IMG/VR virus record: IMGVR_UViG_3300006226_001721
Coordinates: 10,314-74,313 of that record
Direction: 5' to 3' (one strand)
Source of the DNA: a virus
Length of the DNA: 64,000 bases
Part shown: positions 1 to 64,000 of the stretch, piece by piece
Layout of the letters: the number at the start of each line of letters is the position of its first letter
Numbering within the stretch: the first letter of the stretch is position 1
Program-made: the position numbers and the translations under genes
The notes under the pieces: model-generated
Told to the model about the DNA's origin: nothing
Databases searched by the model: none
Seen by the model: only the letters and a program-made list of their open reading frames with translations

Positions 1-445
1 CATTATCTCCTTGTATATAGTTGCTTTTATGACATAAGTCATCTACACGCTTCATCCATTCGCAGCTGCGTCTAGCTTTCCATTTGACTTGGAATGACAC
101 AGGCAATGGACTACCCTTGAACATACTAATAGATTCTTGTATGTATCTAACATGCGGGTTATGTGTTGCATTAGCGCAACGATTTTCTATCTTGTCTATG
201 AAAGACCGGCTATCACTGTACATCACATAGTTGTCAGGCTTATTGCTGATATAGTCTTTTATGACTTGATACATAGCCTCACTTTCAGCTGTTTCGACAT
301 CAGCCGAATGGTTACCAGATGCATATAATGAGCCGCTTTTGCTTCCTATTACGTCACCATTTCGTTCTACAATGTAAGCCCATGTCACTAAGTTATGGTC
401 AGCATAGACTCCGCCATCTACATAAACATTAATGTTCTGTTTCAT
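1..445 (-). CDS. rnhA: RNase H (RNase HI-like), runs off the left edge of the window
   Basis: Translated by hand (absent from ORF track): MKQNINVYVDGG...TAESEAM...MYSDSRSF...KWKAR...RVDDLC, matching the D-E-D-D RNase H carboxylate pattern. Confidence 0.75.
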   Translation of the reverse strand, partial: MKQNINVYVDGGVYADHNLVTWAYIVERNGDVIGSKSGSLYASGNHSADVETAESEAMYQVIKDYISNKPDNYVMYSDSRSFIDKIENRCANATHNPHVRYIQESISMFKGSPLPVSFQVKWKARRSCEWMKRVDDLCHKSNYIQGDN

Positions 446-450
446 ATTCT

Positions 451-2265
451 TTACCCATGCAATAGTGCTGGCTCTGAAGGTTGTTCTTCTATTAGCCGCT
501 TTTTCTTTTCTTCTAGTTCACTTAACTTTTCTTTGTAACTTTCAACAGCTTCATCTTTGCATTTAGGACAAACACCTTGAGTATTCCCTTTGATGAATCC
601 GTGCACTTGACAATGGCTAAAAGTTGGCGTTATAGTCAAATAGGGCAATTTCGTATTGTACATTACTTTCTTGATGAAGTCTTTGATCTTTTGCCAATCG
701 TCTAACCCTTCACCGAGATATGTATGAAATGTTGTTCCACCTGTGTACAAATTCTGTATCTCTTGTTGATGCATGATAGCATCCCAAGGGTTATCAGTAA
801 AGTCTACAGGCAAGTTACTACTATTAGTATAGTACGGACTCTGCATCGTACCTGCAGTCAAAATGTCTGGGTACTTAAGTTTGTCATGTTTAGCTAATCT
901 AAATGAAGTTGACTCAGCTGGTGTGGACTCTAAGTTATAGAGATGGCCAGTCTGCTCTTGAAAGTCGCTGCACTTAGTACGCATAAACTTAAGAATCTCA
1001 ATAGTAAGCGCTTTGCCTTCCTTTGTTGATATGTTCCAATCCTTCTTCTTAGTATTGCGGAAAAAGTTCCGACACAGTTCATTCATGCCAACGAGACCAA
1101 TCGTGCTAAAGTGATTTTCGTATTTGGCTTTTAGATAGCGCTTTGTGTATGGGTAGAGCCCTTTGTCAAACCAATCATTAAGTTTTGCTCTTTTGAGTTC
1201 TAATGACTTCTTAGCTATGTTCATTACAACACCGAGCCGTTCAAAAAGTTCCTCTTTAGTATGCGAAAGATATCCAATCTTTGGTAGGTTGATGGTGACA
1301 ACTCCAATCGATCCAGTATTGTCACCACTACCAAATAGCGAGCCGTTCTTACGAGAAAGTTCACGCAAGTCGAGACGCAACCTGCAGCACATTGATCGAG
1401 CATCTTCTGGCTTCATATCAGTGTTCACAAAGTTGCTGAAATAGAAGCTACCAAACTTACCAGTTAGACGATAGATGCGCTCTTCTATCTCTGGGTCTAA
1501 TGTCTCAAAGAATTCCTTAGTACAGTTCAGTGTAGGAATAGGGTACTGAAAGATATTCCCAGTAAAGTCGCCAGCTTCAAAGACGTCAAAAAATGCCTTG
1601 TTGAACATATTCATTTCGTTTTGAAGATCTCCATATGTATAGCATTGCTTTCTTCCACCAATAATCGGGTTCTTAGTCTTTAAGTCTTCAGGCACTACAA
1701 GATCTAATGTCACATTGCTAAAAGGTGCTTGACTTCCCCAACGAGATGGCGTGTTGATACTAAAGCAAAAGAACTGTAAGCACTGTTTGATCTCATCGTA
1801 TGTCATATTGTCTTTACGAATGAAAGGCGCCAAATAAGTATCGAATCCGTTGAGAGCTTGAGCACCATTCCATTCATTTTGTAGTATGCCAAGAAAGTTG
1901 ACTATTTGTTGAACTGCTGTGTTAAGATGTTTGGCTGGACCAGAGTTGACTTTTCCCTTAACTCCTCCCAGACCTTCTTCTAAGATAGTAGCGATTGACC
2001 ACCCAGCACAATAGGCTGCTACTAATTGTAAGTCGTGAATGTGAAAGTCACAACTTTGATGTGCGTTTTTGATATCAGTTGAGTAAACCCGATTAAGCCA
2101 ATATTGGGCTGAAACTGAACCAGCTTGATGTAGTATTAAACTACCAATTGAATAAGAACTTGTTGAGTTCTCCTTGACTCTCCATGTTTGTTGATCTATA
2201 TAGGAATCTGTCAATGCGACAGGATCAATCGTAACAGGAGCAAAATTTTCGCCGTTATCTGCCAT
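451..2265 (-). CDS. nrdD: Anaerobic (class III) ribonucleoside-triphosphate reductase, lacking the C-terminal glycyl-radical loop
   Basis: MCCRLRLD, GSIGVVTINLP, TPAES, YYTNS and HCQVH...CPKC motifs; no RxxGY after the zinc site. Confidence 0.92.
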   Translation of the reverse strand: MADNGENFAPVTIDPVALTDSYIDQQTWRVKENSTSSYSIGSLILHQAGSVSAQYWLNRVYSTDIKNAHQSCDFHIHDLQLVAAYCAGWSIATILEEGLGGVKGKVNSGPAKHLNTAVQQIVNFLGILQNEWNGAQALNGFDTYLAPFIRKDNMTYDEIKQCLQFFCFSINTPSRWGSQAPFSNVTLDLVVPEDLKTKNPIIGGRKQCYTYGDLQNEMNMFNKAFFDVFEAGDFTGNIFQYPIPTLNCTKEFFETLDPEIEERIYRLTGKFGSFYFSNFVNTDMKPEDARSMCCRLRLDLRELSRKNGSLFGSGDNTGSIGVVTINLPKIGYLSHTKEELFERLGVVMNIAKKSLELKRAKLNDWFDKGLYPYTKRYLKAKYENHFSTIGLVGMNELCRNFFRNTKKKDWNISTKEGKALTIEILKFMRTKCSDFQEQTGHLYNLESTPAESTSFRLAKHDKLKYPDILTAGTMQSPYYTNSSNLPVDFTDNPWDAIMHQQEIQNLYTGGTTFHTYLGEGLDDWQKIKDFIKKVMYNTKLPYLTITPTFSHCQVHGFIKGNTQGVCPKCKDEAVESYKEKLSELEEKKKRLIEEQPSEPALLHG

Positions 2266-2302
2266 AAATCCTTCTAATTATAGTTAGTACTAGGTTCAGC
2301 TT

Positions 2303-3475
2303 TTAGAACCTATCATGCTGTCTAGAGACACGAATGAAAGAGCCGCACTTACCCATGTTCTTTAGTTCGGCAGCGCCAATATATGTACAGGCTGATCTTA
2401 AGCCTCCCAGAATATTGCGCACTTGTATCTCTACTTTTCCTTTGTAAGGTACTTCTTCAATTAGTCCTTCACTTGCTCTGTAATCTTTAATCCCGCCAAA
2501 ATGTTCAGCTTGACTTAGATCAGATGACATTCCATACCACTTTTTGTACTTCTTTTCTACTATGTTTGGTTCAAATTCAGTTGGTACAGCAACAAAAGAA
2601 TTGCCTGGTATAGATTTCTCATCGTTAAATGGTTCTTTAGTGAACTTGCTCACTTTATATGTTCCATCATGTTCATATTGAGTTATGATATCTCCATCAC
2701 ACTCATCAGTACCAGCAAACATCCCGCCTAACATAACAAAATCGGCATTAGCACAAAAGGCCTTAGCGATATCACCAGGTACTCTCATTCCACCGTCAAG
2801 ACAAACAAGAGCATTTAGTCCATGTGCTACATCTGCGTTTTCTATCGCTGCGCTTATTTGTGGATAACCCACACCTGTCATCTTACGAGTTGTACAAACG
2901 CTTCCAGGTCCAATTCCAATTTTGACAATATCTGCTCCAGCTAAAATGAGCTCTTGCGTCATTTCAGGTGTACAAACATTGCCAACCATTATGATTCTGT
3001 TCTCATAGCGACTTCTTATAGTACGAATGTAATCTGCAAATTTCTGAGAGTAGCCATTAGCAATATCTACACATATCATAAGGCTGTCTTCTAATTGGGG
3101 TCCTTTAAGTGGACTTATTCTACTTAGATGATTATTGAACTCATGCAACTTCTGTTCTTCATCACTACACATTCCTATAGTATAGAAGCAGTACTTAAGA
3201 TAGATATTCTTCAAGTCTTCTTTAGATATGTTGAGCCAGTCTTCATTGTGATGTTTGGCTATCGCTGTGAACATATTGTGCTTAGCTAATGCAGTTGCCA
3301 TTCTAAAGTTCCCAGTCGACATATTAGCCGCTATGATTGGAACACCCGTTATCTCTCTTCCATGTCTTGTCTTAAATGTTCGTTCTAATACTACGTTTCT
3401 TCTAGATGCTAAAGTACTACGTTTGGGTTTGATTAGCACGTCTGTGAAATCTAATTTCTGATCTTCTATATGCAC
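2303..3475 (-). CDS. guaC: GMP reductase
   Basis: [45 protein letters not shown]; no CBS domain. Confidence 0.9.
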
Positions 3476-3730
3476 TTACTTCCTCCATTTTGCTAATTCT
3501 TCATCACTAAAAAGATGATTGACTGCTCTTCTTCTTTTCAGTTCGTCCTCTTCTTCTTTCTTTTGCTGTTGTCTTCTAGCTTCTAATTCTTCGTAAATCT
3601 GAGCTCCGTGTTTCTTCATTAAGTCAAATGCTAATTGTTTTGTCTCATCTGATATTCCATCATCGTGTGTTTTGATAGCCTCTTTGAACTTACGATGAAG
3701 CTCGTCTAAATGAGTGTTCTCGTCTGTCAT
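3476..3730 (-). CDS. Hypothetical protein
   Basis: ORF coupled to both neighbours. Confidence 0.6.
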   Translation of the reverse strand: MTDENTHLDELHRKFKEAIKTHDDGISDETKQLAFDLMKKHGAQIYEELEARRQQQKKEEEDELKRRRAVNHLFSDEELAKWRK

Positions 3731-4092
3731 GAGTCGATAATGTTGTCAATGACTTTATTAACGAAATTTTCTTGAAAGAATTGTACCAAGCCAGTATCAT
3801 TTCCTAGGCGGATGTTCTTAATCACGTCTTGAAAACTTTGGTCTAATAAGATGAACTTATCTATATCTGAATTCTCGTCATTAAAGCGCAACATTATCTT
3901 GCCTAGATACGGCAACTTAATTTCGTTCAAGTTCTTATCTTTCTGTTCTAATAACGATAGATAGATGTTAAAGAATGTGTATTGCCAAACTTGTTTGATT
4001 ATGTCTTGCTTTAATCCGCACAAGGCAGATATTTTAGTAATGAGTTCTTTTTGTTCTGTGTCTTGCACAAATAGCTTTTCTATTGATTTCAT
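3727..4092 (-). CDS. Hypothetical protein, possibly HU/IHF-like
   Basis: KELITKISALCGL...IKLPYLGKI weakly resembles the HU pattern; GTTAATATA motif upstream. Confidence 0.3.
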   Translation of the reverse strand: MKSIEKLFVQDTEQKELITKISALCGLKQDIIKQVWQYTFFNIYLSLLEQKDKNLNEIKLPYLGKIMLRFNDENSDIDKFILLDQSFQDVIKNIRLGNDTGLVQFFQENFVNKVIDNIIDS

Positions 4093-4108
4093 ATTTGTAT
4101 ATTAACAT

Positions 4109-4131
4109 AAAAAAGCTCCCTTTCGGGAGCT
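4109..4131 (-). terminator. Intrinsic terminator
   Basis: AGCTCCC-GAAA-GGGAGCT hairpin followed by a U-tract on the minus strand. Confidence 0.8.
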
Positions 4132-4151
4132 AAGGTAAGGGGATCTAAATG

Positions 4152-4556
4152 TTAAGGAGTTAAATGTGCGTCTTGTAACGTAAATCTACTCAAAGACACT
4201 CCATTAGTTAAAGTACCTTTTCGTCTGTATAAAGATATCATATACCTATCAGGATAGAGCCTCCAAAACATAATTATGTCAGGAGTTACATATCCGATAT
4301 ACGAATGATAGCCTCTATTAATGTCGAACCTGAGCTCAAAGAACTTTTCGTCAAACTCTTCAAAATCTCTAAGTTCCCTCCACTCTGCCATATTAGTGGC
4401 TTGATCCCAATGCTCAAATGTTTCATAGTTAGCTTGTTGCTGACCATGAAGACACAAACTCATTGTCTGACCGTAGATTTTAGCTGGGCCAAACAAGAAT
4501 AGTAAAACTATTACGAATAGTAGTACTATCAAAATCGCTTGTCTTGTATTTAGCAT
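4152..4556 (-). CDS. Exported or membrane-anchored hypothetical protein (start moved to 4556)
   Basis: GGAGA SD before MLNTRQAILIVLLFVIVLLFLFG hydrophobic segment. Confidence 0.6.
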   Translation of the reverse strand: MLNTRQAILIVLLFVIVLLFLFGPAKIYGQTMSLCLHGQQQANYETFEHWDQATNMAEWRELRDFEEFDEKFFELRFDINRGYHSYIGYVTPDIIMFWRLYPDRYMISLYRRKGTLTNGVSLSRFTLQDAHLTP

Positions 4557-4578
4557 TCTATCTCCTAAAAAAGAATAC

Positions 4579-4814
4579 TCTAGGTGGGGTTGTGACGCTC
4601 TCGCCCTCCAGTGCCGCCTATCATCCGTCGATGATTCTTTCACCTTGCTTCGAGCCCTGGGGAAATGCAGCCGATCATTGAGTTTCACCGAATTATAAGT
4701 TCGGGAGGGACTTCATCTAAACAACATTATCCAGTCCGCTTCGGCCATTAAGCTGCGCACCGGTGATCAAATCCAGTGATTCTTAACAACCAGCCTCTAC
4801 CGGCCAGACCTAGA
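4579..4814 (-). ncRNA. Unassigned structured RNA (~236 nt)
   Basis: Terminal helix TCTAGGT/ACCTAGA, internal helices CACTGG/CCGGTG, GCAGC/GCTGC, GGACT/AGTCC, ATCATC/GATGAT; GC-richer than flanks. Confidence 0.45.
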
Positions 4815-4887
4815 AAACGTATGTGAGAATTGCACTCACCATCTCCGGCGCCGTTCCTCCAGCGCCGGCCAATGACTAATATACATT
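4815..4887 (-). ncRNA. tRNA-like element with no D stem
   Basis: Acceptor AATGTAT/ATACGTT, T arm GTGAG-TGCAATT-CTCAC, extended anticodon stem CCGGCGC/GCGCCGG. Confidence 0.45.
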
Positions 4888-5055
4888 AAGCAACTCTTCT
4901 AATGCAAATTCAACATCAGCAATCTCGTCAAACATCATGTTGATATCTGCCTGCTCCAAACGATCTTTTACCAATTTGATAAAAGCCAACTTTTCTTCTT
5001 TCGATAACTTATCCATAACGTCCTCCATACCACTGGGAACGAAAATGTTCAAAAT

Positions 5056-5152
5056 ATGAGTGAGCGCAGTAGTACTTTCTCACCGGGGCTCTAACTTTCA
5101 GTCTCGTTAGATTATCGGACCATAGTCCTGGCAGTGCCCGTTCCTCACTCAT
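5056..5152 (-). ncRNA. Unassigned multi-branched structured RNA
   Basis: 9-bp closing helix ATGAGTGAG/CTCACTCAT, GGGC/GCCC, GGAC/GTCC, TCTAAC/GTTAGA. Confidence 0.4.
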
Positions 5153-5168
5153 GAAGAAAGTTTCCGTT

Positions 5169-5250
5169 TCACACAGGCGAGATTTGCACTCGCAAACTCT
5201 GGGACGTTATCCCCAAAGCACAGTTTGCTTTTCTTATTGCATACTGCGTG
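5169..5250 (-). ncRNA. tRNA-like element with an aberrant anticodon arm
   Basis: Acceptor CACGCAG/CTGTGTG, T arm GCGAG-TGCAAAT-CTCGC; no clean 7-nt anticodon loop. Confidence 0.5.
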
Positions 5251-5435
5251 ATATTATTTCCAAAAGTATGTATTACCGTATTGTTCAATCAAACTATTAA
5301 GCTTGATTTTGTCTTTTGTAGGGAACCACATAGTATTTCCATACTTCTGCAATTTTCCATTCAGCCATTTTAAGGCTGCTGCTTTACTGATTATCCTCTT
5401 ATATGCAGCTGGTTTTCTCATTATTATCTCCCTTA

Positions 5436-5472
5436 CATATATTATATAAGATTAACTTCTCAGTCGTTCAAA
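5436..5472 (-). promoter_or_regulatory. Sigma70-like early promoter, copy 1
   Basis: TTTGAACGA-N11-ATCTTATATRATATATG with identical spacing at 38018-38054 and 56518-56554. Confidence 0.7.
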
Positions 5473-5487
5473 TATCTCCTAATTATT

Positions 5488-6381
5488 ATGAAATTCTTTT
5501 ATGGAAATAATTGTGAAAAAAGACCTAATAGTTATGTTGCTTGTAGGTTAACTAAAAAATGTCCACATGACTGTGTATATTGCATATCCGATGAATATAC
5601 AACTGATAATGTATTAGACAAACCTAATATTGATAAGATGGTGGAAAGTATAGTTATTACTTCCCCAGATGTTGTTATAGAAGGCGGAGAGCCGCTTCTA
5701 ATGATGGATGAATGTTTAGAATTAGTTCAGAAATTAAGACCTAAAGTTGATAAAATACATATTTATAGTAGTATGCCGCCAATATGTAGCACTAAAAAAG
5801 ATGTACTTAAACAAATACTTAATATAGTAGATGGAATAAATTTCAGTATGCAACATTATGACCCTATTATAGCTGACAAATTACGAAATACTGTAACCCC
5901 AGATTATCATAATAGAAATGAATTGTTAAAAGAATTGGTAGATGAATTTGGCAATAAGATAAGAGTATCATTTAATCTTATATTAGGATCATTAGATACT
6001 TTTGAGCATCTGTATAATAATATAATGTTTTTCATAAATATAGGAATTACTAATTTAAGAATTAGTGAGCTGTTATTAATGCCCCCTTTGTATGTTCCAA
6101 TAACTTCCATTATTAAAAATAAAAAATTATTTAAAAGTCCTTACGCATTTGGGTGTAAATTAGATTATGATGCCCATCAGCTTATAGATGAAATTCCTAT
6201 TGGAAAATGTAAAATAACTATTAGACGAGCATGCTTTTTAGTTGAACCAAGTGAAAAAGCCACTATTTATGATTTGATTAAGATGTTCAAATTATCTAAA
6301 AAGAAATCTGATGATTTTAACTTTAAGATCGTATTAGAAGATGGGACTATTCATAATAATTGGAACTCAGAACTTACATAA
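5488..6381 (+). CDS. Radical SAM protein
   Basis: CPHDCVYC (CxxxCxxC) and EGGEPLL motifs. Confidence 0.85.
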   Translation: MKFFYGNNCEKRPNSYVACRLTKKCPHDCVYCISDEYTTDNVLDKPNIDKMVESIVITSPDVVIEGGEPLLMMDECLELVQKLRPKVDKIHIYSSMPPICSTKKDVLKQILNIVDGINFSMQHYDPIIADKLRNTVTPDYHNRNELLKELVDEFGNKIRVSFNLILGSLDTFEHLYNNIMFFINIGITNLRISELLLMPPLYVPITSIIKNKKLFKSPYAFGCKLDYDAHQLIDEIPIGKCKITIRRACFLVEPSEKATIYDLIKMFKLSKKKSDDFNFKIVLEDGTIHNNWNSELT

Positions 6382-6393
6382 GTACTAATTTAT

Positions 6394-7053
6394 ATGAGCA
6401 TAATAACAAATTTTGCAAAAATATATGCCGCTAATAAATTAACAGAAAGTTGTTTTGGGGGAGGTGGAGGATGTCACACTAATCGTCCAGAAAGCTGGGA
6501 ACAATATGAAGCTAGAATAAAAGCAGAAAAAGATGCTAGAAAAGCTGAATTAAAAGATTTAAGATCACAATATCCAGGACATTCTGGTACATTAGCTGAA
6601 TTTAGAATAAAAGCAGAAGAAGATATAGAAGAGTGTGAATCTATAAAAGCCGGGAAAGCTCATCCACATTATAGGTCTATGGGATATGTAGTAGATTATT
6701 ATGAAAGAGTCATCAAAATGTTGAACTTAAAACTTAAAAAGTTTAACGATAAAGGTGGCTTATTATTTGAATCTTCGTTGTATACTTTATTTGCTACTAT
6801 TTATAGCAAATCTAGACTTTTAGAAGGTTGTGGTGGTGGCGGGGGCAGTTGTAGTAGTCGTACATCTTTACCAAAACTTACAAAAGCAGAAAGAGAAGCT
6901 GAAAAAGAAAGACACGCTAGAATAAATGCTGAAAGAGAAGCTGAACAAATGGCTTCTTACAAAAGAAATCTTAAAAAAATTCCTCAACTTAAAAAACAGA
7001 TAAAATACCTTTGTGATACATTAAATATTGATGCTAATCTTTATTTACTTTAG
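6394..7053 (+). CDS. Two-repeat hypothetical protein, probable capsid-internal polyprotein
   Basis: Repeated FAxIY...LxE followed by SCFGGGGGC and GCGGGGGSC, each followed by a charged helical segment. Confidence 0.5.
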   Translation: MSIITNFAKIYAANKLTESCFGGGGGCHTNRPESWEQYEARIKAEKDARKAELKDLRSQYPGHSGTLAEFRIKAEEDIEECESIKAGKAHPHYRSMGYVVDYYERVIKMLNLKLKKFNDKGGLLFESSLYTLFATIYSKSRLLEGCGGGGGSCSSRTSLPKLTKAEREAEKERHARINAEREAEQMASYKRNLKKIPQLKKQIKYLCDTLNIDANLYLL

Positions 7054-7164
7054 TCCGTTTACTCTGAAATTCTGAAAAGGCTAAATTTACCTTTAAAAAG
7101 ATAAGAAAATCTTAGTAAACAGTTGATTACTATAAGAAGTAGTTAACTCTATTAACTAAATAAT

Positions 7165-8151
7165 ATGAGATTAGAAAAAGATGCATTGTTGAAAAGTAAG
7201 AAACAGTTACCCTTTTATGATGGGCCAAATTCTGTCAAACCAGGCTCTCGTGGAAGAACTATCGACTACGAATTTGAAGGACAAGACTTATCTGCATTTG
7301 TACAATGGGATAAGCTACATCTTCGCAAATATTCACCAATGATAAGTCCAAGTGATGGTCATGTTCTAACTGACCAAGAGATAGATCTACTCATTCGTTC
7401 TGTTACTCAAGGCTTCAGAGAAGACGCATTCGAATCTACTGAGCAATTCATTCATTATCTTTCTTATCGTCAGTTGCTTCCGGAAAAGACATATTCAGCT
7501 TGGGAGGCTGATATTTCAGTTTGTCGGTTCTTTACTAATAAAGTTGGAGAAAAAGAAGAGAACATACTATCAGACATTCGTCGTATCAATGAAGAACAAG
7601 GAATGGGCAATGTCAAAATTCCTGACACAAACATAGAGATCATTAACTATAGTCCTTGTCCAAAATGCAAAACTATTCATTCGTTCTCAGATGTGTTCAA
7701 CTATTATATGAACCCAACACCAGACCCTCGTTTCAAATCTAAGCAAGAACAATACGCTTTAGACACGCGAGTTCAATGCAAAGAATGCAATGACTATTTC
7801 TTACCAGCATTGATAGTAACAGACGGCTCACCTAAGAATGAATGTCAACTTATTTGTCGCTCTCAGACAATGAGAGAGGTAGTAGTGTTCATGCAAGAAT
7901 CCTATAGCTTACGAGTATTGACAATGAAGAAAGAGAACATATTGACTCACCCAGAAGATCCAAACAAACGAGCTTGGAGAAATGATGTTGATGCTAGACT
8001 ACTCAAGACAAGACAGACTCTCTTTACTAATTTCTTACAGTACACTCCAGCACCTAATATTTTGAACTTCATAACGCGAAAGAACTTGACACTTCAAGAA
8101 CCTATGTATGGTGCTTGGATGCCAAAAGAGCACGTTAAATATTACGAATAA
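7165..8151 (+). CDS. Hypothetical protein with two CxxC zinc knuckles
   Basis: CPKC and CKEC; ACTAAATA motif 2 nt before ATG. Confidence 0.6.
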   Translation: MRLEKDALLKSKKQLPFYDGPNSVKPGSRGRTIDYEFEGQDLSAFVQWDKLHLRKYSPMISPSDGHVLTDQEIDLLIRSVTQGFREDAFESTEQFIHYLSYRQLLPEKTYSAWEADISVCRFFTNKVGEKEENILSDIRRINEEQGMGNVKIPDTNIEIINYSPCPKCKTIHSFSDVFNYYMNPTPDPRFKSKQEQYALDTRVQCKECNDYFLPALIVTDGSPKNECQLICRSQTMREVVVFMQESYSLRVLTMKKENILTHPEDPNKRAWRNDVDARLLKTRQTLFTNFLQYTPAPNILNFITRKNLTLQEPMYGAWMPKEHVKYYE

Positions 8152-8390
8152 TTTTCACTTAAGTCTTTAAGAACAGCCCCAATTTTCTTCTTATCATAAA
8201 GATCGACTGGGCCAGTGTTGATTCCCAGTTCAGCCATCTTAGCTTCAAAAGCTGGACGAGCACTTTGATGCATAAAGCCTGGTCCTTGCTCTCTTAATGT
8301 TTGTATTTCGTAATCTAATGGGGCATAAGCTATTGCATTTAGCTCAGCTATTTCTTCTTCTGTGAATGGACAGTCTGGATCAAATCTCAT
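8142..8390 (-). CDS. Hypothetical protein
   Basis: ORF with ACTAAATA motif 2 nt before ATG. Confidence 0.55.
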   Translation of the reverse strand: MRFDPDCPFTEEEIAELNAIAYAPLDYEIQTLREQGPGFMHQSARPAFEAKMAELGINTGPVDLYDKKKIGAVLKDLSENYS

Positions 8391-8411
8391 ATTATTTAGT
8401 AACTATATATT

Positions 8412-9065
8412 ATGAGCAAGAATATCTATAGAGCATTGAAGGGCACCTGTCCATATGTCCTACTTTTCGGAGTAGTTGTTGGTATTTCTTTGCTGTTGCA
8501 ATGTTTCATTCCATTCTTACAAAAGATGGCCGAACTTCGAAATGGAGAATGGCAATGGTTCTTGAACATATTCAACTCACAGTTCGTATTACCAATGGAT
8601 GTCATATCTCAGTTTTGGGCTGCGATATCAGCCACATATGTTGGATTAGACAGAGCCGCTTACACATTTGATGCATTTAAGAATGGCTCAGAGACAGTTG
8701 CCTTTGATGAGACTAGGATGGTACAACTTACTCAAGTCATCTGGTTATCATTCATCATATATGCTATGTCAGTTGGTCTTAATGCATTCTTTAATGCTGA
8801 ATTAGCGCTAACTCCATTGTTTGTATCGTTTGGTTCATCTATGCTTTGTTACGTTGCCGGCAATAAGGCAGTTGTAGCATTGCAACGACTTTCTAAATAC
8901 GACGATGACGACGATGAAGATTCAGATGGTGAAGGTGAATTCTTAGAGGGCTTAACTGAAATTCAAATGAAGACAATGGAACGACTATCTAATCTACTTC
9001 GTCAAAATAAGCAGTTCATAGTTAAGATTGACAAAGAGTCTAAGATAATTGGAATGTCGCACTAA
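8412..9065 (+). CDS. Multi-pass membrane protein
   Basis: About four hydrophobic segments followed by an acidic tract. Confidence 0.65.
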   Translation: MSKNIYRALKGTCPYVLLFGVVVGISLLLQCFIPFLQKMAELRNGEWQWFLNIFNSQFVLPMDVISQFWAAISATYVGLDRAAYTFDAFKNGSETVAFDETRMVQLTQVIWLSFIIYAMSVGLNAFFNAELALTPLFVSFGSSMLCYVAGNKAVVALQRLSKYDDDDDEDSDGEGEFLEGLTEIQMKTMERLSNLLRQNKQFIVKIDKESKIIGMSH

Positions 9066-9607
9066 AGAATCGGCTTCTTCTTTTTGCTTCCAATATTACG
9101 CACTACATTTATGAATTGTTGAAATGTCTTCTTCGGCTGTTCATAAGAAATAGCATCAATAATAGTATCATTGTACTCTTTGCTACTTTTCTTAAAGTTA
9201 TCATTTATAGTCTCTTTAACCAATGACTTTCTACTCTCAGCCATCAACTCATGAGGTCTAATATTGTCCATGTCAACAGCTTCGCGAACTTCTCTAAAGT
9301 CATTCTTAACTCTGTCATAATAGAAGATCCCGCCATAGACACGAAGTGACTCTCTGATGCGGAAAAGAGTGTACTGTCTATCTTTCTCTAACGTTTCATT
9401 TAGAATGTCAGTCATTATCTTCTCAAACTTATCACGTTTGAGATACATCTTGATACTACCATCATCTAAGACAACCCTAACATTATCACGCAATGGATTG
9501 ACTATCCATACTATAAAGATGAACTGGTCAAAATACTCTTTAGTTTCTAATATGCGCTTGGGTTCTAATAGACCTTCTGGGTTGACTTGTTGATTACTGT
9601 CTGACAT
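9062..9607 (-). CDS. Hypothetical protein
   Basis: ORF downstream of the methyltransferase with GGAGG SD. Confidence 0.6.
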   Translation of the reverse strand: MSDSNQQVNPEGLLEPKRILETKEYFDQFIFIVWIVNPLRDNVRVVLDDGSIKMYLKRDKFEKIMTDILNETLEKDRQYTLFRIRESLRVYGGIFYYDRVKNDFREVREAVDMDNIRPHELMAESRKSLVKETINDNFKKSSKEYNDTIIDAISYEQPKKTFQQFINVVRNIGSKKKKPIL

Positions 9608-10889
9608 CTGTCCTCCAAAATGCTTGTTTAGTTGGATGAATATTGTCGTGGAACATTATGCCGAGCTCACCAGCTTTAGGCCAGTTTTCTAATACTCGTT
9701 TGCACTCATTGATCCAAAAGTATGCCGTGCCAACTGGAACATTCTGACCAATGACAGAACCAAAAGTGAAGCGCGTATGTTGATACTCAAAGTCTGCGGG
9801 GAGTCCCATTAGATGCATATACTCACGGAATGTCAAACATCTATCTTCTTTAGGATGAAGTGCTGACCAACTATTACCATGATAGACAGTGGGGAACTTC
9901 TCATTGCCAACTGAAAAGAACGACCTATCAAAGTAGCCTTTTTGAATAGCACGCTTACTGATGCAATAGTCATAATGCGCTTTAAGTTTGGCGTCTTCGT
10001 GGAACTTATAGAACTCATCTGACAACTTGTTAGCTATTATGAAGCTTTTGAAGCGACATCGTTCAACGGTATCTCTCCAGTTAGGCCCGAACTTCTTCTT
10101 TAAGAATTTGAACTCTAAGTTCTCAGTGACATCATTTAAGATATGCTCCGCGCTATTTTGACTGGCCTTTTTTGGAATCTTAGCTAGGTACTCTAACACA
10201 CCAGCTTCTTTAGCTTGTTCATAATTCAACATAGGAGGAGCTATTCCTTTCCAAAAGATAACGAATGTTCTAGGTCGACTTTGTATGTTGTGGTGTAGAT
10301 TAGTGTCAGTCTTTATGTAAGTAACTGAGTAGCTGTTAGCCATTGCGACATCATTAAGATACTCTCTAACTAAGTTCCCCTTATTGGTGTACAACCCAGG
10401 CGCATTCTCAAAGATATAGACTTTTGGCTTAATGCTTTGTAAGACATATTTAGTTAAGAACTTAAGATTGTTGTTCTTAGAGCTATCTAATTTGCCGTGA
10501 TCTTGCGTGTTAGCACCAGATAGGCCACTACAAACTGGCACTGCACAAACTAAGTCTATCTCACCGCCCTTATAGTTGTCTAATTGCTTGAGATCAAATG
10601 GGCTACTATACTCATTGTCATTTTGATAAGTTACTGGTGAACCCCATTCGTAGTCAAACATGCCATGGGTGAATTGAATGTAAGGCGGAAGTGATTTCTT
10701 CTTCTTTAGATACTCGAGTAAGTGTCGTTCGTTACCCATGTTGATACACTTACCATCTTTGTTGAAAATCTTTTGTTCGAGACCAGGATATGATAGGATC
10801 CATTTAGCTGGATTCTTAAATGCTTGTTCAGCTGCCACATACATTCCACCAGTTAATGGTTGAATTGCCGCCCATTGTAATGTACTCAT
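9594..10889 (-). CDS. dcm: DNA cytosine-5 methyltransferase
   Basis: PLTGGM (motif I variant), PVCSGLS (PC), FENAPGL (ENV), QSRPRTF, LTFREYMHLMGLP, IGQNVP. Confidence 0.85.
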   Translation of the reverse strand: MSTLQWAAIQPLTGGMYVAAEQAFKNPAKWILSYPGLEQKIFNKDGKCINMGNERHLLEYLKKKKSLPPYIQFTHGMFDYEWGSPVTYQNDNEYSSPFDLKQLDNYKGGEIDLVCAVPVCSGLSGANTQDHGKLDSSKNNNLKFLTKYVLQSIKPKVYIFENAPGLYTNKGNLVREYLNDVAMANSYSVTYIKTDTNLHHNIQSRPRTFVIFWKGIAPPMLNYEQAKEAGVLEYLAKIPKKASQNSAEHILNDVTENLEFKFLKKKFGPNWRDTVERCRFKSFIIANKLSDEFYKFHEDAKLKAHYDYCISKRAIQKGYFDRSFFSVGNEKFPTVYHGNSWSALHPKEDRCLTFREYMHLMGLPADFEYQHTRFTFGSVIGQNVPVGTAYFWINECKRVLENWPKAGELGIMFHDNIHPTKQAFWRTDVRQ

Positions 10890-10921
10890 AATATCTAGTG
10901 TGAACTAATTGACTTAAAGAA

Positions 10922-11329
10922 TTAGGGTGCGCTATTCCTAACTTGTGGTCTAGGGTGCTTTGGATAGTCTTTGGTTTCTTCATCTGTTAGTGTTCTAAAT
11001 CCTTGTCCTAAAGCTTGCTCTAACCAATACGATGTGTTTCTATAGTACTTCTTAATGACATCTAACACTGGTCCAGTTTGGGCTTTATGTTTCCACAAGA
11101 ACTTTTTGAGAATGATAACCGGTTCATTATCACCAAACATAACAAAGCTATCTTTTGACTTACTAACTACGTCTTCGATTTCCTGTTTAAGATCACCAAT
11201 AAAGTCCCACACTTCATATTGTAAGTCCATGTCTTCTGGATCACCGCCAATAGCCTTAATCATCTCTTGACATACTGCTCTAGGTGGTGCCTCTTTTCCT
11301 TCTTTTAGAATCTGAGTGAATGACTTCAT
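10922..11329 (-). CDS. Probable capsid-internal protein
   Basis: N-terminus MKSFTQILKE|G resembles the T4 capsid targeting sequence MKTYQEFIAE. Confidence 0.45.
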   Translation of the reverse strand: MKSFTQILKEGKEAPPRAVCQEMIKAIGGDPEDMDLQYEVWDFIGDLKQEIEDVVSKSKDSFVMFGDNEPVIILKKFLWKHKAQTGPVLDVIKKYYRNTSYWLEQALGQGFRTLTDEETKDYPKHPRPQVRNSAP

Positions 11330-13110
11330 TAGTTGCTCCTTAATGGTGTTGCCAAGAACGGAATGACTTTTCGTCGAATGATCTCTGGTACTAAGTCGTT
11401 GGATAGCTTATTCATATAGGCCTTGTCTCCAACATCTAACTCTCTACCATCAACACGTTCTGCTCTATCCATAGCATATCGTTCCCATGCTGATACGAAC
11501 TCATCAAACATACGGAAAGTGAGCTTACGATTGATCTCGATTGGTTTGCCAAATACTGGCTTATTAGCTTTCCAAGATTCAATAGCAATACCTATTACGG
11601 TGTAGACGCACTTTTTAGCCCAGTCACGAACTTGTGGGCTAGCTTGACTACCTTCACCAATACGAGCTAATCCGCCATAGATCTTTCCAAGTCGTTCTAG
11701 GAATTGGTCTAATGTCAACTTAACTTCAACGGCTTCAACACGGTCTAATACGGCACTATTGATATCGTTCATTTCTAAGTTAGACACAAAGATTACAGAT
11801 GAGTTGAATAAGAACCTTCTAGGGAAGGTGGCGTTCTCATCACCTTGTTCAGTCGCACCAGAAGCCTTCATTGACTTCATTGCTTTGATGTCGTCTTCTT
11901 CCATACCTTCATATTCGTCTGGTTCTTCTTGACCTAATAGATCATCTAATAGTTCCTTATTGGTAGCTTCTCGTAAGTAGCGAGTTGATTTAGCGTGAAT
12001 GTTGCTATATGTTCTTTCGTCTTCTCGTAGTGGACGAATGCGATTTTGTAAGTCGTGTGATTCTTGTAGCGAGATCATTTTGTCTACAACAGGTTCACCA
12101 TCGATTGATAAGCGGAAGCGATTCTCACGGAGGGCCTCAGTGTCTATCTCAAATAGAACACCTTCCTGTAGTTCGTCGCCTTCATCTAAGTCATCTAATC
12201 TGGCTTGGAAGATCTTCAACATATTAGCACGAACAGTAATTGGCTTTTCAGTTGCTGACTTAGGATCGAGTAAGCCTTTCATAATGTTCATAATGTCCTG
12301 AGACAAGCCTTTCATAATCATCTTGTCATTGTCGTCTAATACAATGACTTTGTTCTGTGAGTGCTTATAGAAGAATGGCACCAATGTGCTCATTGATGAT
12401 CCAATGTCACCTGCTTCATACACATAGCCCGCTTTAGTTGGACTTTGTGGCATGTATCGTTTGCATGTTTCCATGACTTCATAAGTTTTGCCAATACCAG
12501 GATCGCCATATACGATAACATGGCGCTTATCTGTTTTGCGTAAGATAGTGTTCTTACACATGTTGTGGATCTCTTGGAACGTTTCTTCAGCTGTACCTTT
12601 GACACTAGCATTGCCGTATTTAGTAGTAAGATCAAGCGCTTGTTTTGCATATTCTCCTTCTTCATACACTTCAGGTCTTTCGTATGGTCCGGCTTGTTTT
12701 GAACCTTTTGCTGCTTTGACTTCGCCACCAGTCGCGTAGCCCTTTCCTAATGTGGAGAACTGTTTGTCTCCACCAATGTAGCCGTGACCTTCTAACCAAG
12801 TTAAGTCCTTTTTGAAGGTAGCTTCAGTTGTACCAGGGTGTGCCCATTCAGAAGCCATGAAGCCTTTGAATGTTGGGTTGTCAGTGTTATTAGCATAAGC
12901 GGCTATCATATCGCCTCGCTTAGCTTCTCGTAGCTGCATTTGAGCTTCCCTATTAGCTAAAGCCTCTCGGCGAACTTCAGGGTCTTTTCTTTCATCATAA
13001 ATTGTGCCAGTAGCAGTTGTTGGTTCAGTTGGCTCAGGTGCCAGTTCGTCTGGAGTGACGGGTGATCCACCCTGCTCCAAATCCTTTAAGTATTCTAAGA
13101 AATCGTTCAT
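11329..13110 (-). CDS. AAA+ ATPase
   Basis: Walker A GDPGIGKT, Walker B VIVLDDND, FVSN and LDRVEA sensor/Arg-finger region. Confidence 0.8.
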   Translation of the reverse strand: MNDFLEYLKDLEQGGSPVTPDELAPEPTEPTTATGTIYDERKDPEVRREALANREAQMQLREAKRGDMIAAYANNTDNPTFKGFMASEWAHPGTTEATFKKDLTWLEGHGYIGGDKQFSTLGKGYATGGEVKAAKGSKQAGPYERPEVYEEGEYAKQALDLTTKYGNASVKGTAEETFQEIHNMCKNTILRKTDKRHVIVYGDPGIGKTYEVMETCKRYMPQSPTKAGYVYEAGDIGSSMSTLVPFFYKHSQNKVIVLDDNDKMIMKGLSQDIMNIMKGLLDPKSATEKPITVRANMLKIFQARLDDLDEGDELQEGVLFEIDTEALRENRFRLSIDGEPVVDKMISLQESHDLQNRIRPLREDERTYSNIHAKSTRYLREATNKELLDDLLGQEEPDEYEGMEEDDIKAMKSMKASGATEQGDENATFPRRFLFNSSVIFVSNLEMNDINSAVLDRVEAVEVKLTLDQFLERLGKIYGGLARIGEGSQASPQVRDWAKKCVYTVIGIAIESWKANKPVFGKPIEINRKLTFRMFDEFVSAWERYAMDRAERVDGRELDVGDKAYMNKLSNDLVPEIIRRKVIPFLATPLRSN

Positions 13111-13138
13111 AGTAATTAGTTACAATAGACTAACTATT

Positions 13139-13744
13139 ATGAGTAAAGGTATTGTAATTGCAGATATCGATGACACAATGATCAAAGCAGAAGCAGGAGA
13201 TATCGGCATTTGGAAGCTAAAAGATGGTAAAGAGACTCGCTTATCAACAGATGATTTCGCTAAAGATCCAGACAAAGATGATCCAAAGGTCAAATTTGAC
13301 TATCGAGAATTCAACGATCCAGAAAAGGTAAGAGATAGTATCATTAATGGCACACCTTTACTTAAGAACTTAAAGATCATAGACAACTATTTGAGCAAAG
13401 GATTTGACTTTGCTTTTCTAACAGCTCGAGGTAGTGAAGATGTCATTAAAGAAGTGATGACTTCGTTCTTAAAAGACAGAGATAAAGATGGTCATCTTAA
13501 GCATATAGGTGATAAGTTCAATAAGACTCTCTCATTTGCCGTTAGTGATGAAAAGTACTGTGAGATATTAGACGGCATTAAAGATTTTGATAGAAAGGCT
13601 AAAGTCATTAAGACAATAGCTGAAATGTATGATAATGTTGCTTTCATCGATGATGATATTAGGAATCTAGTAGCAGTTAAGAATTTGCATTTACCAAATG
13701 TGAAGATAATTCGATCATTGAAAGAATCTACAGACCAAACTTAA
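13139..13744 (+). CDS. HAD-superfamily phosphatase/nucleotidase-like protein (start moved to 13139)
   Basis: IADIDDT, LTARG, K, FIDDD motifs. Confidence 0.7.
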   Translation: MSKGIVIADIDDTMIKAEAGDIGIWKLKDGKETRLSTDDFAKDPDKDDPKVKFDYREFNDPEKVRDSIINGTPLLKNLKIIDNYLSKGFDFAFLTARGSEDVIKEVMTSFLKDRDKDGHLKHIGDKFNKTLSFAVSDEKYCEILDGIKDFDRKAKVIKTIAEMYDNVAFIDDDIRNLVAVKNLHLPNVKIIRSLKESTDQT

Positions 13745-14600
13745 ATCCAGTCTTTAACTCGTGTTCATATCCAGGTGGGCAAGGTACTACATCTCTGCCC
13801 GTAGCATTCATAACAGCACAAACACCATGCTTCCATCCTATTTCACCTGGCCATTTCTTATTCAGCCAGCGCCAAACTTCAATGTGTTGTTCATTGTCAT
13901 TTTCGTTCCAACAAATAGAACTCTTTTGCATATGATCTTTCTCGCCTGTTTTGTACATAGCATTCACAAAGCGTATAGTCTTACCATATAGCCGCTTCTT
14001 TCCGATCTGCATAGACAAGTCGTTATCTTCACCTCGCCCTCCAGGTGCTGTTACATCAAAGTTGATGTTGTGCTTAGCTAATATGTCTATGTTAAGACCA
14101 TAACAGCCGGCTATCAATGTCTTAGTAGACTTTTGAACTAATCGCATGTCTTCTTTGATCGCAAAATTGATGAAGCCCATAGTAACTGGCTTAATGAATG
14201 CGTCTTGTTGTATGTCGAGGAACTGCTCCATTGTAGCAAAGAATGAAGCCATGCTAATGTGCATCGTTTTCTTATTAGTATTCTGAGTTATGAATCGACG
14301 ATAATCATCATCAACAGACCAATAGAAATGATAGCCATGCTCTTTTAGCCAGTTGAACATAAAGTGCCGCTTTTCAGCTATGTTGTATCGAGGGTGATAG
14401 ACTAGCTCATTCTCTTCTGAGTAAGTGCCTCGTTGGTCTTCATCTAAAAAGACTATAAGCTTAAGTCCACATTCTTTAGCTAACTGAAATGTCCGACCAT
14501 TCGGCCGACCTCGAGAAGGAACTACTACTGGGTGAATGGGCTTGCCGTCTATGATATGATCGAGATGGTTAAATGCCACGGCGCTTTCCTGCTCTGACAT
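13728..14600 (-). CDS. GT-A fold glycosyltransferase, phage DNA-modifying (TAGT/GREB1-like) type
   Basis: VVVPSRGRP, NIAEKRHF, WSVDDDY, GEDNDL pattern. Confidence 0.55.
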   Translation of the reverse strand: MSEQESAVAFNHLDHIIDGKPIHPVVVPSRGRPNGRTFQLAKECGLKLIVFLDEDQRGTYSEENELVYHPRYNIAEKRHFMFNWLKEHGYHFYWSVDDDYRRFITQNTNKKTMHISMASFFATMEQFLDIQQDAFIKPVTMGFINFAIKEDMRLVQKSTKTLIAGCYGLNIDILAKHNINFDVTAPGGRGEDNDLSMQIGKKRLYGKTIRFVNAMYKTGEKDHMQKSSICWNENDNEQHIEVWRWLNKKWPGEIGWKHGVCAVMNATGRDVVPCPPGYEHELKTGFKFGL

Positions 14601-15276
14601 ATGTGTCTTTCTTACCGAAGTATTTGGTATCTAACTTATAGAGTGTTTCAAATTCGCTATCAAACCAAGCTAAAAGTTGTTCGGCTTTTTCTTCGTTCTT
14701 TATACAGTGAATCTCTATAGCAAAGTATTGCACACTCTTTGGCAACTTAGTCCAGTCTATTGTGTATTCTCCACCTTCAGTGTCGCACTTAATGATAGTT
14801 GGCTTGTACTTCTTAAACTCATCATAGAAGTCTACTGTCTTAACAGTAATCTCTTTGCGACCTTTAGTTGGGATGATACTGTGTCGTCCCATGCATTGCT
14901 TTTTGTTGGGCTTTCTTTCTGTGATATAGAACTTAGTTTCACCATTGCTATCAGTAACAGCTACATTGTTCAATATGACTCTTGTTGGATCTAATTCCTG
15001 TTCAGAAAGTACTAGAAAATTCTCAGGTTCTGGTTCGTAACTTATGACACGCTTAGCACCCGCCTTGAGTGAAAGAAAGGTGAACATACCAATGTTAGCC
15101 CCAATATCCATTACAGTATGTCCTTCACAAACTTCAAAAATAGCCTTGTATTCTCTGAGTTCTTTTAGAACATCGATATCTAATGTGTCAGGACGATATT
15201 TGAAGCCTGTCTTTTCATCTGTTGCTATTATGAGTTCATTCACAAGTTGAGTCTTTTCTCCAAACTTATATGCCAT
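14569..15276 (-). CDS. FkbM-family SAM-dependent methyltransferase
   Basis: VMDIGANIGMF, SYEPEPEN, NVAV, IKCDTEGGE. Confidence 0.85.
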   Translation of the reverse strand: MAYKFGEKTQLVNELIIATDEKTGFKYRPDTLDIDVLKELREYKAIFEVCEGHTVMDIGANIGMFTFLSLKAGAKRVISYEPEPENFLVLSEQELDPTRVILNNVAVTDSNGETKFYITERKPNKKQCMGRHSIIPTKGRKEITVKTVDFYDEFKKYKPTIIKCDTEGGEYTIDWTKLPKSVQYFAIEIHCIKNEEKAEQLLAWFDSEFETLYKLDTKYFGKKDTYVRAGKRRGI

Positions 15277-16181
15277 TAGTTACTCCCAAAATGAAAGCCA
15301 GCATTCTTGGCCTTCTCTGATTTACGAATGTTGTGTGCATTATTTAGTACATCTTCTTTCCAATGTTCATATGTGTCTACTCGATATGTCCAAAATCGGG
15401 GATGATAAGACTTACTCATAGATGGCGCGACATCAATAATGTTGACTTTCAACTTGATTAGTGTGTTAGCGTGACCGTGTTTCTTATAGAGTTCATATCC
15501 TAACATTGAAGCTTTATCATTCCCGGCGGCTGCAATGCTCTTCCCAACTGTTTCGCTATCCTGTGTACCAGATTTGATAATGGCATATTCATTGAATGTT
15601 TGTGGTAAGATTCCCATTTTCCGCATTTCAAGAGCAAAGTCAAAATCGTCCCAAGTTGCAACACCTGTTTCAAATGTTGGTACTATTCCATATCTTTCTT
15701 GATAGATTTTCAAATTAAAGTAGATACATGAATATGGAATTTGATTAGAGTACTTTTTGCCAGTTTTAAGTTTGAAGCGCTTAAAGTTGGCTCCTATGAT
15801 TCCGCCATATACTTCTTCAAAGTTAGGAAGTGCAGCCCGCTTTTCATATTTGAGTGGCTCATCATCTTTCATATTTGCAGCGTCATACTTATTGAAGCCA
15901 GTAATATCATCATCTATAATGAGTAACTGTTCATAACCATTATCTATTGCATATCGTATTATGTTATTACGAATCGTTGGTACAACGGGTGTCTTAAAAG
16001 GGCCGCCATCATCCATTAGAATACCAATTTTAGGATCTAAGTTCCAGTCTGGATATCTATTAGTTGGATAGAACACTATCATATCTTGTGTTTTGTTAGT
16101 TTGGAATGTTAGAAAATCACTATCATATATTTTAGACTTTGGTCCATTTCCAGCTAAAACACCTATCATTAATTTCTTCAT
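15276..16181 (-). CDS. Second GT-A fold glycosyltransferase (TAGT/GREB1-like)
   Basis: PTIRNNII, LIIDDDI, WDDFDFAL pattern paralleling 13728..14600. Confidence 0.5.
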   Translation of the reverse strand: MKKLMIGVLAGNGPKSKIYDSDFLTFQTNKTQDMIVFYPTNRYPDWNLDPKIGILMDDGGPFKTPVVPTIRNNIIRYAIDNGYEQLLIIDDDITGFNKYDAANMKDDEPLKYEKRAALPNFEEVYGGIIGANFKRFKLKTGKKYSNQIPYSCIYFNLKIYQERYGIVPTFETGVATWDDFDFALEMRKMGILPQTFNEYAIIKSGTQDSETVGKSIAAAGNDKASMLGYELYKKHGHANTLIKLKVNIIDVAPSMSKSYHPRFWTYRVDTYEHWKEDVLNNAHNIRKSEKAKNAGFHFGSN

Positions 16182-16570
16182 TTAAATTCTTCCTCATTCT
16201 TTATAGTTTCATATCCATAAGCAACAGCTTTCAATATCTCTTCTTCAATTACTTTAATACTTTGATGATAATTCTTATATGAATCTGGCAAATAATCTTC
16301 TCTACTCATTTTAGTTACTTTATGTATTGCCTCCAATTTCTTTTTAAGACTTAACAAGTCATTTATATTTTTTCCAATGTTATCTAATATTATCTCAACA
16401 TTAGATTTTGTTGTCTTTTTAGATGGCGGAACTTTTGCAAATGCTTTTTTGATTGAACGCTCATCTTCTTCTCCAATAAGATCTTCTGGATCTATTTTTT
16501 TAAATGTGGTAGATTCTACTCCTGCTAATAAAGCATCAATTTCATCTTGACTTAGAGATCCGTCACTCAT
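16178..16570 (-). CDS. Protein with a FliM/FliY-type N-terminal CheY-binding peptide
   Basis: MSDGSLSQDEIDALLAGV contains LSQxEIDALL; remainder is not FliM/FliY-like. Confidence 0.65.
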   Translation of the reverse strand: MSDGSLSQDEIDALLAGVESTTFKKIDPEDLIGEEDERSIKKAFAKVPPSKKTTKSNVEIILDNIGKNINDLLSLKKKLEAIHKVTKMSREDYLPDSYKNYHQSIKVIEEEILKAVAYGYETIKNEEEFK

Positions 16571-16585
16571 AGGCACAATTTTATA

Positions 16586-16888
16586 TTAACTGTACAAATC
16601 TCTAAAGTCGTCATCAAAAGAAGATTTCTTCTCTTGCAATGAAAATTCTTCAAAATCTAAATCTAATGTTTTAACTTCTATATTTTTGATTTCTTTAATT
16701 GTTTTCAAATCTTTTTTAATTTCTTCTTTTATATTTTTCTTTTTTGGTATTGTTATAGAGTCTTTATATCGAAATCTATGATATAAAAACTCTATTAAAT
16801 AACAAAGAATAAAAAGACAAAGAAATGTAATAATTAAACAAGCAAAAATATAATCAATTATCCCGAACATACTCCTCTTCTGAAGCAT
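16586..16888 (-). CDS. Small membrane protein
   Basis: N-terminal hydrophobic helix. Confidence 0.55.
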   Translation of the reverse strand: MLQKRSMFGIIDYIFACLIITFLCLFILCYLIEFLYHRFRYKDSITIPKKKNIKEEIKKDLKTIKEIKNIEVKTLDLDFEEFSLQEKKSSFDDDFRDLYS

Positions 16889-17032
16889 AAATCATTTTAT
16901 TTTCTTCATATAATTTGACTAAAATTTTATATAATTCTTCTTGTTTTTGCTTATTTAATTCTATAATTCCTACTGGTGTCTTAAATTCATTAATCCAATA
17001 TTCAATTCTGTCTGTCATTTTGAGTGCTCCTT

Positions 17033-18424
17033 TTAAAGATTATCAATAATTTCTTTTACTGTTTTTTGTGATTGCTCTATAACTTGATCCATATTAAGAT
17101 ACTGCCAAGAACCTTGTCTTCCAGTAAAATAAATATTTGAATTATTAAAATAATCAAATATTATTTGTTTGTTTTTCTGTTGATCTAAATCATTTATTAC
17201 ATAAGCATTATTAAAATCAAAAGTTTCTATTGTTTTTATTTCTAATTTTCCAAATAATTTTTCTAATCCTTCTGTAATTTTTTTAGGATAATATCCTCTA
17301 ATAAATGTAGGACTATCATCTCTTTCTGTGACTTCTGTCATAAATGTAGTTGTTCCTGAATTATGATAATTTTTTCCAAAAAAATCCAATTTTGAAAATC
17401 TATGAAATTTTATACCAACATCAGCCGAATAAAAAGCAAAATTATTTCCTCCAATATCTCCTTCAATAGTTACTATTCCAATATTTATTTTATTGGAAAT
17501 TAATTTTTGTGCTGTTTCTTTTACTATTTTATGATTAGTATCATAATTTTTTACAAATGTTGTTAATGGAATTGTATTTATTAAGATATCATAATTATAA
17601 CTTAATTCAGTAGTTTCATTAATTGTACTTTTAATTACTACAACAGGTGGTTCATTTTTATTTATTTCTTGTTCTGTTATAGAAGTTTTTCCATCTGTTA
17701 GTCCAAAAGAATGTATTTGTTTTTTAGTAATTTTATGAACTTTTTCATTTAATCGTATTTTAATTTTATTATTTAATTTTTGTGCAAAGGAATCTATAAA
17801 AGTTTTTGTTCCACCAGATTCCGGATAAAAGAAATTTAACTGGTGAAGATAGCCATCGACAGTTTCTCCTTTTAATGATCGTTCTATATCTTCAATAGGT
17901 GGTTTTGGTATTCTTTCTACCATTTGTAAATCCATAAAAGTTGGATCAAACTTCCATATTTTTTCATTATATGGTAATAAATATAATTTTGAAATTCCAA
18001 CTCCAAAAGTTTTAAGAAAGAATTGTCTCATATTAGTTGCTTCATAATTTTCATACGGATTATTTCTAAAAGTAGACTCTACATATTGTTTTTCTCCTTC
18101 AGATAATTTTCCTAAATCATTTTCAAATGGATATTGTAAGTATTTTTTATCATGAATTATTATATTAGAACGTCTATGAACATTAATATTAGGCATCATT
18201 ATATCTTCCATAAAATCTAATGTATCTTTATTTTTAGAAAAGAATATATGAGGACCAATATCAAAAGTTATCCCAGATTTAGACTTAAATGACCTACAAA
18301 GACCACCTAAAGTATCTTCTTTTTCTATAATAATAATTTCATCTATATCAGGATTATCTTGAAGAAAATAAGCCGAACTTATTCCAGCTAGACCTCCGCC
18401 TAAGATAACAACTCTTTTACCCAT
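17033..18424 (-). CDS. FAD-dependent UDP-galactopyranose-mutase-like enzyme
   Basis: GGGLAG dinucleotide motif, GGLCRS, FDIGPHIFFS, YPFEN, PYNEKIW, YPESGGT, GRQGSWQYLNMDQ. Confidence 0.7.
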   Translation of the reverse strand: MGKRVVILGGGLAGISSAYFLQDNPDIDEIIIIEKEDTLGGLCRSFKSKSGITFDIGPHIFFSKNKDTLDFMEDIMMPNINVHRRSNIIIHDKKYLQYPFENDLGKLSEGEKQYVESTFRNNPYENYEATNMRQFFLKTFGVGISKLYLLPYNEKIWKFDPTFMDLQMVERIPKPPIEDIERSLKGETVDGYLHQLNFFYPESGGTKTFIDSFAQKLNNKIKIRLNEKVHKITKKQIHSFGLTDGKTSITEQEINKNEPPVVVIKSTINETTELSYNYDILINTIPLTTFVKNYDTNHKIVKETAQKLISNKINIGIVTIEGDIGGNNFAFYSADVGIKFHRFSKLDFFGKNYHNSGTTTFMTEVTERDDSPTFIRGYYPKKITEGLEKLFGKLEIKTIETFDFNNAYVINDLDQQKNKQIIFDYFNNSNIYFTGRQGSWQYLNMDQVIEQSQKTVKEIIDNL

Positions 18425-18433
18425 TAAAATATC

Positions 18434-19015
18434 CTAATTAAAAGTTATATGTTTGTAACAATCAAAGATAATATGGTCAATAATTAAAGATAAGTCTTCA
18501 AAAATGCCCATATTATTTGTTTCTAGATGAAATGATTTTTTTGCTGTTTCTTTTAACTTTCCACCATTAAATCCAACTATAGCATAAGTAATAGCATTGT
18601 TCTCATTAGCATATTGCATTGCTTTAATTACATTTTTAGAATTGCCACTACCAGAAATTCCCAATACTAAATCTCCTGGTTGTAAAAAGTTCTTTAACTG
18701 TTCAACAAAAATATCATCATAACTAGCATCATTAGCAATGGCTAACATAGTTGGAATATTGTCATTTAAGCAGATCATCTTAAATCGAGTATCATTTTGA
18801 TGATTAGCATAATTCATTCCCTTATTAAAGTCGTTTGCCCAATGTGATGCTGTTGAACCAGAGCCACCATTTCCCATAACAAATATTTGTCGTTTTTCAT
18901 TTCGAGCTTTAATCAACTCTAAAATTAGATCTATAAGAAGAGTATCTTTCTTTTTTAACTCATCTAATTGTGCTTGCAAATCTGCAATATATTTGTGTAC
19001 ATTAGTTATTAGCAT
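18434..19015 (-). CDS. gmhA: SIS-domain phosphosugar isomerase (sedoheptulose-7-P isomerase-like)
   Basis: MGNGGSGSTASH, AIAND..YDDIF.EQL, GISGSGNSKNV, EDLSLIIDH. Confidence 0.85.
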   Translation of the reverse strand: MLITNVHKYIADLQAQLDELKKKDTLLIDLILELIKARNEKRQIFVMGNGGSGSTASHWANDFNKGMNYANHQNDTRFKMICLNDNIPTMLAIANDASYDDIFVEQLKNFLQPGDLVLGISGSGNSKNVIKAMQYANENNAITYAIVGFNGGKLKETAKKSFHLETNNMGIFEDLSLIIDHIIFDCYKHITFN

Positions 19016-19952
19016 TCATTAACTCCTTAATTGCCTTTTTAACTGCATTATCAGAAGATAAATCTAAATCAAATCCAAGTTTGTGCAACTTATCTGTATT
19101 ATATTTGAAAGTATTTAAGTCACCAACCCATCCAATATCTTCTGTTCCATATCTAATTGTGTTACAATTAAATTCAGCCGCGCACCATTCAGCCATATTT
19201 TTGATAGTTGTTGTAGAATTATCCATTGGTGCGACATTATATACATTAACTCTTCTAGATGAACTTATCCACGAATACATAATAGCATCTATCAAATCTT
19301 TAACATGAATATATGGCTTATGCTGTGTGCCATTTCCTAATACTTCTAATTGTGTTGAATCTTTCTTTAATCTCTCTATAAAGTCATAAAGAGCACCATG
19401 TGTCATTCGTGATCCAACTACATTTGGAAATCTTATTATCCAAGCTCTAATATCATAATTGTGAACAAACGATGATATAAAACTTTCTGATGCTAATTTA
19501 GCAGCGCCATAATGAGACACTGGCATTAATGGTCCATGATTTTCTTGAACTTGAAGGCTACCAGTATCTCCATAAATAGCAGAAGTAGATGCGAATACAA
19601 ATTGTTTTATCTTATAGATATCAGCAACACACAACATATCATATGTAGTCTTAAATGTGCGATCAAAATCTATTCGAGGGTTTTTGTGAGATTTAGATAT
19701 ATCTGAATTAGCAGCAAAGTGAAATATCACATCTGATTCTTTTAAGTATTCATTTTCTACATATGATAGTTTGGTGATATCTTGTTGTATGAAAGTAAAT
19801 CTAGGATGCTTAGGATTTATCAGATGAGCGAGATTTTTAAGATTTCCTAATGATAAGTCATCAATACCAATCACGCTATAATCTCGCTTAATAAGTTCGT
19901 CAACTAAATGACTTCCAATAAAGCCCGCAGCACCGGTTACTATACATTTCAT
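19002..19952 (-). CDS. NAD-dependent nucleotide-sugar epimerase/dehydratase (extended SDR)
   Basis: TGAAGFIGSH, FASTSAIYG, YGAAK, RFPNVVG. Confidence 0.9.
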   Translation of the reverse strand: MKCIVTGAAGFIGSHLVDELIKRDYSVIGIDDLSLGNLKNLAHLINPKHPRFTFIQQDITKLSYVENEYLKESDVIFHFAANSDISKSHKNPRIDFDRTFKTTYDMLCVADIYKIKQFVFASTSAIYGDTGSLQVQENHGPLMPVSHYGAAKLASESFISSFVHNYDIRAWIIRFPNVVGSRMTHGALYDFIERLKKDSTQLEVLGNGTQHKPYIHVKDLIDAIMYSWISSSRRVNVYNVAPMDNSTTTIKNMAEWCAAEFNCNTIRYGTEDIGWVGDLNTFKYNTDKLHKLGFDLDLSSDNAVKKAIKELMNANN

Positions 19953-19955
19953 GTT

Positions 19956-20624
19956 CTACTCCAATTCTAACAAATTAGTCAATGTTATTTCTACTGAGGA
20001 TCCTGGCTTGACTATTTTCCAAGGTTCTTGATCTTCTCTATAAAAAGTTGTTGACATTTCATTGTAAGCATTCTTTACTCTAGTTTCAAAAAGAACAGTT
20101 TCATTATCAAATAAGTCATGCTCATTATCTTTTCTATTTCCAACTTTCTCAGGGAAATAATAGATGATATTAGGAATAACGTCCTTATATGGATTTTTGA
20201 ACCAATTTAGCAGATCAATTGCAACTCTTTGACCTTGAGTTTTAGTTAAGTCATCTATTAACTTTTTGCCAAATAACTGATATGCTACAGTAGAATAGGT
20301 GTATCTATCACATATAACTGTTTTGCCTTCTTGTAATGCTGGACGAATAATCTTATCAACACATTCAGCTCTATCTAAAAGAAAGGCAAATAGATTTCCA
20401 TAATCTGATAAGTTCCATCGTTTGTCTTTACACAATGATCTTAATGTTGTAGCTAATGGACCCCAATCTCCACCAGGTTGTCGTGTTAAAATAGTTGATA
20501 TATTGTTTTGACTTAAAGTATCTGCTAATAGTTCAGCAACAGAACTTTTTCCAGTATTTTCGTAACCTTCAAAAACTATAAGTTTTTTAGTAAAATGATC
20601 TATTTGTTTTGGTGTTAAAATCAT
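19956..20624 (-). CDS. tmk: Thymidylate kinase
   Basis: FEGYENTGKS, TRQPGG, LLDRAE, CDRYTYSTVAYQ. Confidence 0.85.
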   Translation of the reverse strand: MILTPKQIDHFTKKLIVFEGYENTGKSSVAELLADTLSQNNISTILTRQPGGDWGPLATTLRSLCKDKRWNLSDYGNLFAFLLDRAECVDKIIRPALQEGKTVICDRYTYSTVAYQLFGKKLIDDLTKTQGQRVAIDLLNWFKNPYKDVIPNIIYYFPEKVGNRKDNEHDLFDNETVLFETRVKNAYNEMSTTFYREDQEPWKIVKPGSSVEITLTNLLELE

Positions 20625-21259
20625 AGGCTTTCATCATATATAGAATTCCAAGCTGTTTCTGTCATATTAAGATTAGTTACCTTATCCTGATAGACATCAT
20701 CTACATCCTTCCCGTCTTCTTTTCTAACATAAAGATTAAGAGCACCCTTAAATTCACTTTTTGGTGTAAAGTTGATATCCTCTGATACTTGAGAACAGCC
20801 AAAGTTCAACTCATCTGCTAAATCACAAATAGTTTTTTGATAGCCTTTCATATTCTCAATAGCTTGCCAAGTTTCATCTACATCATTAACTCTAACATCT
20901 TTATTGCTAACAGTAATTTCAACTCCTTTAGCTTTCAATGCATCAAAGTAGACATCTAACATATCTAATTTGCCAATGGCAGCTAAATCATCTACTATTT
21001 GAAGTAACTTTCTAAATGTTGGTGTTACTCTGTCTGGGAACTTTTCATCAGGATCTCTGCTCAATGGATCATTTCCAACCCAGCCACTTCCTCGGTAATA
21101 AGCATAATCTTTACAACGAATCATAATTGGCTTTTCTATCTTTTGCATTTTAGCCATATCTGCACCAATCATATTCATGTGTTTACTATTAGTCTTTTTC
21201 TCTCTTAAAATTTCGGCTGACTCTTCTAATAGTTCAGCAGGTGTAGTAGTCTGTGACAT
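20621..21259 (-). CDS. Hypothetical protein
   Basis: ORF with GGAG SD and GTTAATATA motif upstream. Confidence 0.6.
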   Translation of the reverse strand: MSQTTTPAELLEESAEILREKKTNSKHMNMIGADMAKMQKIEKPIMIRCKDYAYYRGSGWVGNDPLSRDPDEKFPDRVTPTFRKLLQIVDDLAAIGKLDMLDVYFDALKAKGVEITVSNKDVRVNDVDETWQAIENMKGYQKTICDLADELNFGCSQVSEDINFTPKSEFKGALNLYVRKEDGKDVDDVYQDKVTNLNMTETAWNSIYDESL

Positions 21260-21291
21260 ATTTTATCTCCTTAAATGTCTTTTATTTTATA

Positions 21292-21834
21292 TTAACTATC
21301 ATGATATTGTTCTATATCTATCGAACTTTTAGAATAATGTCCTAAAAGATTAATGATATCTGCACCATTGTATTCTTTAAAATAGCGCTTATTATCTATA
21401 ATAATCTGTCTGTTGAAATTAGTAACTTGGCTTTCTATGTCTCTATCATAATAATGGTCAAAGATGATTCGTTTGATACCAGCAGCAATTACTAATTTAG
21501 CACAATTTTTGCAAGGACAAATAGTAGTGTAGAGAGTTGATCCTTCTGGAGATAATCCGCGCTTTGCTAAATCTAATATTGCGTTCATTTCGGCATGTAT
21601 TTCATATTGTTCTGAAAAAAGATGATGTTCAGATTGTTCTTTGTTATCTCTTAAGTTCTCACAAGCCTCATTACAGTTGATAAATCCGCTGGGTGTGCCA
21701 TTATATCCACAACCAATAATACGATTATCTTTAGTAATAACAGCACCAACTTTTAATCGAGAACATTTAGACTTTTCAGCCATTATTCGAGCAATTTCTA
21801 TAAATGTTTTGTCCCATTCTTTTTGATTAGGCAT
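21292..21834 (-). CDS. dCMP deaminase
   Basis: KVGAVI, GYNGTPSG, HAEMNA, PCKNC. Confidence 0.9.
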   Translation of the reverse strand: MPNQKEWDKTFIEIARIMAEKSKCSRLKVGAVITKDNRIIGCGYNGTPSGFINCNEACENLRDNKEQSEHHLFSEQYEIHAEMNAILDLAKRGLSPEGSTLYTTICPCKNCAKLVIAAGIKRIIFDHYYDRDIESQVTNFNRQIIIDNKRYFKEYNGADIINLLGHYSKSSIDIEQYHDS

Positions 21835-21996
21835 CTTTTTTCCTTTGTTTGAGTCTTTCTTTTTTACTCATTTTGATTTTTGGTTCATGTCTTCTTATAG
21901 ACCCCTCATAATGAATCCAATATTTGTTTGTATCTAATGTTTCATGAGAGAGATTTTCATATCTTTCTTCAAATGTTTGTTTCTTGTCTTCCATTT

Positions 21997-22809
21997 CTAT
22001 AATTTATAATAGTCTTGAAATTCTTTAATGATTTTATTTACTAAATCAAAATCTCTTTCATAGACATGTAATGATCCAGCATTCCAATAAATACTTCCAA
22101 TTTCTGGATCTCTATTGCTAAACATTTTGATATCACTTAATAGTTGATTATACACATATCCATGCCATGGAAGATCTCCACAATGTAATCCTCTAATTAC
22201 ATCATTACTTCTCATAGTTACAATGTATTCTAATTTGTTCTTACGAATGAAATGTTGAGTACAAAAAGTACAAGTAAAATCTGATTTAGCATTTACATTA
22301 TCATTCCATTCCCATTGCATTTGAGGTCTGCCATAATAGATGACAGACTGTCTTCCTTCTGGTTTATCACAAAGTTGTTCCAAAGCATATTTATATTGAG
22401 ATTTGCCAATTTTTGCTGGACCTAAGTTCTCTGGACCATTTGGATATCTTTCAGCACCCCAATTATTTCCATTCTCTGGACTAAATACACACCAACCATA
22501 ATTACTATTTACTCTCCCATCATCAGAACATATTTTAGACCAAATAGGATTATCTTCAATACCAGGGTGACCTTTGATACATCTATCTTGACTTAAATAC
22601 CAATTAGTTTCATTTTCAATGTATTTAAGTTGCGGCTTTCTTGCTTCACCTAAATAGAGCTTAGTATCTTGAGCCTCAAATACTAAATTAGCATTCAAAA
22701 TCTCAGCTGTGCCATTTACTAAATCATTTTTTTGAATCTTTTCCCACAATGGAAATAAAGCATTCTTAATTAAATAAATAGAATTTCTACTATATTTTGT
22801 TTGTTCCAT
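21997..22809 (-). CDS. dCMP hydroxymethylase-like enzyme (T4 gp42 family of the thymidylate synthase fold)
   Basis: ENETNWY, NSNYGW, RPQMQ, DFTCT (catalytic Cys), MRSND, GDLPW (Asp at the specificity position), WNAGSLHVY align with T4 gp42. Confidence 0.8.
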   Translation of the reverse strand: MEQTKYSRNSIYLIKNALFPLWEKIQKNDLVNGTAEILNANLVFEAQDTKLYLGEARKPQLKYIENETNWYLSQDRCIKGHPGIEDNPIWSKICSDDGRVNSNYGWCVFSPENGNNWGAERYPNGPENLGPAKIGKSQYKYALEQLCDKPEGRQSVIYYGRPQMQWEWNDNVNAKSDFTCTFCTQHFIRKNKLEYIVTMRSNDVIRGLHCGDLPWHGYVYNQLLSDIKMFSNRDPEIGSIYWNAGSLHVYERDFDLVNKIIKEFQDYYKL

Positions 22810-23338
22810 TTAAAGTTTCCTTTATTATTTCAAATACTTGTTCTGGTGATTTTTGATCTATATTTATTAAACATTTATTTTTTATATTAGATTTTTCGAA
22901 AAAGCTAGAAAAACGATTTATTTCATTTTGTTTTTTCTCAAATTCAACTGAAAATGATAGACCATCTTCTCTCTTTATTAAGTTTTCTGGATTATCTATA
23001 AATACAAATAAAATACAATTTTGTAATACTTTATTTCCAAAATTAGTTTCTATTTCATAAACATATTCACCAGAATAATTTCTATAAATAGGAGAATAAA
23101 CAGTTTCACCTCCATGAGCTCTATCAAAAATTAAATTTTTATTATTATAAGTTGCAAATTTGATTAAATCAAACATTTCTTTATAATATTGTTTGGATCT
23201 TTCTTCTATATTGTTGCCTTTTATTGAAGAATAGTGTAATACATGAACTAATTTATCTTTTTCTTCTAAATACTTTTTAATGTTAGATATTTGAGTTCCT
23301 TTTCCAACATTATCAGGTCCTTCACATACAATTACCAT
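22790..23338 (-). CDS. Second dNMP (thymidylate-type) kinase
   Basis: CEGPDNVGKGTQ P-loop, FDRAHGGE. Confidence 0.75.
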   Translation of the reverse strand: MVIVCEGPDNVGKGTQISNIKKYLEEKDKLVHVLHYSSIKGNNIEERSKQYYKEMFDLIKFATYNNKNLIFDRAHGGETVYSPIYRNYSGEYVYEIETNFGNKVLQNCILFVFIDNPENLIKREDGLSFSVEFEKKQNEINRFSSFFEKSNIKNKCLINIDQKSPEQVFEIIKETLNGTNKI

Positions 23339-23355
23339 CTTTAATCTCCTTAATT

Positions 23356-24003
23356 TTAAATTAACTTAAGAAAAAGCTCACCATAATTATTATAGTGATA
23401 TCTGATACCATTATCTAAACAATATTTTTTAAGATTATCATCATTTTTATTATCTACCACATAAAGTTTTCTTTTAAGAATATATTTCTCTTTTAGAGAT
23501 TTAATTAACTTCTTATAGTCATCTGATATAACTATAATACTAGTAAATTTATGATTTATGATTTCTTGAGTTGCTAATTGGTTATAGCTTTTATCTGTAA
23601 TAATCCCACAAAGACTATTAAATTGTTCATAAAATAATCGAGGTCCAGTAAACTGAGTAGGTGTTCCTATCCATAAACAATAAGGAGCTCTCCATTCTCC
23701 TATTTTTAGTGTCTTGGCGATTTCTACCGATTCAAGAGAAAAATCTGTTTTGAAATCTTCCCACTCTTGAAAATGGTCAGGATTTTCTATCGCGCCACCT
23801 TTGAAAGCTAAAAGAGTTAGATGTGTAGAATCTATTGCAGTCCGCCATTCTTTTTCTAATTTCTTTTCTTTTAATTTGATTTTAAGTTGTTCATATAAAG
23901 AAATCTCTTCTTCACCTTCACCTATATCAATATACATTCCTCGTTCACCATTAGCTGGTCCATAAGGAAATAATCCAAATGTAACATCATTAAGCTTTAG
24001 CAC
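23356..24003 (-). CDS. Hypothetical protein
   Basis: ORF in the operon. Confidence 0.55.
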   Translation of the reverse strand: MLKLNDVTFGLFPYGPANGERGMYIDIGEGEEEISLYEQLKIKLKEKKLEKEWRTAIDSTHLTLLAFKGGAIENPDHFQEWEDFKTDFSLESVEIAKTLKIGEWRAPYCLWIGTPTQFTGPRLFYEQFNSLCGIITDKSYNQLATQEIINHKFTSIIVISDDYKKLIKSLKEKYILKRKLYVVDNKNDDNLKKYCLDNGIRYHYNNYGELFLKLI

Positions 24004-24403
24004 TTTCTTGTTCCTTTATTATTTTCTCTCTAATTATATCTTTATTTTCTATAAAGTTATCTATTTTTCCTTTTAATTCTTCTAAAATCTTATCATAAGA
24101 TTTAGATCCTTTTTTCTCATTTGTAGAATATAATTCAGTAACTGAATACTCTATTCGTTTTTCTTCATCATAATAATATAAGGTTGTTCTATTATCTTTT
24201 CCTGGTCTAATGGAACACTTTAATCCTTTTTCGAAGGTGTATTCAAAGACTTCTTGAATTAGTGGGTCCATTTCAATTTTAGGTGCTAATTCTACTGCTT
24301 TTGTTTCTAATTGTTTTAAGTTTTTGATGAACTTAATCAAACTGAATAATAAACCTAAAGTTATTACGTTAAAAATAAATTGTATAATGATAATTATTTC
24401 CAT
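23990..24403 (-). CDS. Membrane-anchored hypothetical protein
   Basis: N-terminal hydrophobic helix. Confidence 0.55.
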   Translation of the reverse strand: MEIIIIIQFIFNVITLGLLFSLIKFIKNLKQLETKAVELAPKIEMDPLIQEVFEYTFEKGLKCSIRPGKDNRTTLYYYDEEKRIEYSVTELYSTNEKKGSKSYDKILEELKGKIDNFIENKDIIREKIIKEQESAKA

Positions 24404-26253
24404 ATATCTATATTAACTCCTATTTCTTCATCAGCATTAAAGATCATTCTCCATTCGTTTTGACTTAAAGAATTTCTTTTAATGAGATTTTCTAATACTT
24501 TTCCTTTTCTCTCTAAGTTTTGGAACATAAGATTATCTATGCTATAATTGTAACATAAATTATAGTATCTAACTTCATCTTCTTGTCCAATGCGATAATT
24601 TCTTCCTCGAGATTGTTCATAATTTATGTAACTTGCAGTTTTTTCAAAAAATACAGATGCTTTAGCCTCTACTAATGTAATTGATGTAGTCATTATATTT
24701 ATAGATGCTAATAATATCTTATCTTTACTTTTCTTAAAGTTTTCTATAATTTCAAAGCGTTCTTCTTTTGGAACTTCTGCAGATAAAATATGAAAGCCTT
24801 TTTTAAGATGTTGTTCTAAGCATTTCAAAGTTATCGGATGATAATAAAAGATAATAATCTTATTCTCATTTTCAATGCACTCTTCTTCTATAATTAGGTC
24901 TAAAGCATTTAGTTTTTCAAAATCTTTTTCAAAATTAAATTGTTTGATTTTTTGTTGTAATAATGGATCAAACTTATCAAAAGATGGTGTAGTTAGAAGA
25001 CATAATGGATTATCTACTGCTAATTGTAGATACATAAAAGTGTTCATTAAATTAGCAACTAATCCAGCATTATTTATAGAGTTTCTATTTTTAATATCAT
25101 TAATAACTTCATAAGTAAAAGTCTCATATATCTCTCGATGCTTAGGCGTCATATCTAAATGAATTACTGGCACATCATAAGCTGGAGGTAAGTTAAGAAG
25201 TTCTTTTCCTCTTTTAACTGCGTAATTCTTATATAGTTCATCTTGTAATTCAGCCCACTTAATTTGATTCCAGCTGTCTTTATTAATGCCATATTTTGAC
25301 CATCTATTTCCTAACTCACAATATTCAGACAACCAACTATAATAGTCCAAACCATTAATAAGTTTGTTATTCAATATTTTAAGAAGCAAATACATCTTTT
25401 CTTCTTTATCATTAGGTGTTGCAGAGAACATATAACGATATTCAAAAAATTGTAAGTTCATATTGATAAACTTTGATCTTAATGAATTAGGACTTCCTAA
25501 TAAATGACATTCATCTAAAAAGATAATTCCTTTATGATTTCCAAACCATTCTTGTAATGGTAATGGTGATTTTCTATATTTAACTTTCTTTTTACGATTG
25601 TTAAAGTTCTTATCATAAGCATCACCTATTATTCGAAATGTATCATAACCGCATATTACAATATCATATTGATCTGTAAATATTAGTCTGTCTTTTAATC
25701 CAGTTACTGACTTAATTACTAAAGTTTTCGATTCATCATAATTAGGTATAAACTTATTTAATTCATTTGGTAAGTTCATAACACCAATAGATGATGTTAA
25801 AATAATAGCTTTTTTAATTTCACCAATATTTTTTAAGTGTTGATATAAAGAAGCTAAAGCCCAACTTTTTCCTAAACCAGTTTGCCAAGCAAACAAATAT
25901 CTATTACGATTATGTGCTGTATTAAAATCTATAAGTTGAAAATCTTTTAATGGTGGGACTCTTAATAAGTTTTGATCAAACTTTCTATAATCTGATCTTT
26001 TAGATATTATTTTTAATTCATCTAAATTGATAAAATATTGCTTAATTTCTTGTTTGGTGTATTCATCTATATCTAATTTATATTGTGATAATTCTTTAAC
26101 AACTTCATCAAACTTACCTACTCCAATTTGCCAATATTTCTTTTTAGCATCATATCTCATACCTAATAACTTTACAGACTCAATTTGTTCTGTAAAATTA
26201 TCACCTGAGCATTTAACTAATAATTGTTCATCTTCGTAGGCAAGTTGGATCAT
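24394..26253 (-). CDS. SF2 (SNF2-like) helicase
   Basis: QTGLGKS, LDECH, SATP, QSRGRNYRIGQ. Confidence 0.85.
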   Translation of the reverse strand: MIQLAYEDEQLLVKCSGDNFTEQIESVKLLGMRYDAKKKYWQIGVGKFDEVVKELSQYKLDIDEYTKQEIKQYFINLDELKIISKRSDYRKFDQNLLRVPPLKDFQLIDFNTAHNRNRYLFAWQTGLGKSWALASLYQHLKNIGEIKKAIILTSSIGVMNLPNELNKFIPNYDESKTLVIKSVTGLKDRLIFTDQYDIVICGYDTFRIIGDAYDKNFNNRKKKVKYRKSPLPLQEWFGNHKGIIFLDECHLLGSPNSLRSKFINMNLQFFEYRYMFSATPNDKEEKMYLLLKILNNKLINGLDYYSWLSEYCELGNRWSKYGINKDSWNQIKWAELQDELYKNYAVKRGKELLNLPPAYDVPVIHLDMTPKHREIYETFTYEVINDIKNRNSINNAGLVANLMNTFMYLQLAVDNPLCLLTTPSFDKFDPLLQQKIKQFNFEKDFEKLNALDLIIEEECIENENKIIIFYYHPITLKCLEQHLKKGFHILSAEVPKEERFEIIENFKKSKDKILLASINIMTTSITLVEAKASVFFEKTASYINYEQSRGRNYRIGQEDEVRYYNLCYNYSIDNLMFQNLERKGKVLENLIKRNSLSQNEWRMIFNADEEIGVNIDIWK

Positions 26254-26864
26254 TCTATTTTATCTATTTTAAATTTATTTAAGCTATTTCTTTTTTCTTT
26301 ACTACTATTTGAACTTAAATTTAATTTAAAAGCATAAGTACCATTTCCATTAGAAGATAAAAATTTATAAGGACTATAAGTACATCCAAAATTATTTTTT
26401 TTATCTTGTAATATAGAAGAGTCAATTTTATATAAATTTACAACTTCTTCTCTAATATCATAACCTATTAATAATAAATAATCAAAATATTTAGGAATTA
26501 TTCTAGACCATTCATAATGATAATAACCATTAATTATATGAGACGCAGAATACTTTATTTCCCAAACTTCTCCATTTTTATCAAGTAAATCAGCTGTCTC
26601 AGTATATTGATCTCTATTATCCCATCCATAATTTATTTCTATATATTTTTGAGTTAATCGTCCAATAGTTTGAGAATTACTAACAGGGTATTGAACAATT
26701 ATAAATTCATCTAATGGGAGTTCACAAATTAATGGATTTTTTTCTTTATATTTTAATAAAATATCTCTTACTTTACTTGATGAGTTTTGTCTTTGTAGTT
26801 GTAAATTTTGTGTAATTGAAGAAGTATTTGGAAAACATTGCTTAAATTCATTATTTCTTTTCAT
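26250..26864 (-). CDS. Possible PD-(D/E)xK nuclease
   Basis: TADLLDKNGEVWEIKYS. Confidence 0.35.
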   Translation of the reverse strand: MKRNNEFKQCFPNTSSITQNLQLQRQNSSSKVRDILLKYKEKNPLICELPLDEFIIVQYPVSNSQTIGRLTQKYIEINYGWDNRDQYTETADLLDKNGEVWEIKYSASHIINGYYHYEWSRIIPKYFDYLLLIGYDIREEVVNLYKIDSSILQDKKNNFGCTYSPYKFLSSNGNGTYAFKLNLSSNSSKEKRNSLNKFKIDKIE

Positions 26865-26879
26865 CTATATCCTTCCCTT

Positions 26880-27992
26880 TTAATATAAATTAACATGTTT
26901 GCCATTGAATGGTTTGTGTTGATAACAATCTTTAAAAAACTGTACTTCGTTCTCTGTATAAGTTTTTCTAATTCCATACAAATCTGTAAAAAGTTGCTTA
27001 TAATACTTATATTCTTCTGTAGATTTACAATAATGCAATCTCATAACTGCCCAACGTAAATTGTATGATCTAGGTTTCGGTTGTTGTTTTAGATATCGCT
27101 GACAATATCTTTGCATTATATCTATGTCTACATCTGTTGAAGCAATTATATAAGAAATATCTTTTGCTTTCTTAAGCACATTTTTATGATTAATTATAGG
27201 TTTTTCAGATAATGCATTTTGATTATGAAATTTAATATGATAACTATAACCTGAAGTAGACTTAAAGCCATTAGTTCCAAACTCTTTTAACAGATCTTTT
27301 AAGTTCATAAAATCTTTATATTCAAAAATATAATCTGAATGTTCTATTCGATAAGCTCTATATTTTGCATTTGCTCCAATAAAAGCTCCTCGTAATGTTG
27401 TTTGTAAGTATATTGGATCAACTTTAAGATGTATGAGATTAGTTTGTACATGTTGATTTTGATCATAATAATCTACATCATAATTATTGAGATTAAGATA
27501 GCCAAAATAACAAATTAAATTAGCATTAAAAAGATCAGATATAAATATCTCATAATTCTTTACTTTAGATTTATTGAATCTTATTAGCTGATTAGATATT
27601 TTATCATATAAATCTTTACAGTTAACTGTCAAAAACATATCACCGCATGTAAAGAAAAGATATTGTCCTTTTAAGAAGTATTGATATTCTTCTATTGGAA
27701 AAGATACCATGTTATTCTGAATATCTAAACAAGTTGATAATCTAATTGCATAATTAAATGGAGATGCTGTAATATGTCCATATATGAAATTATCTTGTAT
27801 GCCTTTTTCATTTTTGATTTTTACACAACCAGGAATGATTTTAGTAAGAGGTGTGCTATATAAATGAATGAACAATTTAGCATACTTATTTGATAATAAA
27901 TTTAGAAATTTCAGATGAGCAAATCTATCTGTAGCCTTCCATTTAGAATAAATGGACTTTTTGGTTAAAGTTTCCCAGTCTATATAGTTCAT
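26880..27992 (-). CDS. Hypothetical protein
   Basis: 370-aa AT-rich ORF with no recognised motif. Confidence 0.5.
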   Translation of the reverse strand: MNYIDWETLTKKSIYSKWKATDRFAHLKFLNLLSNKYAKLFIHLYSTPLTKIIPGCVKIKNEKGIQDNFIYGHITASPFNYAIRLSTCLDIQNNMVSFPIEEYQYFLKGQYLFFTCGDMFLTVNCKDLYDKISNQLIRFNKSKVKNYEIFISDLFNANLICYFGYLNLNNYDVDYYDQNQHVQTNLIHLKVDPIYLQTTLRGAFIGANAKYRAYRIEHSDYIFEYKDFMNLKDLLKEFGTNGFKSTSGYSYHIKFHNQNALSEKPIINHKNVLKKAKDISYIIASTDVDIDIMQRYCQRYLKQQPKPRSYNLRWAVMRLHYCKSTEEYKYYKQLFTDLYGIRKTYTENEVQFFKDCYQHKPFNGKHVNLY

Positions 27993-28002
27993 TTATATTA
28001 GA

Positions 28003-28392
28003 TTAACTTCGCTTGATACCAAGTTTCTCTTCGTATTGACCAAACTGTTCATGAAAGACTTTGAAGGCTGTCTTATATAGTTCTTCTGAAAACTTAACAA
28101 AAGCCCAGCCAGCATCAGCAGCTGATTTCCAAAAGCCAGTCCGGATGTCAGTTTGTATCGCAGTTTTCTCAAACTTAGGATCTTTTAGCTCAGCTAATAC
28201 TGCGTTGTCATTTGGTTCAATACCTTCAATATGTGTTTCTTTTGTGAGATATTTGACAAAGACTAATTCTTTAGTGATAAGAGTAGCTTTGCCATTTTCT
28301 TGAGCGAACTCTACAGTAAAAAGACTGTCTCCTTCTTTGAGCTGAGTTACGTCCCAATCACTATCAATTGGAACATTTTGTTGTTGTTTCAT
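28003..28392 (-). CDS. Hypothetical protein
   Basis: ORF in the operon. Confidence 0.55.
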   Translation of the reverse strand: MKQQQNVPIDSDWDVTQLKEGDSLFTVEFAQENGKATLITKELVFVKYLTKETHIEGIEPNDNAVLAELKDPKFEKTAIQTDIRTGFWKSAADAGWAFVKFSEELYKTAFKVFHEQFGQYEEKLGIKRS

Positions 28393-28393
28393 A

Positions 28394-28594
28394 TTACTTC
28401 CTTCTTATAGAACTTTTCAAACTAGCTTTAAGCTTATCTGCACAATATTGTCTGGCCTCATCTAAAGTCTCAAATGTCTTTTCTTTAGTAGATTCAGATG
28501 GCTGACCCTTATAGCAATTATAGAAGCCTTCCTCTAATCTAACAATGTAATAACCAACATTTGGAAATTGTTGTATCTCAATCTTGTAGCCCAT
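28394..28594 (-). CDS. Hypothetical protein
   Basis: ORF in the operon. Confidence 0.5.
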   Translation of the reverse strand: MGYKIEIQQFPNVGYYIVRLEEGFYNCYKGQPSESTKEKTFETLDEARQYCADKLKASLKSSIRRK

Positions 28595-28949
28595 CGTGGT
28601 ATTCTTCCATCATTTCATTGTGTAGATATTGCCGAGTTTTCTTATTGGCAGTTGACTTGTAGTGTCGTCTCATTGTTGATGACGTATTCTGCTTTCGTTC
28701 ATGTGCCCACGAGCCATGTCCTCTTCTTCCTAATTCACAATAGGCAATCTGTTTTGCCTTTCCATAATTTCGGCCTTTGTTGAGATCATTATGCAAGTTA
28801 ACTAGAACATGATATTCCAAATGAGTAAGATGTTTTGGATGTCCGGGATTACCTAAATCCCATTTATGATATCCCTCTGGCATTAAACAGCCATGCATGT
28901 AGTCATAATTTCCGTGGTCATACATAATAATTAGTTTGGTGGAAGCCAC
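28578..28949 (-). CDS. Hypothetical basic protein
   Basis: ORF overlapping both neighbours. Confidence 0.5.
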   Translation of the reverse strand: MASTKLIIMYDHGNYDYMHGCLMPEGYHKWDLGNPGHPKHLTHLEYHVLVNLHNDLNKGRNYGKAKQIAYCELGRRGHGSWAHERKQNTSSTMRRHYKSTANKKTRQYLHNEMMEEYHDGLQD

Positions 28950-29557
28950 TTTAATTCAGTAGTCCAACTTCCTTCTTTTCTCCACATAAACCAAGCATAA
29001 GCAACCGCCCCGCCATTTCCAAAATCAGTAGCTCCTCCTGGACTGCATCCTTGCCTAGATGAATGTACATAAACGTATTCTAATGGCAAATCTTTAAAGA
29101 GTAAGTAACGTCTTTTACCTTCTAAAAATGTTAGTTTGAGATACATGATTATCCACATGTCTGGATTACCAATTTCGTAAGCGTGTCGTATAAAGTCTTC
29201 TGCCATAGAAAAAGGCGGGTTTGTCATAATACATGTTACATTTGGATCTATCGTTTCAAAGTCAAAAAAGCTGGCTGGTTCATAGATTTGTCCAATGTCC
29301 GTCAAATGTGTGTATCTATCTATTAAGTCAGATGAAATGACATTAAAGCCATTCTTAACTAAAGTTCTGGATATGTTGCCTTTTCCGCAGGCTGGTTCCC
29401 AAATAAGAACATCTTTCTTGTCAAGATAATGACCTCTAAAACCATAATTTAAGAACGTTTCTACTGAATTAGGATGAGTACTGTAAAATTCGTGAGGTTG
29501 GACATCTTTTTCTTTAAATCGATGATTTTGTATGTATATGGACTTATTAGGTTTCAC
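28931..29557 (-). CDS. Amino (N6-adenine-type) DNA methyltransferase
   Basis: EFYST, WEPACGKG, SSDL, MTNPPF, YAWFMW. Confidence 0.8.
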   Translation of the reverse strand: MKPNKSIYIQNHRFKEKDVQPHEFYSTHPNSVETFLNYGFRGHYLDKKDVLIWEPACGKGNISRTLVKNGFNVISSDLIDRYTHLTDIGQIYEPASFFDFETIDPNVTCIMTNPPFSMAEDFIRHAYEIGNPDMWIIMYLKLTFLEGKRRYLLFKDLPLEYVYVHSSRQGCSPGGATDFGNGGAVAYAWFMWRKEGSWTTELKWLPPN

Positions 29558-29844
29558 TAAGATATATTAACTATCTTAAGTTTGTCTAATATTTGGTCCA
29601 TCTTTTTGTCTATGTGTTCTATCTTTATAGTTAATACAGCTACTTCTTTAGAAAGAGCTTCAATTTTATCACCATGCTTTTCTACTATAGTATCTATTCG
29701 CTTATGAGCAGATTCTGTACTCTTTTCTATTTGATTAACTCTGTTATCTAATTTTCCATATTGAGCGCCAAACTTACATAAAGTAAAGATGAATAATGCT
29801 ATAGTAATTCCTAACGTAATAGCTGAAGAAATTGTAATTTCCAT
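29557..29844 (-). CDS. TM helix plus coiled-coil protein (start moved to 29844)
   Basis: Hydrophobic N-terminus, heptad C-terminus, ACTAATTA motif upstream. Confidence 0.5.
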   Translation of the reverse strand: MEITISSAITLGITIALFIFTLCKFGAQYGKLDNRVNQIEKSTESAHKRIDTIVEKHGDKIEALSKEVAVLTIKIEHIDKKMDQILDKLKIVNIS

Positions 29845-29857
29845 AATATAATTAGTA

Positions 29858-30262
29858 CTATGTTTTACCAAAGTTCCTAATGAAAGAAGGCTTTCTTTTA
29901 CAATAAGCTTTCCATGTTTCTAAAGGATCTTTTTGCCAAAATTCATCTTCTGTTATTGGATCTTCTAAGCAGTTACCAAGTTGAAAATGTCCACCAGGAA
30001 ATTTCTTAATACAAAACTTAATTGCTTCTGAATCTATATCTATTCCATAAAGATCAGAAGTATCAATGAAAGGATAGGTTGAAAGAACAGCTACAAAAAG
30101 ATTACCTTTCCCGCAACAGGGATCTAATATTGTTTGTTTGTATTTAAGTTTAAGGAGTTTAGCCATTTTAAGAGCTAATTTTTCTGGTGTATAAAAACTA
30201 CCTTGGTCCTGTTGAGAAGTTTTATCAAGATAATATTCAGCTGATTCATATTTTATGACCAT
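29858..30262 (-). CDS. SAM-binding half of an N6-adenine methyltransferase
   Basis: GSFYTP, ILDPCCGKG, GIDID, LGNCL; no NPPY. Confidence 0.75.
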   Translation of the reverse strand: MVIKYESAEYYLDKTSQQDQGSFYTPEKLALKMAKLLKLKYKQTILDPCCGKGNLFVAVLSTYPFIDTSDLYGIDIDSEAIKFCIKKFPGGHFQLGNCLEDPITEDEFWQKDPLETWKAYCKRKPSFIRNFGKT

Positions 30263-33200
30263 ATATATTTTTCCATAGTCTCTAAAATAAGTTTTTTATC
30301 TTTTTCCCAACCAAATAAAGATAAAACATCGTCATCAGTTATTTCTCTTTTATATGATTCAAAATATGGAATACAATTAAATACTACATTTGTTGATGTC
30401 TTAAATAATAATTCACAAAATTTAATAGTTGGAAGTTGTAAATAATTATGAAAGTTTATCGCCTCTTTTTCAGTATCAAATTCAAAATATATTTGTCTTT
30501 CATTTTTTATCTTATTCACCAAATCATATTTTGGTGTAATTACATCATAAAAATCTTTTTTTCCAGGATTGCCATGGATTGGACTTAAGGCAATAACAAA
30601 CTCTTTATTTATTTTGTTTTTTCTAATATCAATACCAAAATCTAATATACTAGTATGGTCTTTAAAAAATTCTTTATTTGAGATTACATATTTTTCAATA
30701 TTTATATTTTCTTTTTGATACTTAAAACTATCTAAACAAAAATTATTTTTTATATTATTTCTAGATATGTGAAAAATTCCTAAATCCTTGGTAAAAGATG
30801 CGCCATCAAAATTTGCTAATTCTGCATTTATTTTAACGATATTTTTTATATTGCCTCTAAAATTATTAATCATTTTGTCATATTTGCTTGTTATTTTTTT
30901 ATCTTGTGTTTTTTGGAATTTATCACAAGGCATTAAACTAACAATATTTTCAATGCCAAGATCATAAATTTTATTTGTTATCTCAATAAAGAGAGGTCTA
31001 CTATCTTTTATATTTCCTGTATTATATGGCGGATTCATAATTACTGTATCAAATTTCATAGAACTTATTACCTTTATATTAAAATTAACTTGAAGATATT
31101 TTTTATGGTCTTCATTCCAAATATTCATAACATCAAATAATTTAATATTACATTCATAATTTCTCATATAAATATAAAAATCAAAATTTAATGTTCCAAA
31201 ATTATCTTTTTTATTCAAATATTTTTCAAAATATTTATTAAAATCATTATTTTGAAGAGGATACTTCTTAAATACAATAGAACTCACAGCCCTCATTGCT
31301 TCATAATCTTCAATTGAATTCACACTTTTGAAATAGTCTTCAAAAAGATGTTCGTGCTTTAGATAAACAATAATCAATTTTCTTAAATTATTTTTACCAA
31401 TAAACTTATCTAAAAGTTTACCATTAGTTAGTTTAAGAAGAAGCATCATATCAAGTACTTGTTGAGGACTTAAAACTTTTTCATCTTTTTCATTTTTTTC
31501 TTTAGATTCTTTAACACCTTTCTTTTTGTTAGTACTTTTTGCATAAGTCTCTCCAGTATCAAATAATGATTCAGCAATTTTGCTTGGTTTACTATTACTT
31601 AATCCCTCAATAAAATCAAGCTCGTGGATTAGCATATCAACTAATCCGCTTATTTGTGATTTATTGACGCCCTTGAAAAAATCTTCTTTATGTTTAATAA
31701 TAAAATCTTTTTCATAATCAGGAATTGGCTTCCACATTCCAAACTCAACATCTAATCTACTAATTGATTCTAATTTACGAATTTCAAAATTTTGATTTGT
31801 ATATGATTCAGCTAAAAGATTATTGATATTTGTAAGTGTAGGATTATATTCAAGAGATGCTCCTATCATTAATGAAGCTGATATGAAAAAGACAAATGAT
31901 TCTTTCCCAGGAACATACATTGCAATTCTAGCATTAGACTGTTCCATTCTATTGATGCCCATGTTCTCTTGGTCGACTAACCAAATAAGATAGTTAACAT
32001 TTTTGACACTTACACCACACATTGCTCGTGAGATAGTTACGAAGATAGTTTTGTCGCCATTTGCTTCATTGTCGATTAGTACTTGATTGACTACTTCCTC
32101 AAGTGATAGCTTTCGGTACTTGGCATCTATTTTAGTTCTCCAAGCTGCCGTCAAATCTACTGTCTTCAACCCAATAAATCGTTCAGTGATTTTGCATAAG
32201 TTAGTGGCGGCTTCTACACTCTTGACTACCACAAATGCGTTTTGCATTTTCTTATAGAATTGACTTTGTTTGTCAAAAAGTTTCTCTAAAAAGTCAGCTT
32301 GTTCGTGTGGCTGCAACTTTTCCATTTCAATTTCGTTTCCGTAATAAGTTAGGTGACACATACTTAATCGGGTACAGATTTTGTTTTGAATTAGTGTTTC
32401 ATTTGAGATAGATTTAACATGAGTTGGGGCGATACTATCATAGATTTTAGCTGGAACATTTGGAGTACCAGTTACGAGAATGATCTCCTTGCCTAATTGT
32501 TGAAGAGCTGATGTGTACTTTTCGTGCCACACACCCCAGTGGAATTCGTCTAATACAATAGCATCATAATCTTGAGTGATTTCTAAAAGGTAATCTAATA
32601 TAGTTTTGAACTGCTCATCATCACCAACAGCTGCGCCTATTCCTTGAATAGACTTAACTGTGAAATGCATATTGTGAAAATCGAAGAATTGGTTTGGTAA
32701 TTTCTTCCACGCATCTTTTATCTCATTAGGCTTCCCACTTACTACCAACACATTAGTTTTATTTCTCTTCATTAAGTAATATGAAGTTGTGATTGATTTG
32801 CCACCCCGTGGAGGGATGAATAATGCCTTAATGTTGTTATCTTTCAAAGCAAGAAATGCGTCTATAATTTCTTTTTGATATTCTCTATCAGTAAAGCTAA
32901 CAATGAGATAATCTTTCTTTTTCATTAAGCGAACATTCTTTTTGATGATTGTTTCAGGAAGTCCTTGAATGAAATATGAAATGATAATGTAATCGACAAT
33001 ACTTATGACAACATCTTTATCTTTAGATATGCTATCAGCTACAAAAACTTCTGGACTAAAATCGCTCGGTTTACAGTTTAGATCAACTAATATTTTATGA
33101 ATTTTCTTATCTTGACCATGAACATTATCATCATTAATATGAATATCTTTAATATATTCTTGTTGGCCTCTACCTTTTCCTTTGGAATATCTACCTTCCC

Positions 33201-33270
33201 AACCATTTTTAGATTCACCTATATTGATATAGTATTTTGAAGAGTCCCACCATGATTCATAAATGTCCAT
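30253..33270 (-). CDS. SF2 helicase fused to the catalytic/TRD half of an Eco57I-like methyltransferase
   Basis: PPRGGKS, LDEFH, VTGTP, EQSNAR; C-terminal DTVIMNPPY. Confidence 0.7.
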   Translation of the reverse strand: MDIYESWWDSSKYYINIGESKNGWEGRYSKGKGRGQQEYIKDIHINDDNVHGQDKKIHKILVDLNCKPSDFSPEVFVADSISKDKDVVISIVDYIIISYFIQGLPETIIKKNVRLMKKKDYLIVSFTDREYQKEIIDAFLALKDNNIKALFIPPRGGKSITTSYYLMKRNKTNVLVVSGKPNEIKDAWKKLPNQFFDFHNMHFTVKSIQGIGAAVGDDEQFKTILDYLLEITQDYDAIVLDEFHWGVWHEKYTSALQQLGKEIILVTGTPNVPAKIYDSIAPTHVKSISNETLIQNKICTRLSMCHLTYYGNEIEMEKLQPHEQADFLEKLFDKQSQFYKKMQNAFVVVKSVEAATNLCKITERFIGLKTVDLTAAWRTKIDAKYRKLSLEEVVNQVLIDNEANGDKTIFVTISRAMCGVSVKNVNYLIWLVDQENMGINRMEQSNARIAMYVPGKESFVFFISASLMIGASLEYNPTLTNINNLLAESYTNQNFEIRKLESISRLDVEFGMWKPIPDYEKDFIIKHKEDFFKGVNKSQISGLVDMLIHELDFIEGLSNSKPSKIAESLFDTGETYAKSTNKKKGVKESKEKNEKDEKVLSPQQVLDMMLLLKLTNGKLLDKFIGKNNLRKLIIVYLKHEHLFEDYFKSVNSIEDYEAMRAVSSIVFKKYPLQNNDFNKYFEKYLNKKDNFGTLNFDFYIYMRNYECNIKLFDVMNIWNEDHKKYLQVNFNIKVISSMKFDTVIMNPPYNTGNIKDSRPLFIEITNKIYDLGIENIVSLMPCDKFQKTQDKKITSKYDKMINNFRGNIKNIVKINAELANFDGASFTKDLGIFHISRNNIKNNFCLDSFKYQKENINIEKYVISNKEFFKDHTSILDFGIDIRKNKINKEFVIALSPIHGNPGKKDFYDVITPKYDLVNKIKNERQIYFEFDTEKEAINFHNYLQLPTIKFCELLFKTSTNVVFNCIPYFESYKREITDDDVLSLFGWEKDKKLILETMEKYIWS

Positions 33271-33447
33271 TTATTTTCCTCTTATTATTATATAAGATGT
33301 CTGTTTCGTATCCACCAAATTAAGTCTTGAATCTTCCAAATAGTGAACTGAATTGTCAATACCGGAATTCCAATTATCAAATAGATTCCTAATATAACAA
33401 GTACTGCACCAAATATGTTCCATAATTCTAATAAGAAGTTGTTCACT

Positions 33448-33936
33448 TCAGTTAGTTGTTAAAGTGTACCATGGCTTTAATTGTCCACAAGCCTCAACAT
33501 CACTCAAATATTCACCTTTAGCTAAAATGAAATTAGATCCTTTCCATTGCTCACAAGCATCTATCCACTTATCCCAGCATTTGTCCATTATAGAAAAGAA
33601 TGCAGATTCTGGATTCCGTCTTTTAGCTCTTTCTATCCACTCATCTTTCAAACTAGAATGTGGGTGTACTACTAATGATTTAGATTCTATTCTTTCTAGG
33701 ATAATGGGCAATGCATTTACGAACACAAAGTCAAATTTAGATTGTAACTGCTCAGCTCTAGCTATATAAGGATCTATCCATAATGATCCGCCACCAATAG
33801 ACCTAGCCCAGTCATACATGTCTAAATCTATGCAGCTCACTCTGAAAAAGTTGTTAAGTACATAATGAGTCTTTCCGCTACAGCTAAAAACGGCTACTAT
33901 TCTACCTTTCGACAAATTCGACATATCCAATAACAC
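33448..33936 (-). CDS. P-loop kinase-like hypothetical protein
   Basis: AVFSCSGKT. Confidence 0.45.
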   Translation of the reverse strand: MLLDMSNLSKGRIVAVFSCSGKTHYVLNNFFRVSCIDLDMYDWARSIGGGSLWIDPYIARAEQLQSKFDFVFVNALPIILERIESKSLVVHPHSSLKDEWIERAKRRNPESAFFSIMDKCWDKWIDACEQWKGSNFILAKGEYLSDVEACGQLKPWYTLTTN

Positions 33937-35143
33937 CTTTCAAATACTCAAGATAATTCTTATCTCTACACATACATTTTCCCGGACTATCACTAAGTTT
34001 TGCAACTGGTTTTCCATTAGCATAAGTCAACTTAAATACGATATTTAGCGGCTTTAGTAATCGACCAAAGTTGTTAGTTAACTTAGTTCCAATTCCAAAT
34101 GCAACTTTTATCCGCCCACCAAACCAATTATTGATAATGCTTGCATTTTGAAAATCTAATCCATCACTAAAGACAATAGTTTTAGTTTTAGGATCAATGT
34201 TCAATTTCTCATAATGCTTAATGATCTTTTCGCCAAAGGCTATTGGATCTCCGCTATCATGTCGAACACCGTCGAACAATTTCCCATAGTAAGAATTAAA
34301 GTCGTGATTAAGAAAGTAGTCAACTCCTAATGTATCACTTAAGACTATTCCTAAATCACCTTTGTATTCTTCAGCCCATTGTTGTAGCATATATTGTTGT
34401 GAATTAGCAATAGTCACACAATCAAGAGCTTGTCCTAACATCATGTATTCATGTGCCATTGTTCCAATAGGAGTTATTCCAAACTGTTTGGCAAACATCA
34501 CATTAGAAGTTCCAGAAAACATAAAGGCTGGAAAGTTCTCATTGTTGTGTTGTTCAAGGCATCTATTAATGACATATTCTTGCCAGCTTTTGCTAAAACG
34601 CCGCCTTGTTCCGAAATCACTAAAGTTGAACTTAACTGGCGAATCATCTAATACTGCTATTGAAGATTCTAATATGTCAATGCCTTCTTTGTTCAATGCG
34701 ACTTTTTCTTCCTCAGACATTTGCTCAAACTTATAGTTGAAATAGACCTCATTGACAATGGCTAATACATAAATCTCGAACATGCTAACTGACCATATTG
34801 GACCAGTTGCTATTATCTCAAGAGCGCCTTCACCATCTCGACTAATAGTAATGTAATCTCTGTTCAGACGAAATAGTCTCAAGAACTCCAAGAAGCCCTT
34901 CGCCTCTCGCATATAGTAAATGTTGCGTATGTACTTAATCTCATCATCAGTAAAAGATAGAGTGCACAGATGATCAATTTGATTACGAATCTCCCTAACT
35001 ACTTCTTCTGGCCAACCAATAGTATCTCGACATTTGAACTCGTATGTCGCATTGACATTTGGAAAGCGAGAGAAGAAAGTTCGCATCATTGACAATTTGT
35101 ACATGTCAGTATCTAATAACGAAGTGATGATAAGTCTTTTCAT
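33902..35143 (-). CDS. pncB: Nicotinate phosphoribosyltransferase
   Basis: LLDTDMYK, SDFGTRRRFS, GTMAHE, RHDSGDP, VFSDGL, FGIGT, KLSDSPGK. Confidence 0.93.
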   Translation of the reverse strand: MKRLIITSLLDTDMYKLSMMRTFFSRFPNVNATYEFKCRDTIGWPEEVVREIRNQIDHLCTLSFTDDEIKYIRNIYYMREAKGFLEFLRLFRLNRDYITISRDGEGALEIIATGPIWSVSMFEIYVLAIVNEVYFNYKFEQMSEEEKVALNKEGIDILESSIAVLDDSPVKFNFSDFGTRRRFSKSWQEYVINRCLEQHNNENFPAFMFSGTSNVMFAKQFGITPIGTMAHEYMMLGQALDCVTIANSQQYMLQQWAEEYKGDLGIVLSDTLGVDYFLNHDFNSYYGKLFDGVRHDSGDPIAFGEKIIKHYEKLNIDPKTKTIVFSDGLDFQNASIINNWFGGRIKVAFGIGTKLTNNFGRLLKPLNIVFKLTYANGKPVAKLSDSPGKCMCRDKNYLEYLKGVIGYVEFVER

Positions 35144-35838
35144 ACATAATCCTTATAGTCGTGTATCATAATTCCAACAGCCATCATATCTTCAATGGCT
35201 TGCTTGCCGTGCTCTGGGTTGACAGCAGCAATAGCATCTTTGATAACAGTCACTTTGTTCCTTGTGATTAGTCTAGCTGCAATCGCCGTTTGTTTGACAC
35301 AGTAATCTGTAGCATAACCACATATGATAATTTCTTGAAGAGGGTTTCCAGGTGCAGCACTTGCTTGCTGCAGCATTATTCCATGAGGTGTGTAGTCATG
35401 ATAGCCAGCTTGACCTTCATGTACATATTCAAATACACTATAGCATTCTCGCTCAGAGTCATATCCTTTCTTCATAATAGCATGAGCAAGGTGACCTTTA
35501 ATTGCTTCACAATATCCAGTGTCTCCAGGTTCTTTCCATTCACCAAAAATTTCTGCTCCCCAAGTATTTTGTACACAATGATTAGGCCACATTACTTGAC
35601 TGATAAACTTACTACCTTGATATGTCTGTTTCATTGTAAAGAATTCTGTTCCATGTGTAGACGCAAATGATATATGATTTTGTGGATGCCAATCTTGTGT
35701 GATTATCTTATAGTCAATATAGTCACTTGCTAAAAGTGCATTAATAGGTGCAACCGCATTCATTGCGCCTTTTATGCTTAATGCACCATCCGGGTGAACA
35801 AAATCGTTCTGTGGGTCAACCACAATCAATATTTTCAT
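35140..35838 (-). CDS. pncA: Nicotinamidase
   Basis: VVDPQNDF, QDWHP, WPNHCVQ, KKG, GYATDYCV. Confidence 0.92.
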   Translation of the reverse strand: MKILIVVDPQNDFVHPDGALSIKGAMNAVAPINALLASDYIDYKIITQDWHPQNHISFASTHGTEFFTMKQTYQGSKFISQVMWPNHCVQNTWGAEIFGEWKEPGDTGYCEAIKGHLAHAIMKKGYDSERECYSVFEYVHEGQAGYHDYTPHGIMLQQASAAPGNPLQEIIICGYATDYCVKQTAIAARLITRNKVTVIKDAIAAVNPEHGKQAIEDMMAVGIMIHDYKDYV

Positions 35839-35991
35839 ATTATACTTCCTTTAGCCTTAAGGCTATTACCTTAAATGTTTTTTCATTAATACGAACAAAA
35901 TTAAATGTTACTATATTAGGTACTTCTTTAATATTGTTAATGAACTCATAACACTCTTCTTTTGTGCCACTTACTTCCCAAGATTCAGTCA

Positions 35992-36261
35992 TTATAGTCT
36001 CCTTACTATTTCTATAACTAATTCTTTCTTATATTCTAGATTAACTAGGAAGTTAGAAAGTTCTTCTCTTAAGTCATGCTGTTCTGAAAGAGTTCGACTA
36101 TAATCATCACTGCAATCAGCACAGAACATTAGATATTTGAACTTAGTCATCCTTTCTTTTAGTTCATCCGTAATCTGAATTTGGAAAGCTGATTCTAACT
36201 TTTTAGCTGCTTCTAATCCTAAATATTCGAACCGTTCTTTTTCTGTCATTATCGTCTCCAT
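35992..36261 (-). CDS. Hypothetical protein
   Basis: ORF with SD. Confidence 0.5.
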   Translation of the reverse strand: METIMTEKERFEYLGLEAAKKLESAFQIQITDELKERMTKFKYLMFCADCSDDYSRTLSEQHDLREELSNFLVNLEYKKELVIEIVRRL

Positions 36262-36287
36262 AAAAGAGCTGCCCTTTCAGGCAACTC
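36262..36287 (-). terminator. Intrinsic terminator
   Basis: GC-rich hairpin with a U-tract after cca. Confidence 0.6.
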
Positions 36288-36292
36288 ATTCA

Positions 36293-37705
36293 TTATACAG
36301 TCAATCCAACTGCGTGGTTGACAAGTTTCTTCTTATCTGTTGTTCCATCCAACTGCATATTGAAAGCTACATCCAACCGTTTCTTAAAGTCCGGGCCAGG
36401 TTTCAACCCCTCAGCTATCAAATGAACTCCAGTCACTATTGGCTCTGGCAGTACTTGACCAAACTGTTTCACCAAGTCAGTCACACACTTATCAAAGTCT
36501 ATCATATCTTTCGTATTAGGTACACCATTCGATGCAGCAGTTCCCAAAGTATCACAAGCAGACAAGTTGAACAGTAAGTGAAAGTCTTTGCTTCCCAACA
36601 GTCGCCGTATCTTATGTACTTTCTTCATTTTCGGCAAATCATGAGCATTCATGTGCCGGCGAACTAAAGAAGCAACTCGATCAACTATCTCAGAAGGGAA
36701 CCGCATCCTCACTAGTATCTCTCTAGTCAGATCAGCACCAACTGTATCGTGATTTAGAAAGCGGCTACTACCATCAGTTTTCTTCTCACGGCAAAAAGGC
36801 TTTCCAATATCATGCAACAAAGCGGCCAACATTAGAACCAACTTCTCATTGTCATCTGCCAACGGAGCATCGAACTTACCAACTTGTCCACCACAAACTA
36901 CATCATTTGCTGCTTGAAATACGAACATAACATGGGCTAATATCGTATTGCCGAAAGGCTTCATTGTCTCAGTGTGCCAAGAGTTGTTGTGTGCCTCGTG
37001 CAGTCTTGCGGTCTCAGGAATTAGCATCTGCATTATGTTCAACTCAAACATGAGCTTAACTGTTTCAAATGCAGAAGGACCAATTAGCAACTTACTCAGC
37101 TCAGCAGTGATCCGCTCCTGACTCACACCAGAAAAGCTGCAGCCATTTAGCACGAACTTCTCAATGGCCTTCATTGCTGCCTTGTCTAAAGTGAAGCTCA
37201 GTTGACTCATGAAGCGAAAAGCACGTAAGATCCGCAACTTGTCTTCGGTGATTCTGTCTATTGGGTTACCAACAAAACAGATCTCCTTATCATGAATGTC
37301 AAGAGTTCCAGCAAATGGATCTCTCATTATCTCCTTAATAGGATCCCAAGCCATCGCATTCATTGTGAAGTCGCGCCGTGCTAAATCTATCTCAATGTCA
37401 CGGACAATCTCTATACCATCCGGCCTGCGACCATTTCCGCCAATATCTTTTCTATACTGGGCGATCTCATAAGGAATGCCATTCACAACAACGGCTGTTA
37501 TTCCAAAAGCCTCACCAATTTCTAACACCTGAAAATCTGCAAAGATGCGCTTAATGTCAGCAGGTGATGCATTGCTTGTCAAGTCAATATCGTGAGGTTC
37601 TTTACCCATTTGAAAGTCTCTGACTGCTCCACCTACTACATAGCACTCAAAGCCATTAGAGTTCAGACGGCTAGCAATCAGATTAACGTTTGCATTTTTC
37701 TTCAT
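36293..37705 (-). CDS. cca: CCA-adding tRNA nucleotidyltransferase with HD domain
   Basis: VGGAVRD, DIDL, DLARRDFTMNAMA, EDKLRILRAFRF, ERITAEL, HDIGKP. Confidence 0.88.
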   Translation of the reverse strand: MKKNANVNLIASRLNSNGFECYVVGGAVRDFQMGKEPHDIDLTSNASPADIKRIFADFQVLEIGEAFGITAVVVNGIPYEIAQYRKDIGGNGRRPDGIEIVRDIEIDLARRDFTMNAMAWDPIKEIMRDPFAGTLDIHDKEICFVGNPIDRITEDKLRILRAFRFMSQLSFTLDKAAMKAIEKFVLNGCSFSGVSQERITAELSKLLIGPSAFETVKLMFELNIMQMLIPETARLHEAHNNSWHTETMKPFGNTILAHVMFVFQAANDVVCGGQVGKFDAPLADDNEKLVLMLAALLHDIGKPFCREKKTDGSSRFLNHDTVGADLTREILVRMRFPSEIVDRVASLVRRHMNAHDLPKMKKVHKIRRLLGSKDFHLLFNLSACDTLGTAASNGVPNTKDMIDFDKCVTDLVKQFGQVLPEPIVTGVHLIAEGLKPGPDFKKRLDVAFNMQLDGTTDKKKLVNHAVGLTV

Positions 37706-37995
37706 TATATGTTCCCAAGATAGAAAACGTTGGGGTACCTCTTAATCTTTGTCTCGAAGAAGGGGTCAACGTTCTTTCCAAAAACGAGATATTTGTTCTC
37801 GTCCTGGATTTTGTTAAGTACTATTTCAACCTGTTTGCCAGTGAGCTTCAAAGTTTTGGCTATGATGTTTCTGGCGTTGCAGATTCCAATAATCTCCCTG
37901 TTTCCTACCGGGCAGTAGCCTTTCTCATTGGAAGCCCAAAGTGTGAATTCACGTTGTGGCTTCTTTTTGTTGACGGTTCTGACAGTCTTTTTCAC
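37705..37995 (-). CDS. Early hypothetical protein
   Basis: First ORF after the early promoter, AGGAGG SD. Confidence 0.55.
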   Translation of the reverse strand: MKKTVRTVNKKKPQREFTLWASNEKGYCPVGNREIIGICNARNIIAKTLKLTGKQVEIVLNKIQDENKYLVFGKNVDPFFETKIKRYPNVFYLGNI

Positions 37996-38017
37996 TTTGT
38001 ACCTCCTATTGGTTACT

Positions 38018-38054
38018 CATATATTATATAAGATTTGAAGATTAGTCGTTCAAA
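38018..38054 (-). promoter_or_regulatory. Sigma70-like early promoter, copy 2
   Basis: Same 37-nt layout as 5436-5472. Confidence 0.7.
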
Positions 38055-38069
38055 ACTTAACTAAATACT

Positions 38070-39185
38070 ATGAATGCTAATTTGTTCAACAAAATTCATG
38101 GATCTAATCTAAAAGAGGCTCGAGAGCCGAAAGAAGGCGAAATAGCTTCAAAAGATGGAAAACGAACATATATAGAATCCCATGATGCTGCTGTTCAACG
38201 ATTCGGTAGTAATGTACCTGCTAAACCAGAAGGTTATAATACTGTCTATGATAATGTTAGAGGAGTTTGGGCTCCTAATAATGATGTAGAGGGCTACGGA
38301 TATGAAGATGCTTGTCGATCAATCATGCAATCATTGCCACAAGGTTCTCCAGAACGACAACAAATGGCTCAACGCATTCAGTCATTACGAAGTAATGAGC
38401 GCACTTCAAGTTGGCTTAACATATTCAATGATCTATCAGGAGTCAATCAAAATAGCACTCGAAATTATGGAATGAATGCTGCCGGCAATCAAGCTGAAAA
38501 TGATGCTATTGTTGGTGGAGCAACTGCTGAAGAAGCCAGACGTGCTGGGAATTCTGCGGCATGGGATCAAGGGATTAAAGGTTGGGCTACTGGAACAGCA
38601 GGATTAGCTGCAGGTATGGCAGTTGGATATGCTGCAGTATTTACATTACCAGCGTTATTAGCAAAAGCTGGTCCACTATTAGCAAAGTTTGGTATTAGAT
38701 TAGGTGCAGAGGCTCTTAAGAAACTATTTGGAGAATTAGCATCATTATTCCAAAGTCTATTTGCTGACAATCCAGAATTAGATCCAGCTAATCAAATGGC
38801 AGATAACTTTCTGCAGTTTGATGTTAAGAACTTAGTCACTAAGGCACAACAGCAACAAGATGCTTATTCTAAAAGTGTAGCCACTGCACTATCACCATTA
38901 GCTAATAGAAAGAATGATGCAATCAAAGAATCTGTTCTTAAAGAAGTTGGTTGGTTGAATGCTGCTAAAGCTATTGGTAGTGGAATTAAGAATGTTGCGG
39001 GGGCTGTTGGAAATGCTTTAGGTGGAAGTGAGCAAGGACCAAATGAGACACTTAAACAACAAACTAACAATGGCTTACAATTTGATGTCAATAATCTATA
39101 TCAAAAGACAACAATGGTGAAGACTAAATACTCACAAGAGTTAGAAACAGCAATGAAAAGCCTATTACAAGGAATGCAAAATTAG
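38070..39185 (+). CDS. Probable virion internal/ejection protein
   Basis: LKE|A and LKE|V sites, Ala/Gly-rich hydrophobic stretch, located upstream of the prohead protease. Confidence 0.5.
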   Translation: MNANLFNKIHGSNLKEAREPKEGEIASKDGKRTYIESHDAAVQRFGSNVPAKPEGYNTVYDNVRGVWAPNNDVEGYGYEDACRSIMQSLPQGSPERQQMAQRIQSLRSNERTSSWLNIFNDLSGVNQNSTRNYGMNAAGNQAENDAIVGGATAEEARRAGNSAAWDQGIKGWATGTAGLAAGMAVGYAAVFTLPALLAKAGPLLAKFGIRLGAEALKKLFGELASLFQSLFADNPELDPANQMADNFLQFDVKNLVTKAQQQQDAYSKSVATALSPLANRKNDAIKESVLKEVGWLNAAKAIGSGIKNVAGAVGNALGGSEQGPNETLKQQTNNGLQFDVNNLYQKTTMVKTKYSQELETAMKSLLQGMQN

Positions 39186-39194
39186 GAGAATGAA

Positions 39195-39596
39195 ATGAAA
39201 ACATTTGAAGAGATATATCGGCTAAATGAAAAAGAATTACCGACAACTATTAATCACCCAGCAATGAAAACTCTTAAACTTAAAGGATATAAAATGGTTA
39301 TATTACCACCTGAAAGTGATCGTGAATTACCTGATGTACATGGCATACCTGATGATTGTATCGCCTATGGAAGAGGTGGAGTATTAGGAAGTCAACTTTG
39401 GATGGAGGGCGGAACTCAAGGATCAAAAGTTGGTCATAGAGACGGAACTAAAGATGGCTTCTATTGGGGAGCCAAAGAAGAGTCAGATGGTGGAAAAATT
39501 TATGTTCGAGGAAGAGCTGGAGTATCTGAAAGAGACCTTGCTAAAATGGAAATTCCAATTGTTAATTGGATTAGTGCAAAAGTTCCGAGAGTGTAA
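39195..39596 (+). CDS. Probable capsid-internal protein
   Basis: MKTFEEIYRLNE N-terminus resembles the T4 capsid targeting sequence. Confidence 0.5.
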   Translation: MKTFEEIYRLNEKELPTTINHPAMKTLKLKGYKMVILPPESDRELPDVHGIPDDCIAYGRGGVLGSQLWMEGGTQGSKVGHRDGTKDGFYWGAKEESDGGKIYVRGRAGVSERDLAKMEIPIVNWISAKVPRV

Positions 39597-39901
39597 TGGA
39601 CTATAAGATCGACTGGTCAATACAAGATGGAAAACTCGATTATGATGTCGGACGAATAGTCATATATGATGGTCGAGCTGTCAAAAGTAATGGACCGAGT
39701 AGAGATCATAATGACTTAATAACAGCATTAGCAGCTAAGTATCGTTACAAAAGATCAGACGTTGCAGGAAATGCATATCGTTACTATTGGAGACCAACTA
39801 GAGGTAGATACATAATCATTAGCCCAGTTCGTAAAATAGACGAAAACTGGTGCTATGATCATAATGAGCAATTTAATATGATAATTGATGAACTATTTTA
39901 A
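39596..39901 (+). CDS. Hypothetical protein
   Basis: Coupled ORF. Confidence 0.55.
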   Translation: MDYKIDWSIQDGKLDYDVGRIVIYDGRAVKSNGPSRDHNDLITALAAKYRYKRSDVAGNAYRYYWRPTRGRYIIISPVRKIDENWCYDHNEQFNMIIDELF

Positions 39902-39948
39902 CTAACTAATAACACAAACTCCAATTAGTGTTATATGTAATAGGAGAC

Positions 39949-42102
39949 ATGATGGAAAGACTACGTGAAAGTTACACATTTGAATTCAATCAATATACTC
40001 GTCTAACAGAACAACAAGTCCAAAATTTGAACATTAAACCTCGTCTCACTGAAAATCAGCTTACACTTAATGAAGTACTCTCTGCTGCTAAGCAAATAAG
40101 ATCAACATTACAAGAAAAAGATCAACAAATGTTAGATCAGATATTAGCGCAACTTAGAGAAAAAGGCTTTGAGAACTCATTTAAGGTGTGGAAATTACCT
40201 ATTGGAAAGTATGGTAATCTAAATGGTAATAAGCGAGTCTATCCTCGCAAATTGTGGGAGAACGTAAGGGACAGACAACATTCTACATGGAAGGGCTTCT
40301 GTGGCTTATGTGATCATCCAGTAGCTGATAATGATCCTGGTGAGTTCAAAAATCAAGCCGTTATTTGGCACAATATGGACGTTGGCGATGACAATACTGT
40401 CTATGGTTATTGTTCGTTCGTTGGTCCTTATGGTCATTTAGCCCAGGAAATTTTAGAGCACGGTGGGCGAGTTGGTACATCATCATCTGGATTTGGTGAT
40501 GTTGATCCTGTCACAAAGACAGTAGATCCAGAGACATATGTAATTGAAAGATTAGCAGACTTGGTGTTGAATCCATCTCAGGGAACATTTGGAACAGGCG
40601 ACTGTCCTCATACACCTGCAGAGTTCTTAAACAATGTACATCAAGGAGCAACAATAGAATTTGGTAAGCAGCAAAGCGGAGTAGTTCGTGAAGCGGCTTC
40701 AACAATATTAAGGAGAAAAAGTATGGCAGATCAAATGAAGTATGATGCAGCTGCTCAACCAGGGCAACAGCAACAACAACCTGCCGCTCCAGCACAGGGT
40801 GGCGCACAGCAACCCGCTAATGGGCAGGCAGCAGGTGCGGCACCAGCACAACCACAAGGTGCGCAACAACAAGTACAGGAGAGTATGAAAGTGTCAACAA
40901 CATTAACAAAAGTAGAAGAAAAAGCATTTCGCAAATATGTGCAAACATTCATCGATGATGCTAATAAGTTAGACAATCCTATTCAAAGACTTAATGAATG
41001 CGTTGACATTCTTAATTGCTTTGATGAAGGTAACTGTCCTGACTTACGAGAAGCACTTGAAAAACAGTTGCTTGAAGAAAAGGGCAAGTTAGAACAGCTT
41101 GTAGAAAAAGTCGTATCAACTGAAAAAGACTATGATATGGACATTGGCCAGTTCAGAGAAGCAGCTGAACGAAACACAGCAGCTGGCCTCTTACTCCAAG
41201 AACAGGTAACTGACTATAAAGAACTTTGTGACGGATTAGCAAAACGAAATGTCCAACTTAGAGAAGAAAATGACAAACTCAAAAAGAAGCTCAACATTAA
41301 AGATAAACTTTCTGAGAAACGAATTATGCAGATGAATAAGACTAATGTTGACAAATCATCTGAAGTTGAATCATTGCAAGAACAAGTAGAGACACTAGCT
41401 GAAAAGAACGAACGACTTATCGAAAGAGTTAGCAAATTAGCAATGAGCAACAAAGAGTTTGAGAAAGAAAACGATATGTTAACTAACAAGCTCAAAGAAG
41501 CTGGAAACATAATGAAGGGAGTTAAGCAGCGCGATACTGTTAAGCTTCAAGAATCACAAAAGATAGAAGGCGGCATTGTTCAACTTCAAGAACGCATTCG
41601 AGAATTAGAAGCTATTAACAAAGAGATCGAATTGAATTACGATGCACAGTCTAAACGCTTTGACAAACTTCAAGAAGATTTCGCAGCATACAAGCAAGAA
41701 GTTAACGATACATATAACCCAATAGCTAGAATGCAGCCAAAGTTTGAAGAACGTGTTGGCAAGTATCTCAACTTACGAGAAGGAAAAGGCGCTGAGGTTG
41801 AAGCATATTGGAATGACTTAAGCAAACGATACGGCGAAGTTATCACACCATTTGAACAACAAATCAGAGGGGCTAAGACACTCCGAGAAGCAACTTCTGC
41901 TTTCTTAAAGTACAGAACTTCTATTGATTCAGACTTTGCAGTAGCTCAACCACAAGAACACGCTTATCGCAATCGAGAAGAAAGAGCGCGCTTATATGAA
42001 TATCAAGGCATAGTCAACCCAGTAACGTCATATCAAGAAAGTTCAACAGAACAAAAGAATGAAGAATTCTTGAAGCAGCTACGTGCATCAGGGTTACAAT
42101 AA
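39949..42102 (+). CDS. Prohead core protease (T4 gp21-like) fused to a coiled-coil scaffold
   Basis: NLNGNKRVYP, GLCDHP, VGTSSSGFG, DLVLNPS, then a Q-rich linker and a long coiled coil; SD-supported start at 39949. Confidence 0.85.
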   Translation: MMERLRESYTFEFNQYTRLTEQQVQNLNIKPRLTENQLTLNEVLSAAKQIRSTLQEKDQQMLDQILAQLREKGFENSFKVWKLPIGKYGNLNGNKRVYPRKLWENVRDRQHSTWKGFCGLCDHPVADNDPGEFKNQAVIWHNMDVGDDNTVYGYCSFVGPYGHLAQEILEHGGRVGTSSSGFGDVDPVTKTVDPETYVIERLADLVLNPSQGTFGTGDCPHTPAEFLNNVHQGATIEFGKQQSGVVREAASTILRRKSMADQMKYDAAAQPGQQQQQPAAPAQGGAQQPANGQAAGAAPAQPQGAQQQVQESMKVSTTLTKVEEKAFRKYVQTFIDDANKLDNPIQRLNECVDILNCFDEGNCPDLREALEKQLLEEKGKLEQLVEKVVSTEKDYDMDIGQFREAAERNTAAGLLLQEQVTDYKELCDGLAKRNVQLREENDKLKKKLNIKDKLSEKRIMQMNKTNVDKSSEVESLQEQVETLAEKNERLIERVSKLAMSNKEFEKENDMLTNKLKEAGNIMKGVKQRDTVKLQESQKIEGGIVQLQERIRELEAINKEIELNYDAQSKRFDKLQEDFAAYKQEVNDTYNPIARMQPKFEERVGKYLNLREGKGAEVEAYWNDLSKRYGEVITPFEQQIRGAKTLREATSAFLKYRTSIDSDFAVAQPQEHAYRNREERARLYEYQGIVNPVTSYQESSTEQKNEEFLKQLRASGLQ

Positions 42103-42115
42103 TAAGGAGCATAAG

Positions 42116-42868
42116 ATGGCAAGATTAAACGAAGCAGCAACAGGCAATATAGACAAACTATATGGACAAATAAGCAAAGCGTCTTCTGCCATTCAGAAAG
42201 CTCAATCTGCTTTAATGGATGCAGCCGACGAAATGGATGCTATTTTAGTAGAAGCAATGGCAATAGGCGGGAAGGTTGCTGAAATAGTTCCTTCTCACGT
42301 TAAGACACATATTGCTAAGCTAACTGAAATAGCAGATGGACAATTAGGACCTATCATAGAAGGTGACTCACAATCTGCACTTAATAAGTTGCAAGACTTA
42401 ATCGGTAGTATTCCGTATCGAGACATAAGACCACAGAGCGCAGAAGAAAGACGAGGAACTCTATCAATGCAGCCTAATTTAGCAGCTGGACCACAAAGTG
42501 CAGTAGCTAGGGAATCTCTTGAGGATTTCTATAGGAGCATTTTGCAAAAGGACACAAGATCATATAATGATAATTCGCTTAGCTTTGACAAACTACGAGA
42601 GTCAGAGGTGTATGGTCATCAATATGAAACAGATATGATGGACGCAGTCAACATGAGAATGGCAGCTCCATTACAAACTAAACAGATACGAGAACAAGCT
42701 CGAGCTTCTGCTGAAGACGCAATGTTCGAAGATACAGATTTAGAACAACTCACTGAAGGTCGATTAGACTTTAGCAGCATAAAAGCCTTTGGTGGAAATG
42801 ATGGAATGCCAATTAAGTTTGATGCTTTAGGAAGCGGAAGTCATATTGTTGGAGACGGGGTGAAATAA
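42116..42868 (+). CDS. Prohead core/internal protein
   Basis: RLNE|A, KLRE|S, QLTE|G sites; SD-supported start at 42116. Confidence 0.5.
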   Translation: MARLNEAATGNIDKLYGQISKASSAIQKAQSALMDAADEMDAILVEAMAIGGKVAEIVPSHVKTHIAKLTEIADGQLGPIIEGDSQSALNKLQDLIGSIPYRDIRPQSAEERRGTLSMQPNLAAGPQSAVARESLEDFYRSILQKDTRSYNDNSLSFDKLRESEVYGHQYETDMMDAVNMRMAAPLQTKQIREQARASAEDAMFEDTDLEQLTEGRLDFSSIKAFGGNDGMPIKFDALGSGSHIVGDGVK

Positions 42869-43497
42869 TGCCTAAAGAAGGTTTGACCACATATTTACGA
42901 CAAACATATAGCTTATTGAATGCTATTTGGGATGAGAAAAGCAAACCCGCTCGTGAGAAACTAATTAGAACAGCAATGAATAAAGTTGGCTATGCACTTG
43001 AAATAGCAGAAAAAGGAGAACCTATGAATGAATCAAAGAACTCTACATATGAAGCTATGTATGAGAAAATCAGGCCGGCAATGAATACTAAATTGTCTTT
43101 TAAAGAATACAAAAAATCAGCCCACCCTAGAACATTTAATGAGATGTTTGGTGAAGGCGGAGACCGCTTAGCTGAGAATAAGACATATGAACAAATCTAT
43201 CGACAGCGCAAACTTAAAGAAGGTATATATGGACCAAGCGGTAACAATATTGGTTCATATGAAGATCTTTCTCAATATGATACTATAGTCAGATGCGCTC
43301 AAGAAATGATTTCTTGTGGTTGTGAAGAAGACAAAGTACGATACGTATTAGATGCTTTTGGATTAGACGACTCAGAACTAGAAGACATATTGGCTAAAGC
43401 TAATAACAAGTATAGATGGGATGATGATGTTGAAGATGATGATTTTGAAACTGAATGGGATGATGCTTATAGTAAAGACTTTACTCCAGATAATTAA
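42868..43497 (+). CDS. Prohead core/internal protein
   Basis: MNE|S, KLKE|G sites, acidic tail. Confidence 0.5.
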   Translation: MPKEGLTTYLRQTYSLLNAIWDEKSKPAREKLIRTAMNKVGYALEIAEKGEPMNESKNSTYEAMYEKIRPAMNTKLSFKEYKKSAHPRTFNEMFGEGGDRLAENKTYEQIYRQRKLKEGIYGPSGNNIGSYEDLSQYDTIVRCAQEMISCGCEEDKVRYVLDAFGLDDSELEDILAKANNKYRWDDDVEDDDFETEWDDAYSKDFTPDN

Positions 43498-43502
43498 ACA
43501 AC

Positions 43503-43527
43503 AAGGCCGCTATTTAAGCGGCCTTTT
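43503..43527 (+). terminator. Intrinsic terminator between convergent genes
   Basis: AAGGCCGC-TATTTAA-GCGGCCTT-TT. Confidence 0.8.
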
Positions 43528-43530
43528 CTA

Positions 43531-44010
43531 TTAGAGGTACTCTCCAGCAGAGTCAACTGATACCATAATTGCTGGGTCTGTTAAAATAAGTTTGGTGCCC
43601 TTATCTTGTGCGACTATGCGAATATGCCACTCTCTTCTAGCGATAATAGCTTTTACTTCACAGTCTATAATAGTAATATCTGGCCATTTAGCAGCGGTCT
43701 CTTCATAAATGATCGCTTTTACTGATTCTTCATTCTCTACACTAAATGTTACTCTATCATTTAGAGCCATATCAAATAGGCCGCCGAATAATGGGGCTCT
43801 TACATAATCGTATCGTCTAGATTGTAGCCATAGTCTATATGCATTTAAGATAGCATAATCACTATACAATATCATAGAGCGCGTCTTTGTTGTCCAAGGA
43901 TCATCTTCTGGTCGTTTTATGTCATAATCTATATCAACATAATTGATAGCATTATTGAGATTGTTGTTAAGTCTCTTTATGTTCTTCGCTAGTAGGCTCT
44001 TGATCGCCAT
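43531..44010 (-). CDS. Baseplate wedge protein, gp25-like
   Basis: AILNAYRLWLQS...DYVRAPLFGG...KWPDITI pattern and size, next to tail genes. Confidence 0.5.
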   Translation of the reverse strand: MAIKSLLAKNIKRLNNNLNNAINYVDIDYDIKRPEDDPWTTKTRSMILYSDYAILNAYRLWLQSRRYDYVRAPLFGGLFDMALNDRVTFSVENEESVKAIIYEETAAKWPDITIIDCEVKAIIARREWHIRIVAQDKGTKLILTDPAIMVSVDSAGEYL

Positions 44011-44185
44011 TGTTTCTCCTTATTTGATTCCAAGACTCTGATCTATTTAGACACGCTGATCTAAATATGATTCTGTAACATTCTTTAGCATTTGTAGCTG
44101 GACATTCTCCACACATTGGCTTATCAAAAGGTGCATCCTTTTGCATTGCTATAGCTTGTTTCACTTTGAGTTCTATATCTGCCAT
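43967..44185 (-). CDS. Small Cys-rich hypothetical protein
   Basis: CGEC...C...C; starts just after the upstream stop. Confidence 0.35.
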   Translation of the reverse strand: MADIELKVKQAIAMQKDAPFDKPMCGECPATNAKECYRIIFRSACLNRSESWNQIRRNNGDQEPTSEEHKET

Positions 44186-44190
44186 TAGGC

Positions 44191-44595
44191 CTATTCCTCA
44201 AGTTCTAACTCCGATGCAGCGTCACTTGCTCGTGCACTAGCTGTTGAGACCTGTCCAGTTGTTCTAGCTCTAACTGATGTATCTACTCGTGTTACAGTAC
44301 CACTTATTTGTATCGTACCACTTATAGTATCACTTAGTATGTCCATTATCATACCAACTTTCCCGCCATTTATGATATGAACTTCTGATGTACTTTCATT
44401 ACGAATTGTTAGTCTAGCCCCTATTCCTGTTCGTATGACTGAATCAGAACGCAGTCTTTGGTCTCTTGTTATAGATTCCCATTTGTTGATAGTAACTTCT
44501 TGATCAACTCTTCCAGTTACTTCTGTGACGACATATTGTGCCCACGAAATAGATGCTATCATGATCATTGCTATTGCTAATATTGTCCTTTTCAT
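44191..44595 (-). CDS. Secreted beta-rich protein with signal peptide
   Basis: MKRTILAIAMIMIASISWA signal; ends STASARASDAASELELEE. Confidence 0.6.
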   Translation of the reverse strand: MKRTILAIAMIMIASISWAQYVVTEVTGRVDQEVTINKWESITRDQRLRSDSVIRTGIGARLTIRNESTSEVHIINGGKVGMIMDILSDTISGTIQISGTVTRVDTSVRARTTGQVSTASARASDAASELELEE

Positions 44596-44607
44596 TATCT
44601 CCTCCTT

Positions 44608-45465
44608 TTATCCTATAGCACCTTCAGATGCTTGATAACTCGTTGCTGCTCTAGTAATACGAAGTTTTTCTAATAATGAAGTACCGTCTCTTTCTAAAGC
44701 ATCCTGAATGAATCCTTCTGGATTCCAAGTTAGTATTGTATCTTTATCTCTATCTAATGATTGAACACCTTGTTCAGCGGTTCCCCAGATTGATGCACTT
44801 TGGCCTAAGCCTATTTCATCACTGTATGCCCACTGTACTCTACCGCATTTGTAACGAACACTTAATGCTTGATCATTTTGATCTGAGTTATAGTCAAATG
44901 TCATATCTGGCAAATCTAATGGAATAAGTCCACCAATATGAAATGCCATTATTGGTTGTACTGTTGGTGTTTCTATCAAATATTGTTTTTCTTCTCTAGA
45001 ATTTACATAATGATAGGCTATTACTAATAATTTTCTAAATTTACCTTGAACACCACATCTTAATACATCATATTGTCTATTGTACCATCTAGCATACCAG
45101 TCTAAATGATACTTTTGAACTGAATGATAAACGTCTTCAACCCATTCAATATTTACTTCTTGTGTAAAATTAGCATTCTTAAAGATAGGTGCTCTTAATA
45201 CATTATTTTGATCGATTTCCATTTTAGGCATTGGTATTGTGATTTTACGAATACGATAAGCTGCATTATAGAAAGCTTTTTCTTGTGCTGTACCTTCTGA
45301 TGCTTCGCAGAAATAACCAGCCCAGAATAAGTTTTGAGACTGTGGTTCTAAATCATAGAGATAGTCTATTGCATCTGATTGAAAGCGATCTAAAACATCT
45401 TTAAATTGTGATAAATCTATTTGTCCAGACCTATTTGAACTTTCTCTAAATTCTTCTAATGCCAT
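44608..45465 (-). CDS. Tail tube-like/baseplate hub protein
   Basis: RIRKITIP...EWVED block shared with the two upstream ORFs. Confidence 0.4.
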   Translation of the reverse strand: MALEEFRESSNRSGQIDLSQFKDVLDRFQSDAIDYLYDLEPQSQNLFWAGYFCEASEGTAQEKAFYNAAYRIRKITIPMPKMEIDQNNVLRAPIFKNANFTQEVNIEWVEDVYHSVQKYHLDWYARWYNRQYDVLRCGVQGKFRKLLVIAYHYVNSREEKQYLIETPTVQPIMAFHIGGLIPLDLPDMTFDYNSDQNDQALSVRYKCGRVQWAYSDEIGLGQSASIWGTAEQGVQSLDRDKDTILTWNPEGFIQDALERDGTSLLEKLRITRAATSYQASEGAIG

Positions 45466-45470
45466 AATAA

Positions 45471-47882
45471 TTAGTTAGATTGTCCATAGTACCATTCTTG
45501 ATATGATTGTCCTGCAAATGAACGACTTAATATAGTTTCATCCATATTACGTAATTCAAAAGAATCTTTTAACTCATTTCCATCAAATAGTGCAGTTTGA
45601 TTTATTCCATGTCTAAATTGTCTATCTATTTTGATGCATCGTTTGAAAAGAAAAGGAAATGACATTTCTTGAATAGTACTGTCTTCTCTACCAAATGTTA
45701 GACCTTCTGATTGACCTAAGAATGTAACATCTTCAAACCACCATAATGGTAACTCTTTAGATTGTAATCCAGCAAAACTTTTTACTAATTCGTTGGATGA
45801 AAAATACCAAGGATTATTTGCTCTATATTTTAAGTATTCTACATCAGTATTGTTCATTAATTGTTGATGTTTAATAATGATGTCTAATCTAATTTGTTTT
45901 GAAATAACACTCTCTCTAACTATATTATTTGCAGTTAACGGAGCAAATCCTATAGGATATCTATTATTAGTTGACAAATTATTAAAGATTACTTTATTGT
46001 TATTAGATAATAAATTAAATACACTCATAAAGAAAAGAGGTTCATCTAATAGTACTTTAAGTTCAGCTTTACGCTCATATTTGACTTTAGAACGAACTTT
46101 CTTAACTGTTTCATACCCAACTTTTAGTTCAAATGTATCAGATTCCATTTGTGGAACTGTAATTGCAGCCGTTCGTACCATAAAGATATTACCTGTACCA
46201 ACCACATTATTAGTTCCACTTTCTTGATGACGAAGACCTTGTAACATGCTACTTTCATATAGTTCATCAAAGAAATTAGAAAAAGCACCTTTATTGTCTT
46301 CTCTAGAACAAACTAACATGACATCAAACATGTGTTTCATAAAATCTGGACCAGAGTTCAATATAGCCTCTGCTGCAGCTGAACGTCTATTTGTCAATTT
46401 AGCTAAAAGATTATCCTCTGCGCTATTATCTGGATTAGTTGGTTCTGGTTCTAATTCTAATAAGTTGCGTCTATAATCTGCTATGACTGGAAATTGTGTT
46501 ACTAATGGTAATTGTTCATTGTGTTCTATATATGGTTCATCTGGATAAGCTTGTTCTATTGTTTCAATAGAGGGAATATTGAATGGCTCTCGTTGAGCAT
46601 CCAAACCCCAGTTATGACTTTCGTTTTCTGTAACTATTGAAGTTTCATAAGCTTCACGTAATGAATTGATTGCCAATAATAATGAAGGATGTTCTTGAAC
46701 TAATCGTGTATTAACTCTAACAGATTTTCCAGTAATGGGACTATATTCTGTAACATATTTGCCTAGAGGATATATTGGCAAAATTGTTCGTATTGGTTCC
46801 ATTTCAGGACTTTCAAATGGAAATCTACGATTAAGATATGGTCCTCCAGGGCCGATACTAAAACTTTGTCTAGTATCTCTAATATTAGGAGTTCGTCTTA
46901 CTCTTCTGTCTACTTGTTCAAATCTTTTATTTAGGCCTTGAGCAAAATTTTCACCCTCTGCCATATCACCGTCTTTCCAGTCATCCCAACCACTTGTAAG
47001 TTCTTTTCTTAAGTTTGCACCAACTGCTTTTGTTTTAGCAAATGGATCCATTAAGTCAAACTTTTCATTGGGATCATCTGGGCCCATAGCCCATGGAAAA
47101 AGTCCAGTAAATGTTGCATCGTGTTTCCATCTGTATTGTGCTAGTGCTCCTTCACCTGTTATAGTTGCTGTTATCCAGTTTGGAAAAGGCCGTAATCCCC
47201 AATAACTTTCTAATTGTTCATCCCAAAAATCTAATATCTCAGTTGCTGCTTCTTTAAGCTTATCTTCCTCTTCTTCTAATTTCTTCTTATTTGATTTGAA
47301 TAAGTCTTTAGCATTATCACTAAAAAGCTTAGCTATTGTTTCTCTAATTGCAGCGCCTTTTTCATTGGGCGCCAATCCAGATGGCAAACGATCTCCACCA
47401 CCAACTAGATATGGATCATAAAAGCTATCTGCTTGATAAGCTGTCGTATAAGTACTACCTGGTTTCCAAATTTCTTTAGCTGCGTCTGCTAATCCTCCAC
47501 CAATACCTCTTCCAAATACACTTCCCCAATCTGCAATTTCTCTACCAACTGGAACTAAAATTTTATTCCATGTCCATGACCAAATTGAATTTGTATTAAC
47601 TTCTGGTTTTAGAATTTTTATTTCATTATTTATTGTATTATTTACTGGCAGAAGTTTAATAAATAAATTTTCTGGTGATGATGGAATTGTTGGCTGAACT
47701 TGAGTAAAGTCAATTTCCTGAAAAATGGATAACTCAGATGGATCAAAAATATTAATAATTGAATCTGATAATTCTTCGTGATTATAGATAATAACTGGAT
47801 TAAGACTAATATCAGATGATGGCTGTCCGCCAGCCATTATTGGAATAGGAAGAACATTAATCATTAGCTTCTCCTTTTCCAA
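45471..47882 (-). CDS. Large structural protein with a C-terminal tail tube-like domain
   Basis: GPDFMKHMFD...VRTAAITVP...LLDEPL...WFEDVTFLG, paralogous to 47864..49759. Confidence 0.45.
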   Translation of the reverse strand: MEKEKLMINVLPIPIMAGGQPSSDISLNPVIIYNHEELSDSIINIFDPSELSIFQEIDFTQVQPTIPSSPENLFIKLLPVNNTINNEIKILKPEVNTNSIWSWTWNKILVPVGREIADWGSVFGRGIGGGLADAAKEIWKPGSTYTTAYQADSFYDPYLVGGGDRLPSGLAPNEKGAAIRETIAKLFSDNAKDLFKSNKKKLEEEEDKLKEAATEILDFWDEQLESYWGLRPFPNWITATITGEGALAQYRWKHDATFTGLFPWAMGPDDPNEKFDLMDPFAKTKAVGANLRKELTSGWDDWKDGDMAEGENFAQGLNKRFEQVDRRVRRTPNIRDTRQSFSIGPGGPYLNRRFPFESPEMEPIRTILPIYPLGKYVTEYSPITGKSVRVNTRLVQEHPSLLLAINSLREAYETSIVTENESHNWGLDAQREPFNIPSIETIEQAYPDEPYIEHNEQLPLVTQFPVIADYRRNLLELEPEPTNPDNSAEDNLLAKLTNRRSAAAEAILNSGPDFMKHMFDVMLVCSREDNKGAFSNFFDELYESSMLQGLRHQESGTNNVVGTGNIFMVRTAAITVPQMESDTFELKVGYETVKKVRSKVKYERKAELKVLLDEPLFFMSVFNLLSNNNKVIFNNLSTNNRYPIGFAPLTANNIVRESVISKQIRLDIIIKHQQLMNNTDVEYLKYRANNPWYFSSNELVKSFAGLQSKELPLWWFEDVTFLGQSEGLTFGREDSTIQEMSFPFLFKRCIKIDRQFRHGINQTALFDGNELKDSFELRNMDETILSRSFAGQSYQEWYYGQSN

Positions 47883-49759
47883 TCAAATAGTTCAGCAATA
47901 GCTGGAATTTGTGGAATGCCCCATTGTCTTCCTCGTGGGCTATCAAACATACTAAAATCTCTATTACCTTTTCTTACAGTATTAGTTGTTAGTTCAAACT
48001 CAGATACTTCATATGGTTCATAATTAGGCGGCCCACTTAATTCTTGAGTTAGTTGATGACATCGTTTGAAGATAAAGTTAACAGTTATCTCTTGAGTACT
48101 TTCTCCTTCTCGTTCATAAGTTAACTTATCAGAAAGTCCTAATATGCGAACATTTTCAAAAATAAAATAAGGTAAAGCTCTTTGCTGATAATTAGGATTA
48201 ATCCAGTTAGATAAATGAACCATTTTAATGACAAGACAAAATTCAGAATCTTTTACATTATAGTTCATACCTTTACTATGTGTTGGCCAAGATTTAGCTA
48301 CTGTCTTTAATACATGGCGCCATTCTAATGATGTATTATTTGCCTGCACTGCTTTCATATAAGGATGATAATCTTCATGAGTTGGAAATGTTTCATCAAT
48401 ACCGTTCTTATGTCCTGCTAATTCATTGATTTTATCAAGCCATATTAAATTTTGGTCTAACCGTAATGTAAATGATGTTTGATTGTTGATTGTTTTTGTT
48501 GATTTCGGTTTTCTAATTTCTGTTTCTAAAAAAGGAATCGAATAATCATCATTAATGATATTAGGAACAGTAATTTGTCCTATGCGAACAGCAAATCCTC
48601 TACGACTAAGAATATATTTCTCATAGGCTGTTATCCAGTCTGATTCTGTATCTGCACTTGAAAGAAGTTCTTCAAATGATTTAGGATCATTATCAATATA
48701 ATTCCACATAAAAAAGGCATCAAATTTATGTTTCATAAAATCTGGTCCAATAGCTTGCATTAAAGCCCACGGACTCCCTGTTGGAACATCTCCATCAAAT
48801 CCCATAGAAGCAGCTTGTCTAGTAGAATGATCTAATGGATGTGGGAAAACACTATCACTAAAGCTTGTTCCTTTACCAACTATCGGATTTAACGATTGAT
48901 CTCCTCTTCCATTATCATAAGGTTTCCATTTGTGTCCAACTGGTTTCTTATTATGAAATGGAGTATCTGGATTACCAGAAGCTGCATCATATATTTCAGT
49001 ATTAAAGTCATTTATGTACATAAGCATCGAATCTTCAATGCCTGGCCATACTGGCCAATAAACAAATTCGTCATCATCATTCAGTTTGACTGGTTGATAA
49101 TAGTATCCATTTACTTTATATAAGTGTTCTACGTCTGAAAGAGAGACCTTTTGACCATTTTGATACTTCGCTAAAAACTTTTCTAATGGTTCATTTTCTG
49201 GTGGTTGTTTTGTAAATAAATTACGTAATCGTTTTGCATTGTCTGCGCTGTCAAAAAAGTCGCCTATAATATTGTCTACAACATTCATAGCCATATCTTT
49301 CATTTTATCCCCAGCTTCTTTTAGACCATCAGTAAATGCATCCCACTCTGACTTTGCTCCACCATCTGCAAATAGACCAGTGACATATATTGGTTGATCA
49401 AATGCTAAGTTATCTCGATTCCATATCTCAAGCTTTTCGTTTCTAGGTCTGTTCATACTGAGGATATTGATAGCCCTCTTACGTTGAACTGGCCTTTGAC
49501 CTGAGAACTTTTTGACTATCTTCTTAATACCCCAAATTTCTTCTTCTTCGACTATTACTGGATCTTCATTAACGTCTAAGGCATTAAGATATGTGAGTTC
49601 GCTATTAGTTGGACTAATTGGTATTTGATCTGTACTAATGTTTATGCCTTCAAATAGTTCAGAACTAGGAATATCGTAGAGAACAACAAATGGCTCATTA
49701 GATTCTATTTGAGGGAATGCATAGGACTGTACTAATTGATCTTGAGATACGATAGCCAT
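47864..49759 (-). CDS. Large structural protein with a C-terminal tail tube-like domain
   Basis: GPDFMKHKFD...VRIGQITVP...RLDQNL...IFENVRILG. Confidence 0.45.
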   Translation of the reverse strand: MAIVSQDQLVQSYAFPQIESNEPFVVLYDIPSSELFEGINISTDQIPISPTNSELTYLNALDVNEDPVIVEEEEIWGIKKIVKKFSGQRPVQRKRAINILSMNRPRNEKLEIWNRDNLAFDQPIYVTGLFADGGAKSEWDAFTDGLKEAGDKMKDMAMNVVDNIIGDFFDSADNAKRLRNLFTKQPPENEPLEKFLAKYQNGQKVSLSDVEHLYKVNGYYYQPVKLNDDDEFVYWPVWPGIEDSMLMYINDFNTEIYDAASGNPDTPFHNKKPVGHKWKPYDNGRGDQSLNPIVGKGTSFSDSVFPHPLDHSTRQAASMGFDGDVPTGSPWALMQAIGPDFMKHKFDAFFMWNYIDNDPKSFEELLSSADTESDWITAYEKYILSRRGFAVRIGQITVPNIINDDYSIPFLETEIRKPKSTKTINNQTSFTLRLDQNLIWLDKINELAGHKNGIDETFPTHEDYHPYMKAVQANNTSLEWRHVLKTVAKSWPTHSKGMNYNVKDSEFCLVIKMVHLSNWINPNYQQRALPYFIFENVRILGLSDKLTYEREGESTQEITVNFIFKRCHQLTQELSGPPNYEPYEVSEFELTTNTVRKGNRDFSMFDSPRGRQWGIPQIPAIAELFDWKRRS

Positions 49760-49780
49760 AATAATTAGTTTGGGAACTAA

Positions 49781-50533
49781 TTAGGCGGAAAGTCTGTTCT
49801 GTAATTCCAATTCAAAAAGGTGCAATAGATCGTATTCTTTCTTGTTAGGTGTGATATATCGCAGGAACATTGGTCTGACATGTTTGTTTTTGCTCTTTCG
49901 TAATAGAATGAAGATATAGAACATCAACTTAAAGCGCAACGTTTCATCATCAACTTCTTTATTGAATTCTTTAATGATAGAGCCAACTACTTCTTTAAGT
50001 TCGACTCTGTCTATAAAGTCTCCGGGATTATCAGCTATGTTGTTATAGATAGATTCAAATCCAATACGCTTTTGCATATCTTCTAATTCGAGATTAGTAT
50101 CTCCAACTATATTATGCAACGATATATGACTATCTTCTTTAGAATGTTTGTATAGCGTTTCTAACACCTTCGGATTGATCATACCAGCGAATGACGCGCC
50201 TACATGATAGCCAGGTCGGTATATGTACTGACTCATGAAAGCGAGGGCTGTTTGAGTGGCATCATCATCAACTTCATCTGGATCTCGATAGCGATTACTG
50301 CCTTTTATCTTCTTAAGTATCAATGACTTAGAGTATCGTTGAACTAAAGTGAACATATCTGACCAAATACGTTGCTTTTTAGCTTCGTTCTTTTCTTTGT
50401 AAAATGCAGCTTGCTTGAGAAAAAGCTGCTGTTCTATTTCTGGTTTGAGTTCAAATTCTCCATACCATTCTGTTCCATGATCTGATAATACTATTGGTAC
50501 TTTCTTTGCATCATCATACTTAATCGGCTCCAT
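49781..50533 (-). CDS. Probable phage sigma factor (gp55-like, region 2-3)
   Basis: DDATQTALAF...GASFAGMI...ISLHNIVG resembles sigma regions 2-3; no clear region 4. Confidence 0.45.
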   Translation of the reverse strand: MEPIKYDDAKKVPIVLSDHGTEWYGEFELKPEIEQQLFLKQAAFYKEKNEAKKQRIWSDMFTLVQRYSKSLILKKIKGSNRYRDPDEVDDDATQTALAFMSQYIYRPGYHVGASFAGMINPKVLETLYKHSKEDSHISLHNIVGDTNLELEDMQKRIGFESIYNNIADNPGDFIDRVELKEVVGSIIKEFNKEVDDETLRFKLMFYIFILLRKSKNKHVRPMFLRYITPNKKEYDLLHLFELELQNRLSA

Positions 50534-51308
50534 AGATCTCCTTTTTTAGTTGTTTGATAGCGAGCTCTTCTAAGAACTCACGACCAGCGTGTTTCAATAC
50601 TTCTAATTTTTCTTTATATTGAACATATTTCTTATATTCATCAAAAGCTGCTCTGATACACTCTTCATGTGTAAATTGTGTGTTGTCTCTTGCTATATCT
50701 ATTAAACAGCTCAGAGTCTCAATAGTTACATCTTTTCGTATTATTGATTCTCGATACATATTAGTAGCCTTTTCTTTGAATGTAGTTTTATGTTCTGGTG
50801 AATCTCGATATCCGTCTTCATTATCATTACCACCCGACACATAAGAATCTGGATTAAACAAAAACTTAATAAGAGTATCTCTGTTCTTAAAACACTCATT
50901 AGATATAGACTGATGATCAATATAAGCATCAAAATATTTTCTGTCATACACATTTAATTGTGTCACTATTTCACCACAATGAAGATATTCTTTTAGAACA
51001 TCAAATAACATAAACTGATTATATGAATTATCATCAGCCTTTTTGCTAGTTTCTACTATGTAAATTTCTCCATCTGCATATTGTGCTTGTAATAATGCCC
51101 AACATAACTTGTCTTCAAAACGATCATACATTTTGTATTCCCAACCAAACTGATAATGCGGCTTATCTAAATCATTAGGAATGGATAACGTATTATATAT
51201 AGTATTTGTTATTAAGTATTTTTCTGGAATTTCAAGTTTGTCATTATAATTAACTACAATGAATGAACTACTTGAACTATTACTAACAAAACTATTTCTA
51301 ATTTTCAT
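50520..51308 (-). CDS. MKxRxxFVSNSSSSSF-family hypothetical protein
   Basis: MKIRNSFVSNSSSSSF N-terminus. Confidence 0.6.
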   Translation of the reverse strand: MKIRNSFVSNSSSSSFIVVNYNDKLEIPEKYLITNTIYNTLSIPNDLDKPHYQFGWEYKMYDRFEDKLCWALLQAQYADGEIYIVETSKKADDNSYNQFMLFDVLKEYLHCGEIVTQLNVYDRKYFDAYIDHQSISNECFKNRDTLIKFLFNPDSYVSGGNDNEDGYRDSPEHKTTFKEKATNMYRESIIRKDVTIETLSCLIDIARDNTQFTHEECIRAAFDEYKKYVQYKEKLEVLKHAGREFLEELAIKQLKKEIYGAD

Positions 51309-51528
51309 CTTCTTTCTCCAATATTACTAATGATGCAAATACTATCTGTGTGTAAAACTTAGCCCAATTTGATGTACCTGTTGCTTGACCAACTCCATAT
51401 GATCCAGAACTCATTCGTTCTATTGACTTAATATTCCAACCTTGATCTAATAGTATATTTAATTTGTCAACGTTAGAATCCCAACCTTCATTATATGATT
51501 GGTACACTATAAATATTTTAGTTTTCAT
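51298..51528 (-). CDS. Hypothetical protein
   Basis: Coupled ORF. Confidence 0.5.
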   Translation of the reverse strand: MKTKIFIVYQSYNEGWDSNVDKLNILLDQGWNIKSIERMSSGSYGVGQATGTSNWAKFYTQIVFASLVILEKEDEN

Positions 51529-51823
51529 GCTTTTTGCCTACATTTTCCACCACAAGCTTCAAAACCGTCTCCCTCAATAATGTCTTTATAAGAAATACCA
51601 ATTTTTGAAGATATTCTATAAAGTCAAAATTATTCATACATGTACAATAACTTAAAACATCTTTATTATTTTTAACTAAAACCCAAGGATCTGAATCAGC
51701 ATATTCTTCACCACTATTTTTATGGTCTTTAATTAGCTTAATTTGCTTTGGTGATAAGTTCTCCTTTTTAAGAACAAAAGAACTGCTAGAGCTGTTGCTA
51801 ACAAAACATAGACGTATTTTCAT
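51518..51823 (-). CDS. MKxRxxFVSNSSSSSF-family hypothetical protein, possible 3' frameshift
   Basis: MKIRLCFVSNSSSSSF N-terminus. Confidence 0.55.
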   Translation of the reverse strand: MKIRLCFVSNSSSSSFVLKKENLSPKQIKLIKDHKNSGEEYADSDPWVLVKNNKDVLSYCTCMNNFDFIEYLQKLVFLIKTLLRETVLKLVVENVGKKHEN

Positions 51824-51852
51824 TATTTCTCCTATAATAGTATATTAACAAT

Positions 51853-51879
51853 AAAAAAGCTCTATCCAAAGATAGAGCT
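51853..51879 (-). terminator. Intrinsic terminator closing the ACAGCA RNA array
   Basis: AGCTCTATC-TTTG-GATAGAGCT followed by a U-tract. Confidence 0.85.
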
Positions 51880-51881
51880 AC

Positions 51882-52208
51882 TAGATTCTCAAAAAATTAT
51901 TTTAATTAACCAGATTAAATTTTATAAGTATAACTTGCTGTTAGAATCTAAAAACAAGACGCTCTATAAGATAGCCGAAGCTATTTGTAAGTGTCGAAAC
52001 TTACTAAATTTCATTAAAAATTAAAATTATTACCAGATTGTATAATTTGCTGTAAGCGTCTTAAAATCTCCTTTTTATAATAACACGATACGTCTTTGCT
52101 TCAAAATTCCAAGTATTTTTGCTTTAAGTTTTGCTGTATGTACCGTAAACTAAAATTCTAAAATCACGATGCATTTTTAACCATTGTAATAAATGCTGTT
52201 AGCACCGT
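51882..52208 (-). ncRNA. Tandem array of four stem-loop RNAs carrying ACAGCA
   Basis: Units 52166-52208, 52085-52146, 51956-52062, 51882-51950; each has a 7-8 bp closing stem immediately followed by WWACAGCA. Confidence 0.7.
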
Positions 52209-52262
52209 CTATCTATATAACGTTCAGAGCCGGTAAGGGAGGTGAACAACCAGCTCTTACTT

Positions 52263-52281
52263 GTTATTTAGTTATATTAAC
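52263..52281 (-). promoter_or_regulatory. Compound promoter GTTAATATAACTAAATAAC upstream of the RNA array
   Basis: Identical 19-mer at 53798-53816 upstream of the DUF2828 gene. Confidence 0.7.
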
Positions 52282-53777
52282 ACGATTGGTTTGTACCTTT
52301 CGCTATTTAATATCTCCAATAAGGCTTGATATGGATCAAGAGTTCCACTCATCACCATTTTGATTAAGTTGATGCTAAAGCCGCTCACTAAAGCTACTCC
52401 GCATTCGTTTTCTACAACAGGAATTGCTCCAGTTCTACTGTTCACATTCCAAAAGATCAAACGTGGAAGTTTGTAACCTAAGTTAGCATACTCGTTTGCT
52501 ATGTGTTGAAAAAGCTTGACATCAGTTCGACCAGTACAAGCATCGAATTCCATATCTGAAATGATCAAAACGTTCTTAATCATTTCTTCTTGTGTCATTT
52601 TAGCTTTTGCAGCTGTTCTTAATATCAACTCAAACACGGCTTGTATGTTAGTATTAGCAACTTCATTATGTTCGAGTGCTATCAACATTTTACCTAAGAG
52701 TGACTGAGCGCTTGAAAAGTTGATCATTTGTGGTCGTTCACTGAAAGTAATGTACTTATCTTTGAAGTCACCAACATTGTGTTCGGCACAGTAGATAGCC
52801 AACGCATTAGCTATTTCTAAAGCCTGAGCTGAAGTGCCTGGAATTGTTGTCATCATTGATCCACTTCCATCTGCAACGACTAAAGTGTCTCGCAAACCAT
52901 ATTCTGGCAATGCTTTCCACATAGCTTCAATAGCTGGATCAACCTTATTATGAGTGATCTTTCGTGACCATGGATCCATCTTACAACCATATTGATGCAC
53001 TATATCGTGTGGAAATGCTACTGATGCATTGATCTTAGCTTCACCCTTTTCAAGCTTACCAAGATACTCACGTCGTCTTTCTTCATCATTCTTTAAGAAC
53101 GCGTTACGATACTTTAAGTTTGCCATTGATGGTACATGTTCATAATTGATAGCGCCCCACTTTTTGGCGGCCGCTTTGACTTCAATAACGTCAAGATAGG
53201 CTCTTAATGATGAAAGCATCTTACGATAATCACGTTCTTTCATACTCAAAGCCATTGCTAACTTACGAGCCATTTTACGAACACCAGCTGAACTAGTGTT
53301 GACGCTTGGCATCCATTTAGCACAAAGTGATGCTGGCTTTCCAGCCTTCATTGCGATAACGTCATCATTTAGCTGCTTAGATAAGATAGCCACAACTTCT
53401 TCTTGAGCTGAGTCGAACGCGATAAGTAAGTCATCCCACCGACCATATTCTGGTACCAACTTCAAAAGTGGCTTAACGCGAACATCTAACGTAATAAGTC
53501 GTTGCAAGATTGTACGGAACAAATCTCTCTCACCTAAGCCCTCTCTAACGTCTCTGACGAAGAAAAGCCACTTAACTGCTAATTCTGCATTTTCTGAGTA
53601 AGCTTTAGTAAAGTCTTGTATGATTGTTTGTTGTGAAGCGCCTCTGTAAGAAGCAACTTTGAAGTTCATGTCTAAAAGAGCACGACCTGTTGATACGTGG
53701 ACACGAGCACCATTTTCTGTATAAGCATCTCGTGATATTTCACTCTGCACGAGTTCTTTTTCGATAGCATTAATCAT
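52272..53777 (-). CDS. DUF2828-family vWA/TROVE-like protein
   Basis: VRDVREGLGER, VPEYGRWDDL, AKWMPS, DGSGSM (MIDAS), TFS, IISDMEFD, FWNV, SGFS. Confidence 0.8.
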   Translation of the reverse strand: MINAIEKELVQSEISRDAYTENGARVHVSTGRALLDMNFKVASYRGASQQTIIQDFTKAYSENAELAVKWLFFVRDVREGLGERDLFRTILQRLITLDVRVKPLLKLVPEYGRWDDLLIAFDSAQEEVVAILSKQLNDDVIAMKAGKPASLCAKWMPSVNTSSAGVRKMARKLAMALSMKERDYRKMLSSLRAYLDVIEVKAAAKKWGAINYEHVPSMANLKYRNAFLKNDEERRREYLGKLEKGEAKINASVAFPHDIVHQYGCKMDPWSRKITHNKVDPAIEAMWKALPEYGLRDTLVVADGSGSMMTTIPGTSAQALEIANALAIYCAEHNVGDFKDKYITFSERPQMINFSSAQSLLGKMLIALEHNEVANTNIQAVFELILRTAAKAKMTQEEMIKNVLIISDMEFDACTGRTDVKLFQHIANEYANLGYKLPRLIFWNVNSRTGAIPVVENECGVALVSGFSINLIKMVMSGTLDPYQALLEILNSERYKPIVLI

Positions 53778-53797
53778 TATAAAATCTCCTCTGGTTA

Positions 53798-53816
53798 GTT
53801 ATTTAGTTATATTAAC
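53798..53816 (-). promoter_or_regulatory. Compound promoter upstream of the DUF2828 gene
   Basis: Identical to 52263-52281. Confidence 0.7.
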
Positions 53817-53829
53817 ATAAACTGAAAAA

Positions 53830-53901
53830 TAGTTCCAACCGGATTTGCACCGATACTACAACCTTCGCAGGGTTGTGTGTTATCTATTACACTATGGAAC
53901 T
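53830..53901 (-). tRNA. tRNA-Arg(GCG)
   Basis: Cloverleaf; anticodon loop CT-GCG-AA; no encoded CCA. Confidence 0.9.
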
Positions 53902-54118
53902 AAAAGATACGCCAAGGCCGTAGTTGCTTAAGAAAAAAGATAGAAAAGTATATAGCAAAGTATGGCCACATTAGAAAGCACAACATAAAATGAAGCACTT
54001 TTTCACTGAGGAGTTCTACTGAATCTTTTAACGCTAATTCATTACAAACGGCAAATATCATGCCAATAACAAAATAAGAAATCAAATACATCATATCCGA
54101 TCCTAACAGGAATTGCAC
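53900..54118 (-). CDS. Small membrane protein
   Basis: Two hydrophobic segments between tRNAs. Confidence 0.45.
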   Translation of the reverse strand: MQFLLGSDMMYLISYFVIGMIFAVCNELALKDSVELLSEKVLHFMLCFLMWPYFAIYFSIFFLKQLRPWRIF

Positions 54119-54169
54119 CCATATTCCTGGTTCCGAAGACCAGTGTCTTATCTGTTAGACGATAGGACC
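54098..54169 (-). tRNA. tRNA-Arg(TCG)
   Basis: Cloverleaf; loop CT-TCG-GA. Confidence 0.9.
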
Positions 54170-54304
54170 TCAATCAAAAATATCTTCTAATACTTCTTCT
54201 ATTTTCTCAGGTATATCTTCAAAAATAACTTCAGGTACCTTTTCAAATAAAAATTCTGGTACATCCTCAAAAATAAAATCTAATAAACCCATTTAAATTC
54301 CTTT

Positions 54305-54377
54305 TACCTCCAGAGAGAATTGCACTCCCGACCAACGGATTAGAAGTCCGCTACTCTATCTCCTGAGTTATGGAGGC
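54305..54377 (-). tRNA. tRNA-Arg(TCT)
   Basis: Cloverleaf; loop CT-TCT-AA. Confidence 0.9.
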
Positions 54378-54725
54378 GTTCATAAACTTCGCTCTATCTC
54401 GAAATAGGCGATCAATATCTTTTTGTACATCTGTTAAGTCACTTTCTACAATGATAAGACCATCATTAGGAGTTGCCCAAACTGAAATGAAGCAACAGTC
54501 AGGATCATCATAGTTGTAGTTGAAAGTGATCTCTGGTTCTCTGTGCCAGATGACATCTAATCCATCTTCTCCTAGAACGATATAGATATCTGAATCTATC
54601 ACATTAGCCAACTTTTCTAAGAATTTGGCTGATAGTGTCATATTCAGCTTTATCTTACCATAAAGTTGAATGTATCGCTTTATAGCATCTTGCATCTTCA
54701 AATCTAACATATGTAGTGTTATCAT
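54351..54725 (-). CDS. Hypothetical protein
   Basis: ORF whose 3' end overlaps tRNA-Arg(TCT). Confidence 0.45.
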   Translation of the reverse strand: MITLHMLDLKMQDAIKRYIQLYGKIKLNMTLSAKFLEKLANVIDSDIYIVLGEDGLDVIWHREPEITFNYNYDDPDCCFISVWATPNDGLIIVESDLTDVQKDIDRLFRDRAKFMNASITQEIE

Positions 54726-54878
54726 AATAAATAGTAACGGATGGGAACAACCGCCCTTCACTCGATCGATTGAATGGGTCCGTCAACTCCATAAGACAGT
54801 TTGCTATGATTGTCTCCTAACACAGAACGTAACGTGTTCATCTACGTCACAGTCTACTACTATAGTCTCGACTGTTAG

Positions 54879-54951
54879 TCAGAACGGCTGGATTTGAACC
54901 AGCGACATCTTGGCTCCAGACCAAGCAGGCTCCCAACTGCCCTACGCTCTG
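54879..54951 (-). tRNA. tRNA-Pro(TGG)
   Basis: Cloverleaf, C1-G72, A73; loop TC-TGG-AG. Confidence 0.85.
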
Positions 54952-54962
54952 ATACGGGTGAT

Positions 54963-55124
54963 ATGGATAGGAAATGGATTGGACCACTCATCTTTTACAC
55001 ATAGTATGATTACTCCTGTTTTCGTCATACTGTCTACTATTCTCTTAACTAGTATGGGTGAGAAATACGTAGAACCCTCTTTGCACTCCTGCTAGTGTAA
55101 CTGTTTTCTTTAAACTACTATCCA
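54963..55124 (-). ncRNA. tRNA scaffold with a 96-nt insert replacing the anticodon loop
   Basis: Acceptor TGGATAG/CTATCCA, D stem GTTT/AAAC, anticodon stem TTACA/TGTAA, degenerate T arm. Confidence 0.6.
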
Positions 55125-55130
55125 AGCTAT

Positions 55131-55288
55131 TCGACAAGGTAGAGTTACGAACTCTCATTTTCTGCAAAGGTGTTCAACATCAGCGTCGACTATGCCAACG
55201 TTGAATGAAGGGCTTATCAGTGTCCGGATTGTTGCCCACACTCATCTCTCTCCGATATTGCAGCTGTTTTTCATTAAACTACAAGTCG
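55131..55288 (-). ncRNA. tRNA scaffold with a 90-nt insert replacing the anticodon loop
   Basis: Acceptor CGACTTG/CTTGTCG (two U-U), D arm nearly identical to its neighbour, stem CTGCAA/TTGCAG, T loop TTCGTAA. Confidence 0.55.
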
Positions 55289-55405
55289 TTAAAATGTGGG
55301 CTTTCCACCCACTCTGGGATTCCACCAGTTGGCTCATTACTAGTTCACCTCACCTGTTAACTCAGGGACTCTCGAAAGAGCGGAGTTTAGTGAACATCGC
55401 AAGAT

Positions 55406-55478
55406 TGGACCTGACGCGATTCGAACGCGCATTTCACTCCTTGCAAAAGAGGACGATAGCCTTTATCGTAACAAGCCC
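55406..55478 (-). tRNA. tRNA-Ala(TGC); an alternative register would read GCA
   Basis: G3.U70 and A73 Ala determinants; loop TT-TGC-AA. Confidence 0.7.
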
Positions 55479-55483
55479 AAAAG

Positions 55484-55681
55484 CAGGAACTGTCTAAGGC
55501 GACACTAGACGAACAGCTCCTATTGTACGCATCCTCACCAGGCCTTACGTAAGTATGTAGTCGCAAAGTGTGGATCTAAGATCTTTATTGAACGACTATA
55601 TCCTCGGCCATACTAAACCGGACCTGGTAACTTTAGTCCAGGCTACATAACAGATACTAAACTCCCTAGGGTTTTTCTGCT
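55484..55681 (-). ncRNA. Unassigned structured RNA between tRNA-Gly and tRNA-Ala
   Basis: AGCAG/CTGCT closing helix, CCTGG/CCAGG, TAGTCG/CGACTA, GGAGCTGT/ACAGTTCC. Confidence 0.45.
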
Positions 55682-55686
55682 GTTTG

Positions 55687-55759
55687 AGCGGGTAAGGGGA
55701 ATTGAACCCCTGACAACAAGTTTGGAAAACTCGTACTCTACCAACTGAGTTACACCCGC
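55687..55759 (-). tRNA. tRNA-Gly(TCC)
   Basis: Cloverleaf; loop TT-TCC-AA; U73. Confidence 0.92.
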
Positions 55760-55766
55760 AAAAATG

Positions 55767-55848
55767 CACCGGTCCGCGGGCTTAGCACCCACGGTCCGGC
55801 GTCTTAAACTATTTTGACGTACATAGTTCATGACGCTATGCAACCGGT
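55767..55848 (-). ncRNA. Degenerate tRNA-like element
   Basis: ACCGGT/ACCGGT acceptor, ATAG/CTAT D stem, extended T stem CCGTGGG/CCCGCGG, 12-nt anticodon loop. Confidence 0.4.
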
Positions 55849-55849
55849 T

Positions 55850-56515
55850 TCTATCCCGTCGGATCTTTTCCAGGATAACCTTCAACCTGCTGGCTGCCAA
55901 ACTATGGGCATTTAAAGCGGTACCTCTACCAGAATTTCTACTAATTTGAAGCTGCAGCAATTACCCGCACTTATGACCTTTTGAGTCCACTTCTTATTTC
56001 CACCACTTAGTATGCCGCAATTCGGCGGGTGCGGCTCACATTCACTTTTAGACCAACGAACGTGAAAGTCATGGATATACAGACGAACGACCATCTGCTG
56101 TTAGTCCTTCTGCCCTCCGGCGAACCAACTCCCAAACTGACGTCTCTACTCGTCCAACATTTGGGTATTTTCTACTAACAATAAAGTTCAAGGCTTAACC
56201 GATTCGCGGTACCACCTTTTACTTCACTATCAATAACGGTCAATAAAAGCCGCGCTTACTTAATATACCGCCAACGCGTGGGTCACGGTCAGGATTACAC
56301 TTCCGTCATATCTTGGTGGTCCAGCGACCTGTTGGTAACTCTACACCTAATGTCACATCCTAATAAGTTCTACCAAGTGGCTCGTACCAATAGAGCTCTT
56401 CTTGCAGCCGTAAGCTTGAATTAAGTCCCTGATCCAGATACTCACCACCTCCAGCGGCCTGTTGGCAACTCTCAGCTTGTTATATCCGCTAGCAGGAGCG
56501 GCTCTCGGTTTCCCT
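55850..56515 (-). ncRNA. Candidate large structured ncRNA (or cluster of them)
   Basis: No credible ORF, GC-richer, starts at the early promoter, 22-nt repeat at 56321-56342 and 56451-56472. Confidence 0.4.
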
Positions 56516-56517
56516 TA

Positions 56518-56554
56518 CATATATCATATAAGATTAGATCTTATATCGTTCAAA
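56518..56554 (-). promoter_or_regulatory. Sigma70-like early promoter, copy 3
   Basis: Same 37-nt layout as 5436-5472. Confidence 0.7.
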
Positions 56555-56661
56555 ATACTATGCTGGCAAGAGGTCTTGCACCATTCAACTATCTTTACGC
56601 TCGAGCCGTAGATAAGTCTTCGCCCCTTCGTTTCGTCTCCACTACTCCGCCGGCTTCCAGC

Positions 56662-56847
56662 TTATATGTACTCCGTCAGATCTTCTTCTAACGGCGTAAT
56701 TGCTATTCCATACTTCTTTTTGAGACGATATCCCTCTTCTAGAATGCCGTCTTCTAAACCATGATTGTAACCATTAGCATAACCTATCTTCATAGAAAAG
56801 ACAGCTACCAAGATAAGTCCAACTAATAGCAAACTATACGCTATCAT
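56662..56847 (-). CDS. Small membrane protein
   Basis: N-terminal TM helix. Confidence 0.5.
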   Translation of the reverse strand: MIAYSLLLVGLILVAVFSMKIGYANGYNHGLEDGILEEGYRLKKKYGIAITPLEEDLTEYI

Positions 56848-57017
56848 CGGCTAACTTGTCTATGGCTTTACGTATGGCTGATGCCATGTTGTGGACATCA
56901 TTTGTAGTTTCACATTGATTGAAAAGCTCTGTCATTCGTTTAGTCAGTTGATGTAGAGCATTAAAGATGATTGTTGGCTTGTTTTCTTCCATAATGATAT
57001 ATTAACATTAGTATAAG

Positions 57018-57138
57018 TCCGCCAGACAGGGTTTGCACCTGTACGATGGTCTAGCCATCAGCAGGCTATACTCACCAGCCCTCCGGCCTTAAGGTTACAT
57101 ATAGTTCCCGCCGCGTCTCCTATTTTCGCCACTGACGA
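57018..57138 (-). ncRNA. tRNA-Leu-type scaffold with a 41-nt anticodon loop
   Basis: Leu-type D arm TGGCGAAAATAGGAGACGC, stem GCGGG/CCTGC, long variable arm, T arm ACAGG-TGCAAAC-CCTGT, A73. Confidence 0.65.
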
Positions 57139-57213
57139 CAGAGCCGCCGCGATTTGAACGCGGAATTACCTGATTTGGAGTCAGGAGGCTTAGCCAATTA
57201 AACCGACGGCTCT
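57139..57213 (-). tRNA. tRNA-Trp(CCA)
   Basis: Cloverleaf; loop CT-CCA-AA; G73. Confidence 0.9.
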
Positions 57214-57505
57214 ATTTTAATGGACGGATATACTGTCGATAAGTGTTCCAAGCTTGAACTGGAGTTGCATCACCGAAGACAAATCGTGTCCTATACTGTC
57301 CGCAACAGCAACACTGAAGTTGCTCTCCGCATGTACAACAAGTGGAAGAAGACTGTCCGGCATTTTGTTCCAAACGCCATTTTTCGTATTCTTGTAAGAA
57401 GAACTCTCTCATAGTAGTTGCGCCTGTGTAGTCGTACATCTTCCAATTATCAGGTTGCTTCTTTTCTTTGTGTACATAATGACAATGGTTATGTTTGCAT
57501 TTCAT
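57212..57505 (-). CDS. Cys/His-rich hypothetical protein
   Basis: CKHNHCH and CCTC...CCCC; ACTAACTA motif 2 nt before ATG. Confidence 0.5.
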   Translation of the reverse strand: MKCKHNHCHYVHKEKKQPDNWKMYDYTGATTMREFFLQEYEKWRLEQNAGQSSSTCCTCGEQLQCCCCGQYRTRFVFGDATPVQAWNTYRQYIRPLK

Positions 57506-57823
57506 ATTAGTTAGTAACGCTTCTTCGGTGGCTTTACATCTTTAAGAAGATTCTCTATTTGGTACATCTCTCTTAAGACGTCTTCCTCTCTACTCTTATT
57601 CCCATTCTCTCTAGCATAAATGAGTTGGTCTATCTTCCTCTTATAGATTTTACGTAAATGATGTTCAGATAGGCCCTCATACCCATTCATTTACTCTCCT
57701 ATAACATGTTGATCAGCTGTATTACTAAATTTCCTATGCTACCAACAATAATGATGCTTGTTCCTATTAGCATCAATAGTTCATATTTCCTTATTGACAT
57801 ATTATCCTCTCTAAATTAAGATA

Positions 57824-57895
57824 GGTGACATACGGGAATCGAACCCGTGTATCAAGATCCACAATCTTGCGCCTAAACCACTCGGCCAATGCCAC
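57824..57895 (-). tRNA. tRNA-His(GTG)
   Basis: Cloverleaf; loop TT-GTG-GA; C73. Confidence 0.9.
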
Positions 57896-57949
57896 ATACG
57901 GAATAGATGGTTCTGCCCCACCGCCGTAATTCTTTACGCTTGCTTTCGC

Positions 57950-58432
57950 CTAGCTGTCCAACCCATAATAGAATATGCCGTTGTCCTGCTTTTTACTCCG
58001 TTCTATTTTCTTCATTTCTTTTTCTATTTCTTCTTTCTTATATTCTAATTCCTTTATCGACCTATATGCTTGCCAATGTTCGTTAAAGTTGATAGATTCT
58101 TTGAACTCCTCAAACCATTTACTTTCGCGCTGTTCTGTTTCTGAAAGCTCTCTTTCTTTTGACCAATACTTAGTCGGATGGCCTTTCCCAACAACAAAAG
58201 CATAGCTAAAAAGAACAAGCCCTGCAATGAGATACAGTCCACCTATAAAGATCGTTATCACTAAGTTCATCCAACCCATCCCCCAGATGAATCTACTTAA
58301 TGTCCAAAGTTCTTGCGGATTCATTAGAATGGCTCCTAACAATGCAAACATCAAACAGAAAAAGCCATTACAGGCTGCATAAAAGTAGACTGTCTTTTTG
58401 ACGATAGACCTTATCTCACTATAACTAAACAT
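57950..58432 (-). CDS. Membrane protein
   Basis: Two TM segments plus a coiled-coil tail. Confidence 0.55.
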   Translation of the reverse strand: MFSYSEIRSIVKKTVYFYAACNGFFCLMFALLGAILMNPQELWTLSRFIWGMGWMNLVITIFIGGLYLIAGLVLFSYAFVVGKGHPTKYWSKERELSETEQRESKWFEEFKESINFNEHWQAYRSIKELEYKKEEIEKEMKKIERSKKQDNGIFYYGLDS

Positions 58433-58443
58433 ATTACTCCTCT

Positions 58444-58514
58444 AGCAGAAGGCCGGTAACGCTCCGGCATCACGTATTTGGCAAACACGTATCTTTCTGT
58501 TGGACCACATCTGC
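58444..58514 (-). tRNA. tRNA-Gly(GCC)
   Basis: Cloverleaf; loop TT-GCC-AA; U73; atypical T loop AGCGTTA. Confidence 0.8.
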
Positions 58515-58647
58515 ACGACACTTAGAACACAGTCCATATTCATAGACTGGGTTATCTAAATCTTCTCCTTCTTTAACGTCGTGTTCTATTACGTCCCCAC
58601 ATATAGAACACCATACCACCCTACTCATCTCTTTCCCCCTTTTTCGA

Positions 58648-58718
58648 TACTCGATAAAGGATTTGCACCTCTGCGAAAACGGTGTAAACGTTCCATGCTC
58701 CTGTTACATCAATCGAGC
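58648..58718 (-). tRNA. tRNA-Val(TAC)
   Basis: Cloverleaf; loop TT-TAC-AC. Confidence 0.88.
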
Positions 58719-58755
58719 ATATACCAGATAAGGGACTTGCACCCTATACTCTTTT

Positions 58756-58829
58756 TACACGGGGTGAGATTCGAACTCACACTACTAAGGGCCTAAACCT
58801 TATGACTCCTTCCGTTGGTCTACCCGTGC
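58756..58829 (-). tRNA. tRNA-Leu(TAG) with a short variable loop
   Basis: Cloverleaf; loop TT-TAG-GC; 5-nt variable region. Confidence 0.8.
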
Positions 58830-59453
58830 ATTATATAGTAATTTTTTGGACTCATTATATCTCCAAAAATCACAATTTAATTTTTCTATAATAATATTTT
58901 GTCTTATTATATCTTTTTCTTTTAATTCACCATTTATATAATGTTTTGGTTCATCATATTCAAAAACTATGTTTAATTTAGCATCATACCCATCTAAAAA
59001 ATAACCACAAAATGTAAATTCACCACCATTTAAAGCATGTTGTAAATTCCAATTTTTTTCTTTATTAAGTTTATCAATAAAATCACAAGCTTTTTTATTA
59101 AAATTAGCTCCTCTATTTTTACCTGTAAGTTTTAATCTTTCAATAAATATTAGTCTTAATTTCTCTTTAGTTTCTTTTGATAAATTTTTATTTAACCAAT
59201 AATGACCACTTTTATTTGGATTTTTTTCACATAATTTTTCATGTAAAGAATTTCCACTATTAGTTGTTATTTTTATTCTTTTACACCACTTACATTGCCT
59301 TTTTATTTTTTCATCTCTATTACTAGAATAATTCATTTGATGACCTTCAATTCTTTTATGGTCTAAACATTCCTCCTTTGTTCTAAAAGTTTGGTTACAT
59401 ATTCTACATAACCAATTATTTTTTGAATTTCTATATTGTCTTTTTCTTTCCAT
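58800..59453 (-). mobile_element. Free-standing homing-endonuclease-like gene (C2H2 zinc finger plus Vsr/DUF559-like nuclease)
   Basis: CRIC...H...H, CKWC, LDGYD...FEYDEPKHY...KDIIRQ; very AT-rich; own ACTAATTA promoter. Confidence 0.6.
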
Positions 59454-59615
59454 AATAATTAGTACACATACTTAAATTAACTAGCACGTGTACTAATTCC
59501 GCCAATCTGGCTAAAACGGATATAGCATAAGATTCCTACTATACCCAATGGATAGCAATTCGCTGCAGCAATTCTATCCGTGGTAAGTTTCAGGCCTAGA
59601 ACTTACAAACCGGCC

Positions 59616-59701
59616 TACCGAAAGGGAGACTTGCACTCCCACGCCCCTTATTGGACACAAGACTCTCGATCTTGGGCGTCTTCTAATTCCGCCATTTCGG
59701 C
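59616..59701 (-). tRNA. tRNA-Leu(GAG)
   Basis: Cloverleaf with long variable arm; loop TC-GAG-AG. Confidence 0.85.
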
Positions 59702-59958
59702 TTTTCTTGCTTTCGTCTTTTTAGCTTGGCATCTTTCACAAACTACATAGACATCCTTTTGTCCATCCTCGTCACTAGCGATAAGTCTTACAACCTGTCT
59801 ACAACTAGTACACCACTCTATTATGCTCCCCATGCTGATCACCTCTTACACATATTTAGTAAGGCATGATGTCTAAAATGATGGTCAATCTAGGGAGATA
59901 GAAGGCACTCTCCAGTCCTTCCACGGAAGTTTGAGGGAGCTTACTTCTAACCACATTA

Positions 59959-60033
59959 AGTCCCAGGAGGGAATCGAACCCTCTAAACATCTGCTTTGCA
60001 GGCAGTGCGCCAGGCCACTAACGAATCCGAGAC
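59959..60033 (-). tRNA. tRNA-Cys(GCA)
   Basis: Loop CT-GCA-AA; U73. Confidence 0.85.
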
Positions 60034-60284
60034 ATAAAGTGACGTTTTAACTCCAGTCGAGTGATCCTGTCGATCCGTCACGTAATTAGTCGGGCGGTCC
60101 TTTTTAAGTAGTCACCGCCTGCCTACTGACATTGGTTGTTGACGGAGTTACCAACCTCTTCTCCGACATGACTTACATGCTTCATAGTTAAGCACCTTCC
60201 GAGGGATTATGTTCTACTTAACTATTGGGGATGCACCGGTTACAATGCAACCTTCCACCATCTGCTTTAATCTAAGCAGAAAAT

Positions 60285-60857
60285 CTAAAACCCAAACAAA
60301 GACCATTCCGGTTGATGAACCGTAACGGACGCTTTCAACTTTTGCATGTTAGATAGAACTGGCTTAGTTGGCATGAACTTTGGTTTGACTTTCATCTCAC
60401 TCAATGTCTTATCACCTTTGTCCCAGTTGCATCTTTTGCAACATGTCACCATATTCTCCCAAGAACTCCGTCCTCCTTTTGAAAGCGGAATTACGTGATC
60501 GATAGACAATTTGCCTTCACTGAATACATCACCACATAGATAACATGTGTAATGATCTCGCTCATATATGCTCTTCCGAGAAAGTCTAAATGACACTTTC
60601 GGAACTTTGTCATATCGAAGATAACGAATGACCTTTGGAATAGCTATTCGCTGTGATACTGAGTTGATGAACTCTGTACCTTCCGGCCACTTATCTTGTA
60701 ATGATAGATTAACCCAATCATCCCAATTCATAGGAGTCCAACTATCTCCCATTATGTACATTGCCTCCACGGCACCTGTGTACATCTTACCAATCGTGGC
60801 ATATTTGCTACACAATCTTATGGGGATATAGCTTTTGTTCAATGCTAAAACTTTCAT
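60285..60857 (-). CDS. HNH endonuclease (start moved to 60857)
   Basis: VLALNKSY, RKSIYERDHYTCYLCG, IDHVIPLSKGG, NMVTCCKRCN. Confidence 0.9.
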   Translation of the reverse strand: MKVLALNKSYIPIRLCSKYATIGKMYTGAVEAMYIMGDSWTPMNWDDWVNLSLQDKWPEGTEFINSVSQRIAIPKVIRYLRYDKVPKVSFRLSRKSIYERDHYTCYLCGDVFSEGKLSIDHVIPLSKGGRSSWENMVTCCKRCNWDKGDKTLSEMKVKPKFMPTKPVLSNMQKLKASVTVHQPEWSLFGF

Positions 60858-60872
60858 CTTAAAACTCCTAAA

Positions 60873-60945
60873 TGCGCGAGGGTGGACTTGAACCACCAAC
60901 CTTTACCTTATAAGAGTACTGCTCTCACCATTGAGCTACTCACGC
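60873..60945 (-). tRNA. tRNA-Ile(TAT)
   Basis: Cloverleaf; loop CT-TAT-AA; A73. Confidence 0.85.
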
Positions 60946-60949
60946 ATGT

Positions 60950-61220
60950 AGTCCATCCTGAAAAGCGGCTTGCCGCATTGTCGCATTCGGTAGGACGCCG
61001 TTATCTTCTCTTTCAGTAACTCTTTTGAGCTCGCGCCACTCCTGGTCGCATTCGTGGCTCTCAATTAGTGTTTCAGGCTTGGCAGTAGCTGTACTGATGC
61101 CTCGGCTCTGCTGCGTGGTCACTAATCCCGGGATTTCTAACGTTGCCCGGATCTCAATTCAGCGGCTATTTGCTAGATTGCCTCCACATTCTTCTCAGCA
61201 GGCTGCCACAATCTCACTTT
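60950..61220 (-). ncRNA. Unassigned GC-rich structured RNA between tRNA-Ser and tRNA-Ile
   Basis: No credible ORF; CGAATGCGAC repeated at 60980-60989 and 61045-61054. Confidence 0.4.
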
Positions 61221-61240
61221 AAGTCTATAGCTAGACACTT

Positions 61241-61324
61241 CGGAAAGAGGGAGACTCGAACTCCCAGTACCTTGCGGTACACACAGTTTAGCAAACTGGC
61301 CGACTACCATTATCACATCTTTCC
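61241..61324 (-). tRNA. tRNA-Ser(GCT)
   Basis: Long variable arm; loop TT-GCT-AA; G73. Confidence 0.88.
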
Positions 61325-61505
61325 ATCTAATCAAATAACTCAGCACCTTGTGTTCGTTCTAGTGTTCTCATTCTAACGAACTTTTGCCATTCTGGACTTT
61401 TTCGTATGTACTGATAGTAACGAGAAAGCCAAACTGCGTCTTTTTGCTTACACGCTTTCATCACATGGTCTGGAGTTAGCTTTCTAACATCGTCTAGTGC
61501 TCTCA

Positions 61506-61745
61506 TTAGTCAAACAACTCCCACACTTCTGGTTGATCCTCTGGCTTATTAGATAGTACAGCACTAAATAGATCATACAGATCTTTATGATACAGATCAC
61601 AATATCCAACACATAACTCCTTATCACCATAAGACAACCCCATCTTTCTCGCTTTGAAGTACTTACATTTAGTTTCACATACGATCCTTATAGACGGATC
61701 TCTAACATACTTCTTCATCTCATCACGAGACACACAATTTAGCAT
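61506..61745 (-). CDS. Cys-rich hypothetical protein
   Basis: GAGG SD; several Cys pairs. Confidence 0.45.
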   Translation of the reverse strand: MLNCVSRDEMKKYVRDPSIRIVCETKCKYFKARKMGLSYGDKELCVGYCDLYHKDLYDLFSAVLSNKPEDQPEVWELFD

Positions 61746-61915
61746 ATATTACCTCAATTTTCGTTTGGCAGAACTATACTGCTCTTTGAACAATATGTCA
61801 AACTCTACTCTTGACAGTTTCTTTTCGGCACCTGTTACTTTGTTCACTAATAGGTACTCCTTTTTGTGGCAATCATATGAGATAACTGTGAACTCAAATG
61901 ATGCATGAGCCGGCT

Positions 61916-62581
61916 TCAACTTTTGCATTCTTCATAAACCTCTGTAAAATTAACACCATACTTATTAGTTGCATAATTAATATATGGTTCAATATCAACA
62001 TTATCAATAATAACAAGTTTGTGTTTAAATGCTGCTATTTTTGCCTTTGTTTGTTGATCATAAGCGCCCCTTTTTCTTCCTTTAATTTCATAATAAGTAT
62101 CTCCTATAAGAAAATCAGGATAATATTTCCTATTTTTTCCTTCAAACAAATATTCAAATCCTTCATTATTTCTTATTGGCTTGATTCCATTATCTAATAT
62201 CTTAATAAGAAAAGCAAGTTCCCACGAACTATCACAAAAAAATCCTTTATACCATCCTTTTTTTCCTCTTCCACTTCCATGTCGCTTTCCTCCAATAGTT
62301 CCTTTTATCGATGCTGTTAGTCTTATCTTTGCTTTTGTTTCTTCACTAACAGTATGTCCTATACAATCAACTCTATTAGGATTTTCTTTACAATATTTAA
62401 CATGATTAGATCCTCTTTGTTCTTTACAAAATGGACATTCTCTTTTACTTGAATTTTTTCCCTCAGTTCTATGATTAGGATTTTGATTAAAATGTTGTTG
62501 TAATAGTTTTCTTGTAACAAAAATTTCATTACAAGTTTTACAGAGCCAACCACCTTCTTTTCGTTTTCTATTATCTTTCAT
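61916..62581 (-). mobile_element. Free-standing homing-endonuclease-like gene (C2H2 zinc finger plus PD-(D/E)xK nuclease)
   Basis: CKTC...H...H, CPFC, DSSWELAF, YYPDF...YEIKG; AT-rich; ACTAAATA promoter. Confidence 0.6.
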
Positions 62582-62622
62582 ATTATTTAGTTAAATTAAC
62601 AATCAAGACTATAAGAACTTAC

Positions 62623-62714
62623 CGGAAAGTGTAGGATTCGAACCCACGGTACCTTTCTCAAGGTACTCTCGATTTCAAGTCGAGTGCATTTTATCCAGAC
62701 TCTGCCAACTTTCC
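62623..62714 (-). tRNA. tRNA-Ser(TGA)
   Basis: Long variable arm; loop CT-TGA-AA; G73. Confidence 0.9.
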
Positions 62715-62772
62715 ATTACGTTCAATTTCAATTTAGGTAGAAATACCACGCGGGACCTAACAACACCTTTTT

Positions 62773-62888
62773 GGCAATATGGTAGGATTTGAACCTACGA
62801 CCACTGGATTAACATTCCTGATAGTAATTGCGGTAAAAGCCGTTACACGGCTCACTTTTAAGCGCTCTACCACTGAGCTACATATTGC
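62773..62888 (-). ncRNA. tRNA-like RNA (GTT, Asn-type anticodon arm) with a 42-nt insert after position 26
   Basis: 8-bp acceptor GCAATATG/CATATTGC, canonical D and T arms, CAGGA-ATGTTAA-TCCAG arm, insert 62821-62862. Confidence 0.6.
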
Positions 62889-62891
62889 TTC

Positions 62892-62962
62892 TGAGCCCGG
62901 GTGGAATCGAACCACCATAACAAGATTAAAAGTCTTGGGTACTACCATTGTACTACGAGCCC
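62892..62962 (-). tRNA. tRNA-Lys(TTT)
   Basis: Cloverleaf; loop CT-TTT-AA. Confidence 0.92.
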
Positions 62963-62965
62963 ATT

Positions 62966-63153
62966 TAACGACTATAAGCAGGGTTCTGTTAGTCGACTAT
63001 CATCTGTCTATTTGCCCGCTACCTTGCATCATAGGAGAATCCATATCCTAGCTAACTTGCGGTTGCATCCTGAAGTGGTGATAACGCTAAATGCTCCCAC
63101 TACTGATTCTGATGCCCTGACTTTCCTCTCCGCAGAGCGATAGTCCGTCGTTA
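62966..63153 (-). ncRNA. rnpB: Minimal RNase P RNA (catalytic domain only)
   Basis: GAGGAAAGTCAGGGC and AACAGAACCCTGCTTAT (P4), P1 TAACGAC/GTCGTTA, P2 GACTATC/GATAGTC, P5 CATC/GATG, P15 CCGC/GCGG. Confidence 0.85.
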
Positions 63154-63225
63154 TGCCAGATGTGGCGCTCGCATCCACACTATACGATTTTCAGTCGCAT
63201 GCTCTACTACTTGAGCTAATCCGGC
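63154..63225 (-). tRNA. tRNA-Phe(GAA)
   Basis: Cloverleaf; loop CT-GAA-AA. Confidence 0.88.
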
Positions 63226-63450
63226 GAAAATAAGGAGAGTCCCAGCACTTCGCAGAGGTCCATAATCTCTTAATAGCTTTTCATCTCCTTTTTAGTTCCG
63301 CGTATTCTCCACCGTTTGGAACATCAATCTTCCTTGATGACCAGACACATTTCCACCCGTACTTGATGGAACGCCCGTCAACTCATAAGATAGGGGCCTT
63401 TATGGACTTAGCCCTTTGCGCTAAGCAGATCCTCTCGCAAGGAGTTGCTT

Positions 63451-63560
63451 TCGCGGGGAGTTGGAATCGAACCAACTGGGAGGCACAGAGACTTGCGCAA
63501 GTTTACCCTCCGACCCAAAGAAACGGAGCAACGGCTCATTGTTGTTCCCATTCTTCCGCG
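63451..63560 (-). ncRNA. tRNA-like RNA with an 8-nt acceptor strand and long variable arm
   Basis: Perfect T arm GTTGG-TTCGATT-CCAAC, CGCGG/CCGCG acceptor, CTCCG/CGGAG stem with an 11-nt loop. Confidence 0.45.
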
Positions 63561-63563
63561 ATA

Positions 63564-63949
63564 TGGAGATGGCGGGATTCGCACCCGCGTCCAAAATACA
63601 GTCAATATAACTGAATACTTACAAGGTTAGCTGAATGTTCTGCGACCTAACCGAGACATCTAAATTCAGCATGTCGTGTCTCCAGTTGCACCTTCCGTTT
63701 CATCTTAACGATAAGCCCGTTAGGACTAACTAACCGTCCAGGTTGTAGGTGTCGCCCTATCCTTCATACAACCATTTGAAGGAGGACGGGTTATGCAGCT
63801 CGTGCAAATGCTACAGCAGTTCTGTTAGAACGACCGTAGTTGTAACCTGTTGAATAATCGTTGCCAATTATCGTGTGAGCTTTTAGAGTGCCCTAACTAC
63901 ATTCCTTGTCAATTATACCACTATTATCCTGTCGAATCTATTCATCCCC
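63564..63949 (-). ncRNA. ssrA: tmRNA
   Basis: 5' GGGGATGAATAGATTCGAC, 3' GCGAATCCCGCCATCTCCA, G3.U70; tag ORF 63791-63865 (A)GNDYSTGYNYGRSNRTAVAFARAA*. Confidence 0.92.
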
Positions 63950-64000
63950 TTTTCTTAATTTGTCTATCAACTTGCCAATCGGATTAGCATGAGCAACATA

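Follow-up and report, generated by a model that had tools for sequence, protein, structure and literature searches.

The locus described here lies on the minus strand of the window, a 64,000-nucleotide stretch of DNA from a large uncultured phage. The window is a fragment of a jumbo phage and forms part of a 94-kb IMG/VR record (G000) with an estimated completeness of 29%. Judged by its sequence signals, the locus reads as a single transcription unit of approximately 1.35 kb, in which three small genes lie between a host-type promoter and a terminator. From 5′ to 3′ on the minus strand, the elements follow each other in the order promoter, ORF1, a first tRNA-like element (TLS1), a 16-nt linker, a 97-nt stretch, ORF2, a second tRNA-like element (TLS2), a 236-nt stretch, ORF3 and terminator (Table 1). 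The GC content of the region (~48-52%) compares with a genome mean of 36% and, given that the 95th and 99th percentiles for 100-nt windows are 47% and 53%, falls within approximately the top 2-5% of such windows, making it elevated but not unique.

Two relatives of the phage were available for comparison, a 329 kb phage with terminal repeats (G001) and a 261 kb phage (G002), the NrdD proteins of which are 81-83% identical to the NrdD encoded in the window. The window contains 16 tRNA genes identified by ARAGORN, two additional ones identified by Rfam and a tmRNA gene, all of them on the minus strand.

Table 1. Features of the transcription unit and copies of its promoter motif, in window numbering
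Feature	Position	Strand	Description
Sigma-70-like promoter	5441..5471	-	-35 TTGAAC at 5471-5466; -10 TATAAT at 5446-5441; 19 nt between
Copies of tTTGAAC-N13-ATCTTATATAAT	5452, 33298, 38034, 56534; outside the window, 70705 (G000:C1:81018)	-	Motif search
ORF1	5254..5421	-	55 aa; RBS GGGAG; purifying-selection pattern against L016 homologue
TLS1	5169..5250	-	Non-decoding tRNA-like element; descriptor match; z = -3.0
97-nt GC-rich spacer	5056..5152	-	9-bp closing helix; z = -2.0
ORF2	4876..5016	-	46 aa orphan; RBS GGAGGA; called as gene on public contigs
TLS2	4815..4887	-	tRNA-like element without D arm; descriptor match; z = -4.4
236-nt GC-rich non-coding stretch	4579..4814	-	z = +0.57; closure expected by chance
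ORF3	4152..4556	-	134 aa; hydrophobic N-terminal segment; RBS AGGAG
Intrinsic terminator	4105..4131 (hairpin 4131-4114)	-	AGCTCCCGAAAGGGAGCT followed by T run; conserved

Transcription signals and small protein genes

The promoter of the unit is one instance of a conserved motif, tTTGAAC-N13-ATCTTATATAAT, that is present in both G000 and G001 and occurs five times in the 94-kb record, each time on the minus strand. The -10 element of the unit promoter may alternatively be TATATA, with a 17-nt spacer. The ATCTTATATwAT core was found 18 times in G001, with 11 of these instances located behind TTGAAC, and copies of the promoter motif are often followed downstream by a shared leader, ATATGTAAGGGAGAT. 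The initial annotation had proposed an early promoter at 5436-5472, and the existence of a promoter there is corroborated by its membership in this motif family and by its presence at the same place in three related loci (L006, L007 and L016, the latter a related phage contig from JGI 3300002462). Early expression of the unit is plausible, since the motif looks like a host sigma-70 promoter. At the other end of the unit, the terminator hairpin is also present in L006.

The promoter copy at 56534 drives an RNA-rich part of the tRNA array. Extending from this copy into tRNA-Gly(tcc), the segment at 55760-56520 (minus strand) comprises ~770 nt, is GC-rich, lacks a convincing ORF and features an internal repeat and a GGTGGTACCGCG motif. 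No Rfam family matched this segment at E up to 10, and its similarity to G001 is limited to the promoter; it constitutes a candidate large ncRNA.

The small ORF that the initial annotation placed downstream of the promoter corresponds to ORF1, which has a single, divergent homologue, on L016. Over the 43 codons aligned between them, differences at codon positions 1, 2 and 3 number 6, 1 and 23, and the codon changes divide into 19 synonymous and 6 non-synonymous; this pattern indicates that ORF1 is a true gene under purifying selection. ORF2 and ORF3 are each preceded by a good RBS. No homologue of ORF2 was detected among 1.8 billion representatives, and the searches likewise yielded none for ORF3, the slot of which is occupied in L006 and L007 by a different signal-peptide gene; the ORF3 region shows weak DNA similarity to another related locus, L040 (~70% over 86 nt). 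Pfam provided no match for the small proteins of the unit or for the neighbouring ORFs. TLS2 takes in the 3′ end of ORF2, namely its stop codon and the three sense codons before it.

Two non-decoding tRNA-like elements

Both tRNA-like elements were recovered with a strict descriptor, which demands a T stem of 5 bp without mismatches, a T loop of 7 nt matching U-[UG]-C-R-A-N-N and, directly after these, an equally perfect acceptor helix of 7 bp. Matches to this descriptor in the window comprise only TLS1, TLS2 and the tRNA array, all of them on the minus strand, while 20 shuffled windows yielded between 0 and 3 matches (mean 0.85 per 64 kb, both strands). The 5′ end of TLS1 lies 4 nt past the ORF1 stop codon. 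The predicted fold of this element is cloverleaf-like and combines an acceptor stem of 7 bp with a D-like arm of 3 bp, a 9-bp arm capped by a 6-nt loop (AUAACG) and the T arm GCGAG-UGCAAAU-CUCGC; its discriminator base is A. TLS2, predicted to fold as a three-way junction, has a 7-bp acceptor stem and, in place of the D arm, a 12-nt linker; its 9-bp GC arm carries the loop GAGGAA, its T arm reads GUGAG-UGCAAUU-CUCAC and its discriminator base is U. These results, together with the z-scores of the two elements, agree with the initial annotation, which had described two tRNA-like elements here and had noted the missing D stem of the second.

Compared with a canonical tRNA, both elements possess the acceptor stem (7 bp) stacked on a T stem (5 bp) whose loop has 7 nt (U54...A58), and depart from it in the D arm and in the anticodon arm. 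In place of the 5-bp stem and 7-nt loop of the latter, both have a hairpin of 9 perfect base pairs capped by 6 nt, so that neither TLS1 nor TLS2 can decode. A search of 4300-5700 gave no tRNA match to RF00005 (gathering score 29 bits), even with E values up to 10 allowed. ARAGORN called neither element at its default settings, producing under relaxed settings (-ps80) only a poor, forced tRNA-Gln fold on TLS1.

The sequences of TLS1 and TLS2 identify them as derivatives of phage-type tRNAs. Their UGCAAWU T loop, which has G at position 55, is shared with several tRNAs of the phage (three tRNA-Arg genes, tRNA-Leu(gag) and one further tRNA), and TLS2 and tRNA-Arg(tct) at 54305-54377 have the same 13-nt T-arm core. 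Sequence comparison also identifies the two elements as paralogues of each other; they can be aligned over 31 nt, from the 3′ strand of the long arm through the variable region to the T arm, with a score that was not reached in any of 300 shuffles. Searches for relatives carrying TLS1 or TLS2 found none, and a covariance model built on the single sequence of TLS2 matched only ordinary tRNAs sharing its T arm.

The 97-nt and 236-nt stretches

The initial annotation interpreted the 97-nt stretch as a junction RNA and the 236-nt stretch as a structured RNA closed by TCTAGGT/ACCTAGA. For the former, the closure exists, the 9-bp helix being one of two in the region, and is borderline (p about 0.15), while its standing as a discrete RNA finds no backing. 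The closure of the latter belongs to a set of 17 complementary 7-mer pairs in the region, where 8.3 are expected, and is at chance level; shuffled sequence folds just as well as the 236-nt stretch, high pairing probability is confined to three short hairpins, and the structured RNA is hence not upheld. The absence of a spacer between TLS2 and this stretch is confirmed, as the 236-nt stretch begins immediately after the TLS2 discriminator base.

Rfam, to which the initial annotation had pointed, provided no family match for either stretch at E up to 10, returning noise-level eukaryotic matches (E 2.7-5.9). No relatives of the two stretches were detected in phage, viral or metagenome searches, and blastn and nhmmer found no similarity to the region in GenBank phages or in the whole of G001 and G002. 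An 18-mer from the 236-nt stretch recurs in four IMG/VR contigs, in all cases inside coding DNA, and these were considered chance matches. Several known RNA classes were also discarded. The presence of GAUGAAGUCC had suggested an RNase P RNA for the 236-nt stretch, and this was rejected given the lack of an RF00010 match in the region; Y RNA/YrlA was rejected because the region has no RF02553 match and the TROVE domain (PF05731) expected of a Ro60 (Rsr) protein is absent from G000, G001 and G002; and T-box, hammerhead, SRP RNA and group I intron were rejected for both spacers on the Rfam result.

Certain parts of the 236-nt stretch are reminiscent of tRNA. It opens with a 7-nt acceptor-like strand, two bases and a D-like arm, GGCC-GGUAGA-GGCU, and also contains an anticodon-arm-shaped hairpin (CCGAA-CUUAUAA-UUCGG) and a 12-mer in common with TLS2, and is devoid of a T arm. 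The stretch may thus be the remnant of a tRNA scaffold; its similarity to the large non-coding region of the array and to insert-bearing tRNA scaffolds is not significant. The 97-nt stretch in turn contains a 9-mer of TLS2, GAGGAACGG.

Neither stretch has a processing mark downstream at its 3′ end, and both run directly into the RBS of the next gene, the 97-nt stretch into that of ORF2 and the 236-nt stretch into that of ORF3; because of this, we read them as probably the 5′ leaders of these genes. The full claim of the initial annotation, according to which processing sets both stretches free as discrete novel early ncRNAs, draws on the fact that they are non-coding and GC-rich within an AT-rich phage, on the flush junction between the 236-nt stretch and the TLS2 discriminator, which mirrors that of tRNA-Trp with the tRNA-like gene following it in the array, and on the tRNA-like opening of this stretch. 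Against these stand the missing 3′-end marks, the continuation into the next RBS, the fold and closure statistics of the 236-nt stretch and the lack of both Rfam matches and homologues, and we deem such release quite unlikely.

The stretches could also act as cis-regulatory leaders that gate the translation of ORF2 and ORF3 in a riboswitch-like, thermosensor-like or processing-dependent manner. The RBS and start codon of either gene are predicted to be partly engaged in local hairpins (mean unpaired probability 0.36-0.38), and structures of this kind occur at T4 translation starts (PMC3014915). Pairing probabilities of such size are nevertheless common for any leader, no known riboswitch class in Rfam matches, and specific gating of this type is, in our assessment, very unlikely.

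Comparative analysis of the locus

Using NrdD and the 121-aa gene downstream as anchors in viral and metagenome contigs, we located seven related loci (L006, L007 and L039-L043); the radical SAM gene, used as an anchor in the same way, revealed no relatives. L006, L007 and the five metagenome loci retain the same promoter or the downstream 121-aa gene, with other genes between, and the RNA module is absent from the slot in all seven. Because the slot holds other genes and no RNA module in these loci, the cassette can be described, from the sequences compared, as hypervariable and the RNA module as lineage-specific. For the same reason, comparison across related phages furnished no covariation beyond that between the two paralogues, the remaining public contigs with the region being identical copies.

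The sequence of L016 past its ORF1 homologue is unrelated to the window. At 444-573, following the ORF1 homologue, this contig carries a ~130-nt tRNA-like element with a 7-bp acceptor helix (AAUCGGU/GCCGAUU), the T arm GGGA-UUCAAAU-UCUC and an insert of ~90 nt, the similarity of which to the RNAs in the window is not significant. Elsewhere in L016 (1121-1205), an 85-nt tRNA-His with a long extra arm is found 8 nt past the stop codon of another small gene. To judge from these two sequences, the presence of a tRNA-shaped element after ORF1 is conserved in position and not in sequence.

Hypervariability of the slot raises the prospect that the module is debris, generated by recombination of a tRNA-array piece and small ORFs into the cassette and consisting of decaying, functionless pseudogenes. 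The lineage-specific distribution of the module, the recurrence of short TLS2-like fragments in the 236-nt and 97-nt stretches and the absence of a fold signal in the former are in line with this notion. Decay, however, would break helices, and while TLS1 and TLS2 have diverged strongly, differing in five of the seven acceptor pairs and in one T-stem pair, all 42 of their base pairs (21 in each) are intact, which argues against simple decay. Their T loops still conform to the consensus, the adjoining ORF1 is under purifying selection, and we consider an origin as functionless debris rather unlikely.

tRNA array and RNA-processing genes

The phage encodes components of its own for tRNA processing. 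A 192-nt match to bacterial RNase P RNA (RF00010; 58 bits, below the gathering score of 100; E 3e-17) is located at 62962-63153 on the minus strand, between tRNA-Phe and tRNA-Lys. This miniature RNA keeps P1/P2 and both strands of P4, with the whole S domain replaced by ~13 nt, and is conserved in G001 (C1:30197-30406, plus strand; 69.5 bits). A CCA-adding enzyme (Pfam PolyA_pol, E 2e-29) is encoded at approximately 37280-37645 on the minus strand (G000:47593-47958) and is also found in G001 and G002. None of the phage tRNA genes encodes CCA, and neither do TLS1 and TLS2. Within the array, ORFs end between -7 and +1 nt from tRNA 5′ ends and start 11-19 nt past tRNA 3′ ends, and on account of this close packing mixed mRNA-tRNA transcripts look routine for the phage.

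The array harbours further non-canonical elements on the minus strand that were not called by ARAGORN: a 120-nt tRNA-like element adjoining tRNA-Trp, with a long GGAG-capped arm (57019-57138), a 74-nt tRNA-like element (59960-60033) and a 114-nt tRNA with a ~40-nt insert after the D arm and a homologue in G001 (62774-62887). Non-canonical tRNA-like genes in G001 include those at 27748-27859 and 38519-38586. Across 53829-63225 (minus strand), the three Arg, the Leu-gag and one more tRNA have G in place of U at T-loop position 55 and single-G D loops.

Discussion

RNase P and RNase Z read the top half of tRNA, formed by the acceptor stem and the T arm in a 12-bp coaxial arrangement. The two mimics present such a top half on the transcribed strand and at cistron boundaries, as t-elements do, with acceptor stem, T stem and T loop kept at the ORF1/ORF2 and ORF2/ORF3 junctions. 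Since they retain exactly the parts that both enzymes recognise, the best available reading, to which we tentatively assign a probability of about 0.45, is that TLS1 and TLS2 are t-element-like cutting signals for RNase P and RNase Z that split the operon message. The support for this reading is anatomical. It is favoured by the lack of encoded CCA in tRNAs and mimics in a phage with a CCA-adding enzyme and a miniature RNase P RNA, by the fact that the true tRNAs of the phage abut ORFs in the same way, and by the presence in L016 of a different element with acceptor stem and T arm that ORF1 also precedes.

The cleavage steps and the timing we infer can be laid out as follows. RNase P, involving the host enzyme, the miniature RNA of the phage or both, would cut at the 5′ end of each mimic, and RNase Z would cut after its discriminator base, converting the polycistronic transcript, possibly early in infection, into separate messages for ORF1, ORF2 and ORF3. 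The freed mimics might then be capped by the phage CCA-adding enzyme, and the 97-nt and 236-nt stretches would stay on the messages as base-paired 5′ leaders of ORF2 and ORF3 instead of becoming free ncRNAs. The initial annotation had proposed that the tRNA-like pieces are processing signals that release novel ncRNAs. The signal part of this proposal is compatible with the retained top half, the location at gene boundaries and the RNase P RNA and CCA-adding enzyme of the phage; the release of discrete ncRNAs is not sustained, considering the lack of a downstream mark, of Rfam matches and of relatives, and the missing fold signal in the 236-nt stretch.

Three observations count against the cutting-signal reading. 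The first is the absence of the module from this slot in L006, L007 and L039-L043. The second is that an RNase P cut at the 5′ end of TLS2 would strip ORF2 of its stop codon and the three sense codons before it, yielding a non-stop message. The t-elements of mitochondrial nad6 and ccmC likewise remove the ends of reading frames (PMC1920247), and the phage carries a tmRNA. The third observation is that the 9-bp arms exceed the needs of a simple cutting mark, hinting at a further role; their shared geometry of 9 bp and 6 nt, together with the Shine-Dalgarno-like loop of TLS2 (GAGGAA), suggests functions for the mimics that may go beyond marking cuts.

Carried further, this line of argument would make TLS1 and TLS2 themselves the products, as stable non-decoding RNAs that bind or titrate a host or phage factor, with processing serving merely for their maturation. 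The factor could be a tRNA-targeting defence nuclease, a tRNA-modifying enzyme or a GGA/SD-binding partner engaged by the GAGGAA loop. Perfect arms with the same geometry in both paralogues would fit such a role, as would the recurrence of GAGGAACGG in the 97-nt stretch and the existence of other non-decoding mimics in the array, such as the one with the GGAG-capped arm, and phage tRNAs are known to counter tRNA-targeting defences (PMC10264068). The loops AUAACG and GAGGAA are nonetheless unrelated in sequence, no partner protein is evident nearby, with neighbouring ORFs lacking Pfam matches, and neither element was found in relatives, making a titrating role somewhat improbable.

Going beyond this, the operon could be conceived as a small RNA factory in which the S-domain-less RNase P RNA of the phage and the RNase Z of the host would release, as early ncRNAs, two stable mimics together with one or both of the 97-nt and 236-nt stretches, which would act on the host, for instance through titration of an RNA-binding factor or the ribosome by the Shine-Dalgarno-like GGAGGAA loop. 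We regard this scheme as decidedly improbable. Returning to the cutting-signal reading, if the mimics are cut as proposed, the phage would split its messages with tRNA-processing enzymes, as mitochondria do, with one of these enzymes partly supplied by the phage itself. This would represent an unrecognised layer of phage gene control and would explain the persistence of tRNA-like debris between phage genes. Our search of the literature found no paper describing tRNA-like punctuation elements in phages.

Embedded tRNAs or tRNA mimics are known to direct the RNase P and RNase Z cuts that define neighbouring RNAs in mitochondrial tRNA punctuation, in mascRNA/MALAT1 and in the tRNA-miRNA units of MHV68. 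These systems are eukaryotic or organellar and have no sequence relationship to TLS1 and TLS2. Among phages, T4 produces small stable RNAs, RNA C and RNA D, from its tRNA region (PMC3014915); these reside inside a tRNA cluster, whereas TLS1 and TLS2 are situated between the protein genes of a separate operon, and no sequence relationship is to be expected. The closest resemblance in sequence is to phage tRNAs, particularly tRNA-Arg(tct) at 54305-54377 and the tRNA-Thr of G001, with which TLS1 and TLS2 share an identical or near-identical T arm, the UGCAAWU loop, the 7-bp acceptor stem and the lack of CCA, differing from them in having no 5-bp/7-nt anticodon arm and, in the case of TLS2, no D arm. 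Functionally, the most pertinent parallel is provided by the t-elements of plant mitochondria, at which cuts by RNase P and RNase Z generate mRNA ends, also inside reading frames, and of which a freed instance is stable and receives CCA-type additions (PMC1920247, Forner et al. 2007). Like TLS1 and TLS2, t-elements have non-canonical tRNA-like folds with a conserved T arm and are located between or inside reading frames (PMC1920247). They differ in being organellar elements with mapped ends, whereas TLS1 and TLS2 belong to a phage and have predicted ends, and it is TLS1 and TLS2 that have the remodelled 9-bp arm and the G55-type T loop.

Follow-up and report, generated by a model that had tools for sequence, protein, structure and literature searches.

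A phage gene cluster predicted to decorate 5-hydroxymethylcytosine DNA with a heptose-derived furanose

Introduction

The T-even phages make glucosylated 5-hydroxymethylcytosine (hmC) with gp42, gp1, gp56 and the alpha- and beta-glycosyltransferases (GTs) in T4, and with a TAGT enzyme in T2 and T6. Of the Pfam families, TAGT is the only one linked to glycosylation of DNA, and its characterised member, the T2/T6 beta-glucosyl-HMC-alpha-glucosyltransferase, is a GT-A enzyme that adds a second glucose onto glucosyl-hmC (PMC13216743). In RB69, DLP3 and RL38J1, flavin-dependent thymidylate synthase (TS) homologs make 5-hydroxy-dCMP (5hodCMP). An earlier note on the DNA studied here, made by a model from the letters alone, had RB69-like phages adding arabinose alongside the hmC of T4; the base that they arabinosylate is 5-hydroxycytosine (5hoC), not hmC (PMC13326640). 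Hexosylated 5hoC in RL38J1 has been linked to a UGM-type mutase, for which a route through UDP-galactofuranose is proposed (PMC13326640). A metagenomic cluster of the TET type has already yielded heptosyl-5hmC (bioRxiv 10.1101/2023.12.21.572611), and in the capsules of C. jejuni HS:10 and HS:41 a UGM-type mutase converting GDP-heptopyranose to the furanose is the accepted route to heptofuranose (PMC10680097).

The locus described here, which sits on a jumbo phage backbone and not in the Straboviridae, resembles the T-even pathway in its predicted dCMP hydroxymethylase, which would act before replication and has an identical active-site signature, in its nucleotide kinase and dCMP deaminase, and in a putative post-replicative glycosyltransfer by a TAGT-family GT-A enzyme. 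It differs in having no GT-B alpha- or beta-GT and no recognisable gp56-type dCTPase, in a kinase that is Tmk-fold and not gp1-like, and in bringing its own isomerase, epimerase, mutase and methyltransferase where the T-even phages use host UDP-glucose. With RB69, DLP3 and RL38J1 it shares a TS homolog, a Tmk-like kinase, GTs and phage-made sugar nucleotides (PMC13326640), but their TS homologs carry D169N whereas the cluster enzyme keeps Asp169, their GTs are GT-B and not GT-A/TAGT, they draw on ribulose-5-P (for arabinose) or UDP-Gal for their sugars instead of a GmhA/heptose-type route, and they have no FkbM methyltransferase. The TET/5mYOX 'contig 53' system likewise places heptose (mono, di) on 5hmC DNA through a phage GT and sugar-activating enzymes (bioRxiv 10.1101/2023.12.21.572611). 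There, however, 5hmC is post-replicative, arising at specific sites through a C5-methyltransferase and TET, whereas our cluster has no TET and would make hmC as a nucleotide; contig 53 also uses a bifunctional HAD/APH enzyme, a cytidylyltransferase and a GT-B, without mutase, epimerase or methyltransferase. In C. jejuni HS:10 and HS:41, as in our prediction, SDR tailoring precedes an FADH2-dependent UGM-type mutase that gives GDP-heptofuranose (PMC10680097), but the acceptor is capsular polysaccharide where ours is predicted to be DNA, and tailoring runs through 4,6-dehydration to 6-deoxy sugars whereas the cluster SDR resembles a plain 4-epimerase. The novelty of the cluster is tempered by the heptosyl-5hmC and UGM-linked hexosylated 5hoC already reported.

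Results and discussion

A compact, conserved locus

We analysed a 64,000-nt window of a viral record in which the earlier note had proposed a cytosine hypermodification pathway. A check of the window's sequence found 16 of 16 minus-strand ORFs at 13728..24403, among them every gene which that note had named, at the coordinates it gave, confirming that the gene cluster is real. Intergenic gaps run from -32 to +32 nt throughout, with a single exception of 144 nt, and a complete 329-kb relative (G001) has the same gene order, with protein identities of 25-77%. Because the genes are so tightly packed and their order recurs in the relative, we conclude that the arrangement is not due to chance. The window's own record is a 94-kb, 29% fragment. 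The jumbo phage's metabolic genes include NrdD, IMPDH-like and NAMPT-like genes.

Several ORFs could be described only by size and conservation. The 137-aa conserved protein at the head of the module (23990..24403), whose place in the pathway is suggested by synteny, and the neighbouring 215-aa conserved protein (23356..24003) have 48% and 47% identity, respectively, to syntenic genes in the relative L002, and neither matched a Pfam or PHROG family; nor did a 55-aa ORF (21827..21994) lying 2 nt past the TS homolog. The best-conserved gene of the module encodes a 212-aa protein (20621..21259) that reaches the module's maximum of 77% identity to L002 and is also present in L013 and L016, yet searches of Pfam, PHROG, NCBIfam and Atlas gave no match for it, and PDB profiles none that was meaningful. 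A small membrane protein of 100 aa (16586..16888) has a single strongly hydrophobic segment (Kyte-Doolittle 3.0) and a weak L002 homolog (30%). The 132-aa ORF at 16178..16576, which overlaps the start of the first GT gene by 4 nt, has no family match and no homolog in L002, and is probably outside the conserved pathway.

A model for the pathway

Sequence and structure comparison established the enzyme families, catalytic signatures and synteny detailed below. From these we consider it moderately probable that this is a DNA hypermodification cluster, in which hmC DNA is glycosylated with a GDP-heptose-derived furanose that is probably O-methylated. The earlier note's overall interpretation is supported, in that each of its testable elements held. 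The cluster would comprise two halves, a nucleotide half acting before replication and a sugar half. In the former, the gp42-like enzyme would convert dCMP to 5-hydroxymethyl-dCMP, which would be phosphorylated first by the adjacent Tmk-like kinase, giving the diphosphate, and then by host NDP kinase, giving the triphosphate, allowing the phage polymerase to incorporate 5-hmC into DNA, while the dCMP deaminase and the true dTMP kinase would supply dTTP. In the latter, the GmhA-like isomerase would turn sedoheptulose-7-phosphate into heptose-7-phosphate; the next step would fall to HddA, GmhB and HddC, whose genes lie outside the cluster in the complete relative and would be unsampled in the 94-kb fragment; and the GDP-sugar-4-epimerase-like SDR and the UGM-family mutase would then yield a C4-epimerised heptofuranose nucleotide. 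After replication, the conserved TAGT-type GT-A enzyme would link a sugar to the 5-hmC hydroxyl, the second, fast-evolving TAGT would extend or diversify it, and the FkbM enzyme would O-methylate it. The substrates and step order given here are those we infer, as are the GT that uses heptofuranose, the methylation site and di-glycosylation. If the model is true, the modification probably serves to protect the DNA from restriction, CRISPR and modification-dependent nucleases, and a heptofuranose-type, probably methylated hmC decoration would be a predicted variant of the phage sugar coats that shield DNA from bacterial nucleases.

The sugar genes point to a heptose route

The SIS-domain isomerase (18434..19015), a predicted sedoheptulose-7-phosphate isomerase, has TIGR00441 gmhA as its best NCBIfam match (E 5e-27, under the equivalog cut-off). 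It retains GNGGS, the Ser-rich loop and His180, with Asp in place of the catalytic Glu65. For the SDR nucleotide-sugar 4-epimerase (19002..19952), PDB 8rdg (P. horikoshii PhGal4E_1) is closest over the full length (E 4.7e-68), with the catalytic YGAAK motif aligning with Y145 of PhGal4E_1 (PMC12171764). The predicted FAD-dependent NDP-sugar pyranose-furanose mutase (17033..18424) matches PDB 4dsg over its full length by family profile (E 1.8e-37), and the top 34 Foldseek matches of its AF2 model (pLDDT 79) are all UGMs (TM 0.77-0.80). Five residues are invariant in the family alignment (His59, Arg342, Arg436, Tyr442 and Asn444), the first four of which are identical in T. cruzi UGM in the profile alignment. 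The earlier note had named a GmhA-like SIS isomerase, an SDR epimerase and a UGM-like FAD mutase: GmhA is indeed the best family of the first, though below cut-off, the second is nearest to a GDP-sugar 4-epimerase, and profile and Foldseek make the third a true member of the UGM family.

The phage SDR, SIS and mutase, together with HddA and HddC of G001, are 42, 39, 47, 45 and 32% identical, respectively, to the products of consecutive genes in one bacterial heptose operon (L005), where the SIS gene adjoins a GHMP kinase and the mutase is fused to a nucleotidyltransferase. A second bacterial operon combines an HddC::GmhB fusion, HddA (kinase), GmhA (SIS), three GT2 genes and a mutase. Another mutase variant, the third, is present in the same two metagenomes, as is a third pair of HddC and GmhB. 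Judged by these protein identities, the comparison shows the phage sugar genes to be of bacterial operon origin. The earlier note saw no sugar kinase or nucleotidyltransferase in the window; there is indeed none there or anywhere in the 94-kb record, which has no HddA, GmhB or HddC, and a homolog search found none of these three on a 173.8-kb contig with this phage's proteins. That note had proposed looking for HddA/HddC-type genes elsewhere in the genome, and complete G001 does encode HddA-like, GmhB-like and HddC-like genes away from the cluster. Together with the bacterial operons, this puts the heptose-type pathway on firmer ground than that reader could see.

Since the SDR family includes UDP-glucose 4-epimerases, a simpler alternative is UDP-galactofuranose. 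Here the SDR would be GalE (UDP-Glc to UDP-Gal), the mutase would be Glf (UDP-Galp to UDP-Galf), the product would be galactofuranosyl-hmC, and the SIS protein would have an unrelated role, as a boost to host heptose or a DiaA-like replication factor (DiaA is a weaker SIS match, 2e-15). GalE is the top NCBIfam match of the SDR (E 4.8e-36, under cut-off), but its closest solved relative is GDP-specific; the solved relatives of the mutase are without exception UDP-Galp mutases, but its 62 bits fall short of the Glf equivalog cut-off of 304, and its bacterial subfamily is fused to nucleotidyltransferases (NTP_transferase) and lies within GmhA/HddA/HddC operons in two of three sampled contexts. 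RL38J1 sets a precedent, with a UGM and with galactose base-proximal on 5hoC (PMC13326640), and the 94-kb record is without heptose-activating genes; against this, the phage SDR, SIS and mutase genes are adjacent and overlapping, and G001 owns HddA, GmhB and HddC. We regard galactofuranose as unlikely.

Two TAGT glycosyltransferases flank a methyltransferase

Both GTs exceed the Pfam TAGT (PF20691) cut-off, contain a DDD motif, match phrog_842 and are soluble, with no TM segment. The first, conserved enzyme (15276..16181; 34.4 bits against a cut-off of 27.5) is a predicted DNA glycosyltransferase with an IIDDDIT motif, invariant D90 and 69% identity in G001. Foldseek matched its model to GT-A enzymes and phage TAGT proteins only; the model is poor (pLDDT 57), and donor specificity is not readable from it. 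The second, fast-evolving enzyme (13728..14600; 46.8 bits, phrog_842 E 3.5e-13, SVDDDY motif) is only 25% identical to its G001 counterpart, and its gene has a GC content of 41.6% compared with 22-36% in the upstream genes. Overlapping both GT genes is that of an FkbM-family SAM-dependent methyltransferase (14569..15276; TIGR01444 at 70.5 bits against a cut-off of 37.7, Pfam Methyltransf_21), which we predict to be a sugar O-methyltransferase; FkbM genes are present in all related cassettes. Two GT-A transferases and an FkbM methyltransferase are what the earlier note had read here.

Orthologs of the first GT occur in four further phage contigs (L013, L015 and L016/L017). In L013 and L016/L017 the same hmC module directly precedes it, in the short contig L015 a second TAGT adjoins it, and the genes surrounding it differ among these loci. 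Related phages keep the hmC module and the first GT, with the sugar cassette replaced by a radical-SAM gene. A constant first GT with variable neighbours is what arms-race selection on a DNA-decoration locus would be expected to produce.

These observations bear on a second alternative, in which an hmC or nucleotide-metabolism module of the ordinary kind just happens to adjoin auxiliary genes: the sugar genes and GTs would serve to remodel an envelope glycan of the host (LPS, capsule), or to glycosylate proteins of phage or host. LPS, capsule and S-layer clusters, the contexts in which we saw the bacterial homologs, typically contain heptose pathways, UGM-type mutases and FkbM, and the jumbo phage is rich in metabolic genes such as those listed above. 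However, both GTs are TAGT and not of the envelope families GT2, GT4 or GT9, they have no membrane segments, a flippase, polymerase and lipid-carrier transferase are all missing, and in L013, L016/L017, G001 and the window alike the first GT stays with the hmC module. We give this explanation little more than an outside chance.

The nucleotide half is predicted to supply 5-hmC

The T4 gp42-like TS homolog (21997..22809) has T4 dCMP hydroxymethylase as its best solved relative (PDB 1b49, E 1.8e-35) and is 34-37% identical to gp42 homologs. The catalytic Cys lies in SDFTCT, CGDLPW places Asp at the position of E. coli N177, and another Asp, three residues ahead of the catalytic Cys, aligns with E. 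coli L143. The earlier note had reported the Cys and the GDLPW Asp; the dCMP-hydroxymethylase signature proved complete. That note also left the base as 5-hm- or 5-hydroxyC. In 5-hydroxy-dCMP synthases, RB69 gp48 among them, position 169 is Asn (the D169N rule; PMC13326640), and the alignment gives RSQN for gp48 and RSND for our enzyme. Because Asp169 is kept, we predict the 5-hmC type and not the hydroxy one. That the enzyme instead makes another base to bear the sugars (5-hydroxy-dCMP as in RB69, or 5-hm-dUMP) is very improbable: the family's chemistry has surprised before, RB69 gp48 having been annotated as a dCMP hydroxymethylase until 2025-2026 (PMC13326640), but all tested 5hodCMP synthases have Asn where Asp169 is kept here, Asp and not Asn at position 177 speaks against dUMP, and T4 dCMP hydroxymethylase outranks every other solved relative by 29 orders of magnitude. 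Neither the 94-kb record nor complete G001 has a TET/JBP gene, which leaves the nucleotide route as the only way to hmC.

Overlapping the TS homolog by 20 nt is a divergent thymidylate-kinase-fold nucleotide kinase (22790..23338; Pfam Thymidylate_kin 33.4 bits, phrog_761) with 72% identity in L002. Tmk-like kinases adjoin the TS homologs of RB69, DLP3 and RL38J1 in the same way (PMC13326640), and we predict that ours acts on 5-hm-dCMP. The dTMP kinase (19956..20624) is above its cut-off (TIGR00041, 90.5 bits against 83.25), and the dCMP deaminase (21292..21834) matches Pfam dCMP_cyt_deam_1 (85.7 bits) and phrog_174 (E 4.7e-55), in agreement with the two dNMP kinases and the deaminase of the earlier note. 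A dCTPase of the MazG, MazG-like or T4 gp56 type was not recognisable, even in complete G001, so cytosine replacement may be partial or may be served by another enzyme. A conserved C5-cytosine methyltransferase gene adjoins the cluster, which would be odd in a genome without plain cytosine.

Gene content of the cluster

Between 24403 and 13728, 16 minus-strand ORFs run head to tail with spacings of -32 to +32 nt, the sole exception being a gap of 144 nt after the flavoenzyme gene. The ORF and family scans by which we assigned identities bore out the gene inventory and coordinates of the earlier note, which had read a candidate cytosine hypermodification pathway here. In transcription order, two conserved unknowns (137 aa and 215 aa) are followed by what we call the hmC module: a divergent thymidylate-kinase-fold (Tmk-like) kinase (22790-23338), a thymidylate-synthase (TS) homolog (21997-22809), a 55-aa ORF, a dCMP deaminase, a conserved 212-aa unknown (20621-21259) and a bona fide dTMP kinase. 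The sugar cassette comes next, with an SDR epimerase (19002-19952), a GmhA-like SIS protein (18434-19015) and an FAD enzyme of the UGM mutase family (17033-18424). After two small ORFs (16586-16888 and 16178-16576), the cluster closes with a TAGT glycosyltransferase (first GT, 15276-16181), an FkbM methyltransferase (14569-15276) and a second TAGT glycosyltransferase (distal GT, 13728-14600). GC content is mostly 22-34% across the cluster ORFs and 36-42% in the last three. The 100-aa ORF at 16586-16888 has a strong membrane segment, and the 132-aa ORF at 16178-16576 overlaps the GT start by 4 nt and has no homolog in the relative L002, a locus of the same phage as the complete 329-kb genome described below. 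A promoter and terminator scan was uninformative, with sites no commoner than in shuffled sequence.

We consider it probable that 5-hydroxymethylcytosine (5-hmC) would be made ahead of replication and sugars put on afterwards by both TAGT enzymes, that at least one added sugar would be a phage-made, heptose-derived furanose, and that the FkbM enzyme would O-methylate the glycan. Within this reading we are most confident of hmC synthesis, then of DNA as the acceptor, and least certain of the heptofuranose identity and the methylation.

Sugar enzymes and the proposed heptose link

A profile of 24 mutase homologs matched 4dsg over positions 2-418 of 439 (E 1.8e-37), with the T. cruzi and A. fumigatus UGMs matched full-length. 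The mutase model has a pLDDT of 79, and its top 34 Foldseek PDB matches are all UGMs (TM 0.77-0.80). Across 24 family members, GPH59, HR342 and GR436FGSxxY442xN444 do not vary; His59, Arg342, Arg436 and Tyr442 each pair with the corresponding residue in T. cruzi UGM, with Asn444 outside the alignment, and we take the His-loop, Arg and Tyr positions to be UGM active-site residues.

The alternative that survives best keeps the same DNA logic and makes the sugar UDP-galactofuranose. It draws on the UGM family membership, and there is a precedent among the sugars reported on 5hoC, which include arabinose chains and, in RL38J1, a phage that encodes a UGM and for which a UDP-galactofuranose route has been proposed, chains of galactose/glucose (PMC13326640). 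We judge this alternative unlikely. The Glf equivalog TIGR00031 scores the mutase at 62.2 bits, in the N-terminal part only, against a cut-off of 303.75, well short of a canonical bacterial Glf; with a score so far under the cut-off, we place the mutase in a distinct, PRK07208-like UGM subfamily whose substrate need not be UDP-Gal.

The nearest solved relative of the SDR is PhGal4E_1 (8rdg; E 4.7e-68 over residues 1-315, full length), a promiscuous GDP-sugar 4-epimerase with catalytic Y145 (PMC12171764). The Ser/Thr-Tyr-Lys triad is present as STS...YGAAK, aligned with the Y145 region, and by this homology the SDR is closest to a GDP-sugar C4 epimerase, its putative function. For the SIS protein, GmhA (TIGR00441) is the best family at 94.8 bits, but under the equivalog cut-off of 209.45. 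Its GNGGS loop is kept and His180 is invariant, while the phage proteins, like the homolog from the bacterial operon, have Asp in place of Glu65; we take Glu65 and His180 (E. coli numbering) to be the GmhA catalytic residues. A DiaA-like reading of the SIS protein ranked low on both score (GmhA 5e-27 versus DiaA 2e-15) and operon context.

Bacterial proteins about 48% identical to the phage mutase number in the thousands (2062 at E <= 1e-5), some of them being fusions with an NTP-transferase domain. Around one such fusion (bacterial operon L005) lie SIS, GHMP kinase and SDR genes, then NTP-transferase::mutase; upstream of these lies a HAD hydrolase, and methyltransferases of the FkbM and TylF types follow downstream. 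The SDR and SIS proteins of the phage are 42% and 39% identical to their L005 counterparts, and the SIS homolog adjoins the GHMP kinase both there and in a second, unrelated bacterial context (L024), where an HddC::GmhB fusion, GHMP kinase, SIS and three GT2 genes precede the mutase. In the C. jejuni HS:10 and HS:41 capsules, the accepted origin of heptofuranose is UGM-type mutases that act on GDP-heptopyranoses and were still uncharacterised as of a 2023 review (PMC10680097). The phage protein is a possible NDP-heptose pyranose-furanose mutase. On the most parsimonious reading, a GDP-heptose made by the phage is C4-epimerised and contracted to a furanose, the stereochemistry of which is not readable from sequence.

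The L024 heptose operon (L024:1-8332 and 8859-10886; HddC::GmhB, HddA, GmhA, three GT2 genes and mutase) ends beside phage terminase genes. This heptofuranose kit may be carried by, or adjoin, a prophage.

The earlier note saw no sugar kinase or nucleotidyltransferase in the window and proposed a search for HddA/HddC-type genes elsewhere in the genome. They are present in a complete relative (IMGVR_UViG_3300010167_000010; 329,018 bp, terminal repeats, 100% complete) and absent from the hits in the window's own 94-kb fragment. The complete relative encodes an HddA-like kinase (NF049969, E 1.8e-44) and, away from it, an HddC-like nucleotidyltransferase adjoining a GmhB-like phosphatase (PRK08942, E 5.6e-45). 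Its HddA and HddC are 45% and 32% identical to the L005 kinase and nucleotidyltransferase, and the cellular proteins nearest to the phage HddC are HddC::GmhB fusions. GmhA-, HddA-, GmhB- and HddC-like genes thus occur together in one genome in the complete relative and not in the window's 94-kb record. In that record, Pfam NTP_transferase, NTP_transf_3 and GHMP kinase searches were all negative, as was tblastn with HddA, HddC and GmhB of the complete relative and with their neighbours. Since homologs of the flanking genes are missing too, these regions are unsampled in the record and the genes are not shown to be absent. A homolog search found no HddC on a 173.8-kb contig carrying this phage's proteins. 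The same two metagenomes hold one more mutase variant and one more HddC-GmhB pair, in each case the third.

Glycosyltransferases and cassette exchange among relatives

Both GTs score above the gathering score of 27.5 for Pfam TAGT (PF20691), with 46.8 bits for 13728-14600 and 34.4 bits for 15276-16181, and both match PHROG 842, 'beta-glucosyl-HMC-alpha-glucosyltransferase'. Each has a DDD motif, and no membrane segment is present in either. Among GT-A enzymes, TAGT is the family that includes the T2/T6 enzyme responsible for the second glucose on glucosyl-hmC, and solitary TAGTs occur in many phages with undefined function (PMC13216743), for which the two enzymes here are candidates. The family of the first GT is very small: a search of 1.84 billion representatives gave nine matches. 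Its AF2 model, built from eight sequences, has an overall pLDDT of 57 and is confident only in the N-terminal half; Foldseek returned solely GT-A enzymes (RmlT, TarP, SpsA, LH3) and phage TAGT proteins at low TM (0.3-0.46), which is consistent with a GT-A fold rather than proof of one. The FkbM methyltransferase matched TIGR01444 at 70.5 bits (cut-off 37.7) and Pfam Methyltransf_21 at 47.5 (22.7).

Gene order in the complete relative is identical to that of the window's cluster. Identities are 72% for the Tmk-like kinase, 61% for the hydroxymethylase (the TS homolog), 77% for the 212-aa protein, 58% for the SDR, 57% for the SIS protein, 58% for the mutase and 69% for the first GT, falling to 39% for FkbM and only 25% for the distal GT. 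The distal GT (13728-14600) also has a GC content of 41.6%, against 22-36% in the upstream genes, and this combination of high GC and low identity is consistent with a recent replacement of that gene.

Three more contigs keep part of the backbone around a first-GT ortholog, with other genes alongside. L013 carries helicase, kinase, hydroxymethylase, deaminase, 212-aa protein and dTMP kinase genes, then GT, TAGT, radical SAM and FkbM; L016 has a module of the same type without a recognisable dTMP kinase, then GT and radical SAM, with FkbM further on; the 3.6-kb contig L015 holds only GT, TAGT and a homing endonuclease. At L013:11828-13156 and L016:10975-12288, a radical-SAM enzyme of 437-442 aa, together with FkbM, lies by the first-GT ortholog and replaces SDR-SIS-mutase, which suggests a different tailoring of the DNA glycan or base. 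Because the backbone is kept in L013, L016 and L015 while its neighbours vary, the first GT and an FkbM enzyme travel with the hmC module, and the SDR-SIS-mutase trio and distal GT are exchangeable. From this conserved linkage we predict that the GTs transfer sugar to hmC or glycosyl-hmC in DNA.

A module for envelope or protein glycosylation would be the other home for such enzymes, and a third bacterial mutase context is in fact a polysaccharide cluster with no heptose genes in view. We nevertheless hold this explanation to be quite improbable, as a fixed first GT and FkbM with a swapped trio fits DNA decoration far better; the exchange pattern fits a DNA-decoration locus under diversifying selection.

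Predicted origin of the modified base

The TS homolog is the likely source of the modified cytosine. Against the PDB it matched T4 dCMP hydroxymethylase (1b49) at E 1.8e-35, and the best thymidylate synthase at only 2.6e-06. We aligned it with E. coli ThyA, T4 gp42 and RB69 gp48, using sequences from annotated records. The catalytic Cys (E. coli C146) is kept in a context shared with T4, with SDFTCT aligned to T4 SDFMCT and E. coli ALAPCH. In the motif CGDLPW, an Asp occupies the E. coli N177 position and aligns with T4 D179, a dCMP rather than dUMP signature. Another Asp lies three residues ahead of the Cys, at the E. coli L143 position, as in T4; an acidic residue there admits water, giving hydroxymethyl and not methyl (PMC13326640). 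At the E. coli D169 position the window enzyme, L002 and L016 read RSND, as in T4, and L013 reads RSGD, whereas RB69 gp48 reads RSQN. The hydroxymethylase signature is shared by orthologs on three related phage contigs. Because the motif is RSND as in T4, not RSQN, the predicted product from dCMP is 5-hm-dCMP and not 5-ho-dCMP. A different modified base is the least probable alternative, and a very poor one: RB69, DLP3, RL38J1 and other 'hydroxymethylase-like' enzymes do make 5-hydroxy-dCMP, but all have Asn at E. coli D169 (PMC13326640, 2026), and this diagnostic residue of the RB69 gp48 type is not present in the window enzyme, which keeps RSND.

No TET/JBP dioxygenase was found in the window's record or in the complete relative, so hmC must be made at the nucleotide level, and we dropped a methyltransferase-plus-TET route. 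The Tmk-like kinase, whose gene overlaps that of the hydroxymethylase, is a natural candidate for the hm-dCMP kinase. A Tmk-fold kinase adjoins the TS homolog in RB69, DLP3 and RL38J1 too (PMC13326640); similarity of the window's kinase to RB69 gp45 is confined to the P-loop.

A search for a dCTPase of the MazG, MazG-like or T4 gp56 type found none in the window's record or in the complete 329-kb relative. Near the hmC cluster, a few genes away, lies a C5-cytosine DNA methyltransferase (9594-10889, minus strand; Pfam DNA_methylase 65 bits; phrog_116), which is conserved in the corresponding position in L002 and L016. Because no dCTPase was detected and this methyltransferase is conserved nearby, replacement of C by hmC may be incomplete, or a conserved unknown protein may act as dCTPase. 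The methyltransferase is itself odd in a phage expected to replace cytosine, and may mean partial C replacement, action on host DNA or another substrate. The acidic 212-aa protein (20621-21259) is the most conserved gene of the module and also occurs on L013 and L016. Searches against the Atlas and PDB profiles yielded only repeat-protein noise and no family or fold, and we regard it as a candidate for the missing function, e.g. dCTP removal or a replisome coupling factor.

Relation to known DNA sugars

Which restriction, CRISPR, glycosylase and type IV systems can attack a phage is determined by the sugar coat on its DNA, and the coat also alters the behaviour of that DNA during sequencing and cloning. 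The coats known so far comprise glucose, gentiobiose, arabinose and galactose/glucose chains, with heptose from one reconstituted cluster. The coat predicted here would be chemically different, a methylated heptose with its ring contracted to a furanose. Glycosylation of hmC and hoC is already well known, and the range of sugars has recently widened, with hexose, HexNAc, Kdo-like and heptose sugars on TET-made 5hmC (bioRxiv 10.1101/2023.12.21.572611). The combination of a gp42-type hydroxymethylase, a GmhA-type heptose route, a mutase and a methyltransferase was not found in the literature searchable here.

We found no cultured phage with the cassette, or with homologs of the GTs or the mutase, in phage-genome searches: megablast of the 9.6-kb cluster and tblastn of the distal GT gave no match, and tblastn of the mutase gave one weak match. 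With the distal GT alone, a related-loci search of IMG/VR returned nothing, and a word-based search of a large protein collection returned only the protein itself.

We tentatively put forward a bolder version of the heptofuranose reading, which we think possible and somewhat short of an even chance. Virion DNA in this lineage of jumbo phages would contain O-methylated heptofuranosyl (possibly di-glycosyl) 5-hydroxymethylcytosine, made from sedoheptulose-7-phosphate by a fully phage-encoded route of GDP-heptose synthesis, 4-epimerase and mutase, and the slot between hmC module and first GT would be an exchangeable cassette site, filled by a heptofuranose kit or a radical-SAM enzyme, that diversifies the DNA coat. 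If true, neither a furanose heptose nor an O-methylated sugar would have been reported on DNA before. The cluster provides a complete candidate enzyme list for expression, and because relatives show a fixed hmC module with a swappable sugar cassette, DNA-glycan diversification becomes directly testable.

Features of the record

The record is 93,990 bases long and 29% complete (CheckV), and the window is its bases 10314-74313. IMG/VR labels it 'provirus'. Its nearest relative is the 329-kb genome with direct terminal repeats, and the phage's proteins also occur on the 173.8-kb contig; the label may be spurious, a product of the trimming of a jumbo phage rich in genes. Elsewhere in the window, all on the minus strand, are genes for NrdD, an anaerobic ribonucleotide reductase (451-2265), an IMPDH/GMP-reductase-like protein (2303-3475), a nicotinamide phosphoribosyltransferase-like protein (33902-35143), a CCA-adding enzyme (36293-37705) and a phrog_850 RNA-binding protein (52272-53777). 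NrdD and the other metabolic genes point to an anaerobic host and a large auxiliary metabolism.

What the first reader, a model, noticed from the sequence alone, without database searches (positions are those of the whole stretch)
13728..16570. GT - FkbM - GT operon led by a flagellar-switch-mimic gene
Four translationally coupled genes (overlapping or abutting stops and starts) follow a GTTAATATA motif at 16582-16590. The two GTs share an R-x(n)-DDD...(E/D)D architecture and sandwich an O-methyltransferase, which suggests sequential glycosylation and methylation of one substrate. The first gene carries a FliM/FliY peptide, so a protein or flagellar target is a live alternative to DNA.
Basis: partly seen in the sequence, partly recalled or inferred. 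Interest (0 to 1): 0.6.

Follow-up and report, generated by a model that had tools for sequence, protein, structure and literature searches.

The report
Phage DNA sugar-tailoring operon with FliY mimic
A large uncultured gut phage has a four-gene operon in which two DNA-type glycosyltransferases and a sugar-type methyltransferase most likely decorate its hydroxymethylcytosine DNA, and the first gene encodes a small protein whose tip copies the CheY-binding peptide of the bacterial flagellar switch protein FliY.

Summary
Four minus-strand genes (16576/16570 to 13728) overlap by 4, 1 and 11-32 nt. They follow GTTAATATA, which occurs 9 times in the window against 1.4 expected, always on the coding strand.

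Both glycosyltransferases (GTs) pass the Pfam threshold for TAGT, the DNA-base glycosyltransferase family. Both keep the R...DDD...(E/D)D motif. The model of g4 is a GT-A fold (Z 14) and best resembles phage TAGT models. The gene between them is an FkbM-family methyltransferase.

A TS homologue 6 kb upstream matches T4 dCMP hydroxymethylase and carries the T4 diagnostic residues, not those of RB69-type 5-hydroxy-dCMP synthases. The target is therefore most probably 5-hmC DNA, not flagellin. This operon is the tailoring end of a cytosine hypermodification pathway: two sugars plus probable O-methylation, with UGM-like, GmhA-like and epimerase genes inserted only in this phage.

Six related metagenomic phage lineages keep the GT pair. 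Three of them carry an FkbM gene.

Gene 1 also recurs just upstream of the first GT in four lineages. Its first ~20 residues are up to 90% identical to real FliY N-termini, while the rest of the protein diverges. It is probably a CheY~P decoy.

Both GT families end in a conserved FxFG tail, as does T4 polymerase's clamp-binding tail.

All functions are inferred. Earlier notes of this scan on the same genome reached similar readings.

The parts
16582..16590 (-). GTTAATATA promoter-like motif, resembling an extended -10 element (G-n-TAATAT); it also contains the TAA stop of the upstream gene
   Evidence: 9 copies against 1.44 expected, all on the coding strand. The flanks show terminators before two copies and start codons 5 nt after five copies. 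The same motif lies upstream of the g1 homologue in L024, and 5-6 nt before four genes in L021.
16178..16576 (-). g1: small protein (130-132 aa) with a FliY-type N-terminal CheY~P-binding peptide, an acidic linker and a helical C-terminal part
   Evidence: No Pfam or PHROG family. Homologues lie just upstream of the g2-like GT in L019/L020, L021/L022, L023 and L024/L025. 11 of the 20 invariant columns fall in residues 7-18, at 26-34% overall identity (A9). Residues 1-21 are up to 90% identical to metagenome genes, and the two I opened are bona fide FliY.
15276..16181 (-). g2: divergent TAGT-family glycosyltransferase ending in ...GFHFGSN
   Evidence: Pfam TAGT 34.4 bits against a cut-off of 27.5. 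hhalign of its family against the g4/TAGT family gives 97.4%, E 1.2e-11. Eleven relatives at 32-65% identity; 10 of the 11 end in an F-x-F-G tail, and P0043, which ends early, is the exception (A7). The AF2 model is poor (pLDDT 51.7).
14569..15276 (-). g3: FkbM-family SAM-dependent methyltransferase
   Evidence: Pfam Methyltransf_21 47.5 bits, TIGR01444 70.5 bits, phrog_8156. The DIGANxG SAM-binding motif is present. It is 40% identical to the FkbM gene beside the GT pair in L005.
13728..14600 (-). g4: TAGT-family GT-A glycosyltransferase ending in ...GFKFGL
   Evidence: Pfam TAGT 46.8 bits. The AF2 model has pLDDT 83.7. It matches GT-A enzymes at Z 12-14 over 200-240 residues and phage TAGT models at TM 0.61-0.68. 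The family profile against the T6 beta-glucosyl-HMC-alpha-glucosyltransferase gives 96.6%, E 6.8e-10.
21997..22809 (-). T4-type dCMP hydroxymethylase (5-hmdCMP synthase), which supplies the acceptor base
   Evidence: PDB 1b49 E 1.8e-35 against ThyA 2.6e-6. The alignment with T4 gp42 and RB69 gp48 shows the catalytic Cys, the acidic residue three positions before it, RSND as in T4 (RB69 has RSQN), and Asp at the N177 position (A8).
19956..21834 (-). Tmk-like kinase, a conserved 212-aa gene and a dCMP deaminase; with the second kinase-like gene at 22790-23338 they form the nucleotide arm of the pathway
   Evidence: Pfam. The same genes occur in the same order in L019-L024.
17033..19952 (-). UDP-galactopyranose-mutase-like flavoenzyme, GmhA-like sugar-phosphate isomerase and SDR epimerase/dehydratase: a sugar-donor tailoring block found only in this phage at this position
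   Evidence: PDB 4dsg 4e-25 and 1x92 9e-18. GalE and RmlB models score about 124 bits. Relatives carry a QueC-like gene at this position instead.

Best explanation
The stretch is the tailoring end of a cytosine hypermodification pathway of a large phage. Shown by sequence: a T4-type dCMP hydroxymethylase, two nucleotide kinases and a dCMP deaminase lie 3.4-7 kb upstream. Two divergent TAGT-family GT-A glycosyltransferases (g2, g4) flank an FkbM methyltransferase (g3). All are co-directional, overlap one another, and sit behind a recurrent promoter-like motif. Inferred: 5-hmdCTP is built into phage DNA. One TAGT enzyme puts the first sugar on the 5-hydroxymethyl group, and the other extends it, as the TAGT enzyme of T2/T6 extends glucosyl-hmC to gentiobiosyl-hmC. 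The FkbM enzyme O-methylates a sugar hydroxyl using SAM. The UGM-like, GmhA-like and SDR genes directly upstream alter the donor sugar, so a furanose and/or heptose-derived sugar is possible. This block is a lineage-specific swap, because relatives carry a QueC-like gene and a radical-SAM gene instead. Both GT families end in a conserved F-x-F-G tail like the clamp-binding tail of T4 DNA polymerase (...LDFLFG). This suggests they ride the sliding clamp, as T4 alpha-GT does. Gene 1 is a separate, conserved passenger at the head of the operon: a helical scaffold carrying a near-exact copy of the FliY N-terminal peptide that docks CheY~P. It most likely acts as a decoy that titrates CheY~P, or another receiver domain, in the infected cell.
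For: TAGT membership of both GTs. GT-A fold of g4. Invariant R/DDD/ED motif. FkbM membership. dCMP hydroxymethylase with T4 diagnostic residues, unlike RB69 gp48 (criteria from PMC13326640). Synteny in related phage contigs. L019/L020, L023 and L024/L025 run SNF2 helicase - kinase - TS-like - deaminase - kinase - g1-like - g2-like TAGT - second TAGT-like - radical SAM. L021/L022 has the same block plus an FkbM gene after the radical-SAM gene. L005 runs MetK - FkbM - TAGT - TAGT - radical SAM - AAA - C5 methylase. Tandem TAGT domains also occur fused in single proteins (P0009, P0026). No alpha-GT or beta-GT family member was found in the 94-kb record, so a TAGT enzyme must take the first step if the DNA is glycosylated. 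Precedents from papers: TAGT adds the second glucose in T2/T6 (PMC13390438, PMC13216743); a phage UGM lies in a DNA glycosylation cluster in RL38J1 (PMC13326640); alpha-GT binds gp45 (PMC13216743). The T4 gp43 C-terminus was read here. F-x-F-G tails occur in both TAGT families, in all but two of the members found. g1: the peptide is conserved against a diverged body, it is near-identical to real FliY, and motile gut Clostridia related to the likely host clade have fliM-fliY-cheY.
Against: The phage is uncultured, its host is unknown and the record is about 29% complete. No sugar kinase or nucleotidyltransferase was identified, so the donor is undefined. The g2 model is of low confidence. FkbM enzymes have no known DNA-linked substrate. 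The methyltransferase is missing in three of six related lineages and could act on the NDP-sugar or on something else. A C5 DNA methylase 3 kb downstream (9594-10889), also present in L005, hints at a second route to modified cytosine. No clamp or polymerase gene lies in the record, so the tail idea rests on resemblance alone. In L024/L025 a 7-nt insertion interrupts the FliY-like peptide. GC3 jumps from 0.17 in g1 to 0.30-0.41 in g2-g4.
Confidence: 0.65

Rival explanations
1. The GT-methyltransferase-GT module glycosylates a protein or cell-surface glycan, for example flagellin or another flagellar component, and g1 targets it to the flagellar switch.
For: FkbM methyltransferases occur in flagellin glycosylation islands (PMC5109656). 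The eukaryotic TAGT-related GT domain of GREB1 glycosylates a protein (PMC7968844). g1 carries a FliY peptide. The UGM-, GmhA- and SDR-type genes are typical of surface-glycan pathways.
Against: Both GTs match the phage DNA-GT family and the T6 enzyme. The module is syntenic with a dCMP hydroxymethylase, kinases and a deaminase in five related loci. No signal peptide or membrane anchor is evident in the GT sequences, and the g4 model shows none. g1 is separable from the GTs in L021 and L005.
Confidence: 0.07
2. g1 is not a chemotaxis decoy. It is an accessory subunit or adaptor of the DNA-modification machinery, for example one that binds the GTs' F-x-F-G tails or links them to replisome proteins.
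For: Its position is conserved immediately upstream of the g2-like GT in four lineages, often overlapping the GT start. The L021/L022 homologue ends in DDDDIPF, a copy of the SSB C-terminal tip that recruits replication and repair proteins.
Against: All these loci are syntenic relatives, so adjacency is weak evidence. The promoter-like motif lies between g1-like and the GT in L021. There is no g1 beside the GTs in L005. The most conserved part is a near-exact FliY peptide, whose only known partner is CheY~P. A second phage-like contig (L129) fuses the same peptide to a FliG C-terminal domain, which points to the motor.
Confidence: 0.2
3. The GTs act on DNA, but the acceptor is not 5-hmC. It could be 5-hydroxycytosine, 5-hmU, or oxidised 5-mC made through the neighbouring C5 methylase.
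For: TS homologues can make 5-hydroxy-dCMP (PMC13326640). A C5 DNA methylase homologue lies 3 kb downstream, here and in L005. A dCMP deaminase is present.
Against: The TS homologue keeps Asp at the D169 position (RSND) and Asp at N177, exactly as in T4 gp42. RB69 gp48 has RSQN. No Tet_JBP match was found in the record.
Confidence: 0.08

Closest known systems
T2/T6 beta-glucosyl-HMC-alpha-glucosyltransferase and the Pfam TAGT family (PF20691)
   Same: Same family by HMM, profile-profile comparison and predicted fold. Same R...DDD...ED motif. Same genomic partnership with a gp42-type dCMP hydroxymethylase. A role in building a disaccharide on 5-hmC is plausible.
   Different: There are two very divergent TAGT paralogues (no pairwise BLAST similarity) and no GT-B alpha- or beta-GT to place the first sugar. 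Both carry a C-terminal F-x-F-G tail that the T6 enzyme lacks. Identity to any catalogued phage is too low for tblastn.
Arabinosyl/galactosyl 5-hydroxycytosine clusters of RB69, DLP3 and Rhizobium phage RL38J1 (PMC13326640)
   Same: A TS homologue, a dNMP kinase, several DNA GTs and phage-encoded sugar-donor genes (SIS isomerase, epimerase, and a UGM in RL38J1) are clustered together.
   Different: Here the TS homologue has the T4 (hydroxymethyl) signature, not D169N. The GTs are TAGT type. An FkbM methyltransferase is part of the module. No NTP-transferase or sugar kinase was found.
FkbM-family O-methyltransferases of glycan pathways (TIGR01444), for example in flagellin glycosylation islands
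   Same: Family membership above the curated cut-offs. The gene is embedded between glycosyltransferases and next to sugar-nucleotide genes.
   Different: The context is a phage DNA-modification cluster. I found no paper that links FkbM enzymes with DNA glycosylation.
N-terminal CheY~P-binding peptide of FliM/FliY
   Same: g1 residues 1-21 are up to 90% identical to real FliY N-termini, at the same N-terminal position, including the LSQxEIDALL core.
   Different: g1 has no FliM middle domain, no CheC/CheX domain and no FliN C-terminal domain. It is a 130-aa helical protein found only in this phage clade. It mimics the peptide and is not a switch protein.
Clamp-binding C-terminal tail of T4 DNA polymerase gp43, and gp45 binding by T4 alpha-GT
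   Same: An aromatic-x-aromatic-Gly motif at the extreme C-terminus (T4 ends ...LDFLFG). There is precedent for a DNA GT that binds the clamp (PMC13216743).
   Different: The tails here are basic (KKFRFG, KFKFGKL) whereas the T4 tail is acidic. No clamp gene is available to test. T4 alpha-GT is a GT-B enzyme, and how it binds the clamp was not examined here.

Membership tests
TAGT (PF20691), DNA-base glycosyltransferases | Match to the family HMM above the gathering score | tested here: met
   g4 46.8 bits and g2 34.4 bits against a cut-off of 27.5. Six-frame search of the record finds the same two genes.
TAGT (PF20691), DNA-base glycosyltransferases | GT-A (nucleotide-diphospho-sugar transferase) fold | tested here: met
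   g4 model pLDDT 83.7. Z 12-14, rmsd 3.4-6.5 A, 187-242 residues aligned to GalNAc-T2, GlfT2, RmlT and TarP. TM 0.61-0.68 to phage TAGT models. For g2 the result is inconclusive because its model has pLDDT 51.7.
TAGT (PF20691), DNA-base glycosyltransferases | Conserved Arg, DDD (DxD-type metal/sugar-nucleotide site) and a downstream acidic pair | tested here: met
   R78, D97-D98-D99 and D192 are invariant in g4, g2 and relatives. They align with the WMIDDD and CED motifs of the T6 enzyme.
TAGT (PF20691), DNA-base glycosyltransferases | Genomic association with a source of 5-hydroxymethylpyrimidine (TET/JBP or a TS-like hydroxymethylase) | tested here: met
   No Tet_JBP match. A T4-type dCMP hydroxymethylase lies in the same syntenic block.
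TAGT (PF20691), DNA-base glycosyltransferases | Sugar transfer to 5-hmC or glycosyl-hmC in DNA | not testable with these tools
   Needs enzyme assays or nucleoside mass spectrometry.
T4-type dCMP hydroxymethylase (5-hmdCMP synthase) | Catalytic Cys; acidic residue at the ThyA L143 position; Asp kept at D169; Asp at N177 | tested here: met
   KSDFTC, RSND and GD in the window protein, as in T4 gp42. Criteria from PMC13326640.
5-hydroxy-dCMP synthase (RB69 gp48 type) | Asn replacing Asp at the ThyA D169 position | tested here: not met
   The window protein and all four relatives have Asp. RB69 gp48 has Asn (RSQN) in the same alignment.
FkbM-family methyltransferase (PF05050 / TIGR01444) | HMM match above the cut-offs and a glycine-rich SAM-binding motif | tested here: met
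   47.5 bits against 22.7 and 70.5 bits against 37.7. The DIGANIG motif is visible in the translation.
FliM / FliY flagellar switch proteins | N-terminal LSQxEIDALL CheY~P-binding peptide | tested here: met
   Present at residues 6-15 (ATG 16570 start). Up to 90% identity over residues 1-21 to metagenome genes; the two opened are FliY.
FliM / FliY flagellar switch proteins | FliM middle domain, CheC/CheX phosphatase domain or FliN (SpoA) C-terminal domain | tested here: not met
   No Pfam family for g1 at E<=0.1 except a sub-threshold coiled-coil hit. A genuine FliY scores FliMN_C and CheX in the same test.
T4-type sliding-clamp-binding C-terminal tail | Hydrophobic aromatic motif at the extreme C-terminus, plus a cognate clamp | tested here: inconclusive
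   F-x-F-G is conserved in both GT families, in all but two of the members found, and in T4/T6 gp43. No gp45-type clamp or DNA polymerase was found in the 94-kb, about 29% complete record.

The most novel reading that the evidence does not exclude
This phage clade writes a so far undescribed cytosine modification: a disaccharide on 5-hmC that includes a furanose or heptose-derived sugar and carries an O-methyl group. Two clamp-tethered TAGT enzymes install it. The same clade also carries a new class of host-tail mimic, a helical scaffold that displays the FliY CheY~P-binding peptide and, in one relative, also the SSB C-terminal tip, to hijack or silence receiver-domain and SSB-partner proteins during infection.
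Probability: 0.25. Interest if true: 0.8.

Novelty: new variant of a known kind. Interest (0 to 1): 0.62.

Why it matters
Phage DNA hypermodifications decide which restriction, CRISPR and type IV systems can cut a phage, and they supply enzymes for epigenetic sequencing. All glycosylated cytosines described in the papers I read carry unmethylated glucose, arabinose or galactose units. A methyltransferase embedded between the DNA GTs, and recurring in three related lineages, predicts an O-methylated sugar on DNA. That is directly testable by heterologous expression.

The swap of donor and tailoring genes between relatives (UGM/GmhA/SDR against QueC-like/radical SAM) shows a modular cassette in which sugar chemistry is exchanged around a fixed GT pair.

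The FliY-peptide protein would be, as far as my literature searches show, the first phage factor aimed at the CheY-switch interface. It also offers a short, portable CheY~P-binding reagent.

The conserved F-x-F-G tails give a concrete handle on how post-replicative DNA glycosylation is coupled to the replisome.

Tried and rejected
- Megablast of 13000-17000 and tblastn of g4 against 50,697 catalogued phages found no match.
- Pattern scans of IMG/VR with g4, the g2 family and the g1 family found no close relatives. Only 19-31% identical TAGTs appeared for the g4 family.
- Word-indexed protein searches for g4 and g1 found only the window's own proteins. Relatives came from the exhaustive HMMER search and from a profile of the g2 family.
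- PDB sequence searches found nothing for the TAGT profile, the FkbM protein or the HAD-like gene at 13136-13744. For g1 they found only coiled coils.
- The g2 AlphaFold model was too poor to search.
- The ESM Atlas search with g1 gave only weak leads. The best score was 0.87, and a cluster with 14% FliM members scored 0.85.
No binding or transcription test was possible.
- No gp45 clamp, family A or B DNA polymerase, alpha-GT, beta-GT or Tet_JBP was detected in the 94-kb record. The record is incomplete, so these are not absences from the phage.
- Pfam and PHROG searches of the two other ORFs with aromatic-x-aromatic-Gly tails (45471-47882, 57950-58432) gave nothing.
- I first read the GC3 step at the g1/g2 junction as a sign that the low-GC block was a recent insertion. 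I rejected this because relatives share the whole gene order.
- Host identification was not settled. The phage NAPRTase is closest, at 43-47% identity, to gut and rumen Clostridia. The FliY peptide type most like g1 was seen in fliM-fliY operons of a different gene order.

Full report
**The stretch**

The window is part of a 94-kb IMG/VR virus record, estimated to be 29% complete. It carries 16 tRNA genes and a tmRNA.

Between 16576 and 13728 on the minus strand lie four ORFs:
- g1, 132 aa from GTG 16576, or 130 aa from ATG 16570
- g2, 301 aa
- g3, 235 aa
- g4, 290 aa

The junctions read ATGA (g1/g2) and TAATG (g2/g3). g3 and g4 overlap by 32 nt, or by 11 nt if g4 starts at a GTG preceded by AGGAAAG.

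No terminator-like site lies inside the stretch. g4 ends against a convergent HAD-like gene.

**The motif**

GTTAATATA occurs nine times in the window, always on the coding strand, against 1.44 expected.
- All copies are intergenic or cover the TAA stop of the gene before them.
- Two follow terminator hairpins.
- Five are followed after exactly 5 nt by ATG or GTG, including GTG 16576.
- The motif recurs in related phages. It lies upstream of the g1 homologue in L024, and 5-6 nt before four genes of L021, including its g2-like GT.

The geometry (G-n-TAATAT, then six bases, then the start codon) is that of an extended -10 promoter giving leaderless or near-leaderless mRNAs. This is inference. 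Homologues of g1 begin MSDG..., which favours ATG 16570 as the start and implies a leader of about six bases.

**The glycosyltransferases**

- Both GTs pass the Pfam gathering score for TAGT, the DNA-base glycosyltransferase family. They hit PHROG 842, annotated as beta-glucosyl-HMC-alpha-glucosyltransferase.
- They are too diverged for BLAST to pair them. Their family profiles nevertheless align at 97.4% probability.
- The g4 family profile aligns with the T6 enzyme at 96.6%.
- An alignment of g4, g2 and eight relatives leaves R78, D97-D98-D99 and D192 invariant.
- AlphaFold gives a confident g4 model (pLDDT 83.7, pTM 0.85).
- VIA-align scores that model at Z 12-14 against GT-A enzymes over 200-240 residues (Foldseek).
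- Among viral models the best matches are TAGT-domain proteins (TM 0.61-0.68, E 1e-12 to 1e-9). They include a Klebsiella phage beta-glucosyl-HMC-alpha-glucosyltransferase.
- The g2 model is poor and I did not use it.

**The methyltransferase**

g3 is an FkbM-family methyltransferase by two curated models.

**What the GTs act on**

A TS homologue at 21997-22809 scores only 45 bits against the thymidylate synthase model. It matches T4 dCMP hydroxymethylase at E 1.8e-35, against 2.6e-6 for ThyA.

A 2026 paper shows that some phage TS homologues make 5-hydroxy-dCMP instead. These are marked by Asn at the ThyA D169 position. Asp at N177 marks dCMP use, and an acidic residue at L143 marks a non-methyl product (PMC13326640).

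In my alignment the window protein and four relatives have RS(N/L/G)D, as T4 gp42 does, while RB69 gp48 has RSQN. All have Asp at N177 and an acidic residue before the catalytic Cys. The predicted product is therefore 5-hmdCMP.

Two Tmk-like kinases and a dCMP deaminase flank it. No alpha-GT, beta-GT or Tet_JBP family member was detected in the record.

**Related loci**

The exhaustive HMMER search and a profile search found relatives only in metagenomes.

- L019/L020, L023 and L024/L025 run: SNF2 helicase, kinase-like, TS-like, deaminase, a 21x-aa gene, kinase, a QueC-like gene, a small gene, a g1 homologue, a g2-like TAGT, a 248-251-aa gene and a radical-SAM gene. On alignment the 248-251-aa gene is a second, very diverged TAGT with R, DDD and ED.
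- L021/L022 has g1-like, g2-like, g4-like, radical SAM and then an FkbM gene.
- L005 has MetK, FkbM (40% identical to g3), TAGT (44% to g2), TAGT (about 35% to g4), radical SAM, an AAA protein and a C5 DNA methylase. The last two genes match the window's 11329-13110 and 9594-10889.

Conclusions from this comparison:
- The GT pair is fixed in all six lineages.
- The FkbM gene is an optional tailoring gene, present in three of the six lineages and always within two genes of the GTs.
- The UGM-like, GmhA-like and SDR genes sit at this position only in the window phage.
- Tandem TAGT domains also occur fused in single proteins.
- A phage UGM inside a DNA-glycosylation cluster has a published precedent in Rhizobium phage RL38J1.

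**The tails**

- Every g2-like protein found except one (P0043, which ends early) ends in ...KKF(R/K)FG plus 0-3 residues. g2 itself ends ...GFHFGSN.
- The g4-like and second-TAGT proteins end in ...F(K/T/S)FG plus 0-3 residues, except P0005.
- T4 and T6 DNA polymerases end in ...LDFLFG. From established T4 biochemistry, which I recall and did not test here, this is the clamp-binding tail.
- T4 alpha-GT co-purifies with the gp45 clamp (PMC13216743).
- The T6 TAGT enzyme has no such tail.

I infer that the GTs of this clade are tethered to a common partner, most simply the clamp. No clamp gene lies in the record, so this remains open.

**Gene 1**

g1 has no known family. Homologues lie directly upstream of the g2-like GT in four lineages. 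Overall identity is 26-34%, yet 11 of the 20 invariant columns are residues 7-18, SQxEIDALLAGV.

A metagenome scan found 297 tblastn matches, most covering only residues 1-21 to 1-26 at 69-90% identity. The two I opened are fliY genes in motB-fliL-fliM-fliY-fliP operons whose products start MSDGALSQDEIDALLAGVDS. One of them was confirmed to carry CheX-like and FliN C-terminal domains.

FliM and FliY of gut Lachnospiraceae carry the same core, and cheY follows fliY there. g1 lacks every other switch-protein domain. It mimics the peptide and is not a switch protein.

Three further points bear on its role:
- The L021/L022 homologue, which appears to start at ATT, also ends in DDDDIPF, a copy of the SSB C-terminal tip.
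- In L024/L025 a 7-nt insertion splits the peptide.
- A phage-like termite-gut contig (L129, next to a SAM-lyase gene) encodes a 99-aa protein that joins the same peptide to a FliG C-terminal domain.

These findings favour interference with the chemotaxis-motor interface, as a CheY~P decoy, over a role in DNA glycosylation. An adaptor role is not excluded.

I found no paper on a phage-encoded CheY-binding mimic, or on FkbM enzymes in DNA modification.

Points in favour of a protein or flagellar target:
- FkbM genes occur in flagellin glycosylation islands.
- The TAGT-related domain of GREB1 glycosylates a protein.

Points against, which outweigh them:
- family membership of both GTs
- the match to the T6 enzyme
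- conserved synteny with the hydroxymethylase arm

**Open points**

- The GC3 step at the g1/g2 junction, from 0.17 to 0.30-0.41, is unexplained.
- So is the role of the nearby C5 methylase.
- The host is not identified.

Noticed in passing
window 15276-15296 and 13728-13748 (C-termini of g2 and g4); L005, L019-L025: Both TAGT families end in a conserved F-x-F-G tail (GFHFGSN, GFKFGL, KKFRFG, FKFGKL), in all but two of the members found. It resembles the C-terminal clamp-binding tail of T4/T6 DNA polymerase (...LDFLFG). The T6 TAGT enzyme lacks it.
   Followed up: partly
L021:9432-9986 and L022 (g1 homologue): This homologue carries the FliY-like peptide at its N-terminus, apparently behind an ATT start. 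It also has an extra C-terminal tail ending in DDDDIPF, a copy of the bacterial SSB C-terminal tip.
   Followed up: partly
L129:4998-5297 (termite-gut metagenome contig, 46.9 kb): A 99-aa ORF joins the same FliY N-terminal peptide to a FliG C-terminal domain (Pfam E 1e-25). It lies next to an S-adenosylmethionine lyase family gene, so this is a second, unrelated flagellar-switch chimera on a phage-like contig.
   Followed up: partly
window 4098-4106, 16582-16590, 21288-21296, 24409-24417, 29563-29571, 51841-51849, 52273-52281, 53808-53816, 56998-57006: GTTAATATA is a strand-specific promoter-like motif. Five copies sit exactly 5 nt before a start codon with no Shine-Dalgarno, which suggests leaderless or near-leaderless mRNAs. 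The motif is shared with related phages (L021, L024).
   Followed up: partly
window 16178 / 16181 boundary: GC3 steps from 0.06-0.24 in g1 and the 12 kb upstream of it to 0.30-0.41 in g2-g4, although relatives share the gene order across this point. A recombination breakpoint between mosaic relatives is possible.
   Followed up: no
window 9594-10889 and 11329-13110; L005:5272-8519: A C5 cytosine DNA methylase homologue and a 593-aa AAA/STAND-like ATPase lie just downstream of the GT module, here and in L005. This is odd for a phage predicted to replace C by 5-hmC.
   Followed up: no
L004, L005, L019-L025: A radical-SAM (SPASM-type) gene sits next to the second TAGT in every relative but is missing from the window phage. 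A QueC-like gene stands where the window has its sugar genes. The tailoring chemistry seems to be swapped as cassettes.
   Followed up: no
L024:9605-9660 and L025: A 7-nt insertion in the g1 homologue puts a stop after MSDGALSQDE. The gene call restarts at a GTG inside the peptide. The FliY-like pattern is missing from both loci; the insertion itself was read only in L024.
   Followed up: partly
window 13136-13744 (+): A HAD-type phosphatase-like gene (DxDxT motif, weak PHROG hit to polynucleotide kinase) converges on g4 and overlaps its end by 17 nt. A role in sugar-phosphate processing is conceivable but unsupported.
   Followed up: partly

Follow-up and report, generated by a model that had tools for sequence, protein, structure and literature searches.

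A large-phage protein headed by the N-terminal peptide of spirochaete FliY, a candidate mimic of a flagellar-switch docking site

We observed that P0001, a 130-aa open reading frame in the viral DNA analysed here (a stretch of 64,000 nucleotides, hereafter the window), begins with the N-terminal peptide of spirochaete FliY and carries it on a non-motor scaffold. We propose that P0001 imitates, in soluble form, the N-terminus of host FliY and competes with it for the protein bound there, most likely CheY-P, and we give this reading a probability of about one half. Acting in this way, P0001 may switch off the steering of the host during infection. The identity of the peptide, its selective conservation, the domain architecture of the protein, its phage context and the presence of FliY and of a CheY3 orthologue in candidate hosts were all directly observed.

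The initial annotation had placed an open reading frame at 16178–16570 without giving its strand, and had noted the pattern LSQxEIDALL at the N-terminus of the product. The frame exists, and lies on the minus strand (ATG at 16570, coding to 16181, stop TGA at 16178–16180). Its product starts with MSDGSLSQDEIDALLAGV, in which LSQDEIDALL occupies residues 6–15, and I11, D12, L14 and L15 of the EIDAL peptide are all present. Residues 1–21 (16508–16570, minus strand; MSDGSLSQDEIDALLAGVEST) are a copy of the N-terminus of spirochaete (Treponema-type) FliY. When the P0001 family was aligned by hhalign with 104 spirochaete FliY proteins, these residues matched at 76% identity with a probability of 97% (E 7.5e-11), and nothing was aligned past residue 21. 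Judged on sequence, the likeness of the peptide to FliY is far beyond chance.

Spirochaete FliY had been anticipated as the best match of the first 20 residues, and spirochaete FliY indeed gave the best matches. In a set of 5.8 billion proteins, the sole non-self match was a FliN/FliY protein sharing the first 15 residues of P0001, and the same 15 residues are found in many Spirochaetota FliY proteins. The back-translated pattern MSDG[ST]L[ST]QDEIDALL matched the genomes of at least 120 species. Among the 120 matches listed, 119 were named as Spirochaetota lineages and one was titled only 'uncultured bacterium'; the pattern opens an open frame in all 120, and this frame is FliY-sized (340–420 aa) in 105 of them. 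As far as the matches listed go, the pattern is probably exclusive to Spirochaetota. We also took the best 80 loci for the peptide in a metagenome collection, where 68 turned out to be open frames of at least 220 aa. Every inspected frame among those 68 is a FliY gene of 356–409 aa, with a GC content of 46–56% and a product starting MSDGALSQDEIDALLAGVDS; these starts are 86–90% identical to residues 1–21 of P0001 and equal the consensus of the phage family. Many FliY genes of this type were sampled in the JGI series that also yielded the phage contigs; these series may be termite-gut metagenomes.

The two switch proteins could be told apart by their starts. In two spirochaete MAGs, FliM starts with M[TN]EVLSQDEIDQLLTAIS and FliY with MSDGSL[ST]QDEIDALLQG, which places the phage peptide, a putative ligand of CheY, with FliY. 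It matches the FliY subtype (MSDG...ALLAGV) and not that of spirochaete FliM, MTEVLSQDEIDQLLTAI. The 10-mer LSQDEIDALL is rare in viral DNA, with only 6 stretches in 2.9 million IMG/VR contigs, and was found once in the six frames of the 94 kb contig of P0001. It is also present in an integrase (L233/L234). A search of PDB sequences with residues 1–40 of P0001 returned only paxillin LD motifs, at an E of about 0.8; we rejected kinship with these motifs as a chance likeness of amphipathic helices. With the 10-mer present in an integrase and a similar amphipathic helix in paxillin LD motifs, the short core is not specific by itself. At the DNA level, the first 45 nt of the P0001 gene match host fliY at up to 40 of 45 positions, which is expected from identical peptides, and therefore capture and convergence are not separable by DNA identity.

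An exhaustive phmmer search of 1.84 billion representatives identified six homologues of P0001 (P0003–P0008; 123–140 aa; E 2e-12 to 9e-4), with identities to P0001 of 23–37%. Five of the six are on phage contigs of 18–328 kb, and the sixth is on a contig of 5.7 kb, where the genes are arranged in the same way. Within the family, the mean pairwise identity is 67% for residues 1–18, 32% for the linker and 22% for the hairpin. The residues invariant in all seven members are M1, E10, I11, L15, D30, L31, G119 and Y120, while at position 12 five members have D, one has E and one has N. Because the identity is so much higher in the peptide than in the linker and hairpin, and because E10, I11 and L15 are invariant, we concluded that selection acts on the peptide itself. 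The initial annotation had made its proposal depend on conservation of the motif among homologues, and the peptide proved to be the most conserved segment of the family. Moreover, the family members still matched one another after removal of residues 1–21 (E 1e-7 to 1e-19); therefore, they constitute a true diverged family and not repeated captures. In P0007, taken from a Logan contig, the peptide is interrupted by an 8-nt insertion, so that MSDGALSQDE runs into a stop and is followed by a GTG restart; either the contig is misassembled here or the copy has decayed.

Next to the peptide, the initial annotation had described the rest of the protein as a coiled coil without CheC or SpoA domain, and this description held. 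Pfam gave no match for P0001 at E ≤ 0.01. The FliM or CheC-like middle domain (PF02154, PF04509) is absent from P0001 according to Pfam and to the hhalign alignment, which stops at residue 21; the SpoA domain of C-ring assembly (PF01052) is absent according to Pfam, and the C-terminal part is instead an all-alpha hairpin. On this evidence from sequence, P0001 is not a member of the FliM/FliY/FliN family, the domains that define it having been tested for and found absent. Weak language-model matches to FliM and CheC fragment clusters (score <0.9) were also seen, and these are driven by the N-terminus of P0001. In PHROGs there was a single marginal match, to a family of unknown function, and nothing in a phage collection of 50,697 records matched P0001 by megablast or tblastn.

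AF2, run on the family alignment, gave a model with a mean pLDDT of 72, in which P0001 has a short helix at residues 8–15 and a low-confidence acidic stretch at residues 18–50 (pLDDT <50 for residues 18–37). This is followed by an antiparallel alpha-helical hairpin (residues 51–129; 16184–16420, minus strand), whose helices at residues 51–87 and 96–129 were predicted at a pLDDT of about 80–94. The acidic linker between peptide and hairpin (residues 22–50; 16421–16507, minus strand) is of low confidence, as expected of a disordered segment, and carries the motif D-D-L-[IVM]-G-E (16460–16492, minus strand), in which D30 and L31 are invariant in the family alignment. The hairpin carries GYE (16208–16216, minus strand), with G119 and Y120 invariant. 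A short helix followed by a flexible tether is typical of EIDAL peptides, and the predicted helix at residues 8–15 with its disordered tether, as in FliM and FliY, speaks for a decoy of CheY-P. As far as the model goes, the body of P0001 is a generic hairpin fold without catalytic signature; searches with Foldseek against the PDB, with VIA-align wide and against the ESM Atlas returned generic helical hairpins only.

The partner of such a peptide in the bacterial motor is well studied. The EIDAL motif of FliM and FliY is a high-affinity docking site for CheY-P (PMC6946799, PMC9126983); FliM_N sits on the alpha4-beta5-alpha5 face of CheY-P (PMC9126983; bioRxiv 10.1101/781468), and D12 of FliM forms a salt bridge with K119 of CheY (bioRxiv 10.1101/781468). 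FliM_N of E. coli and T. maritima, known from CheY structures such as 1F4V and 4IGA, shares with P0001 the LSQxEIDALL core, with D12 at the same position. The spirochaete MAG G001 (isolate Nc350_bin164), a candidate host and, going by its name, possibly from a termite gut, has a FliY with the N-terminal pattern of the peptide and encodes a CheY3 orthologue, P0019 (PDB 3HZH, E 8.8e-51), adjoining cheX. In an alignment made by eye, P0019 has K91, Y106 and a basic residue, Arg, at position 119. Borrelia cells mutated in cheY3 run all the time, and those mutated in cheX flex all the time (bioRxiv 10.1101/2020.05.18.101634).

How P0001 would bind and compete, when it would act, what the host would do and what the phage would gain are inferred along the following lines. 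The hairpin would serve as a stable body, possibly oligomerising, and would present the FliY EIDAL peptide on a flexible acidic tether of roughly 30 residues. The gene lies in a long operon for nucleotide metabolism and DNA modification and, by analogy with T4, would be expressed early or in the middle of infection. The free peptide would then compete with FliM and FliY of the motor for their partner, most likely CheY-P of the CheY3 type, which would keep CheY-P in the cytoplasm and leave the motors in their default state. In a spirochaete, if the Borrelia cheY3 mutants are a guide, the outcome would be continuous running without reversals or flexing, and chemotaxis would be lost. Infected gut spirochaetes may thus swim straight or ignore gradients, and this could affect the dispersal of the phage. 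The initial annotation had suggested, besides titration of CheY-P, that the protein docks on the motor; this is unlikely, as in the motor the peptide receives the docking protein, and P0001 has nothing that resembles a C-ring assembly domain.

This objection and a second one, both absent from the initial annotation, weaken its specific claim; the second is that EIDAL is also a binding site of FlhG, a MinD-like ATPase. A further point against CheY-P is that the peptide is of the FliY and not of the FliM type, and Borrelia CheY3-P pulled down FliM but not FliN (bioRxiv 10.1101/2020.05.18.101634). The motif is reported to be necessary and sufficient for binding of FlhG in Shewanella FliM (bioRxiv 10.1101/2022.04.21.489128), and in B. 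subtilis FlhG binds FliY, the type to which the phage peptide belongs, and not FliM (PMC12826062). Candidate host MAGs, G001 among them, carry flhA-flhF-flhG. FlhG reaches nascent C-rings by way of the EIDAL motif of FliM or FliY. The peptide might hence titrate FlhG and disturb flagellar number or placement, or FlhG-linked division or polarity, rather than chemotactic signalling. This could operate alongside binding of CheY-P, the two readings not being exclusive. However, a block on new flagella would bring its gain too gradually for a lytic cycle, the FlhG–FliY interaction is known outside spirochaetes only, and multi-copy EIDAL proteins, with one adjoining REC-domain gene, point to receiver domains as the partner of such peptides. 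We regard FlhG as an unlikely target, though the most probable of the rivals.

The REC-domain gene in question encodes a REC-HD-GYP protein and adjoins that of the cellular protein P0018, which has four or five EIDAL motifs. Small cellular proteins of the P0018 type are similar to P0001 in that their EIDAL peptides lie outside the motor, here next to a receiver-domain gene; unlike P0001, they are cellular, multi-copy and without a hairpin. We considered a phage-encoded receiver domain as the partner throughout the P0001 family and rejected it, since of three phage records only G003 has REC, in the form of a hybrid kinase with two REC domains; no receiver domain was present in the virus record of P0001 or in G004.

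P0001 had been called a phage protein from the letters alone, and the surroundings of the gene bear this out. IMG/VR lists its contig, of 93,990 bp, among the viruses and classes it as 'provirus', with 29% completeness by CheckV, and the same protein and DNA occur in three other assemblies, one of them a 173.8 kb ENA contig. The window carries 16 tRNAs and a tmRNA, and its PHROG matches include NrdD, a helicase, a tRNA nucleotidyltransferase and DNA glycosyltransferases. It also encodes a Ro-like protein, NAMPT, a thymidylate-synthase-like (TS-like) enzyme, an FkbM methyltransferase and two TET-associated glycosyltransferases (TAGT). Relatives reach 261–328 kb at 79% estimated completeness, and are therefore jumbo phages of roughly 330 kb. 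P0001 probably comes from a giant phage with gut spirochaetes as its hosts, the latter being read from the peptide and the co-occurring FliY genes only. When the tmRNA of the phage was compared by BLAST with 301 Spirochaetota genomes, only the universal 3′ end of ∼30 nt was matched.

From about 23.3 kb down to 13.7 kb, the genes of the window are all on the strand of P0001 (minus) with tiny gaps, and therefore the P0001 gene is inside a long operon. Counts of promoters and terminators around it were no better than in shuffled sequence. The gene directly upstream, for a 100-aa single-pass membrane protein with an acidic tail (16586–16888, minus strand), stops 15 nt ahead of the ATG of P0001. 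Downstream, the stop of P0001 shares 4 nt (ATGA) with the ATG of a TAGT gene (15276–16181, minus strand; PF20691 E 2.7e-8, phrog_842), to which P0001 is translationally coupled. This TAGT gene is the first of a GT-FkbM methyltransferase-GT module for DNA hypermodification. The GC content is 36–42% in the module and 22–29% from the P0001 gene upstream.

The same neighbourhood recurs in the family. The order of a ∼100-aa small gene, the P0001 family gene and TAGT was observed in six of the seven loci, the genes overlapping or being separated by 0–8 nt; TAGT orthologues, 30–47% identical, are located 3′ of the homologue gene at the five other loci concerned. The membrane protein of the window is 29–36% identical to the product of the upstream gene in L004, L006 and L135, and a gene of similar size is upstream of the homologue at two further loci. 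All three genes belong to a larger cluster of TS-like, dNMP-kinase, dCMP-deaminase, SDR, radical-SAM, TAGT and FkbM genes. This cluster is colinear between the phages (TS-like 51–73%, SDR 46–56% and TAGT 30–47% identical).

That the gene directly adjoins one for a DNA glycosyltransferase at six of the seven loci is a further point against a decoy of CheY-P. As the order of the three genes persists in a family of 23–37% identity, and an upstream gene similar to the membrane protein of the window is kept in three loci, P0001 might rather be an accessory of DNA hypermodification. It would then be a partner, regulator or localiser of TAGT, or an anti-restriction factor for the modified DNA; its N-terminal helix would have a different interaction to serve, and its likeness to FliY would be a captured fragment or a convergence. 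The family is also acidic (pI 4.4–5.2), as are many DNA mimics, and one homologue, P0008, ends in DDIPF, which resembles the tail of SSB. However, with the whole cluster colinear, adjacency to TAGT is what common descent predicts, and P0008, the most divergent homologue, has unknown small genes and homing endonucleases as neighbours but no glycosyltransferase in its vicinity. No domain for DNA, nucleotides or sugars was found in P0001 by Pfam, PHROG and fold searches. A role in DNA modification would in addition leave the FliY identity of the best-conserved 20 residues unexplained, and we hold it to be quite unlikely.

If CheY-P is the target, as we favour, it might be dephosphorylated instead of sequestered. 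CheZ, the CheY-P phosphatase of proteobacteria, has its docking peptide at the C-terminus and a hairpin with catalytic Asp and Gln. The sequence of docking peptide, flexible tether and long helical hairpin in P0001 parallels CheZ, as a working analogy, and the hairpin is confidently predicted by AF2; P0001 could thus be a CheZ-like phosphatase built in reverse order, whose docking peptide and dimerising hairpin would drain the signal. But unlike in CheZ, the peptide of P0001 is N-terminal, and there is neither a sequence nor a fold match between the two, the fold searches having yielded generic hairpins only. The hairpin has no invariant pair of Gln/Asn and Asp/Glu, G119 and Y120 being the only invariant residues in it. 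The catalytic pair (Asp and Gln of CheZ; D/S-x3-E-x2-N-x22-P of the CheC class) is not conserved in the alignment of the P0001 family, and therefore a phosphatase site of the CheZ or CheC type is not supported. A CheC-type D/S-x3-E-x2-N motif is likewise missing, DDLIGE of the linker being without the Asn three positions past its Glu. We find a phosphatase very improbable. DDLIGE was also considered as a remnant of the CheC active-site helix (D-A-I-G-E-x-x-N) and rejected, for want of the Asn and because hhalign leaves this stretch unaligned.

That P0001 is a functionless remnant, in which phage sequence was joined to the captured 5′ part of a host fliY, or that it resembles FliY by chance, is hardly credible: although the family is small, the peptide is the most conserved part of proteins diverged to 23–37% identity and matches FliY with an hhalign E of 7.5e-11, the frame is intact and identical in three independent assemblies, and the C-terminal similarity of the homologues argues against recent independent captures.

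P0001 and Treponema-type FliY have in common a peptide at the extreme N-terminus, 86–90% identical over residues 1–21 of P0001, and then a flexible linker. FliY, however, is a protein of about 340–420 aa with CheC-like and SpoA (FliN) domains and is built into the C-ring, whereas P0001, with 130 aa and neither of these domains, should be free in the cytoplasm.

Pili and some two-component kinases are among the host functions that phages are known to block. Mimicry of FliM_N or FliY_N by a phage protein was not found in the literature that could be searched, nor was a phage protein aimed at CheY or at the EIDAL-binding site of the switch, and an EIDAL docking peptide on a viral, non-motor scaffold is thus without published phage precedent there. 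In function, PIT4 of Pseudomonas phage LSL4 comes closest, a small early protein that binds histidine-kinase domains (FleS, PilS) and inhibits motility (PMC10714779). Like P0001 as we read it, PIT4 is a small phage protein interfering with two-component signalling and host motility (PMC10714779); unlike P0001, it has no mimicry of a host motif, and the two are not related in sequence. Should P0001 prove to bind CheY-P, it would count as the first inhibitor of bacterial chemotaxis signalling from a virus and as a clean natural case of short-motif mimicry in a phage. It would also provide a genetically encodable sponge of CheY-P for spirochaetes, in which the coordination of the motors at the two poles is an open problem.

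A wider pattern can be considered, tentatively: large phages of motile gut bacteria might routinely disarm host steering by displaying short linear motifs stolen from the flagellar switch, a generalisation that we think doubtful at present. Several independent scaffolds would then be in use, namely the hairpin family, the group of P0012, P0014 and the L164 ORF, that of P0009 and P0015, and a 152-aa protein described below. Given the SSB-tail-like DDIPF of P0008, the hairpin scaffold may be a general phage platform for motif mimicry, which, if true, would be comparable to the short-motif mimicry by eukaryotic viruses.

P0012 (107 aa), P0014 (94 aa) and the L164 ORF (105 aa; GC of the locus 24%) have the same peptide and a coiled coil and are AT-rich, while P0009 carries two EIDAL motifs and P0015 three, with FliM and FliY types mixed. 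The C-terminal parts of all five are unrelated to that of P0001. These proteins, P0018 and the virus record described below speak for a decoy of CheY-P. P0009, P0012 and P0015 come from short contigs, with no PHROG match that would settle phage against host. The IMG/VR record UViG_3300028327_000833, of 152.6 kb and 74% complete (∼200 kb), is a virus by its IMG/VR listing, and has no SpoA domain. It encodes the EIDAL-headed 152-aa protein, which starts MRDILSQDEIDALLNG, and directly 3′ of it a 291-aa FliM-domain protein (PF02154, E 2e-12) with the start MSNVLSQEEVTALL.

The FliY or FliM N-terminal peptide, in its Treponema-type form, was also observed at the head of small proteins outside the helical-hairpin family of P0001. 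It is the sole part common to the proteins P0009, P0012, P0014, P0015, the ORF at L164:781-1098 and P0018, which carry from one to five copies of the peptide and whose C-terminal parts are unrelated. The P0018 gene (L137:6001-6441) is cellular and adjoins a gene for a REC-HD-GYP response regulator.

The large record IMGVR_UViG_3300028327_000833, a virus according to its IMG/VR listing, encodes a 152-aa protein starting MRDILSQDEIDALLNG. Directly behind it we found a 291-aa FliM-domain protein (PF02154, E 2e-12) having its own head, LSQEEVTALL. This gene pair (L231:4460-5840) recurs in another locus, L235, and no SpoA domain was found across the whole record IMGVR_UViG_3300028327_000833.

The 10-mer LTQDEIDALL occurs near the N-terminus of a protein (L233:5111-5139 and L234:690-718) that we read, from its sequence, as phage tyrosine-recombinase-like; therefore, the short core alone is not diagnostic. 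It is the 20-residue match, and not the 10-mer core, that carries the diagnostic weight for the peptide.

Within the hairpin family, the peptide of P0007 is broken by an 8-nt insertion (L135:2119-2160), so that MSDGALSQDE is followed by a stop and a GTG restart giving MNEIDALLAGV. This insertion is either an assembly error or the mark of a decaying copy. The most divergent member, P0008, is encoded at L136:6001-6423, where its gene has no adjoining glycosyltransferase. The C-terminus of P0008 reads ...DDEIPDDIPF, an ending similar to the DDDIPF tip with which bacterial SSB terminates. Here the scaffold may display a mimic of a second motif.

In the window, base composition shifts abruptly at the P0001 gene's 3′ end (boundary at 16178-16181, in the region 13728-28000). 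The GC content is 36-42% in the glycosyltransferase–FkbM methyltransferase–glycosyltransferase module, compared with 22-32% in the P0001 gene and ∼12 kb upstream of it, which suggests a mosaic origin of the modification module. The gene upstream of P0001 (window 16586-16888) encodes a 100-aa protein that spans the membrane once and has a tail that is acidic and rich in aromatic residues. Detectable similarity links it to the gene in the same position at three homologous loci, and two further homologous loci have a similar-sized gene there.

P0005 is encoded by a related jumbo phage (G003, IMGVR_UViG_3300006226_001702) that also has an AT-rich hybrid histidine kinase gene (L141:1483-3345; open frame of 981 aa), followed by an HNH endonuclease gene. 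The kinase has an ATPase domain and two receiver domains, together with what looks like an HPt segment. No hybrid histidine kinase gene was found in IMGVR_UViG_3300006226_001721 or in the related phage record G004.

At 53829-63949 the window also has a tRNA gene array, with 16 tRNA genes in all, and a tmRNA. When this tmRNA was compared with spirochaete genomes, the universal 3′ end was the only matching part. Its tag is unusual: GNDYSTGYNYGRSNRTAVAFARAA.
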